NCBI GenBank assembly: GCA_964016885.1
Contig: OZ024743.1
Span: 328,476,001 to 328,540,000 of the forward strand
DNA: 64,000 bases
Direction of reading: 5' to 3'
From: Eledone cirrhosa
Lineage: Eukaryota
Position numbers and translations under genes: made by a program. Shown here one piece after another: positions 1 to 64,000 of the stretch (its first letter is position 1; the number at the start of each line of letters is the position of its first letter). Under the pieces are notes generated by a model. It was not told the DNA's origin. It made no database searches and saw only the letters and a program-made list of their open reading frames with translations.

Positions 1-159
1 GTGTGTGCATGTGAGAGAGAAAGAGAGAGAGAAATGGAAGCGCGAGAGCATTGGTGTAGGTGTGCGTATGGCTGAGAGAGAGAGAGAGGGGGGGTATCGG
101 TGTAGTAGTGGGAAAGATAGAGAAATGGGAGGCGAGAGAACATCGGTGTGGGTGAGAAA

Positions 160-1510
<1,351 letters not shown>

Positions 1511-2200
1511 AGCAAGAGAGTAATAGACAATAGCAAAAGAGAAAGAGAAAAAAAAGTGTGAGCGACACATTTTCTCTGACAAGGAAATTCTTGCTCGAAA
1601 TCATGATTTTTATTTTATCAATGACACAGACAATATTTTCTAAGGATTCTTTAGTGAAAGAAACATTTTTTACCTCCTCCATCCAACACCCAGAAACCCC
1701 TCACACATTCACATTTACCTGATATCACATGACTTTTAAAAGATGATTATCAAAATAGGTGGGAGTGGTGGGAGTAAGATGGTAGTAAGGTGGGAGTAAG
1801 GTGGGAGTGGGATGAGAGTTGGGAGTGTCATTCTTTCTTCACTTCTGTTTCGTTTTAATTATGTACACACACACACACATATATATATGCACACATATAT
1901 ATACACATACCCACACGCATATATATGTGTATATATGTGTATATAAATATATATATGTATATATAGAATATATATATATTTCTTTATATATATAAAGGAA
2001 TAAACACTAAATTGTGTGTTTAGAATTACAAGACGAATATAAACTCTGGTTTGACGAATATAAACTCTGAATCAAACGGAAAATACAAGATAAAATTAAA
2101 ATGTACTGACCGTTTCAATAACTATTATCTCCCTGACAGATTAGAGACTAAATAGAAACTAAATATGTATGTATATAAATGTATATATATGTATATATAA

Positions 2201-2246
<46 letters not shown>

Positions 2247-2331
2247 GTTAAGCGTCAGTCATACAAAAGTGAGTTACAAACGAAACGAAATTTAATTTCG
2301 TTTCGTTATTTTTTTTATTTTTTTTTTTTTT

Positions 2332-2378
<47 letters not shown>

Positions 2379-2385
<7 letters not shown>

Positions 2386-3101
2386 AAAAAAAGATGAAAT
2401 CGAAGATGCAACTGGAGCCTTATTTAAAAATATATATATATATTTATTTGGTTCCTTTACCGGTTTCGCAGTTCTTCTGCTTTTCAAAAGTGGAGTTGAG
2501 ATGGAGGGTCTGTGGTTTTTCTCACATCTGGTTGGTCTCTGAATGTTACTTGTTTTATATGGAAAAAGTGGCAGAATAGATTTCCAAATAAGGGCGCGAA
2601 AATTTAATGAAAACTTGTTCACGTGACAGCCCTAATTTCATTTATAACCAATCAAATTACGTTTATTAAGGAAAAAAACCCCAAAAAAACCCTTCGTGAG
2701 CCCCCCTTTTTTTTAAGTAAAAAGAAATTCAAACACTCATATATGAAAAAACAACCTGTTTGAAGAACTTTGTAACGCGAACTGGCGCGAAATTTATTAT
2801 AATTATTGACCAACCAATCAAATTACTTCTCGAAAAACCTGGCATTTCGAGCCACTTTTTCCATATAAAACAAGTAACATTCAAAGACCAACCAGATGTG
2901 AGAAAAACCACAGACCCTCCATCTCAACTCCACTTTTGAAATGCAGAAGAACTGCGAAACCGGTAAAGGACCAAATAAATATATATATATATTTTTTTAA
3001 ATACGACTCCAGTTGCATTTTCGATTTCATCTTTTTTTCTTTATACTTTCACTCGTGTAGGACACCTCGGTTATTTTTCATTTTGTAAAAAAAAACCTCA
3101 C

Positions 3102-3107
<6 letters not shown>
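2379..3107. mobile_element. Fold-back element family A (hammerhead-bearing, PLE/retrozyme-like) between (TA)n tracts
   Basis: About 2379-2583 is the reverse complement of about 2850-3045; extra tail 3047-3107 on the right only; related copies at 13984, 15009 and 42615. Confidence 0.8.
2455..2490 (-). ncRNA. Minimal type I hammerhead ribozyme, U3-A8 core variant (family A)
   Basis: Minus strand ctt-TTGAAAA-gcag-aagaa-ctgc-GAAA-C-CG-G-TA-aag. Confidence 0.6.
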
Positions 3108-3176
<69 letters not shown>

Positions 3177-3178
<2 letters not shown>

Positions 3179-3252
3179 ACTTATTCCGGGTTCAATCGGG
3201 GGTAACAACACTTCCTGACGAATGAAACAGTTTTAGTCCTGTAGAAGCTTTT
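3177..3252. mobile_element. Internally deleted derivative of family M
   Basis: Joins the left end (ttattccgggttcaatcgggggtaacaaca) to the right end (cttcctga..gaatgaaacagttttagtcctgtagaagct) of the element at 59338-59537. Confidence 0.7.
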
Positions 3253-3427
3253 ATATATATATATATATCTCTATATATATATTTTGAGTTTATGTTGGTT
3301 GTATACCAACACCTCAGTATGCAGGCTGGAGCACTCGACGAAGTGCGCAGGTTGGTTTGGTTACTCCGGAGTAGTGTAAAATAAAGTTAAATAAAAGTCA
3401 AATGATTAAAGTTTAGCTTCGTTTATT

Positions 3428-3482
3428 ACTGCTATATATATTTCAGTGACAGCCATCTTTGGCTGTGACCTCTTCAGGCAGT
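3428..3482 (-). ncRNA. Type I hammerhead ribozyme (family B, left arm)
   Basis: Minus strand actgc-CTGAAGA-ggtcacagcc-aaagat-ggctgtcact-GAAA-T-ATAT-A-TA-gcagt. Confidence 0.8.
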
Positions 3483-4066
3483 TTGAATTAGTATGGTATA
3501 GACAAGTACATATGTTCTTGAGGTGTATAATATTGTCAATACTCTGATATGCCCAGTTCCTGGTTGGGTTGTTATTTCACTGAGGAACTGGAGTCATATG
3601 AATTCAAACAAACGAATTTCAGTGTCAAAGGTCCTCTTCTCCTCTCATTGTTCAGTTATTAGAACATTCCTCATTCTAAGTGTTGTTATTGTTGGAGTTA
3701 GCTTAAAAATTGATAACATTGATAGAATTCTATAGACTTCTTATTGAGGAATGCTCTCAGAACTGACCAATGGGAAGTTTGACACTTTTTTTTGTTATTT
3801 TGTTCCTTTAACACCTTGTCCCTTCTACCATTTTATCAATTTTTAAGCTAACTCCAACAATAACAACACTTAGAATGAGGAATGTTCTAATAACTGACCA
3901 ATGAGAGGAGAAGAGGACCTTTGACACTGAAATTCGTTTGTTTGAATTCATATGACTCCAGTTCCTCAGTGAAATAACAAACCAACAAGGAACTGGGAAT
4001 ATCAGAGTATTGACAATATTATACACCTAAACAACATATGTACTTGTCTATACCATACTAATTCAA

Positions 4067-4121
4067 ACTGCCTGAAGAGGTCACAGCCAAAGATGGCTGT
4101 CACTGAAATATATATAGCAGT
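4067..4121 (+). ncRNA. Type I hammerhead ribozyme (family B, right arm)
   Basis: actgc-CTGAAGA-ggtcacagcc-aaagat-ggctgtcact-GAAA-TATATA-TA-gcagt; stem I actgc/gcagt. Confidence 0.8.
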
Positions 4122-4165
4122 AATAAACGAAGCTAAACTTTAATCATTTGACTTTTATTTAACTT

Positions 4166-4256
<91 letters not shown>

Positions 4257-4261
<5 letters not shown>

Positions 4262-6277
4262 GTATATATTTATTCTTGTGATTCTATAGACATGTTTTAT
4301 GATATATAGCTCTGATTGTTTAATTTATTAATTTTTCATTGAGCCACAAAGTGACCGGTTGCAAAACACGTATATGTATGTGTGTGTATATATATATATG
4401 TAAACTTTTATGTAATAATCTCCCACTAGGTTGAGATAAAAATTTGGCTGTATTGTGCTGTGCTTTCTAGCAAAAATGCCACCAGTCGTAAGCAACTACC
4501 ACACCCCTTCCAACTTGACCGCGACTACGTCACGATTTTTAGCCATTTTGAAATGAATTTTTGCGCGATCGTTTTGGAAAATTTAATGTCTAGATATGAG
4601 CGAGCTTCCTGAAGAATCCGGCGCTCGAGTTTATATAATTATTACATAATTATTACATAACTCAAAACACGGACGAAACCATGGTAGAGGTATTTAAGTG
4701 TATTCTATTTTCTCCTAGTTTATTTTAAACCTAATTCTGCTTAGTTGACTGTATCTAGGCGATTACGCTGTCGAAATATTCGATAAATATTCCACTACGG
4801 CCGACGCGAAGCGCTAGTTTTGGTTATTTGTCGGAGATTCCTTCATAGAAGCCTCATTCGTATAGCCTGGTCTATTCGATTTTTTATATAGTTAATTATG
4901 CTAATTGGGAGAGGAAATAGTATATATTTTATCTTGTGATTCTATAGACATGTTTTATGATATATAGCTCTGATTGTTTAATTTATTAATTTTTCATTGA
5001 GCCACAAAGTGACCGGTTGCAAAACACGTATATGTATGTGTATGTATATATATATATGTAAACTTTTATATGTAATAATCTCCCACTAGGTTGAGATAAA
5101 AATTTGGCTGTATTGTGCTGTGCTTTCTAGCAAAAATGCCACCAGTCGTAAGCAACTACCACACCCCTTCCAACTTGACCGCGACTACGTCACGATTTTT
5201 AGACATTTTGAAATGAATTCTTGGCGCGATCGTTTTGGAAAATTTAATGTCTAGATATGAGCGAGCTTCCTGAAGAATCCGGCGCTCGAGTTTATATAAT
5301 TATTACATAATTATTGGAAAACTCAAAACACGGACGAACCATGGTAGAGGTATTTAAATGTATTCTATTTTCTCCTAGTTTATTTTAAACCTAATTCTGC
5401 TTAGTTGACTGTATCTAGGCGATTACGCTGTCGAAATATTCGATAAATATTTCACTACGGCCGACGCGAAGCGCTAATTTTGGTTATTTGTCGGAGAATC
5501 CTTCATAGAAGCCTCATTCGTATAGCCTGGTCTATTCGATTTTTTATATAGTTAATTATGCTAATTGGGAGAGGAAATAGTATATATTTTATCTTGTGAT
5601 TCTATAGACATGTTTTATGATATATAGCTCTGATTGTTTAATTTATTAATTTTTCATTGAGCCACAAAGTGACCGGTTGCAAAACACGTATATGTATGTG
5701 TATGTATATATATATATGTAAACTTTTATATGTAATAATCTCCCACTAGGTTGAGATAAAAATTTGGCTGTATTGTGCTGTGCTTTCTAGCAAAAATGCC
5801 ACCAGTCGTAAGCAACTACCACACCCCTTCCAACTTGACCGCGACTACGTCACGATTTTTAGCCATTTTGAAATGAATTCTTGGCGCGATCGTTTTGGAA
5901 AATTTAATGTCTAGATATGAGCGAGCTTCCTGAAGAATCCGGCGCTCGAGTTTATATAATTATTACATAATTATTGGAAAACTCAAAACACAGACGAACC
6001 ATGGTAGAGGTATTTAAATGTATTCTATTTTCTCCTAGTTTATTTTAAACCTAATTCTGCTTAGTTGACTGTATCTAGGCGATTACGCTGTCGAAATATT
6101 CGATAAATATTTCACTACGGCCGACGCGAAGCGCTAATTTTGGTTATTTGTCGGAGAATCCTTCATAGAAGCCTCATTCGTATAGCCTGGTCTATTCGAT
6201 TTTTTATATAGTTAATTATGCTAATTGGGAGAGGAAATAGTATATATTTTATCTTGTGATTCTATAGACATGTTTTA

Positions 6278-6281
<4 letters not shown>
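4257..6281. repeat. Tandem array of three ~660-bp units plus a ~47-bp partial fourth unit, flanked by (TA)n
   Basis: Unit start AAATAGTATATATTT recurs at 4257, 4915, 5575 and 6235; units are near-identical. Confidence 0.95.
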
Positions 6282-6353
<72 letters not shown>

Positions 6354-6445
6354 TTTAAAGTTGGGGGAGTGTAAGGTAAAAAATATTTAATTTAATAATT
6401 CCTTGATTACAAACTTCAATCTGCCTTCTTCTTCTTCTTCTTCTT

Positions 6446-6478
<33 letters not shown>

Positions 6479-6576
6479 CTTGCTCGATGGGACTGGGGTC
6501 TTCTATGGTCAGTGATCCCAGAGGCCTCAATATATATATAAATATACAAATGTGTGTGTTTGTGTGCGTGTGTGTG

Positions 6577-6633
<57 letters not shown>

Positions 6634-7377
6634 CATACAAATCTTGGACTCCAAATAAATACGTTCAATGCTATAGCGATCATTATTGAAGTCACGGATG
6701 CACTAGTAGTTTATAGAAGAAACAATATACATATATTCCTGGTTCAGTCAATTCAAGTTTATATTTTAGCGTTCTGTCAGACCCAGGATTATTTACTTGA
6801 GTAAATATCACTGGAATCTAACTACTAAATTGTATACAGAAAAGGATAAGATATATTTACAAAACACCATCTCGAATACAAGTCTTCATTTTATTGTAAC
6901 TCCGTTATAATTGTTGTACACAAAATATCCTCACGCATATTTAGGTTTGGTCCAAGCCCATGATTAACATGTTCATCTTCAGTGTTGTCGGTTCGAAGGA
7001 AAGGCGCCAAAGAGAGATATAGCTTGGCTGTGTTGTCGCTATTTATAACCTCTTTCCGGAAGTTGCAAAAGAGGGTTCTAGACTTTCGACGGGAAGTAAC
7101 TCTAGCTACTTCCCTGTCTAGAGAGCGCTACAAGACTCCACTCTCAGACGAGAAGTCGAATGACCAAATGAAATCCTTGTAGCGAGAACATGAGGAGCAA
7201 AGCAAAAGGTACAAGAACATGAATGAATAAAACATGCAAAAAAATGTAACTGGAACAATACAAATCAAAATAGTACAAGGGAGCAAGGAAAATAGAGAGC
7301 GCTACATCATCAATTCCTTATGAGGAATGTTCTACTCCAGACTAGTTTATTTAATGTATTCCCCACACTCCTTATAT

Positions 7378-7530
7378 AGATGGCGGCGAATTGACAGAGT
7401 CGTTAGAATATTTTATGATATTCCTTCCGGCTCGCTACTCTCTGAGTTCAAATCCCACCGAAGTCAACTTTGCCTTTCATCCATTCGAGGTTGATAAAAA
7501 AAGTACCAGTCTAGTACTGGGGTCGATTCT
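7378..7530 (+). mobile_element. tRNA-derived SINE (octopus-type)
   Basis: B-box-like GAGTTCAAATCCC followed by the domain CAACTTTGCCTTTCATCC..GGTYGATAAAA..AAGTACCAGT shared with several other copies in the window. Confidence 0.75.
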
Positions 7531-8573
7531 TCCTCTATATCTCTTTCTCATTTCCACTTTCTCACTTTTTATCTTTCTCTGGAAGAAATCTGCCGTAGTC
7601 AGGCCTGGAGAACGATCGGCTCCGCCAGGTTTAAAATGTCCCAAAACGGCCTATGTCAATATACTTATATAGGTTGTATAGATTGAGTGGTATTTCGCTG
7701 CTATTTCACACGTGTTCTGGTTGCTGTATATAGGGTGTAACAACAACAGTAACTTGTTTTCATTTAGTATGCAATGAAAAATGTTATGTTGACGTTAGGA
7801 GAAATATAAAAAAAAGAAAATATTTTATTAGAAAACACCCTATATAAATTTAATTTCAAAAGCAGTCTTTTGATTGAGGAATTCGGCAAACACTTGGTAC
7901 TTCCTGAAACAAATATACAGATCTGTCAACTCTCCCCGTCCGACAGGGACATCACCCACTCACTTTGGGATGGGTGAGATACGTCATGTAAAATCTCCCT
8001 ATTTAGCCTCATTTCATGGTACTCCACGTTTAGGATTTTAGAGGTTGGCAGCTCTGAACATATTTTCAGGTAGTCAGAACGGAGAGTTAGTATGGGAAAA
8101 TATAGATTTCTGATGTGGTGCTTCCGGTCTGTGTTACGTATTGGATTATAGAAGCGAGATATGGTTTAACTATCAAGATTGGCAAACATGTAGCGGATTA
8201 CGTTATTTTACAAGACTGCACCATATTCTGACTTTAATTCTTTTTATTTGGGTTACTTGGTACTTTAATGTTATATCTTTTATTTTTATTGAATATAACG
8301 ACTAAGCAAATTAGAACCGACCTACAGGTAATCATATCTATGCATGTATGTATGGTTGTGGTATTACACATTAAATTTATTCTGTTATGCGCATTTCTGC
8401 AAAGCTAGCACATTGTTACTGCGTAATCGTTACTTAGGCTAGCATGGCCTCATCAGAAAGTATTTAAAAGTGGTTTAACGAGAGACAAAGGGCCATTGTA
8501 GCGTGTACTCGCTTAGCATATCTATATATCTGTCTATCTTTCTCTGTTTTTCTCTCTCTCCCCCTCTCTCTCT

Positions 8574-8639
<66 letters not shown>

Positions 8640-9037
8640 GAATACACGAGAGAGAAAGAAAAAAGAGATAGATAGAGAGATAGGTAGATAGATACATGTA
8701 CGTCTCTCTCTCCCTCTCTCTCTCTCTCTATCTAGCTTTCTCTCTTTTTCTTTCTCTCTCCACACACACACACATATATATATGAATACACGAGAGAAAG
8801 AATATATATCTATATATGTTTCGTTTCTGAATTTGTTTAGCAAGATTCTTTATCTGAAAACGTGTTTTGAAACCGATATTGTTATACTTTGTTATACTTT
8901 GGGTCATGTTGCCAATAAGAAACACAGGCACCAGTTGATTTCACTCCAATTTATTATAAATTAAATTTATAAATTTAAGAATTTATAAATTTCCGGTTGG
9001 TTGGTTGATTCCATAACCGGACGGTTGTTCATATATT

Positions 9038-9080
9038 ATCAAAGTTCTTTCGTCACACATTCTGTGACCTCTTCAGTGAC
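9038..9080 (-). ncRNA. Hammerhead ribozyme motif (family C, left arm)
   Basis: Minus strand gtca-CTGAAGA-g-gtcaca-gaatg-tgtgac-GAAA-G-AA-C-TT-tgat. Confidence 0.65.
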
Positions 9081-9797
9081 TGGGGATTCTTTTCTTTGTT
9101 TTGTGCCTCTCCTTTGTTCTGTCCTACGCCATCTTGTTTTTGTGTGTGTTGCGTGCTTAGTTTGCGCATGTGTTACATCTGGGTGTCTGTGGGTGTTTAT
9201 ATTTGTTTATTTATTTGTTTATTTACATGTTACTGGTTGTTTTTTTTATTCTATGTGTGTGTTTGTTTTCATTTTGTCCTTAATTGCAAGTTGTGATGTT
9301 GCTATTCCATTCATGTTTTGATTTAATTTTGGTTGAAGTTCATTTATGTTTATTGCCTCTGTGATTTGTCTAAACATTGCGTCTTTTCTGTGTGTAGATT
9401 CTATTTTTATTTCTATGTTCTCTATTTTTATTTCTATGTTCTCTAATGTTTCTCAAATTAAAGAACATAGAATAAAAATAGAATCTACACACAGAAAAGA
9501 CGCAATGTTTAGACAAATCACAGAGGCAATAAACATAAATGAACTCCAAAATTAAATAGAAAACATCAATGGAATAGCAACATCACAACTTACAATTAAG
9601 GGCAAAGTGAAAACACACACACACATAGAACAAACAACCAACCAGTAACATGTAAATAAACAAATAAATAAACAAATAAAAACACACACAGACACCCGGA
9701 TGTAACACATGCGCAAACTAAGCCCACAACACACACAGAAACAAGATGGCGTAGGACAGAACAATGGAGAGGCACAAAACAAAGAAAAGAATCCCCA

Positions 9798-9840
9798 GTC
9801 ACTGAAGAGGTCACAGAATGTGTGACGAAAGAACTTTGAC
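9798..9840 (+). ncRNA. Hammerhead ribozyme motif (family C, right arm)
   Basis: gtca-CTGAAGA-g-gtcaca-gaatg-tgtgac-GAAA-G-AA-C-TT-tgac. Confidence 0.7.
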
Positions 9841-9972
9841 AATCTATGAACAACCGTCCGGTTATGCAACCAACCAACCAACCGGAAATTTATAAATTTA
9901 ATTTAGAATAAATTGGAGTGAAAGCAACTGGTGCGTGTGTTTCTTATTGGCAACATGACCCTCCCAAAGCAT

Positions 9973-10014
<42 letters not shown>

Positions 10015-10082
10015 TTCTCTCTCTCTATTCCTCTCACTATTTCTCTCTCTATTCCTCTCACTATTTATCTCTCTCTCTCTCT

Positions 10083-11319
<1,237 letters not shown>

Positions 11320-11770
11320 TATATATATAGAGAGAGAGAGAATAAATGTGTGTGAGTGTTGTAAGCAAAGGAAATCACACAGAATGGTGATAGAGTTATT
11401 GGTGAATTTAGAAAAAAGGTGTTTATCGAAAAGTGGTATTCCATTATTGCCTACAGTCGACTTCGATCTTGGTGAAGAAATCGAAACTATGTAACACCCA
11501 GCAAAAATTGTGAAACTATTCATTGATTTCCATCCAACAGATTCCAGCATCTCTGTTGTTGATCTCTGACTAAGGAAGAGTTTGAATTGTTAGAACAGCT
11601 AATAACGTTTACTGTTTCATTGGAATACATACACACACGCACGCACGCTTGCAGACATGCACACATACACACACACACATGTGCCCACACACAGAGACAG
11701 ACACACATACATACACACACAGATACCCCTTCGCCCCAACACACACACAAACATATATATATATATATAT

Positions 11771-13320
<1,550 letters not shown>

Positions 13321-13421
13321 TATATATATATATATATATATATGTAGGCCCCCGTAAAATCATTGAGCGAGTGGTAAATTTCGGCGGGCTAGCACAAACT
13401 CAATTTGTCTAGTTCGATATA

Positions 13422-13503
<82 letters not shown>

Positions 13504-13507
<4 letters not shown>

Positions 13508-13926
13508 TAAAAAGGAAAAGAAAATGCTGACAAATTTTTCCCAGTGAAAAATAGTTTAATTAGGAATAAGTATGAATTAGTAATAAGTATTAGTTAGTAT
13601 TCAGTTTTAGTTTTAAGTTTTTATCGGTTGCGCCTTTCTTATGCTTTTCAAAAATAATTTTGAGATAGAGTGCTCGTGATTTTTGCTCTAATCTGATTTA
13701 CTCTAATCAGATTAGAGCAAAAATCACGAGCACACTATCTCAAAATTATTTTTGAAAAGCATAAGAAATGCGCAACCGGTAAAAACTTAAAACTAAAACT
13801 GAATACTAACTAATACTTATTACTAATTTATACTTATTCCTAATTAAATTATTTTTCAATGGGAAAAATTTGTCAGCATTTTCTTTTCCTTTTTACTAAT
13901 ATATCACAACTCGTGTGTCACACCTC

Positions 13927-13932
<6 letters not shown>
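13504..13932. mobile_element. Fold-back element family E (degenerate hammerhead)
   Basis: Near-perfect palindrome centred at about 13697; short right tail; right arm reads TTGAAAA-gcat-aagaa-atgc-GCAA-CCGG-TA-aaaa. Confidence 0.8.
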
Positions 13933-13983
<51 letters not shown>

Positions 13984-13988
<5 letters not shown>

Positions 13989-14520
13989 AAAAAGATGAAA
14001 TCGAAAATGCAACTGGAGTCTTTTTTTTTTTAAATATATATTTATTTGGTTCCTTTACCGGTTTCGCAGTTCTGCTTTTCAAAAGTAGAATTGAGATGGA
14101 GGGTCTGTGGTTTTTCTCACATCTGGTTTGTCTTTGAATGTTACTTCTGTTTTATATGGAAAAAAGCGGCTCGAAATGCTAGGTTTTTAGAGAAGTAATT
14201 TGGTTGGTTGGTGAATAAGTATAATAAATTTCGCTCCAGTCGCGTTACAAAGTTCTTATTATATTTGCCTTAAAAAAAAAGGGGGGGGGGGGGGCTCAAG
14301 TTGTTTTTTCATATATGAGTGAAGTTTGGTTGGTTGATGCAGTCGGGTGAATAAGCACATCAGCTTTCGCGCCAGTTTGTATTTGAATTTCTTTTTACTT
14401 TAAAAAAAGGTGGCTCACGAAGGCTTTTTTTTTTTATAAATGTAATTTGATTGGTTATGAATGAAATTATGACTGTCACGTGAACAAGTACATTAAATTT
14501 CGCGGTCGTATTTTGGAATT
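13984..14520 (-). mobile_element. Family A copy (single arm plus internal region)
   Basis: Matches 2379-2583 and the reverse complement of the 2590-2850 spacer; hammerhead stem II loop shortened. Confidence 0.75.
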
Positions 14521-14624
14521 TTTTTGTAGCCATTTAGAGAATTTTGTGACAAACAAAAGATAATGGTCAAGAAAAAGGGATGGAGAAAGTTGTTCTCAGT
14601 ATGACTGATGTGCTGAACTATATA

Positions 14625-14687
<63 letters not shown>

Positions 14688-14709
14688 CATACATACATAC
14701 ATACATACA

Positions 14710-14954
14710 TTGAAAAGGAGAATATTTATGCAGAACTGATGAGAAATCTGCAGATACTCCACCCTGATTACACCTTCAGATTTATGCCTGTGATTATTGG
14801 GGCACTGGGATATGTTAGTAACTGCCTCAATACAAATCTTGAGAAGCTAGGCTTCACAGGAACAGAAAGAACACAACTAGTTAGGAAACAACAAGTACAA
14901 TCCATTAATGGAACAGTAAAAATATGTAAAACATTCCAAAAATTTTGCATCTAA
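14710..14954 (+). pseudogene. 3' fragment of an RLE-type non-LTR retrotransposon ORF (R4/Dong-like restriction-like endonuclease C-terminus)
   Basis: Translation EKENIYAELMRNLQILHPDYTFRFMPVIIGALGYVSNCLNTNLEKLGF contains the K..Y..L...PVIIGALG motif. Confidence 0.7.
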
Positions 14955-15008
14955 TAACTGCATATACACATGTACAGATACAAAGCATATACATATGCAC
15001 ACATGAAA

Positions 15009-15487
<479 letters not shown>

Positions 15488-15624
15488 GGTTTGTTGGTTC
15501 ACCACTGGATAGAACTGGTCATTCCGTATGGTCAACTTCGATGTATTATTATAGAGAGCACTCAACGTAATGCAACTCACCCGTCTTCGTTTGTGTAGTT
15601 GGTGTTGCGAGTACGGAGTTAATT

Positions 15625-15752
15625 ATTATAAAATAACAGGAGGCTGGACTGGTGTAAATCCTTGATGTCACCGGATTCATACTGAACCCGGTCATTGAAA
15701 TGATCATAATATAATAAACCCTTCAAGGATTTACACCAGTCCAGCCTCCTGT

Positions 15753-15760
<8 letters not shown>
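15625..15760. mobile_element. Short inverted-repeat element family F
   Basis: ATAAAATAACAGGAGGCTGGACTGGTGTAAATCCTTGA and its inverse; interior matches the reverse complement of 59560-59665. Confidence 0.7.
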
Positions 15761-15844
<84 letters not shown>

Positions 15845-16297
15845 GGGCGGGTGAAATTCCCGAGATCCATGGACGAGTTCTCTCCAGCGGTCTCTGCTCC
15901 TCATTATCGCTGCCATGTCCTGCGTCTCCAAGAGACCAGTGTCTGTCCTTAGGGCATCAACATATGTTAACCTCGGTCTTCCTCTTCCAGTGTGTCCATG
16001 CAGGGGATCCCACAGGAGCACTGAGTGCAGTGTCAACTCTGGATGTCGGTGAGCATGTCCAGCTACCATCAGTCTCCTCTGTGCCACTCTTGAGCTGACT
16101 TTTAGGAGGCTCCCGTACAGCTCTGTGTTCTTCATCCTCAGTGTTTACTGATTAATGTTCAGAGCCATTCTCAGCATTCTCGTGTAGCACTCATCCACCA
16201 TCTGAGTGAGTTTCTTGGTCAGTGTCCAAGTCTCAGACCCGTACAGCAGCACAGACTCCACTACAGCAACGAAGAGACGGATCTTCAGCTCTTTACG
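15845..16297 (-). pseudogene. RTE-like LINE 3' end (RT C-terminal region)
   Basis: RRLMVAGHAHRH..VLLWDP..GRGRPRLTYVDAL..DRWRELV, typical of the RTE-clade C-terminus; ends in (TA)n. Confidence 0.8.
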
Positions 16298-16311
16298 AAT
16301 ATCTATATCTA

Positions 16312-16451
<140 letters not shown>

Positions 16452-16754
16452 TAGATAGATAGATAGATATATTTAAGACGACATCAGAAGACCGTACTGG
16501 AAGATATGATTCCTTGATATCATTATACATATTTCAATGGCCAGCTCCATCATCCAATTATGATACAAGACAGAACGGCCTCATCTGGTAACTTTGATAG
16601 TGTTACGAAGACGGGATTATGTAGAACCCATACTTATAGAATATAGGGAAAATAGAATAGTTGAAAAATTGAAAACTGAAGTAGGAAAAAGGAAAAGAAA
16701 ATCTGACTTGAAGACCGGAAATACTGAAAAAAATTATCACCCCCACCATATCCT

Positions 16755-16914
16755 CTCACGAATACCATTATAACGAATTTTTCAGTATAACGAAAATTTT
16801 TCAATCTACTGCCACATGTTCGATGTGTTAGGTCAATCTCGTTATAAAGAATTTTTCGTTACAACGAATTTTTTTATACCCCGTGAATTTCGTTATAACG
16901 GAATTTTACTGTAT
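16755..16914. mobile_element. Tc1/pogo-type MITE remnant
   Basis: Right end CGTTATAACGGAATTTTACTG-TA (TIR type CAGTAAAATTCCGTTATAACG) with repeated TATAACGAA motifs. Confidence 0.55.
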
Positions 16915-17033
16915 ATATTTAAGATACTCCTTTTGCAGATTCTTTTTCCTTTTTCCTTCTTCACTTTTTAATTTCCCTATATTCTATGATAAGTATGGGT
17001 TCTACATAATCCCGTCTTCGTAACACTGTCAAA

Positions 17034-17107
17034 GTTACCAGATGAGGCCGTTCTGTCTTGTATCATAATTGGATGATGGAGCTGGCCATTGAAATATGTA
17101 TAGTGAT
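17034..17107 (+). ncRNA. Hammerhead-like motif, A4 variant with long stem II (family G); mirror at about 16519-16592
   Basis: gttac-CAGATGA-ggcc..ggcc-att-GAAA-T-ATGT-A-TA-gtgat. Confidence 0.5.
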
Positions 17108-17429
17108 ATCACGGAATCATATCTTCCAGTACGGCCTTCTGTTGTCGTCTTAAATATATATTGTATAACTATACTTCATAGATCCTCCAGTTCAAATTTT
17201 GGTCGGGTCACCCTATCATCCTTCCAGTGTTGACAAAATAAACTACCAGTTTTCATCAAATATCTATATAATATCCTTCCATACCGGCTTCTTTTATTCT
17301 ATCATTTGTCAGACACTACTTTTAATATTATTTATTTTCATATTTTCCCTTACAAACAATTATATATATATATATATATATATAAATTAAAAATATTAAC
17401 AAAAATAGACATTCGTGTGATCAAGTATA

Positions 17430-17492
17430 TTTTATTATACATATTTCAGAGGTACTGAGCTATCTTCAACAGTACGTCCTCATCAGATAAAA
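17430..17492 (-). ncRNA. Type I hammerhead ribozyme (family H)
   Basis: Minus strand ttttat-CTGATGA-ggacgtactg..cagtacctct-GAAA-T-ATGT-A-TA-ataaaa. Confidence 0.75.
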
Positions 17493-18088
17493 TAAGATGA
17501 TGCATGACATACCCTGACATAGTAGATGGTTAAGATTCAGTCATGGTAGTGAATAAGATATGACAAAACTCAATATTTATATACCTTAAGATTGAGACAT
17601 GAAAATATTTTTACATATAATACAGAGGGTGCGTGTGAGAAAGCTTAAAAATACATAATAGTAATGTTAGATATTCAAATAATTTACATTATTGAAGAAA
17701 GAAGAAAGAAAGAAGAAAGACAGAGAGAAACAGATGAGGAAAAAATATAGTTACTAGAAGTATAGAAAACAAAAGAGAATTGATCAAAGATAGAGAGACA
17801 AGGAGGAACATTTTTGTATAGTATAAAGCATAAGGAGGGAGATTTGTATTGTCGTGGATGAATAGGGTGTGATTAGATGATGCAAAAATATCTATATCTA
17901 TATAAATATGAATATACATTTGGGCATAGCTTTGTGAAAGAGTAAACTCGAATCTTTGAATTATCTAGAAGTATCCATCAATCTAAATATTAAATATATC
18001 TGGGTGTAATAATATAAGGGTTTAATTTCGTAAAACTCATTCTTTGATTTATTCATTGACCTTTATATATATATATTTATTCATTAAC

Positions 18089-18170
<82 letters not shown>

Positions 18171-18254
18171 AAAGTAAAAAACAAAAACAATAACAAGGAG
18201 TGCAGTTACGAACAGTGTTGGTATTAGGTTCACGCTTGAGAGTGGGGGTGGGGG

Positions 18255-18287
18255 ACGACGTTTCAGGCATAAGCCCTTCATCAGGAG
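18255..18287 (-). ncRNA. Minimal PLE-type hammerhead motif
   Basis: Minus strand CTGATGA-a-gggc-ttat-gcct-GAAACGTC; stem I weak. Confidence 0.55.
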
Positions 18288-18406
18288 AAAGGTGGGAAGG
18301 AAAAGAGTTCCGAGAGGGTGTGAGGGGGGTGGGGGTGGGGGTGGAAAGACATTAAAATAAAAGGAAAAAAATTAAAATGAAAACAAGAGGTGAAAGAGTG
18401 TGAGGC

Positions 18407-18468
<62 letters not shown>

Positions 18469-18475
18469 ATATATT

Positions 18476-18520
<45 letters not shown>

Positions 18521-18527
18521 ATATATT

Positions 18528-18560
<33 letters not shown>

Positions 18561-18589
18561 ATATTTATATATATGTATATATATATGTA

Positions 18590-18620
<31 letters not shown>

Positions 18621-18674
18621 GAGTGTGTTTGTGTGTGTGTATATTATGTATATATATTTGTTTAATTATATTAG

Positions 18675-18881
18675 TATAAAGAAAGTGTCCAAGCACAGAA
18701 ACGCTATAAAATAGCTTATAAAATAGGGTGAAGACCCTTAAAAGACGGAAAAAGAAGTTGCCATTGACTGCTATGAGGAATTGAACCCCATATTTTCCAG
18801 ATATCTTCTAGCCGGTATCTGGAAAATATGGGGTTCAATTCCCCTTAGGGGTTGTTCAGCATTTCTGCGCTTTCTTTATAC
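18675..18881. repeat. Small fold-back element
   Basis: GGAATTGAACCCCATATTTTCCAGATA and its inverse at 18777-18842; outer GTATAAAGAAAG/CTTTCTTTATAC. Confidence 0.7.
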
Positions 18882-19038
18882 TTATATAATTACATATATT
18901 CTTAGCGCTTCAAAAGCCGGAAATTCGGGTTCGTACATTGTTTTTATATATCATGAATGGACCTGTTATTTTAATTTAAAGACATTTTTTCCAATTCCAA
19001 CCCGCCCGTCCCTTCAATCTATCTTATTTCTCATTCTT

Positions 19039-19074
19039 TCTTCTGATGAAGGACTAGCATCCGAAACGTTAAGA
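19039..19074 (+). ncRNA. Minimal PLE-type hammerhead ribozyme
   Basis: tctt-CTGATGA-a-gga-ctagca-tcc-GAAA-CG-TT-aaga; palindromic AACGTT stem III. Confidence 0.7.
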
Positions 19075-19152
19075 CCCTCTTCCTACTATTTCAAGTATTA
19101 ACCTAATATATTCCTTCCATATACTGTATCGATTGTGTTGTTATTTCTGTTT

Positions 19153-19391
19153 ACAGAGGAGGCTGAGGTTAGCTGGACCTGCTCACCGACATCCAGAGTT
19201 GACACTGCACTCAGTGCTTCTGTGAGAGCCCCTACATGGAAACACTGGAAGAGGAAGACCAAGGTTAGCATATGTTGCTTCCCTAAGGACAGACACTGGT
19301 CTCTTGGAGACGCAGGACATGGCAGCGATAATGAGGGACAGAGACCGCTGGAGAGAACTCGTCCATGGATCTCTGGAATTTTACCCGCCCT

Positions 19392-19393
<2 letters not shown>
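19153..19393 (+). pseudogene. RTE-like LINE 3' end, same family as 15845-16297
   Basis: Homologous to the reverse complement of 15845-16085 (ccctaaggacagacactggtctcttggagacgcaggacatggcagcgataatgagg). Confidence 0.8.
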
Positions 19394-19431
<38 letters not shown>

Positions 19432-19492
19432 AACTAAATATGGTTTTATAAAAAATATGGTTTTATAAATATAGTTTCCATTTATTCAATAT

Positions 19493-19523
<31 letters not shown>

Positions 19524-21323
19524 CTCGATCTCATGTACAAGTCGACCCTAGTATGCTTAATTTTTAATTTGTTCTTTTTCTTAATTTTTTATTCTTTCTC
19601 TAGGACTTCTGATATTTTCTTTGAAAGCAAAGTTTTTGTATTGGTCCCTAAAGTACCACCGTGAGTCATCGAGGGCCCCACTTGCCATCAGGGAAGCTGA
19701 CGACCTGACCAGTCCGCCACTGCATGCACGCACACACACGCACACACACACACACGCGCGCTCACACACACACACACGCACACACACACACACACACATA
19801 TATATAATTAATAAATGAAACAAAACAATACAGGAAGCAAAATTACACAGTTATATTAGGTTCCCGTTTGGAGGAAGTGGGGGAGAGTTCATTGTTTTGA
19901 ACAGAAGACGTATTAGTAGTATGAGAAGGTTAGGATAGGAAGTTAAGAAAAAGGAAGTTGGGAGTTGGGAGGAGAAAGATAGGTGTGGGAGGTGGGTGAA
20001 AGATCCGGCGGGGGGGGGGGGGCAGAGTGGAAGGTACGGGGTGTGTGATTGTGGTTGTGTGTATGTGTGTGTGCCGAAGGGGAGAAAGTGGTAGATGTGC
20101 GTGACTTCAGTCTATGTGTGTGTGTGCAACCACAATCGATCTCCATAAATAATAACTTAGACAATTGGGTAAAACACCCCCATAGACGCCAAAAAGTGGC
20201 CAACATCCGCTATGAAGAATATATAGAGTCTAGACAAGTATAGCTAACCATAACTTTATTCCCATTGAAGAGGTCTTTAATATGTTTGTATAGTCGGTTA
20301 GTTGTGTCCGTAAATAAATGATTTGACAGACAAGAGATCGATAGAATATATGCCAATCGGTATGATTGACTAAACGAAGGCGGTGCTCCAGCATGGCAGC
20401 AGCGTACTGACTGAAACAAATAAAAAGAATAAAAGAATGCATTTGTATTGATAAGTGTTGTGTGTGAGTGTTTGCATTTGTGTTTGTGTGTGTGTCTGAG
20501 AGAAAGAGAGAGAGAGAAAGAGAGAGCGAGAAAGAGAGAGCGAGAGAGAGAGAGAGAGTGAGAGAGAGAGAAGGGGGGAGAGAGAGGGGGAGTGAGAGAG
20601 AGAGAGAAGGGGAGAGATAGAGGGGGAGTGAGAGAGAACTTTCAAGGCCTAGAGACAGTGCAATGAAAGAGGAATGTAGCAGGGAACGCTGGTTTGAACA
20701 ATCAGAATACAGGACAACAATAGTTGACAAACGTCCACAGAACAGAAGTTGCAGCCGACAGTCATCAGTGAGGGAGAGAGAGAGGGAGAGATAGAGAGAG
20801 GGGGGAGAGATGGAAATAAAGAGGGAAAGATAGGGGGAGAGGGAAAGAGAGGGGGAGAGATAGAGAGAGGGGAGAGATGGATATAAAGGAGGAAAGGTAG
20901 TGGGAGAGGGGGGGGGGAAGAGAGGGGAGGGATGGAAATAAAGAGGGAAAGAAAGGGAGAGAGGGGGAGAGGGAAATAAAGAGGGAGAGAGGGAGAGAGG
21001 AGAGAAGGAGAGAGAACTGGAAATTGAGAGGAAGAGAGGGAGACAGAGAGATGGAAATAAAGAAGGAGGGAGAGAGAACTGGAAATAGAGAGGGAGAGTG
21101 AGAGAGAAAAGAGGGAGGCAGAGAGAGGACTGGAAATAGGAACAGAGAGAGAGAGAGAGAAAAAGAAAAAGAGATAAAGCTAGAGAGAACAAAGAAGAGA
21201 TAGAGATGGAAAGATGGAAACATAGATGAGGTTAGAGAGAACAAGGGAAAGAGGGGTGTAAAGTAGATAGAGCACGAGAATGAGAGAGTAAGAGGGAGAG
21301 AGAGAGAGAGAGAGAGAGAGGGT

Positions 21324-21370
<47 letters not shown>

Positions 21371-21372
<2 letters not shown>

Positions 21373-21588
21373 TGTGTGTGTGTATGTGATTATGTGCTTG
21401 TGTTTATGTTATATATATATATATATACACATATATATATATATATACACTGGAATTGAATAATCAAAACCGTAGCGGTATGTCACATATCAAATCCTAT
21501 ATTTTGTCTGATGAAAACGTACTTAAACACCATTGTACCTTTGAAATGTATATGAGAAGATTTTTCATTTATTAACATTTTGAATAAT
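21371..21588 (+). mobile_element. Family H-like fragment with hammerhead motif; inverted partner at 23775-24008
   Basis: ttttgt-CTGATGA-aaacgtac..gtaccttt-GAAA-TGTATA. Confidence 0.65.
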
Positions 21589-21797
21589 ATATATATATAT
21601 ATATATATATTTATTAAAATAACAGATTAAAGTTTAAGCAAAGAATCGCTGCTTTCACCCTTAACGGGATCTTCTGAAACTAACAAAGTCAATCTGTAAA
21701 CGCAGAAGTGGATATTTCAAAAAACGTTGCAACCGGAGGAAGACAGAAAGACGATATCGAGCCCTCTTTGGATTTTAGTCTTCAAATTTATTATTAT

Positions 21798-21852
<55 letters not shown>

Positions 21853-21855
<3 letters not shown>

Positions 21856-22557
21856 TTTCTAAATTTGTTTAGCAAGATTCTTTATCTGAAAACGTGTGTT
21901 GAAACCGATATTGTTATACTTTGGGAGGGTCATGTTGCCAATAAGAAACACACACACCAGTTGCTTTCACTTCAATTTATTATAAATTAAATTTATAAAT
22001 TTCCGGTTGGTTGGTTGGTTCCACAACCAGACGATTGTTCATATATTGTCAAAGTTCTTTCGTCACACATTCTGTGACCTCTTCAGTGACAGGAGATTCT
22101 TTTCTTTGTTTTTGTGCCTCTCCTTTGTTCTGTCCTACGCCATCTTGTTTTTGTGTGTGTTGTGTGCTTAGTTTGCGCATGTGTTACATCCGGGTGTCTG
22201 TGTGTGTTTATATTGTTTATTTATTTGTTTATTTACATGTTACTGGTTGGTTGTAACAGGCACCTGGATGTAACACATGCGCAAACTAAGCACACAATAC
22301 ACACAAAAACAAGATGGCGTAGGACAGAACAAAGGAGAGGCACAAAAACAAAGGAAAGAATCCCCAGTCACTGAAGCGGTCACAGAATGTGTGTCCAAAG
22401 AACTTTGACAATATATGAACAATCGTCTGGTTGTGGAACCAACCAACCAATCGGAAATTTATAAATTCTTAAATTTATAAATTTAATTTATAATAAATTG
22501 AAGTGAAAGCAACTGGTGCGTGTGTTTCTTATTGGCAACATGACCCTCCCAAAGTAT

Positions 22558-22562
<5 letters not shown>
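21853..22562. mobile_element. Fold-back family C, second copy
   Basis: Inverted around about 22250; intact hammerhead motif at 22048-22090 (-), mutated one at 22367-22409 (+). Confidence 0.85.
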
Positions 22563-22588
<26 letters not shown>

Positions 22589-22592
<4 letters not shown>

Positions 22593-22957
22593 TAAGAGGA
22601 ATTCCAACTTTGTCTGATTTACTCGTTTTATTTACAATTCTTTAAAATTTATTGTTAAGTGTTAATTGAACAAGTACTTTCATGCTTTCGCAATCTTCAG
22701 GTTCATAATGTGTGGTGACAGTCAAGTTTGCAATTTTCAACTGTTGAAAATTGCAAACTTGACTGTAACCACACATTATGAACATGAAGATTGCGAAAGC
22801 ATGAAAGTACTTGTTCAATTAACACTTAACATTTAATATTCTATCATACTATCATTTCCTTATAATACCATTATAAATTTTAAAGGATTGTAAATAAAAC
22901 GAGTAAATCAGACAAAGTTGGAATTCCTCTTATTAATATAATCTTCTATACACAATC
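22589..22957. mobile_element. Fold-back element family K
   Basis: Palindrome centred at about 22742 (ttttcaactgttgaaaa); about 40-bp indel in the right arm. Confidence 0.85.
22667..22705 (-). ncRNA. Hammerhead ribozyme (family K)
   Basis: Minus strand tgaac-CTGAAGA-t-tgc-GAAA-gca-t-GAAA-G-TA-C-TT-gttca; the right-arm copy at 22779-22817 has C3A. Confidence 0.7.
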
Positions 22958-22970
22958 ATACACACCCGTG

Positions 22971-23725
<755 letters not shown>

Positions 23726-23774
23726 ATACTTTGGGAGGGTCAGAAACGAAATATATATATATATATATATATAT

Positions 23775-23926
23775 ATTATTCAAAATGTTAATATATGAAA
23801 AATATTCTCATAATCAAAATATATATTTTATTATACATATTTCAAAGGTACAATGGTGTTTTCATCAGACAAAATATATGATTTGATATGTGACATACCG
23901 CTACGGTTTTGATTATTCAATTCCAG

Positions 23927-23974
<48 letters not shown>

Positions 23975-24008
23975 ACATAAACACACGCACATAATCACAT
24001 ACACACAT
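23775..24008 (-). mobile_element. Family H-like fragment, inverted partner of 21371-21588
   Basis: Minus strand ttttgt-CTGATGA-aaacaccattgtaccttt-GAAA-TATGTA-TA-ataaaa. Confidence 0.65.
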
Positions 24009-24026
24009 AATCACATACACACATAA

Positions 24027-24121
<95 letters not shown>

Positions 24122-24268
24122 GGGTTGACGGCTGAGAGAAAGAAGTACTCAATACCGAAATATAGTTTTAATATTCCTTTATATTAAGGCTAAAAATTGA
24201 GTTTTGTTACTCTGGCGTTTCGCCTGTTTATCACAGGGTCACCAGACTATCTATATATATTTATTTAT

Positions 24269-25161
24269 TACTAACAGTGGTATCCGGCGTTGCACGAGAT
24301 AAGGTATTTTGGAACGCGGGCCGCCAACAGACCTAATCGTGGAAAAACTGCATGCCTGGACAATATATAAAGAACATAAACCGAATACTCTGATGGCTGG
24401 ATAATCTTTAAGATTTTCATCGATGAAGCAGGAAAAATGCAGGTTTTCACTTAATGCGGGCCCTAGGGGATCAAGAAAATAATTTTTTTTTTATGTGCAT
24501 AGTATGTCTTGAAATTTCGGGAAAATCGGTTACACTAAAAAGTTGAAAAAATGAAGTTTTTCACCTAGACCATAAAAAAGTTGGATTTTCTTTCCTCACG
24601 GTATGAAGAAGAGACTGACTTAGTTACAATTTCAAGGAAATCGGTCTGACATAACACCTCAAAAAACCCCTAAAAAGCTTAAAAAACGCAGTATTTCACC
24701 TAATGCGGGCGCTAGGAGATCAAAAAGTTGAATTTTTATGTGCATAACACTCCCTGAAACATAAGTAATACACATATAAAGTTTGAAAAAATTCGGTTGG
24801 GTACTTCTCGAGTTTTAGGGATTCAAACTCACAGACACACACAGACACACACACAGACAGACATTCTCAGGGAAGCGATATAATGCAGACAGTCAGACAT
24901 ACATACAGATATTATAAGGGCGCGACGTTATATGTATATATCGAAAAAGAGAAAGACTAAGAATTATAGAGAGAGATCGTTAAATCACCTAATGCGGTCC
25001 CTACGACATTGAAAATTTGAATTTTTTTTTGCTCAGAACACTCCCTGAAACATAAGTATTACATGTGTAAAGTTTGAAAACAGTCGGTTGGGTGCTTCTC
25101 TAGTTTTAAGGATTCAAACTCACACACACACAGACAGATATCCTCAGTTTTATATATATAG
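24269..25161 (-). mobile_element. Non-autonomous Helitron-like element
   Basis: Minus strand starts TCTATATATATAAAACTGAGGATATCTGTCTGTG and ends CTCGTGCAACGCCGGA..GTTAG; internal direct repeat about 24695-24870 / 24985-25150. Confidence 0.65.
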
Positions 25162-25309
25162 ATAAGAACAGATTAAAGTTTAAGGAAAGAATCGCTGTTT
25201 TCACCCTTAACGGGATCAATCCTTATCGAGCCCTCTTCGGATTTTAGTCTACACATTTATTATTACTATATATATACATATAACATCTCTGTCTGACGAC
25301 CGATCCAGG

Positions 25310-25430
25310 CATGAGTTCAAATCCCGCTGAGGTTAATTTTGCCTTTCATCCTTACGGGGTCGATAAAATAAAGTACCAGTAATACATTGGGATAATTGCT
25401 GGCCTTGTGCCAAAAGTAGAAAGAATTATT
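25310..25430 (+). mobile_element. tRNA-derived SINE fragment
   Basis: GAGTTCAAATCCCGCTGAGGTTAATTTTGCCTTTCATCCTTACGGGGTCGATAAAATAAAGTACCAGT. Confidence 0.75.
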
Positions 25431-25558
25431 ATTGTCTGGGATCCAGAAACCTTTGGTAATGGAGTAGTTATATTTTACTACCTTATTACCAGTAAGTTAA
25501 GTAGCTCAATGTAAAAACATCAGATGATTTACAGAGCAGTTATATGAATATATATATA

Positions 25559-25590
<32 letters not shown>

Positions 25591-25594
25591 CATA

Positions 25595-26218
<624 letters not shown>

Positions 26219-26759
26219 GGAGAGAGAGAGAGAGAGACAGTGAGAGAAGGATAGAGATATATATAGAGAGAGGGGATGGAAGCGGATAAGTTAGAAAGAA
26301 CAAGAGGTATGTGAGTGAGAATAAGAGAGGGGGAGTGTGTGTGTTAGTGTTGTATGAGAGAGATAGAGAGAGTGAGAGAGTGTGAGAGAGAGAGGGTGAG
26401 GGAGAGAGGGAGAGGGTGAGAGATAGAGGGAGAGGGAGTGAGAGAGTAAGAGAGGGAGAGAGAGGTGTCACGACAATTAAATAGTCGACAATTTAAACCT
26501 CCATTACAGTGTTAACGATATTGGGGTGTGGTGGGGGTTAATGGTGTCGGGTGGCAGCGGGTGGTGGTGGTGGGCGTGGTGGTGGTGGTGGTGGTGGTGG
26601 TGGTGGTGATAGTAGTGGTGGTGGTGGTGGTAGTAGTGGTGGTGTTGGCGGTGGTGGTGGTGATGTTGGTGTTGGTGGTGGTGGTGGTGTTGGTGTTGGT
26701 GGTGATGGTGGTGGTGATGGTGGTGTTGGTGGTGGTGGTGATGGTGGTAGTGGTGATGG

Positions 26760-34560
<7,801 letters not shown>

Positions 34561-36321
34561 GTGGTTGTGGTGTTGGTGTGGTGGTGGTGGTGGTGGCGGT
34601 TGTGGTGGTGGTGGTGGTGGTGGTGGTGTGGCGGTGGCGGTGGCGGTGGTGGTGGTGGTCGTGGTGGTGGTATTGGTGTGGTGGTGGTGGTAGTGGTGGT
34701 GGTGGTAGTGGTGGTGGTGGTAGTGGTGGTGGTGGTAGTGGTGGTGGTGGTGCTGGTGTGGTGGTGGTGGTGGTGGCGGTTGTGGTGGTGGTGGTGGTGG
34801 TGGTCGTGGTGGTGGTAGTGGTGTGGTGGTGGTGGTAGTGGTGGTGGTGGTGTTGTGGTGGTGGTGGTGGTAGTGGTGGTGGTGTGGCGGTGGCGGTGGC
34901 GGTGGTGGTGGTGGTGGTGTTGGTGGTGGTGGTGGTGGTAGTGGTGGTGGTGGTGGTTGTGGTGTTGGTGGTGGTGGTAGTGGTGGTGGTGGTGGTGGTG
35001 GTGGTGGTGGTGGTGGTGTTGGTGGTGGTGGTGGTGGTAGTGGTGGTGGTGGTGGTTGTGGTGTTGGTGGTGGTGGTGGTGGTGTTGGTGGTGTTGGTGG
35101 TGGTGGTGGTGGTGGTGGTGGTGGTGGTGGTGTTGGTGGTGTTGGTGGTGGTGGTGTGGTGGTGGTGGTGGCGGTGGTGGTGGTGGTGTTGGTGGTGTTG
35201 GTGGTGGTGGTGGTGGTGGTAGTGGTGGTGGTGGTGGTGGTGGTGATGTTGGTGTGGTGGTGGTGGTGGTGGTGGTAGTGGTGGTGGTGGTGGTGGTGGT
35301 GATGTTGGTGTGGTGGTGGTGGTGGTGGTGGTAGTGGTGGTGATGTTGGTGTGGTGGTGGTGGTGGTAGTGGTGGTGGTGGTGGTGGTGGTGGTGTGGTG
35401 GTGGTGGTGGTGTGTTAGTGTGTCATTGTTTAAAATGAGACAATACATATAAATACGTTATGGTTGTCGATATTGTGTGAATAATATTTTGGTGAAGTTT
35501 CATTAACGATTCATCACCTCCCCACCCTCTCCTCCTTGCACTACCCTCCCCCACCCTCTCCTCCTTGCACCGCCCCCTCCCACACACTCTTTTTCTTGAC
35601 CCACCACCCACAAACTATTTCGGAAGCTTTATCAATGTTTGCCCGTCACCACCCCCACGCTACCATCACCCCCACATCCTTCACCACAGCCACCAACTTA
35701 CACCACGCTCCCCCCCGCTCCCCCACCGCCATCACCCCATCCTATACCGTCACCACCACCACCACCACCATCACCACAACCGCCGCCACCACCACCACCA
35801 CCACCACCACCATCATAACAACCACCATCACCACACCACTACCACCACCACCACCACTACCACCACCAATATAAAAAACACTCACTGAATCAGACAACTG
35901 GCCGAAATTTAGGAGACAAAGGTTCGAATCCATGTCCAGTTCCTTCTTTCTTTCTTTCTTTCTTTCTTTCCTTCTTTCTTTCGTTCTCTCCTTTCTTTTT
36001 TTCTTTCTTTCTTTCTTTCTTTCTTTCTTTCCGTCTGTCTCTCTTTCTTTCTTTTATTTATCTATTTATTGTCTTCTTTTATTCCCTGTTAATTGAATCC
36101 CACTAAATATTAATTAAAAGGTCAACAACCTCCCTTTGAAACCAAACAATTATTTTTATAACACATTATAGCAACAACAGTGATTTAGGTTTTAGTTGTA
36201 AAGTAACTCTCCCCCGTCCCTTACAACAGCGGCTTGGGAGAGAGTTCTAGTAATGTAATGGGTCTTTTATTGTGGCTGTTTTATTGGGGTTGAATAAGGA
36301 GGAGTTAGATGCTATAGACCA

Positions 36322-36762
36322 TCTAGGGTGGGAGTTAGACAACATACAGGGTGGGAATTAGACAACATCTAGGGTGGGAGTTAGACACGATAGATCAACA
36401 TCTGGGGTGGGAGTTAGATAACATCTAGGGTGGGAGTTAGACACGATAGATCAACATCCAGGGGGGGGGGGAAGTTAGACAACATCCAGGGTGGGAGTTA
36501 GACAATATACAGGGTGGGAGTTAGACAACATCCAGGGGGGAAGTTAGACAACATCCAGGGTGGGAGTTAGACAACATACAGGGTGGGAGTTAGACAACAT
36601 ACAGGGTGGGAGTTAGACAACATACAGGGTGGGAGTTAGACAACATACAGGGTGGGAGTTAGACAACATCCAGGGTAGGAGTTATACACTATAGACCAAC
36701 ATCCAGGGTGGGAGTTAGACATGATAGACCAACATCCAGGGTGGGAGTTAGACATGATAGAC
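36322..36762. repeat. ~23-bp minisatellite AGGGTGGGAGTTAGACAACATMC
   Basis: Tandem copies visible. Confidence 0.9.
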
Positions 36763-37397
36763 CAGTGGTTCTCAAAGTGGGTTCTGCAAAAGAGTGTCTA
36801 GGGTTCTGTCAAAAAAGGTAGAGGAGTATATTTATATTACGACCATATAGGAGTAGTAAACTTTGGGGTTCCCCCAAAGTTTCTGAATCGAAAGGGTTCC
36901 ACGTTTGAAAAGGTTTGTGAAACCCTACTATAGACCAACATCCAGAACTGGGAAAGACAGAGATCCCTGGAAAAAAGAATGCCCAAGTACTGTGTAAGGA
37001 TTTAAAGAAGGGGACCTTCTGGCATGGAGAAGCAGGAACAGGCTGTAGATTCGCTCACCACAGACACCATGTTAGCTGCACCCAAACTTCTTATCCCAAA
37101 TACTCCAACCAAAACTAGTAGGGGCATATAACAGAGGAAATATACTGATGTTACACGTACCACCCCGATAAAAGGGGGCAGTATGTAGATGTAGTGAAGA
37201 CTGTAACGGTGGAGCAATAATCTTTTTATAGCAGAAGAGATTACGAAACAGAGTCAGCTACATCAGCTACATCAGATACAAAGCCAAAGTCATTCACACC
37301 AGCATTGAACACCACCAGAAATAAAGGACACAGAGTTGCCACCCCTGCCACCCACATAAATATTGTATCAGCAGTAGAGGACATTAAGAATTAATTG

Positions 37398-39417
37398 GGT
37401 TTCATGAGGTACAGTATATTAATAGTTAATGTGGTTTCATGTGGTACAGTATATTAATAGTTAATGTGGTTTCATGTGGTACAGTATATTAATAGTTAAT
37501 GTGGTTTCATGTGGTACAGTATATTAATAGTTAATGTGGTTTCATGAGGTACAGTATATTAATAGTTAATGTGGTTTCATGAGGTACAGTATATTAATAG
37601 TTAATGTGGTTTCATGTGGTACAGTATATTAATAGTTAATGTGGTTTCATGTGGTACAGTATATTAATAGTTAATGTGGTTTCATGTGGTACAGTATATT
37701 AATAGTTAATGTGGTTTCATGAGGTACAGTATATTAATAGTTAATGTGGTTTCATGAGGTACAGTATATTAATAGTTAATGTGGTTTCATGTGGTACAGT
37801 ATATTAATAGTTAATGTGGTTTCATGTGGTACAGTATATTAATAGTTAATGTGGTTTCATGAGGTACAGTATATTAATAGTTAATGTGGTTTCATGAGGT
37901 ACAGTATATTAAATAGTTAATGTGGTTTCATGTGGTACAGTATATTAATAGTTAATGTGGTTTCATGTGGTACAGTATATTAATAGTTAATGTGGTTTCA
38001 TGAGGTACAGTATATTAAATAGTTAATGTGGTTTCATGTGGTACAGTATATTAATAGTTAATGTGGTTTCATGAGGTACAGTATATTAAATAGTTAATGT
38101 GGTTTCATGAGGTACAGTATATTAATAGTTAATGTGGTTTCATGTGGTACAGTATATTAATAGTTAATGTGGTTTCATGTGGTACAGTATATTAATAGTT
38201 AATGTGGTTTCATGTGGTACAGTATATTAATAGTTAATGTGGTTTCATGTGGTAGAGTGTATTAATAGTTAATGTGGTTTCATGTGGTACAGTATATTAA
38301 TAGTTAATGTGGTTTCATGTGGTACAGTATATTAATAGTTAATGTGGTTTCATGTGGTAGAGTGTATTAATAGTTAATGTGGTTTCATGTGGTAGAGTGT
38401 ATTAATAGTTAATGTGGTTTCATGTGGTACAGTATATTAATAGTTAATGTGGTTTCATGTGTATATTAATAGTTAATGTGGTTTCATGTGGTACAGTATA
38501 TTAATAGTTAATGTGGTTTCATGTGGTAGAGTGTATTAATAGTTAATGTGGTTTCATGTGGTAGAGTGTATTAATAGTTAATGTGGTTTCATGTGGTACA
38601 GTATATTAATAGTTAATGTGGTTTCATGTGTATATTAATAGTTAATGTGGTTTCATGTGGTAGAGTGTATTAATAGTTAATGTGGTTTCATGTGGTACAG
38701 TATATTAATAGTTAATGTGGTTTCATGTGGTACAGTATATTAATAGTTAATGTGGTTTCATGTGGTAGAGTGTATTAATAGTTAATGTGGTTTCATGTGG
38801 TACAGTATATTAAATAGTTAATGTGCTTTCATGTGGTACAGTATATTAATAGTTAATGAAGTTTCATGTGGTACAGTGTATTAATAGTTAATATGGTTTC
38901 ATGTGGTACAGTATATTAATAGTTAATGTGGTTTCATGAGGTACAGTATATTAATAGTTAATGTGGTTTCATGTGGTACAGTATATTAAATAGTTAATGT
39001 GGTTTCATGTGGTACAGTATATTAATAGTTAATGAAGTTTCATGTGGTAGAGTGTATTAATAGTTAATATGGTTTCATGTGGTACAGTATATTAAATAGT
39101 TAATGTGGTTTCATGTGGTACAGTATATTAAATAGTTAATGTGGTTTCATGTGGTACAGTATATTAATAGTTAATGTGGTTTCATGTGGTACAGTATATT
39201 AATAGTTAATGCAGTTTCATGTGGTAGAGTGTATTAATAGTTAATATGGTTTCATGTGGTACAGTATATTAATAGTTAATGTGGTTTCATGTGGTACAGT
39301 ATATTAATAGTTAATGAAGTTTCATGTGGTAGAGTGTATTAATAGTTAATATGGTTTCATGTGGTACAGTATATTAATAGTTAATGCAGTTTCAAGTGGA
39401 AGTGTATTAATAGTTAA
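37398..39417. repeat. 35-bp minisatellite GTGGTTTCATGTGGTACAGTATATTAATAGTTAAT, about 57 copies
   Basis: Head-to-tail units without spacers. Confidence 0.97.
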
Positions 39418-39589
39418 ATAACTAGTAAACTGGATAACGTAGTCCACTTGTTGATGTGGTGGAAGTGACCAGAATGTCTTTACATATATTCTTACTTCGT
39501 CTCTCAAAAATAAACATCTGTCCAGACGTTGATTTCACATTGCAATAACATCAGTTCTGGCTCAATAACACTCTCAGCTAGTTTTGCAA

Positions 39590-39835
39590 TCAACAGGTTC
39601 CAGATTCGATCCCACTGTGTGGCATCTTTGGCAAGTGTCATTTACCATAATCTGAAGTCAACCCTAGCCTTGGGAGTAAAGCTTGGGTAAACAGAAACTA
39701 TTTGGAAGCCGAACGGTTGGACTGTATTTGTAATTTAAATGACCAACTATGTAACAGACTTCTAAGTTCAACTCCCATGAGGTTAACTTTGACTTTCATC
39801 CTACCAGCGTCGATAAATAAAGTACCAGTCTATAG
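39590..39835 (+). mobile_element. Degenerate SINE fragments
   Basis: TTCGATCCCACTGTGTGGCATCTTTGGCAAGTG and TAACTTTGACTTTCATCC..GTCGATAAAATAAGTACCAGT. Confidence 0.55.
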
Positions 39836-39904
39836 TTGCAGATGGGAATAATACTTTTGTAATATTTGATCTGCTTGTGTGTGTTCTGAGTTCAAATCCC
39901 GCCT

Positions 39905-40240
39905 CGTTCTGAAAGATCTAGTTAGGAACAAAGAGATCCTGCGGAGAGCAGGGTCGCGTACACTGCAGAAGATCGTCATTGAGCACCGGCTCCGTTTTGC
40001 GGGTCACATTCTGCACCTCCCAGAATATCGCCCGTCCAAAACGGTGATGACGTGGATTCCCTTTGAAGTGGAAAAGAGGTCGACCGAAGATGACCTGGTG
40101 GCGGACTTTACAAAGCGACCTACAAACCGTCAACATCAGCTGGCAAGGATGTCAACGAGCTACCGTGCACTGACAACTTTGAGGACAATTGGTTGGCTTA
40201 TGTTCTCGACGGAACAAGTCGGACTAAGAGCTAAGATAGT
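39905..40240 (+). pseudogene. RTE-like LINE 3' fragment
   Basis: VRNKEILRRAG..IEHRLRFAGHILHLPEYRPSKTVMTWIP, then a frameshift in the RGRP motif. Confidence 0.75.
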
Positions 40241-40561
40241 ATCAGCAATGGAAAGATCAAGGTAACATTGTTTCCTTGGTCTTTCCATTGTTTCATTGGT
40301 CCGATCCGACCACCAACTGTTTTCCGCTTTGTTTCTTATTCTACTTTTAATAGAGTACAAAATCTGAAGTGGATAAATCTAAAACGAGAAGTATAATATA
40401 ATTATTTTTATGTTGTGTCACTAATATTTTAAGCCTTTATCCACTGATCATTTCCTGCCAGATAGTTTACTTCTTTCTTATTGGGGTCCGCCTGATCGCC
40501 CCTTGTTTTACCATTGTCGCCTTCTAGTATTTCATTTTAATCATATGCATATAATATCTAT

Positions 40562-40879
40562 ATAATTTTATTAAAATACAAATATTAATAAAATAGATGT
40601 TCTTGTGATCAATTAAATTTTATTACACATATTTCAGAGGTACAACAGTACGTCATCATCAGATAAAATAAAATGATACATGACATACCCTGAGATGTTA
40701 AATGGTTAAAATTTAAATCTTAACCATTTAACATAGATGTTATTGATCACAATAACATCTATTTTATTAATATTTGTATTTTAATATTAATAACTCTGGA
40801 AATTATTTTTTTCTGTAGAGTGCTTCCAATCTACTGTAAAACTCATTCTTTGATATACTCATTGAATCTTGTTTAACTC

Positions 40880-40885
<6 letters not shown>
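40562..40885. mobile_element. Family H fold-back with hammerhead at 40618-40668 (-)
   Basis: Minus strand ttttat-CTGATGA-tgacgtac-tgtt-gtacctct-GAAA-TATGTG-TA-ataaaa; hairpin centre about 40715; homologous to 17385-17540. Confidence 0.7.
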
Positions 40886-40929
<44 letters not shown>

Positions 40930-41145
40930 GTGTAGGTTTAGATTTAGACCTTGGGGCACGGGGCACTTCATTTTTTTTTGTTTTTTTTTGAGGGGACTCA
41001 TACACAAAAAATTAGAATACACAGCAAACTCCCCCAATTTTACCCATCAAAGTTAACTTGGCGCAATTAATTGGAATTGAAAAGTGTCATAATTAACTGG
41101 GTGATGCCTAAAAACATCTGACTGATAAAATGACAAGTCAGTCAA

Positions 41146-41460
41146 TCATATTGGTGGCCTCCCCACAGCCCTGGCGGACAGAATGGAGAAGGCGTTTCCC
41201 CGGAGGACGGCAAGGGAGACGCGCTGGAAAAGCCATTCCAGCTCGGGAGGCTTACACCTGCGGCTGGCCAGCTCAGCGCCTATGTTGGTGAGTAGGGAGG
41301 TAGCCCCAGGAACGAGGACACCAGAAGTCTCCACTGCCAAGGGTACAACCACAAACCTGTCGGAGAGCGACCGGTATTTGAAGAATTTGCCCCCTCAGCC
41401 CGACGTGCAGCAGTACCTGGGTTAGTCGCAAACTGCACCAGGTTGCGGCTGGACAAAGTT
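41146..41460 (-). pseudogene. 3' fragment of an RLE-type non-LTR retrotransposon (CRE-like endonuclease C-terminus)
   Basis: VVPLAVETSG..GATSLL..WLFQRVSLAVLRGNA motif; locally GC-rich. Confidence 0.7.
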
Positions 41461-41584
41461 ATACATACAGGTATTAAATTCAAAAATTATAAAATTAATT
41501 AATAATTATTAATAATAGTATATCGTGCAATGGCCATACTCGATAACGAGGGGGCAGCCATCATATACAGTGTATATGTATGCC

Positions 41585-41677
<93 letters not shown>

Positions 41678-41725
41678 ATGTATATATGTATATGTATATA
41701 TGTATATGTATATATATATATACAT

Positions 41726-41972
<247 letters not shown>

Positions 41973-42382
41973 CAGAGGCATACATATACACTCTCCTAGA
42001 AGTAGACTGAGGTATTTTACAAAAGAAATATATTAAACACAACAGTGGCAATATTTATGTTTCTAAAGTGACATTTGATTTATATATTTACTGGCAGTAT
42101 GGACATCCCAGACTATATATAACATACAGTTGTTTTGTAGTGCTTGTTTGTGTGTTTGTTGGTTGGTTTGTTATACTGGAGCAAAAAACAACAACAGCAA
42201 ACAAACACTACAGCCGTCACTAGCAATCGAGTATAATTTAGTAGTATCTACAATGATTTCGTTAGGCGTCAATGCAGTCGTGAGCAGACACATATAGCCT
42301 CCCGACTCTTCCTGCGTTGATCCGGGGTAACCTCGTGGGTGGTAGTAGAAATAGAGATATGTAGATAGATAGATAGAGAGCG

Positions 42383-42598
42383 ATCAGACCCCATAAAGTT
42401 CAAGAAGTCTTTGGACAAATTCCTTCGAGAAATTCCGGATAAACCTCCTACACTCGGATATGTCTCTGTAAACAATAAGTCTCTACTTGAGTGGGCCATG
42501 GTGTCCAAATGGGGATTTGAAAGATTTATCCAGGTGGTTTTATTAAGTTAGACATGGCCTGGGCCAATACTGGCCGAAACCTATCAAAGTTATCAAAG
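42383..42598 (+). pseudogene. LINE 3' tail (CR1/L2-group-like)
   Basis: DPIKFKKSLDKFLREIPDKP resembles the F(K)..LD C-terminal motif; ends in the short repeat TATCAAAGT. Confidence 0.5.
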
Positions 42599-42614
42599 TA
42601 TATATATATACTCA

Positions 42615-42820
42615 CAGATGTGAGAAAAACCACAGACCCTCCATCTCAACTCTACTTTTGAAAAGCAGAAGAACTGCGAAACCGGTAAAGGAACCAAATA
42701 AATATATATATTTAAAAAAAAATAAGACTCCAGTTGCATTTTCGATTTCATCTTTTTTTCTTTATACTTTCACTCGTGTAGGACACCTCGGTTATTTTTC
42801 ATTTTGTAAAAAAACCTCAC

Positions 42821-42827
<7 letters not shown>
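42615..42827 (+). mobile_element. Family A single arm plus tail, hammerhead at 42655-42690
   Basis: ctt-TTGAAAA-gcag-aagaa-ctgc-GAAA-CCGG-TA-aag; matches 2893-3107. Confidence 0.8.
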
Positions 42828-42885
<58 letters not shown>

Positions 42886-42887
<2 letters not shown>

Positions 42888-43660
42888 GAAAGTACAGCAT
42901 ATTCGAAGTTCGAGCAGCAGCTAAGCCAACGAATGCCTTCAGCAGTGGATCCAAGCACTTGACAAGGTATAGACCTCAGAGTAATAACATACAGTTTAAA
43001 GGGCTTTGCAAATTGAAGATAGCGACCGCTAATTCAGCCGCGTGATCTGTAACAAGGAAAGAACTGACTAGTGAGAAAAAATACATACACACAGATACAT
43101 ACATATATATATATACATATATATGCACATATCTGTATATATAACAAATCTGGACCATCACTTCGAAATTATTGAATATCTAAGTGAGGTTTCTGTAAAT
43201 CCGAAATCAACAAAATCTGCTTGTGGTGTATACAAGTTAGGTTTCTGGAAGATCGAACAGAAGAATTACTTTCTCAACAGGCTTTCGTTCTAATCCAAAG
43301 CCGGGTGTGATAGCACATGTTACTCCAAAGGGAGGTAACCCCGGTTTATGGCGGTCAAATTCAAATTATGAGCAATGGAAAAAATTCCATACACAAACTG
43401 AATTAAGCACTCAACCAGACCGTTATTAAACAAACTTAAATAATTAACCAATCAATGGAATTGTCAAATTAAATTAATCAATTAATCATTAGGTCTAGGA
43501 GATAGTAATACAAATGAAAGTACAGCATATTCAAAGTTCGAACAGCAGCTAAGCCAACGAATGCCTTCAAAAGTGCAGCCAAGCACTCGACAGGGTATAG
43601 ACCTAAGAGTAATAACATACAGTTTAAAGGGAAGATAGCGACCGCTAATCCAGCCGCGGT
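42886..43660. mobile_element. Element with ~150-bp terminal direct repeats between TA tracts
   Basis: 42886-43042 is similar to 43514-43658 in the same orientation. Confidence 0.6.
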
Positions 43661-43666
43661 ATATAT

Positions 43667-44588
43667 ACAGTCGAGTCCGCTTAAGAGTATATCGGTTAAG
43701 AGTATAGGCTGCTTAAGAGTATAGCATAATCAATTCCCGAATTGATGTACTATGTTTTGTACAGTGCATGGGTCCGCTTAAGAGTATATCGGATTAGAGT
43801 ATAGTTCGCATAAGAGTAGAGCATAATCAATTCCCGTTTATATATTTTCTATATAATTTAGTCCGAATAAGAGTATAATGACTACGGTAAAGTAAATTGG
43901 GCTTATAATGTAACATAACCATTTTAAAACAATTCAAAATGAAGTGCGATGATGTCATTTATAAAACCTAAAAGCAATTCTAAAAGCAATTTAAAGTTTA
44001 ATATATGCAAATACAAAAATAATAATTCATTGTGTCATAAAAATGTCTTTGAAATACTCTGCTTTATTCATTACTCAAAAAATATCCATTACTCAAAGGT
44101 TAGTATGTATTATTCTTATATTTATAATATGATTGTGCATAGGTACCTAACATAACTTTAATCATTTATCAATATTTTAGATCTCTGGAAAAGAAGGAAT
44201 AAATGCTTTGTTGACTCTACGGTCCTATATGATGCAATCGTTTGAAAATTTTGAAAATTATACTGTCTGAGATCGAGGAATTGATTGAAAAAAAAATTGC
44301 GAGCAATCGAGTGCAAAAAAGCATTTGGGACTATTTTTAGAAAATAAAAATTGCATACCAATATGTTGAAATATTGCTTAATTTATCTATAATTTGCAAT
44401 AATTCTTGTTCAATTTTTTGGTGTAACTTTCATTTTTTTTACTTATAAATGCATTTTAAACGATAATAAAGCGATTTTAATCATTGAAAGACCCAAAATA
44501 CTATGGAATATTTTTACTTAGTCCGGATAAGAGTATAGTCCGGGTAAGAGTATACTATTTTCCATTCCCGAGGGTATACTTTTGAGCG

Positions 44589-44592
<4 letters not shown>
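43667..44592. mobile_element. Non-autonomous Tc1/pogo-type DNA transposon (MITE)
   Basis: TA-CAGTCGAGTCCGCTTAAGAGTATA left end; TATACTTTTGAGCGGACT right end; repeated TAAGAGTATA subterminal motifs; inverted end pieces recur at 45635-45705 and 46545-46707. Confidence 0.7.
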
Positions 44593-44636
<44 letters not shown>

Positions 44637-44917
44637 GTAAGTATGTATGAATGTATACGTACATACATATATGTACGCCGTAATTTGGGCTGTTTGTTTG
44701 TTTACAAACAAACCGAGCATTATAATAAATGTTCGGTAAACCGATACGTGCATATATATATGTGTGCATGTATGTATATATATACATACTACTGTACGTC
44801 TGTATACATATATGTATGTACGTATACATACATACATACATACATACATACATACATACATACATTTAAGTAAGTGCCGTACCAAGAGTGAGAAATGAAA
44901 TTTCGTTTCATTCTATT

Positions 44918-44987
<70 letters not shown>

Positions 44988-45342
44988 TATGTAGATGCGT
45001 TCTTGAGACTAGTAAAATGAGGTATCCTCTTGATAAGTCGGCAGACCTCGCAAGGACTCTATATCTTTATGATGTATTGTTTTTGTTTATGCCACGAAAC
45101 TACGTAGTCGAGGAATCTAGGAGCAGTTTAGGTATGATACATTTTATTACTAATTATATCTAAATGTTTCTTCTCTCTTCATAATGTATTTTTAACTCTG
45201 ATACTGGTTCAGTCTGGTTCAACCGGATTGGTCTGTCCCAGTCATTCATTGAGCAACATCGGTGAAGTTGACACCCTTAACTCACGGTTGGGTGCGGATG
45301 CATTCATGTATATGTGTGTGTCCGCATGTATCTGTGTGTTTC

Positions 45343-45419
<77 letters not shown>

Positions 45420-45436
45420 ATATATATGTATGTATA

Positions 45437-45506
<70 letters not shown>

Positions 45507-45518
45507 TATATATATATG

Positions 45519-45639
<121 letters not shown>

Positions 45640-46024
45640 CGCTCAAAAGTATACCCTCGGGAATGGAAAATAGTATACTCTTAACCGGACTATTCTCTTA
45701 TCTTAAATGTATATATATATATGTATATATATATATATGATATATATATATATATAAACGGAAAAAATTAAACGAAATTTCATTTCTCACTCTTAGTACG
45801 GCTGTTACTTAAATATAAGTATGTATACGTACATACATATATGTATACAGACGTACAGTAGCATGTGTATATATATACATACATGCACACATATATATAT
45901 ATGTACGTATGGATTCACCAGACATTTATTATAATGCTCGGTGTGTTTGTAAACAAACATCCCGAATTAAGCCGTACAGTGTCTAGCAACCATCGTTGCT
46001 CATTTGTTCAACACTGACAAAGGA

Positions 46025-46067
46025 ACGCTGTACTAGTTTCAAGTTTATTAGCTATCGTCAGCAACGT
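46025..46067 (-). ncRNA. Hammerhead ribozyme (family L, left arm)
   Basis: Minus strand acgttg-CTGACGA-t-agct-aata-aact-t-GAAA-C-TA-G-TA-cagcgt. Confidence 0.7.
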
Positions 46068-46335
46068 ATACCTTCCTGTCAAATGGTTGAACGTCTGAAA
46101 GTATATATTTTCCTTATGCATATTAACGGCTGAGCAGCGTAATTTGCATATCGAGTGAGTTAATCGGCTGGGTTACCGAAAACGATAAACGGAAAAAATG
46201 AAAAAAAATGAAAAAATATAAGTATGTATACAAGTATATACTTTCCTTATGCATATTAACGGCATATTAACAGCCGTTAATATGCATAAGGAAAGTATAT
46301 ACTTTCAGACGTTCAACCATCTGGCAGGAAGGTAT

Positions 46336-46378
46336 ACGTTGCTGACGATAGCTAATAAGCTTGAAACTAGTTCAGCGT
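46336..46378 (+). ncRNA. Hammerhead ribozyme (family L, right arm)
   Basis: acgttg-CTGACGA-t-agct-aata-agct-t-GAAA-C-TA-G-TT-cagcgt. Confidence 0.75.
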
Positions 46379-46734
46379 TCCTTTGTCAGTGTTGAACAAA
46401 TGAGCAATGATGGTTGCTAGACACTGTACGGCTTAATTCGGGATGTTTGTTTACAAACACACCGAGCATTATAATAACTGTTCGGTGAATCCATACGTAC
46501 ATATATATATGTGTGCATGTATGTATATATATATATACATACTATAAACGGGAATTGATTATGCTATACTCTTATGCGAACTATACTCTTATCCGATATA
46601 CTCTTAAGCGGACCCATGCACTGTACAAACCATAGTACATAAATTCGGGAATTTATTATGCTATACTCTTAAGCAGCCGATACTCTTATCCGATATACTC
46701 TTAAGCGCGCGTGTGTGTGTGTATATATATGTGT

Positions 46735-46820
<86 letters not shown>

Positions 46821-47159
46821 ACATATACATATGTATATATCCACCTCTACACACAGAGACAGTAATTTTGTTAAAGGGATTACGCTTGTGACATATCAAT
46901 GATTATTGTAAATGTGTGATGTATTGGAGGAAATTGCTGAAGGGATATAACAAGATGGCGTCGTTGTGTGAGAGTGTGATGAGGAGTGGGAGGAGTAGGA
47001 GGGAGTGGAGGTAGTGGGAGGACTGGAAAGTAGAGGGAGTGGGAGGTTGGATGGGGGAGAGGCAGAAAAAGGAGAGAAGAAAGATGTTCAACTAATTCCC
47101 AGAAATGGCGGTTCTAACCTAATTTTTGGAATATGCCTCTCCTCTCCCCATTTTTCTCG

Positions 47160-47505
47160 CACCCTCTCACATTCACCCTCTCACTTTCACTCTCTCCCCT
47201 TTCTCATTCACCCTCTCACTTTCACTCCCCTTCTCTCTCTCTATCTCATTCACCCTCTCACTTTCACTCTCTCTCTCTCATTCACCCTCACCCTTTCACT
47301 CTCTCCCTCTCATTCACCCTCTCTCATTCACCCTCTTACTTTCACTGTCTCTCTCTCTCTCTCTCATTCATCCTCTCACTTTCACTCTCTCTCATTCACC
47401 CTCTCACTTTCCCTCTCTCTCTCTTATTCACCCTCTCACTTTCACTCTCTTCCTCTCTCTTATTCACCCTCTCACTTTCACTCTCTCCCTCTCTCTCATT
47501 CATCC
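47160..47505. repeat. Pyrimidine-rich minisatellite ATTCACCCTCTCACTTTCACTCTCTC
   Basis: Irregular tandem copies. Confidence 0.85.
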
Positions 47506-47623
47506 TGTCTTTTTCTCTCTCTCTCTTTTTCCTTCCTTCATTTGTTTTCTACTCTTGATTTCTGTATCAATGGAATATATCTTCCTCCCCCACTCCCTCA
47601 TTTTTCTTGCTGTTGTTGTTGTT

Positions 47624-47659
<36 letters not shown>

Positions 47660-48189
47660 GCTATTGTTGTTGTTGTAGTTATTATTGTTGTTGCTGTTAT
47701 TGTTATTGTTGTCGCTATTGTTGTTGTTTTGTTGTTATTGTTGTTGTTATTGTTGTTGCTATTGTTGTTGTTTTTGTAATTGTTGTGTTGTTCTTTTTTT
47801 CATCATCATCATCATCATCCTCATCATGATTCTTTGCCGTGCCACCTCCTCTCGTCATATTCTCCTACTCTTCCTTTCCCCTTATTCCTCCTCCTACTCT
47901 TTCCATCTTCCTCCACTTCCCCCTCTTCCTTATCCCCCACCCCCACTTCCGCTTACCCTTCAGCCCTTCTCCCCCCCTCTCTATCTGACCAACTTTACGT
48001 AGTCCCATAATGACGACAAATACGCCATCTTTGAATATTATTGAAGTGTCGGCCATGATGGACATGGCTGATTCACACACACACACTTCTATTGATATAG
48101 ATAACAACAACAACAACAACAGCATATTCTATATGCCGCAAAACATGTTTCCTGATGCTCCACCGATACTCTCAATCCCCTGCCTTCAT

Positions 48190-48475
48190 AATAATTGTTT
48201 CTACTTTTGGCACAAGGCCAGCAATTACCCCAGTGCATTACTAGTACTTTATTTTATCGACCCCGTAAGGATGAAAGGCAAAGTTAACCCCGGCGGGATT
48301 TGAAATCAGAATGGCAAGGGCCGTAACTCTATACCTCAAAGCATGGCGTCCAACCCTTTACCGATACTGCCAATCCACCGTGGTTTCTAATTTAGACACA
48401 AGGCCAGCAATTTTATGGGAGAGGAAAGTCGATCAAATCGACCCAGTGTGTAACTGGTACTTTATTTTATCGAGC
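48190..48475 (-). mobile_element. tRNA-derived SINE(s), minus strand
   Basis: Reverse complement of the SINE at 51450-51633. Confidence 0.75.
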
Positions 48476-48502
48476 CCCTTCCATTATACACATAATATAC
48501 AC

Positions 48503-48845
48503 CATTAAATTCTCTACCTAACTCCCTTCCGCCTCCCTCTAACACACACCCTTAAATTCTCTACGCAACTCCCTTCCACCTCCCTCTAACACACACCCTT
48601 AAAGTCTCTACCCAACTCCCTTCCACCTCCCTCTAACATACGCCCTTAAATTCTCAATCTGACTCCCTTCCACCCCCCCTCTAACATACCCTTAAATTCT
48701 CAATCTAACTCCCTTCCAGCCCCTTCTAACATACACCATTAAATTCTCAATCTAACTCCCTTGCACGTTCCGCTACCAAAGTCCCTAATATCTCTGTTCT
48801 AATCCCCTCCCCCTATCATACTCCCTTAAATTCTCAATCCAACCC
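48503..48845. repeat. ~46-47-bp minisatellite
   Basis: TTAAATTCTC..AACTCCCTTCCACCTCCCTCTAACA repeated. Confidence 0.85.
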
Positions 48846-49324
48846 CCTTACACCTGCCTCTGCCTTAATCCCTCCTACCTTCCGCTACGTTATTGCTGGC
48901 GATACAAACATATTTCAAGCTTTATTTATTATAAAATAAATTATGTGGTCCTGTACTGAATGACCTTAGTTAATTTACCTCTTAGTTGGAGAAAGAAAAC
49001 CAAAAACCTAGCGGTAATTGTTAACAACACTTGCTTATTATCATTTGGTCACCATTACCGACCAAGTTCAGCCATGTTGAACTAATGTTTTATCACAGAC
49101 GCTAGTCATTAAAAACATCTGAAAGGTATAATTAATATATTTACCACCGACCTTGTTCACCTTGTAAATACCTTGTTGCTGTCGATAACAGGATTCTTAA
49201 ATACTACGGATATAACGTCATTTGAAAGCAATTCAAACCCAGAACCATCACAGTTTTAGCATAGCTATGTCATAGCCGCCATATTTGACGGACTTCACTA
49301 ATGTCTCCAGTTTAGTGGGTTTAA

Positions 49325-49628
49325 CACAACATATCAAATTGTTGGTACCCTACAAAATATCAAAGTGTTGGTACTCCACAACATATCAAGTTGTTGGTAC
49401 CTCACAACATATCAAGTTGTTGGTACCTCACAACATATCAAAGTATTGGTACCTCACAACATATGAAGTTGTTGGTACCTCACAACATATCATGTTGTTA
49501 GTAGCTCACAACATATCAAGTTGCTGGTACCTCACAGCATATCAAAGTGTTGGTACTCCTCAACGTGTTGGTACCTCACAACATATCAAAGTGTTGGTAC
49601 CTCACAACATGAAATTGTTAGTACCTCA
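49325..49628. repeat. ~26-bp minisatellite GTTGGTACCTCACAACATATCAAGTT
   Basis: Tandem copies. Confidence 0.9.
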
Positions 49629-50344
49629 GGCAACGTAAAGAGAGGAAAAAAATGAGAAAATCAAGTCAATGATTCATTTTAAACATAAGAACTTGCGAAT
49701 TGGCTTCCATTTCTAATTCTTCATTTTATTATATATATCATATTTGCAACAACACAGCTCGTCATTTTTCATTCATATATGCTTTCCCCTTCGCTGTGAC
49801 CTGTCTTTTTCTCTTCCCTTACTGCTATCCTCTTTCTCTCTCCCCCTTCTCTCTCCTTCTCCCTCTTACTTTCACTCACCCCCTCTGCTAGTCACCCTCT
49901 CTCGGCTAGCCTCTTCCTCACACTTTCACTCACTCACTCTCTGCTACTCACCCTCTCTCTCACTTCCTCCATCGTCCCACACCGTACAAGATTCTTTCCT
50001 CGTTCACATCCGAACGGCCAAGATGTGTCTTTGCCTTCTCGTCAATATTCGGAAGTTCTTATGTTCAAAATGAATCATTGACTTGATTTCTCATTTTTTC
50101 CTCTCTTTACGTTGCCCTTGTTTGTTTACCTCTCTCTCTTTCTCCACCCAATTCTTTTTATCCCAATAACTTAATTTAGTTATTGTATTGTCCTAGCCGG
50201 AGGTATATGGTCTGTAATGCGAAGAAGTACCTATGATGGCTAGTCCTGGTTTCTATTTCTAATTGTTCATTTTATTATGTATATCATATTTGCAACAACA
50301 CAACTCGCCATTTTTCATTCATATATATATATATATATATATAT

Positions 50345-50467
50345 AATGTAGGAGGTGAGTTTTATTGTAGTACAATAAAGCAATGCAGATATCGGAGATT
50401 GCATGATGATGCTTGTTTTGAAATGCGCATAATAAAATACATGGAACTCTTTTAACCATCTTTTGAT

Positions 50468-50472
<5 letters not shown>
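50345..50472. mobile_element. Internally deleted derivative of the 63351-63772 fold-back
   Basis: Left 55 bp match 63351-63400; right part matches 63700-63770. Confidence 0.75.
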
Positions 50473-50506
<34 letters not shown>

Positions 50507-51371
50507 CATGAGAAGAAAGAAGAATACTGCGTGGTTTGCACATGGGTTACATATGATAAAAATAGTCCTTCGTCAGTGATTTTCCAACCATCATTGGTAT
50601 TTCATCGCATTAAAAATCAGATACCTCAGGTTGGTGCGAGCAATAATCTAAAAAAAGTTATTGGGACCAGTAATCGCGTAAAGCGAGGGGGACAAGTGAA
50701 CAACATAGAAGGATAAAAACAAACCAAAGAAAGGAAATAAACAAGCAACATGGTTGTCCTGGTCAACATAAGCTGGGTGGATTTCATGAGCGAAAAGTAC
50801 AGATGTCCGACCTGAGTGAGATGTAAGCAAGAAGAGGCCCACTGTTAGCCAAACGGGAGGAAGTGAGAAGGGGAGAAACAGAGAGTGAGTGAGTGGAAGT
50901 GATATATATATATATATATATAAATGTATGCATAGTATATTTGGCAATATACCGTATGTTTAATTAAAAACATTTTGAAGACCTTACATTTTTAAAGTAG
51001 TGACATTTACATCTTTTCGGCGAAAGAAGGGAGAGTAGCTAACAGTCTGTTTCATGCTGTTAGCAATCATCGGAGCTACGTACTGCCCTCTTCCGCCGAA
51101 AATTATAGAAGATGGTTCTTAAAGAATTCCAGTAATAATCAGGAGCTGATTATACAGAGCGATTGGCGGTCCAGCAAAAATTAAGTATTAGGATTAGTGC
51201 TCTGAAACAGCGATGTATACATGAATGTATGTATAGTATATTTGGCAATATACCGTATGTTTAATCAAAAACATTTGAAGACCTTACGCTATCATTTTTA
51301 AAGCAGTGACTATGTCACTTACTTCTTTTCGGCGAAAGAAGGCAGAGAAGCTAACAGTCTGTTTCATGCTG

Positions 51372-51635
51372 TTGATAAAATAAAGCACCTGTAATGCACT
51401 GGGGTAATTGCTGGCCTTGTGCCAAATGTAGAAACAATTCAAGGGGCAGTGGATTGGCAGTATCAGTAGAGGGTCGGACACCATGCTTTGACGCATAGAG
51501 TTACGGCCCTTGCCATTCTGAGTTCAAATTGCGCCGAGGTTAACTTTGCCTTTCATCCTTACGGGGTCGATAAAATAAAGTACCAGTAATACACTGGGTA
51601 ATTGCTGGCCTTGTGCCAAAAGTAGAAACAATTAT
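51372..51635 (+). mobile_element. tRNA-derived SINE (with a preceding SINE tail)
   Basis: TGGCAGTATCAGTAGAG..GAGTTCAAATT..TAACTTTGCCTTTCATCCTTACGGGGTCGATAAAATAAAGTACCAGT..GGCCTTGTGCCAAAAGTAGAAAC. Confidence 0.8.
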
Positions 51636-51884
51636 ATAAATATCTTCGATTGGTTTCTGGGAATTCGAAAGCTACACTCTACGTTGCGTAACATGCAAGT
51701 CAGTAATGTATCTGAAGATGGAACGAGGATATCTCTTTCTCAATAGGTGTTTTGTTCCGTTATCCACCAGCGCAGCTCAGTAACTCCACTGTCAAGTTCA
51801 CGCTACAGTTAGCATGAACTTTGGCAGCAGGGTCATGTGTTCCTTCTCAAGAAAAGAGGAAGATTCACACCCGGGCTTTGGAGC

Positions 51885-53062
51885 GTGGGTGGTGACATGA
51901 TGTGTTGGGGCGGAGTGGTGGGGTGGAATGGCGGCGTGGTGTGGTGCTGTGGTGCTGAGGGGGGGGGGGGGGTAGTGTGGTGGTGTGGTGTGGTGGAGTG
52001 GATCGGTGGCGTGGTCTGGTGGGGTGGAATGGCGGCGTGGTGTGGTGGTGTGGTGCTGTGGGGTGGAGTGGGGGTGTGGTGTGGTGTGGTGTGGTGGTGT
52101 GGCGGTGTGGTGGAGGGGATAGGTGGCGTGGTCTGATGGGGTGGAACGGTGGCGTGGTGTAGTGGGTTAGTGTGATGTGGTGGGGTGGTGTAGCGTGGTA
52201 GAGTGTGAGGGTGCAGCAGGATGGTTTGGCGTGGTGCTGTGGCGGGGTGTGTCGTGGGGTGATGTGGTGGGGTGGTTGGTGGGGCTGTGTGGTGGTGTGG
52301 TGGTGTATGGTTGGGATATGTGGTTGAGTGTGTGGTGTGGCGGGGTGATGTCAGTGTGGGGTGGTATGTGACTGGGTATATTTGGGGTACGGTCGGGTTA
52401 TGTGGTGGAGTGGTGTGTTGTGGTGTAGTATGGCGGTTCTGGTGTGGCGGAGTATGGCTGTGTGTAATTGGGTGTGGCGGGGTGGTGTGGTGGGGTGGCG
52501 TGGCGGGTATAACTGTGTGTAGCAGGTTGTGGCGAGGTGGTGTGGTGGGGTATGACTGTGTGTAGCAGGTTGTGGCGGAGTATGGCTGTGTATAGCAGAT
52601 TGTGGCAGGGTGGTGTGGTGATGTGGCGAGCTGGTGTGGTGTGGTGGTGTGGTGGGGTGGTGGTGTGGTGATGTGGTGGGCTGGTGTGGGGCGGTGGTGT
52701 GGCGTAATATGGTTGCGTGCACCAGGATGTGGCGGAGTGGTGTATCAAAGTGGTGTGGCGGGGTGGTGTATCAAGGTGGTGTGGCGGGGTGGTGTATGGT
52801 TGTATGTACCAGGATGTGGCGGGGGGGGGGGGGTATCAAGGTGGTGTGGTGGGGTGGTGTGTCTGGAAACCAGCAGAGAAGAAAGAAGCCTGGCCGTCTT
52901 TGGAAATGTCTTTATCCACTGCACTCAGTGCCATTAGCTGCTCACATCTCGTCTGCTTCTTTGAAAACTTTTCTTCTTTCATCCGCCCCCTCGCCCCTCC
53001 CTTCCACACTTAACCCCCCCCCCCGATAGACACACACACACATACACACATGTATATACTAC

Positions 53063-53099
<37 letters not shown>

Positions 53100-53107
53100 C
53101 CCATTAC

Positions 53108-53143
<36 letters not shown>

Positions 53144-53633
53144 CACCACCACCACCACCACAGCCACCACCACCACAACCACCACCAGCACACCAGCACA
53201 ACCACCACCAGCACACCACCACCATCACCACCACCACCACACTACCATCACCACCACCACCATCACCACCACCACCACCGCCACCACCACTACAACCACC
53301 ACCAGCACACCACCACCACCATCACCACCACCACCACCACCACCACCACACTACCATCACCACCACCACCACCACCACCACCACCACCACCACCAGCACC
53401 ACCACCACCACCACCACCAGCACCACCACCACACTACCATCACCACCACCACCACCAGCACCACCACCACAACCACCACCAGCACACCACCACAACCACC
53501 ACCAGCACACCACCACAACCACCACCAACACACCACCACCACCAACACCACCAGCACACCACCACCACCACCACCACCACACTACCATCACCACCACCAT
53601 CACCACCACCACCACACCACCACCACCACCACC

Positions 53634-53664
<31 letters not shown>

Positions 53665-54240
53665 CCATCACCACCACCACCACACCACCACCACCACCAC
53701 CACCAGCACCACCACAACCACCACCACCACCATCACCACCACCACCACACCACCACCACCACCAGCAGCACCACCACCACAACCACCACCAGCACACCAC
53801 CACAACCACCACCAACACACCACCACCACCAACACCACCAGCACACCACCACCACCACCACCACCACCACACTACCATCACCACCACCATCACCACCACC
53901 ACCACACCACCACCGCCACCACCACCAACACCACCACCACCAGCACCACCACCAGCACCACCACCGCCACCACCACCAACACCACCACCACCGCCACCAC
54001 CACCAACACCACCACCACCAACACCACCAGCACACCACCACCACCACCACCACCACCACACTACCATCACCACCACCATCACCACCACCACCACACCACC
54101 ACCGCCACCACCACCAACACACCACCACCACCAACACCACCAGCACACCACCACCACCACCACCACCACCACACTACCATCACCACCACCATCACCACCG
54201 CCACCACCACCAACGCCACCACCACCAACACCACCACACT
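51885..54240. repeat. Low-complexity GT-rich and (CCA)n tracts
   Basis: Degenerate trinucleotide and pentanucleotide repeats. Confidence 0.85.
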
Positions 54241-54739
54241 TGACCAGCCATAGGTGGGTAAAGTTACAACAATGATTTCGTCACGACCGGCGTTAAACCG
54301 TGAAAGAGAGGAAACGAGTGGATGAATTGGGTGGATGGTTATATACGAGTATGTGACAGTTTAGCCACCAGGTATGTCTTAATTCAGTAGACCAATAATT
54401 AAAGATAATCCAACCGTGATCCTCCACTCTTTAATTACGACAAAATGTATCTAGGACAGCATTATGTAATGTCTTGTTTTGTTTTTTATTTTGTTTTCTC
54501 CTTTAACCCTTTAGTATTTACATTACTCTATATTTACTATTGTATGTTCGTGGTAAAGTCCTCACGTAACCACCTCACATAATATAGAGTCTATGAGATT
54601 TTGATATTATTTATTTTGAGAACAAGACATTAACATCAGTATGAGCAGCCAGTTACAGCCAGTTTGAACAGAAAGAGGTGAGAGAAATCTGGCCAGATAT
54701 GACCGGTTTAAATTCTAAAGGGTTAAGATGGTCGGATGT

Positions 54740-54905
54740 AAAGGGGAGACAACTGACAGCAGAGTCGTTAGAATGTCAGAATGCTTTGTGGTATTTCTTT
54801 CGCTTCTCTGATCTCTGGGTTCAAATCCCGTCCAGGTCAACTTTGTCTTTCATCCATTCGAGGTCGATAAATAAAAGTACCAGTCAAGTACTGGGGGTCG
54901 ATTCT
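54740..54905 (+). mobile_element. tRNA-derived SINE, same subfamily as 7378
   Basis: GGTTCAAATCCCG..CAACTTTGTCTTTCATCCATTCGAGGTCGATAAATAAAAGTACCAGTCAAGTACTGGGGGTCGATT; downstream 54905-55060 also resembles 7530-7740. Confidence 0.75.
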
Positions 54906-55127
54906 TTCCCTATATCTCTTTCTCACTTCTATTCCCTCACTCTCTCTATCCTTATCTGGATGAGATCTGTTCTATTCAGACCTGGAGATGCGATGGGCCC
55001 CAGAAACGCCGTATTTCACTGCGGCACCTCTACGACTCCACCATGGGTTATACAATGTATATATACAAGGTGTAATGCGAGACAACGAATTGACAGTCGT
55101 TACAATGTTGGCATATTTGTTTTGACT

Positions 55128-55660
<533 letters not shown>

Positions 55661-55869
55661 TCACCGCCACCACAACCTCAACCATTGGTGGTGTTGGTTT
55701 TAGAGGTGTTGTTGTTGTTGTTGCCGCGGTGGTGTTGGTGGGTGCTGCGATGGTGATGGAGATGTGGTGGTGGTGTTGGTGGTAGTGGTGGTTGTGGAGG
55801 TGCTGTTGTTGGGGTGGTGTTGGTGGGTGCTGCGATGGTGGTGTGGTGTGGTGGTGGTGTGGTGTGGTG

Positions 55870-58270
55870 GTGGTGGTGCTGGTTGTGGAGATGTTGCGGC
55901 GCTGGTGTTGGTTGTGATGGTGGTATTGTTGTTGGGGTGGTGTTGTGGTGGTGGTGCTGCTGGTTGTGGAGGTGTTGTGGTGGTGGTGTACTGGTTGTGG
56001 AGGTGTTGTTGTTGGGGTGGTGTTGGTTGTGATGTTGGTATTGTTGTTGGGGTGGTGTTGTGGTGGTGGTGCTGCTGGTTGTGGAGGTGTTGTTGGGGTG
56101 GTGTACTGGTTGTGGAGGTGTTGTTGTTGGGGTGGTGTTGGTTGTGATGGTGGTATTGTTGTTGGGGTGGTGTTGTGGTGGTGGTGCTGCTGCTGGTTGT
56201 GGAGGTGTTGTGGTGGTGGTGTACTGGTTGTGGAGGTGTTGTTGTTGGGGTGGTGTTGGTTGTGATGATGGTATCGTTGTTGGGTGGTGTTGTGGTGGTG
56301 GTGCTGCTGGTTGTGGAGGTGTTGTGGTGGTGGTGTACTGGTTGTGGAGGTGTTGTTGTTGGGGTGGTGTTGGTTGTGATGTTGGTATTGTTGTTGGGGT
56401 GGTGTTGTGGTGGTGGTGCTGCTGGTTGTGGAGGTGTTGTGGTGGTGGTGTACTGGTTGTGGAGGTGTTGTTGTTGGGGTGGTGTTGGTTGTGATGGTGG
56501 TATTGTTGTTGGGGTGGTGTTGTGGTGGTGTTGTGGTGGTGGTGGTGCTGGTTGTGGAGGTGTTGTGGTGGTGGTGTACTGGTTGTGGAGGTGTTGTTGG
56601 GGTGGTGTTGGTTGTGATGGTGGTATTGTTGTTGGGGTGGTGTTGTGGTGGTGGTGCTGCTGCTGGTTGTGGAGGTGTTGTGGTGGTGGTGTACTGGTTG
56701 TGGAGGTGTTGTTGGGGTGGTGTTGGTTGTGATGGTGGTATTGTTGTTGGGGTGGTGTTGTGGTGGTGGTGCTGCTGCTGGTTGTGGAGGTGTTGTGGTG
56801 GTGGTGTACTGGTTGTGGAGGTGTTGTTGGGGTGGTGTTGGTTGTGATGGTGGTATTGTTGTTGGGGTGGTGTTGGTGATGGTGGTATCGTTGTTGGGGT
56901 GGTGTTGTGGTGGTGGTGCTGCTGCTGGTTGTGGAGGTGTTGTGGTGGTGGTGTACTGGTTGTGGAGGTGTTGTTGTTGGGGTGGTGTTGGTTGTGATGG
57001 TGGTATTGTTGTTGGGGTGGTGTTGTGGTGGTGGTGCTGCTGGTTGTGGAGGTGTTGTGGTGGTGGTGTACTGGTTGTGGAGGTGTTGTTGTTGGGGTGG
57101 TGTTGGTTGTGATGGTGGTATTGTTGTTGGGGTGGTGTTGTGGTGGTGGTGCTGCTGCTGGTCGTGGAGGTGTTGTGGTGGTGGTGTACTGGTTGTGGAG
57201 GTGTTGTTGTTGGGGTGGTGTTGGTTGTGATGATGGTATTGTTGTTGGGGTGGTGTTGGTGATGGTGGTATCGTTGTTGGGGTGGTGTTGTGGTGGTGGT
57301 GCTGCTGCTGGTTGTGGAGGTGTTGTGGTGGTGGTGTACTGGTTGTGGAGGTGTTGTTGTTGGGGTGGTGTTGGTTGTGATGGTGGTATTGTTGTTGGGG
57401 TGGTGTTGTGGTGGTGGTGCTGCTGTTGGTTGTGGAAATGTTGTGGTGGTGGTGTACTGGTTGTGGAGGTGTTGTTGTTGGGGTGGTGTTGGTTGTGATG
57501 GTGGTATTGTTGTTGGGGAGGTGTTGTGGTGGTGGTGCTGCTGGTTGTGGAGGTGTTGTGGTGGTGGTGTACTGGTTGTGGAGGTGTTGTTGTTGGGGTG
57601 TGGGTGTTGGTTGTGATGGTGGTATTGTTGTTGGGGTGGTGTTGTGGTGGTGGTGCTGCTGCTGGTTGTGGAGATGTTGTGGTGGTGGTGTACTGGTTGT
57701 GGAGGTGTTGTTGGGGTGGTGTTGGTTGTGATGGTGGTATTGTTGTTGGGGTGGTGTTGTGGTGGTGGTGCTGCTTGTTGTGGAGATGTTGTGGTGGTGG
57801 TGTACTGGTTGTGGAGGTGTTGTTGTTGGGGTGTGGGTGTTGGTTGTGATGGTGGTATTGTTGTTGGGGAGGTGTTGTGGTGGTGGTGCTGCTGCTGGTT
57901 GTGGAGGTGTTGTGGTGGTGGTGTACTGGTTGTGGAGGTGTTGTTGTTGGGGTGGTGTTGGTTGTGATGGTGGTATTGTTGTTGGGGTGGTGTTGTGGTG
58001 GTGGTGCTGCTGGTTGTGGAGATGTTGTGGTGGTGGTGTACTGGTTGTGGAGGTGTTGTTGGGGTGGTGTACTGGTTGTGGAGGTGTTGTTGGGGTGGTG
58101 TTGGTTGTGATGGTGGTATTGTTGTTGGGTGGTGTTGTGGTGGTGGTGCTGCTGGTTGTGGAGATGTTGTGGTGGTGGTGTACTGGTTGTGGAGGTGTTG
58201 TTGTTGGGGTGGTGTTGGTGATGGTGGTATCGTTGTTGGGGTGGTGTTGGTGGGTGCTGCGATGGTGGTG
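55870..58270. repeat. ~115-118-bp GT-rich minisatellite
   Basis: Unit marked by GTGTACTGGTTGTGGAGGTG recurring every 115-118 bp. Confidence 0.9.
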
Positions 58271-58676
58271 AAGTGGGGTATGTGTGAAGCGTTTTCCTCA
58301 TTCGAACTAAACAGCGATCCTTTTGTTGTTCAGCGTTGGTTGTCAGCGGCGGGGGCGGGGGGGTAGGGGGTAGCGGTGACCAGTAGGCATGACTGAAGGG
58401 TTGTTTCTACCATACCCCACCCTCCATAACGAGTCGACACGTGCCCCAACTCAGCTGCTGCCTCCTACCCCGGGTGGCGTCACTGAGGCTACATTTTGTA
58501 TACTGGCGCACCTGCCAAGTATGGAAGACAAGAAGCATCAACGAATAGCTTAGTAACCGTCGTCAAGGTGTTTTGTGTTGTTGTTGTTATTGTTCTATAC
58601 CGGAACTAGTGCGAATGTAACAGACACTTTTACATACAAATATACCTATACACATACATATATACACATACACATG

Positions 58677-58708
<32 letters not shown>

Positions 58709-58722
58709 CATGCATTAAGGTG

Positions 58723-58923
<201 letters not shown>

Positions 58924-59192
58924 CGAAGGAAATGTGGTACGAAACCAGATGGACCATAAGGCACCAAAGTACTCAATACTTTTTAGTCCAGAATTAGCCG
59001 TCGAAACGGCTTGAGCTCAGCCGTCGGGGTCCTACTCGTTCCTATATATATATATATATATATATACCTTAATGTATGTATATATATATATATATATATA
59101 TATAAATATGCATACACACATATATATATACATGCATTAAGGTATATATATATATATATATGCACACACACATATATATATATACAGGCATT

Positions 59193-59272
<80 letters not shown>

Positions 59273-59337
59273 AATGCATATATATATATATATGTGTGTG
59301 TGTGCATATTTATATATATATATATATATATATATAA

Positions 59338-59537
59338 GTTATTCCAGGTTGAATCGGAGGTAACAACAGTAAGTAAGGTACTCAATACATAGCAGAGTAT
59401 AAATGTTTTAATATAGAACAGCTTCTACAGGACTAGAACTGTTTCATTCGTGAGTAATCATCAGGAAGCTCAGGGCTTCCTGATGATTTCTAGCGAATGA
59501 AACAGTTCTAGTCCTGTAGAAGCTCTTCTATATTAAT
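59338..59537. mobile_element. Fold-back element family M: two back-to-back hammerheads
   Basis: Palindrome centred at about 59472; left-only tail 59338-59405; relatives at 3177 and 62423-62570. Confidence 0.8.
59473..59525 (+). ncRNA. Type I hammerhead ribozyme with full stem III (family M)
   Basis: gggcttc-CTGATGA-t-ttc-tagc-gaa-t-GAAA-CAG-ttctagtc-CTG-TA-gaagctc; mirror at 59421-59469 (-). Confidence 0.75.
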
Positions 59538-59607
59538 ATATATATATATATATATAATTATAAAATAACAGGAGGCTGGACTGGTGTACTTCCTTGAAAG
59601 GTTTATT

Positions 59608-59665
59608 ATACTATGATCATTTCAATGACCGGGTTCAGTATGAATCCGGTGACATCATCAGGTAT
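59608..59665 (-). ncRNA. Type I hammerhead ribozyme (family F)
   Basis: Minus strand atac-CTGATGA-tgtcaccgg..ccggtcatt-GAAA-T-GATC-A-TA-gtat. Confidence 0.7.
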
Positions 59666-59767
59666 TCGAAATATAACAAAGGAATACAATAGACAAAATC
59701 TATGGGGCTGAAAATCAGAGACATGAGGGCGACCGAACATTTAGCAGCTTCTACCCCTGTCGGCCGC

Positions 59768-59886
<119 letters not shown>

Positions 59887-60026
59887 GCACACACACACAT
59901 CCCTCAGTCGGGATTTTACATCTCTCTTTCTTTCTACATATATTAGACTCGGGCCCGACGGCTGAGCTCTTTCCGTTTCAACAGCTAGTATATATATATA
60001 TATATATATGTATGTGTATATCTCTC

Positions 60027-60118
<92 letters not shown>

Positions 60119-60214
60119 GATGTCCCCCGGAAAATGTATGCACACATTAATTACCTTACAGGCAAAGGTTTTTAGAATGCTGTTGAATTCTGTATACATT
60201 TTTGGGGGACAGTG

Positions 60215-60253
<39 letters not shown>

Positions 60254-61086
60254 ATATATATACATACACACACACACACACACTCCCTCTCTCTTTCTCT
60301 CTCTTTCATTCTCCCTCTCTCTCCCTCTCTCTTCCTCTCTTCCTACTCTCCCTTCTTTTCTCTCTCTCACTCTCTCTCCACACACACACACACACATACA
60401 CATATATATATATATGTACCCAGATATAAAATAAACACCACATACCAAGTACACACTCACTCAAATATGCACGAACACAATTACGGGATTGATGTGTCAC
60501 AGACACGTGCATTCAGACGAAGCCAAACACAGATACACACACAGATATATACACATACACACATAACACACTCAACTACATACACATAGACATATCCATA
60601 CATATATATAATACACACGAACACATAGCCTCACACAGCACAACACACCACACCACACTACATTACATACACTGACAGATGTATCAAACATACAGTTACA
60701 CACACACACACACACCACACACAAACCTATACACATATATACACATAAACACACAACAACACGCACACACATAAAGACACATATATATATACGCAGACAC
60801 ACACATACCCCCCCCCCACACACACAGAAACACACATACAATTATCAGAAGGTATCATACAAATATATATCTGTAGACACTGTCTTGGTCTTTTTAAAGT
60901 TTAAAAAGACCTGTCGACTCTCCCCGCCAGTCGGGGAATCTCCCACCCACTTTGGGGTGAGTGAGAGATGTCTTCTCTTGAGAAAAAAAGACTGGAGATA
61001 AAATGTGTAGCAACAAGGGCGGTGCTGCAGCATGGCCTCAGCCCGATGGCTGGAACAGGTAAAAGAGTAAAAGAGAATAACTTTCT

Positions 61087-61267
61087 GACAGTATCGGTAG
61101 AGGGTCGGACGCCATGCTTTGCACTAAAGAGTTACGGCCCTTTATGATCTGAGTTCAAATCCCACCAAGGTTAACTTTGCCTTTCATCCTTACGGGGTCG
61201 ATAAAATAAAGTACCAGTAATACACTCGGATGATTGCTGGCCTTGTGCCCAAAGTAGAAACAATTAT
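61087..61267 (+). mobile_element. tRNA-derived SINE
   Basis: Closely matches 51455-51633. Confidence 0.8.
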
Positions 61268-61768
61268 GTAAAATCTCCCCATTTTGCCTTATTTCTCCTC
61301 GTTTTGTGGCACTTTTTTTCACGGTACACCCCGTTTAGGTTTTTAGAAGTTGGCATGTCTGCCACATGGTCACGTGTTAAATCTCACTGTTTGACATCTC
61401 GAGCAAATATCTTCTAGTATAGACTTAGTATAGACTTAGGTTGACTGGAGCCTTGTAAGTAAAGTTTGGTAAATAAAGACAGTGAAGAAGCCTGTTGTTT
61501 GTGTGTGTGTATGTGTGTGTGAGGGGGGTCACCTTGTCTGTATTTAAGTTGATCTGCAGTTTGTTTGTGTTTTAACTTAGTGGTTCAACAAGAATAAATC
61601 GATAAACACGTACGGGATTTTGAAATAAATTCTTGCATCGCTATCCGTCTATTTATTGATTTATCTATCCAACCATGTATAAATCTAATCATCGATATAC
61701 CGTTATATATACCGTTATATTTCTTTCCGTACCTCTTTATCTATATACATATGTCAATATCACTTTAT

Positions 61769-61859
<91 letters not shown>

Positions 61860-62032
61860 ATATATATATATATATATATATAATGGCGAACTGTGAAATG
61901 CGCTTATTCGTCAGATGTAAATGTAAATTTAACCAAGTTTTGTATATTATAACTCGTTCCTCGGACTGAGTGCTCTGCCAGCTTTAGATATTTTTCACTT
62001 ATACAACTATATATATATAAATAAATAGATAC

Positions 62033-62125
<93 letters not shown>

Positions 62126-62255
62126 TATATAAACGAATGAAGAATGGCGTGCTGCGTTGTTGCGAACATGAACATATGAATAAAAATAGACCAAGAGATA
62201 AAATGTCCTCATCAGTAGTCTGCTGATTATCGTTTGTATTTCGACGCATTAAAGA

Positions 62256-62400
<145 letters not shown>

Positions 62401-62573
62401 TATACACACATATATATCATATTTAATATAGAAAGAACTTGTATAGGACTAGAACTGTTTCATTCGTATGAAATTATCAGGGTCCTTTCTATATCAAATA
62501 TGATGTTCACACTCTACTAATATATTGAGTACCTTATTAACTGTGGCTACCCCTGATTTAACTCGGGATATAC

Positions 62574-62701
<128 letters not shown>

Positions 62702-62707
62702 TATATA

Positions 62708-63240
62708 GATTTTGAGTATATGTTGGTTGTATACCAACACCTCAGTATACAGGCTGGAGCACTCGACGAAGTGCGCAGGTTGGTTTGGTTATTCCGGAGT
62801 AATGTAAAATAAAGTAAAATAAAAAGTCAAATGTTTAAAATTTAGCTTCGTTTATTACTGCTATATATATTTCGGTGACAGCCATCTTTGGCTGTGACCT
62901 CTTCAGGCAGTCCGAATTAGTGTGGTATAGACAAGTACATATGTTGTTGAGGTGTATAATTTTGTCAATACTCTGATATGCCCAGTTCCTGGTTGTGTTG
63001 TTAGTTCACTGAGGAACTGAAATCATAATATGACTCCAGTTCCTCAGTGAAATAACAACCCAACCAGGAACTGGGCATATCAGAGTATTGACAAAATTAT
63101 ACACCTCAACAACATATGTACTTGTCTATACCACACTAATTCGGACTGCCTGAAGAGGTCACAGCCAAAGATGGCTGTCACCGAAATATATATAGCAGTA
63201 ATAAACGAAGCTAAATTTTAAACATTTGACTTTTTATTTT

Positions 63241-63247
<7 letters not shown>
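62708..63247. mobile_element. Fold-back family B, second copy, with hammerheads at 62857-62911 (-) and 63145-63199 (+)
   Basis: Inverted around about 63027; actgc-CTGAAGA-ggtcacagcc-aaagat-ggctgtcacc-GAAA-TATATA-TA-gcagt. Confidence 0.85.
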
Positions 63248-63298
<51 letters not shown>

Positions 63299-63314
63299 TA
63301 TGTGTGTGTGTGTG

Positions 63315-63350
<36 letters not shown>

Positions 63351-63352
<2 letters not shown>

Positions 63353-63772
63353 GTACGAGGTGAGTTTTATTGTAGTACAATAAAGCAATGCAGATATCGG
63401 ATAAGAAGCACTCTACAGTTTGTGGGACTGGAGTATGCATAATATAAGATCAAAATATGGTTAAAGGAGTTCCATATATTTTATTATGCGCATTTCAAAA
63501 ACAAACATCATCAAACAATAATATTTGTGTTTTCATCAGATAAAACAGGAGAACATGATATGAAGGCTAAAAAACACTTGTTGATAGTGCAGTTTTAAAT
63601 CAACATATGTTGATTTAAAACTGCACTATCAACAAGTGTTTTTTAGCCTTCATATCATGTTCTCCTGTTTTATCTGATGAAAACACAAATATTATTGTTT
63701 GATGATGTTTGTTTTTGAAATGCGCATAATAAAATATATGGAACTCCTTTAACCATCTTTTGATCTTATATT
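63351..63772. mobile_element. Fold-back element (family H group), spacerless palindrome with hammerheads at 63479-63545 (-) and 63668-63734 (+)
   Basis: Centre CAACA-TA-TGTTG at 63606/63607; ttttat-CTGATGA-aaaca..tgttttt-GAAA-T-GCGC-A-TA-ataaaa. Confidence 0.85.
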
Positions 63773-63930
63773 ATATATATATATATATATATACATGTAA
63801 AGTTATATTTAAAATTGTTGGGTTACAACTAGTAAATATTTATAACTGATATAAAAGCACTCGACAAATATTTGGAGTATATTTACAATATTAAATAAAT
63901 GGAAAATTATATTTATAAAACCATATTTAT

Positions 63931-63990
63931 TTCATTATATATATTTCGGGGATATCATATTAACAATATGCTATGCCTTCATCAGACAAA
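63931..63990 (-). ncRNA. Hammerhead motif (family H group), element cut by the window edge
   Basis: Minus strand tttgt-CTGATGA-aggcatagcatatt..aatatgatatcccc-GAAA-T-ATAT-A-TA-atgaa. Confidence 0.65.
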
Positions 63991-64000
63991 ATACAATATA

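Follow-up and report, generated by a model that had tools for sequence, protein, structure and literature searches.

Head-to-head Penelope-like element ends in (TA)n carry one tail per insertion, which may reflect priming at both ends of the target

The DNA at 8818-9980 is a head-to-head pair of 5'-truncated Penelope-like element (PLE) ends that lies in (TA)n. Across the window (the whole 64-kb stretch of DNA that we analysed), we identified 18 two-ended insertions from 12 families, and every one of them has one tailed end and one tail-less end. We propose, with a little more belief than doubt, that priming at both ends made these 5'-truncated insertions of canonical hammerhead-bearing PLEs. 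Inverted pairs, the one-sided tail, and the bias towards (TA)n are already published, so most of this finding is known. Relative to the literature that we covered, the measured overlap of the upstream site with its target, the strict pairing of the two types of ends, and hints of two independent cDNAs are together a modest addition. The evidence base is a single 64-kb window with hand-curated ends. The elements themselves are unremarkable: decayed repeats without a known function.

The window is 62% AT, of animal type, and dense in repeats, with abundant (TA)n. Two-ended insertions were curated by hand after a local inverted-repeat scan (Table 1). In the pair at 8818-9980 (C1), the 3' ends of both copies face outward into TA repeats, and the palindrome spans 8883-9983 with a self-identity of 88%. 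Another copy from the same family (C2) has a tail that matches the C1 tail at 96%. The long arm of C2 is about 54 nt longer at its 5' end, and its short arm (22256-22565) stops at the same ATAT as in C1. C1 has a longer tail end, with which C2 and C3 share 1 nt (the chance level).

In family C, an ATG-opened frame begins 8 codons before the short end and continues into the tail (9955-9980 and 21853-21932). This is probably the start of the PLE's ORF. In C4, which is a divergent relative, the codons in this frame (23650-23673) differ from those of family C at two synonymous sites only. Because C4 is much diverged and yet its last codons differ only synonymously, this suggests that the short-end site is early in the ORF. 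In Pen2a from A. vaga, the corresponding site is likewise early in the ORF (PMC3846280).

Table 1. Features of the C1 locus and PLE insertions elsewhere in the window
Feature	Positions	Strand	Remarks
C1 tail, from upstream (tail-less) to downstream end site	8818..8875	-	adjoins degenerate TA flank
Internal ATAT, mirrors short-arm end	8876..8879	-	long arm of C1
C1 long arm, 5'-truncated PLE 3' end, sense leftward	8876..9447	-	
Predicted type I minimal hammerhead, C1 long arm	9036..9084	-	core 9076; predicted cut after 9042
GIY-YIG C-terminus-like peptide	9321..9416	-	spacing R-x3-EA-x2-I-x4-P-x-LN; frame breaks just after
C1 fold, unpaired spacer of 9 nt	9448..9456	.	
C1 short (tail-less) arm	9457..9980	+	ends at ATAT, then (AT)n
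Predicted type I minimal hammerhead, C1 short arm	9794..9844	+	core 9802; predicted cut after 9836
C1 element/flank overlap, 4-nt ATAT	9977..9980	+	
C1 target flank (AT)n	9977..10014	.	
C2, whole	21853..22565	.	tail 21853-21907; long arm to 22254
C3, mini copy	23718..23751	.	~25 nt of short end and ~10 nt of tail end, joined over TCA
C4, divergent solo relative of family C	23091..23673	+	hammerhead core 23427; ends at family C's ATAT
A1	2379..3107	.	short arm left, TATA overlap 4; tail 3046-3107
A2, no inverted partner, ends at tail-less site	13982..14519	-	
A4, tailed	42604..42826	+	5' end with 6-bp hairpin only
B1	3281..4172	.	tail 3281-3376; short-end overlap 2
B2	62706..63247	.	tail as in B1; overlap 3 at a short end that is 4 nt upstream of that in B1
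D1	10117..11185	.	tail 10117-10284; short end meets (TC)n, then (TA)n
E1	13499..13931	.	left short arm, overlap 6; right tail 27 nt
G1	16467..17360	.	left short arm, overlap 6; right extension 201 nt, single copy
H1	63351..63774	.	left tail 88 nt; short-end overlap 3
H2, mini copy	50346..50474	.	last 51 nt of tail and ~76 nt of short arm, overlap 5
I1	22585..22972	.	left short arm, overlap 5; right tail 32 nt
J1	15490..15761	.	137-nt tail on left; TGA at junction
K2	40568..40884	.	left short arm in degenerate flank; tail right
M1	59338..59536	.	left tail 70 nt; short-end overlap 1
M2, mini copy	3179..3250	.	~30 nt of tail end and short-arm end
M3	62412..62572	.	left short arm with ribozyme region; long arm is ~20 nt plus tail
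Q2	44631..44921	.	~40 nt short arm, overlap 2; tailed long arm; TGTA at junction

Our descriptor for hammerhead ribozymes gave 19 hits in the window, versus 0-3 hits in each of 12 block shuffles, and it predicts type I minimal hammerheads in families B, C, D, G, H, J, K, M, and Q. The hammerheads of families A and E have the U3-A8 core and were found with a looser score that has no shuffle control, and family I has the core boxes only. The ribozymes point outward in both arms, with the pairs on opposite strands. Rfam at its gathering score gave 0 hits across the window, so the ribozyme calls rest on our own descriptor. We also noted U3-A8 core variants at 2935, 13752, 14082, 15115, and 42658 (families A and E) and other core variants (CCGAAGA in D at 11103, CAGAUGA in G at 17039, and CCGAUGA at 51073), all of which are below the Rfam threshold.

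The long arm of C1 also contains a peptide that resembles the C terminus of a GIY-YIG endonuclease. This is the sole full match to the spacing across the six frames of the window, and its position and direction fit. By eye, the spacing agrees with the C-termini of Poseidon and Nematis (Fig. S2 of PMC8557442). Pfam gave no match to this peptide, and a word-index search with 38 candidates gave none at E of 10 or better. The two hits from phmmer were rejected, as these are internally repetitive and unrelated proteins without PLE features. These PLEs probably had a C-terminal endonuclease. Among the 195 frames of at least 90 amino acids in the window, we did not recognise a reverse transcriptase by eye; all copies are truncated. 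The window contains neither a source copy of these PLE families nor an empty site.

We considered three other classes of elements. The Naiad clade, which is marked by an N-terminal endonuclease and the lack of a canonical hammerhead, was rejected because full hammerheads are present and because family C has an endonuclease-like remnant at the 3' end of the ORF. These are not non-LTR retrozymes, as the hammerhead pairs are on opposite strands instead of in direct tandem units. A MITE or a foldback DNA transposon does not account for the one-sided tail, the variable centre, and the variable short end.

The two-ended insertions comprise 13 palindromes with both ends intact, from 11 families (A1, B1, B2, C1, C2, D1, E1, G1, H1, I1, J1, K2, and M1), and five short copies (C3, H2, M2, M3, and Q2, with Q as the twelfth family). 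We excluded Q1, whose short arm is interrupted by a later insertion near 46540; A3/A5, whose right end is interrupted by J1; the copy at 49629-50330, which is rearranged; and three small hairpins (2279, 18771, and 40246) that have neither a ribozyme pair nor TA flanks. The initial annotation of this DNA claimed that one arm is always tailed, and this holds in 18/18 insertions (13/13 intact palindromes and 5/5 short copies), with tails on both sides in none of them. A symmetric ribozyme-bearing palindrome would have been equally easy to detect, and the inverted-repeat scan found none. If the two ends were chosen freely (50:50), then the probability that all of them would be mixed in 11 families is 4.9e-4.

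The tails are 27-201 nt long (55-96 nt in families A, B, C, H, and M). All eight tails that had been listed from the sequence are present, to within a few bases: A 3046-3107, B 3281-3376, C1 8818-8875, C2 21853-21907, D 10117-10284, G 17160-17360, M 59338-59407, and H 63351-63438. A second copy confirms that the tail is element sequence in A, B, C, H, M, and Q, and partly in D and K; the tails of E, G, I, and J lack this confirmation. When we searched beyond the short-end flanks for displaced copies of 12 tails, the only matches were in other copies of the elements. The tail had also been described as a property of the 3' pLTR. The one-sidedness stands, and the interval that separates two start sites is a better description of the tail. 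The families had been called unrelated, which is not correct for A and E: these are about 75% alike over 75-79 nt and have a ribozyme core variant in common. Folding gave a z score below -2 in 3/12 tails only (B, D, and I), so we do not claim a general hairpin or other structure in the tails. We noticed splice-acceptor-like pyrimidine-rich stretches that end in TAG in the tails of A (3046-3070), K (40795-40820), and H (63395-63425), which may or may not act as such, and the motif CTGTAGAGTGCTTC is common to the H and K tails. Family D also includes a fragment that consists of tail alone (D2, 25475-25545); it reaches the internal TATAT from the other side and ends precisely there.

Several arrangements of these copies are more complex. 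The ends of A2 and A3 (13982-15488) are in the same orientation and bracket a fragment, with a short inverted piece of A beyond. This fragment may be the 3' end of a non-LTR element with a restriction-like endonuclease, although Pfam was negative. The layout resembles the pLTR-captured DNA-pLTR arrangement described in PMC3846280. Inverted, tail-to-tail copies of another ribozyme-bearing end, along with upstream flanks, are at 21377-21610 and 23753-24007 (2.1 kb apart), and C2, I1, C4, and C3 are nested between them. We had considered 21611-21800 as a displaced tail of the element at 21450-21586 and dropped this idea, as this stretch has its own hammerhead on the opposite strand (21676).

The window also contains other repeats. 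Small inverted repeats at TA that resemble DNA transposons are present as pieces at 16760-16915, 43675-43855, 44526-44591, 45637-45702, and 46528-46707. A piece of this kind cuts the short arm of Q1, and another may sit in the spacer of G1. Two sequences at 15845-16110 and 19153-19394 are presumably the 3' ends of RTE-like non-LTR elements, and these copies also end in (TA)n. Tandem repeats include a trimer of about 660 bp (4257-6286), a 3.9-kb duplication (26683-35412), 58 copies of a 35-bp minisatellite (37383-39417), and a 23-bp minisatellite (36300-36764). Copies of a tRNA-like SINE core, whose motif we take to resemble octopus SINEs, are at 7441, 25312, 39761, 48190, 51517, 54814, and 61148.

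(TA)n or a repeat derived from it is present at nearly all ends of the PLE insertions. To quantify the overlap of the tail-less end with its target, we took an ideal (TA)n flank, scored the alternating T/A run that the element shares with it, and compared this score to random breakpoints in the same arm, either anywhere in the arm or within 30 nt (200,000 simulations for each null). For the first copy of each of nine families, the overlaps were 4 (A), 2 (B), 4 (C), 6 (E), 6 (G), 3 (H), 5 (I), 4 (J), and 1 (M). The sum is 35 nt, versus 9.2 expected if breakpoints were anywhere (13/200,000) or 9.3 expected if they were within 30 nt (0/200,000). For the four families that were outside the earlier list of motifs (B, H, I, and J), the sum is 14 versus 4.0 expected (575 and 129/200,000). 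If E is dropped because it is related to A, the sum is 29 versus 8.1-8.3 expected (159 and 4/200,000). The excess persists if we condition on an overlap of at least 1 nt (30/200,000). This first test omitted D, whose flank is (TC)n, K, whose flank is degenerate, and Q. With these three added, and with D and K scored as zero, the sum is 37 versus 12.9 expected (131 and 7/200,000), and if we use the lowest copy from each family, it is 28 versus 12.9 expected (2841 and 1014/200,000). (In the extended test, the anchor coordinates for K and Q were 1-2 nt off, which shifts only the local null window and the printed value for "used.") Across 23 copies, with values entered by hand and ambiguous copies scored as 0, the overlap is at least 4 nt in 11, at least 2 nt in 16, and 0-1 nt in seven. 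The overlap signal is real, though it is not uniform among copies.

The initial annotation stated that the short arm stops at an internal TATA and runs straight into (TA)n. Aligning the junctions of these 23 copies upholds a stop at a TA-rich motif, as the overlap beats chance, and it does not uphold a uniform TATA junction. M1 ends 3 nt past the motif that was proposed for family M (taaTATAgaac), with an overlap of 1 nt; B1 and B2 overlap by only 2 and 3 nt; A3 stops 6 nt beyond TATA, in a flank that is not TA; and J2 and K2 have no clean overlap with the flank. The flank begins with (TC)n in D and with (TATC)n in G.

Could the overlap arise after insertion, if the internal TA run grew and displaced one tail, or could it be a chance likeness of AT-rich junctions? 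The window, at 62% AT, is full of (TA)n, and TA tracts do expand inside these elements (the centre of A3/A5, 15159-15442). We still consider this very improbable, because no displaced tails were found beyond the short-end flanks (12 tails searched) and because the excess survives the local-composition null, a restriction to overlaps of 1 nt or more (30/200,000), and worst-case scoring.

In 6/12 families, the tail-less end passes by longer TA runs upstream (14 nt in A, 10 in Q, 9 in B, 6 in C, 6 in H, and 5 in M; D was omitted from this count because its flank is (TC)n). We therefore rejected the rule that the short end is at the first or the longest TATA. Because longer runs are skipped, something other than pairing must determine where the end falls, with pairing choosing only the register. 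The short end also shifts between copies, by 4 nt in B, 3 nt in H, and about 7 nt in M, and it is mostly back in the TA register, which implies that the end is made anew at each insertion. In each family, a zone that is 56-178 nt downstream of the ribozyme core is thus fixed, and TA pairing seems to pick the base within it. These results bear on the earlier suggestion that the second end is joined when the element's internal TATA anneals to the target. Pairing with the target at the short end has statistical support. A join by annealing is not favoured: purified Poseidon starts reverse transcription at the tail-less end itself (PMC11167929), longer TA runs are skipped in 6/12 families, and solo copies end at the same site.

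The two arms of a copy share variants that distinguish it from other copies. As the initial annotation had noted for family C, copy-specific variants are present in both arms (4 substitutions and 1 indel in 306 columns), and the fold point varies (the loop at 9448-9456 in C1 versus the junction at 22254/22256 in C2). In family B, we found 8 substitutions and 1 indel in 217 columns. Together, the four-arm alignments of B and C have 14 differences that are shared within a copy and 0 real differences that are shared by arm type (a single nominal "arm" difference is at a ragged end of the alignment). So, the arms derive from a single template or from closely related sisters, and a palindrome does not move as one unit. 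If they did move as finished units, either like MITEs or via read-through RNA, then each family would have inherited its ends and overlap from one founder. This would explain why four C copies share one exact short end, as do A1 and A2, and why the mini copies retain both ends. We give this idea very little credence, given that arm-specific variants are absent from B and C while 14 copy-specific ones are present, that short ends vary between copies in B, H, and M, and that fold points vary.

The arms are not always equivalent. In A1, C2, and Q2, the long arm exceeds the short arm in length (in A1 by about 280 nt at the 5' end, with TGGC at the inversion junction). Conversely, J1, M3, C3, H2, and M2 have short-arm sequence that the long arm lacks; in J1, this amounts to about 65 nt and includes the ribozyme region. 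In C3, H2, and M2, the two pieces cover separate stretches of the element, and the long arm is part of the tail only. B1 and G1 are ambiguous as to the class of asymmetry. Also, a 16-nt stretch in family C, which is flanked by 13-nt direct repeats, is present in the long arm of C1 and the short arm of C2 and is missing from the short arm of C1 and the long arm of C2. Unless DNA was lost later, the extra short-arm sequence in J1, M3, C3, H2, M2, and C2 shows that these short arms were not simply copied from the long arms. Four solo copies without an inverted partner (A2, C4, J2, and K1) end at or next to the tail-less site. We compared five asymmetric inversion junctions to their natural continuations, and four of them (A1, J1, C3, and Q2) have a 3-4 nt overlap; C2 has none. 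These overlaps fit either the joining of two cDNA ends or later repair.

Near-symmetric folds, with spacers of 0-10 nt, are present in 8/18 insertions (9/19 if Q1 is counted). The arms of H1 differ at 1/162 sites. In B2, whose fold sits on a palindrome that already exists in B1, all four differences between the arms are private to the long arm and are within 30 nt of the fold (62995-63060), with 0 in the other 187 columns; we noticed this clustering after the fact. Across 12 pairs, 20/87 differences are within 35 nt of the fold, versus 12.2 expected (p = 0.013, or 0.09 without B2). The fold spacers of M1 (59468-59472), Q1 (46262-46270), and E1 (13700-13705) look like templated insertions, that is, short re-copies of sequence that is a few bases away.

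These observations bear on a fold-back mechanism, which spells out the suggestion in the initial annotation and which we consider unlikely. In this scenario, a single event of target-primed reverse transcription (TPRT) starts from the tail, the cDNA folds back and is copied in the direction of the tail, and the TA-rich 3' end of the nascent strand anneals to the second target end. This would account for one tail per insertion, for variants that are common to both arms of a copy, for the near-symmetric folds (8/18) and the B2 fold at a natural palindrome, for the 6-bp hairpin at the 5' end of A4, and for the excess overlap. However, later deletions would be needed to explain J1, M3, C3, H2, M2, the indel in C2, and the four solo copies that have no tail. 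It also leaves unexplained why upstream TA runs of 9-14 nt lose to runs of 2-4 nt, and in B2, the short arm did not copy the 4 private changes of the long arm near the fold.

Alternatively, a hairpin or duplex intermediate might be cut at the internal TA run by the element's TA-preferring endonuclease and then joined to the target, so that the overlap would reflect a cleavage preference rather than annealing. Resolution of an intermediate by the endonuclease was proposed as the origin of the tail in PMC8557442, and the Poseidon of Anolis carolinensis (PAc) nicks AT-rich DNA of its own pLTR (PMC11167929). Such a cut would yield a fixed zone with a TA-like context, and the halt of the tail-only D2 at the same TATAT from the opposite side suits it. 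We consider this scenario quite improbable, as it has the same trouble as fold-back with 5'-extended short arms and solo tail-less copies, and as later work in vitro places a start site for reverse transcription at the tail-less end (PMC11167929).

If instead both ends are primed, then we propose that the GIY-YIG endonuclease would nick both strands of a (TA)n tract. One 3'-OH would prime reverse transcription from the downstream start site, which would give the tailed arm, and the other would prime from the upstream start site, 27-200 nt away, which would give the tail-less arm. The RNA-protein complex would fix the zone of the upstream site, and the exact base would be set by 2-6 nt of pairing between the TA end of the primer and an AU run in the RNA. 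Both cDNAs would extend toward the template's 5' end, whether they copy the same RNA or sister RNAs that a single source copy produced. They would then stop and be joined 3' end to 3' end over a short complementary or palindromic sequence, and repair would fill in the rest. If a single RNA were copied, both cDNAs might stop at the same broken end, which would give symmetric folds; this variant requires that the RNA survive the first pass. To our knowledge, the reverse transcriptases of PLEs lack RNase H. Parts of this scheme are from the literature (PMC11167929), where a start site lies at each end of the tail, both strands are nicked and extended, and a dimer is predicted. We infer the use of both sites in one event, the pairing of the primer, the single RNA, and the joining step.

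Priming at both ends is favoured by the one-of-each ends in 18/18 insertions, which a 50:50 choice would rarely give; by the excess overlap along with the skipping of longer TA runs; by the solo tail-less copies A2, C4, J2, and K1; by arm asymmetry in both directions along with the crosswise 16-nt indel; and by the behavior of PAc in vitro, where both strands are extended and the tail lies between two start sites for reverse transcription. Other observations count against it. The near-symmetric folds (8/18) and the fold of B2 at a palindrome are what snap-back gives, while two cDNAs would yield near-symmetric folds only if both stop at the same place. The overlap is just 0-1 nt in 7/23 copies. 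And later deletion within an unstable palindrome could give every asymmetry as well as the crossed indel.

More tentatively, and here our doubt exceeds our confidence, a dimeric PLE protein might copy one RNA twice per event. Each start site would use one of the nicked strands, a few A-U pairs would hold the upstream primer in place, and the leading cDNA would be displaced by the enzyme that follows. A shared stop would then lead to near-symmetric palindromes, and copy-specific variants would be shared by the arms, with independent copying errors and exactly one tail. If this is true, it would be a joint explanation for the inverted repeat, the tail, and the microsatellite bias of PLEs.

How do these insertions compare to known systems? 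In canonical EN+ PLEs (Penelope/Poseidon, Neptune, Nematis, and Hydra), as here, copies are 5'-truncated and have a head-to-head inverted and truncated copy, a tail at one end, palindromes at inverted junctions, and (TA)n targets. PMC8557442 describes the inverted 5'-truncated copy, a tail of 30-40 bp that is often at a single end, and targeting of (TA)n. PMC3846280 describes a tail on one inverted pLTR and palindromes at head-to-head junctions, which were read as self-priming on an antisense template. Both papers treat the mechanism that forms head-to-head repeats with a one-sided tail as an open question. In PMC4209133, minimal hammerheads are reported to occur in pairs, with 100-700 bp between the two and one on each strand, and a U3-A8 core is also reported; the type I minimal pairs on opposite strands are common to our elements, and the U3-A8 core is present here in A and E. 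In contrast to the 30-40 nt tails of canonical EN+ PLEs, those in the window (27-201 nt) are mostly longer, and the window has neither a reverse transcriptase nor a full endonuclease gene by which a clade could be assigned. PMC9977147 added nothing on the ends of PLEs.

The closest biochemical parallel is PAc (PMC11167929), in which two start sites for reverse transcription bound the tail, both strands are cleaved and extended, and a dimer is predicted. Shared features are an AT-rich target and a tail that is delimited by two end sites, both of them downstream of the ribozyme. Both target strands can serve as primers for PAc in vitro, as we propose for the elements here. The upstream site is 56-178 nt from the ribozyme core here, whereas synthesis by PAc begins at +111-118, counted from an ORF start that lies at the ribozyme. 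In PAc, the start is an AC-rich stem loop without homology to the cut DNA, and the later steps were left unvalidated, whereas we see an overlap of 2-6 nt in 16/23 copies. The main text of PMC11167929 draws no tie between the two sites and inverted pairs. In the literature that we covered, target overlap at the tail-less end and the pairing of one end of each type are undescribed (older Penelope papers in subscription journals and figures S1B and S2 of PMC11167929 were outside of this coverage).

L1 twin priming, as summarised in PMC2912911, involves microhomology at the internal site and at the inversion junction, with non-overlapping segments. As in our proposal, a single RNA serves as template for primers from both ends of the target, and microhomology is seen at the internal site and at the inversion. 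The non-overlapping layout is found here in C3, H2, and M2 only, and there are junction overlaps in A1, J1, C3, and Q2. Unlike L1, there is no poly(A) priming here, the internal site is fixed for each family instead of scattered, and in most copies both cDNAs cover the same sequence, which leads to long palindromes. Animal non-LTR retrozymes (bioRxiv 10.64898/2026.07.22.740005) are also short, non-coding, derived from PLEs, and have type I hammerheads. However, retrozymes are direct tandem repeats, whereas we see inverted pairs or solo ends, one of which has a coding remnant. If both start sites are used once per insertion, with pairing at the upstream site in families that target TA, then this could be tested directly in vitro and across genomes, and it would qualify the claim that priming by PLEs needs no homology.
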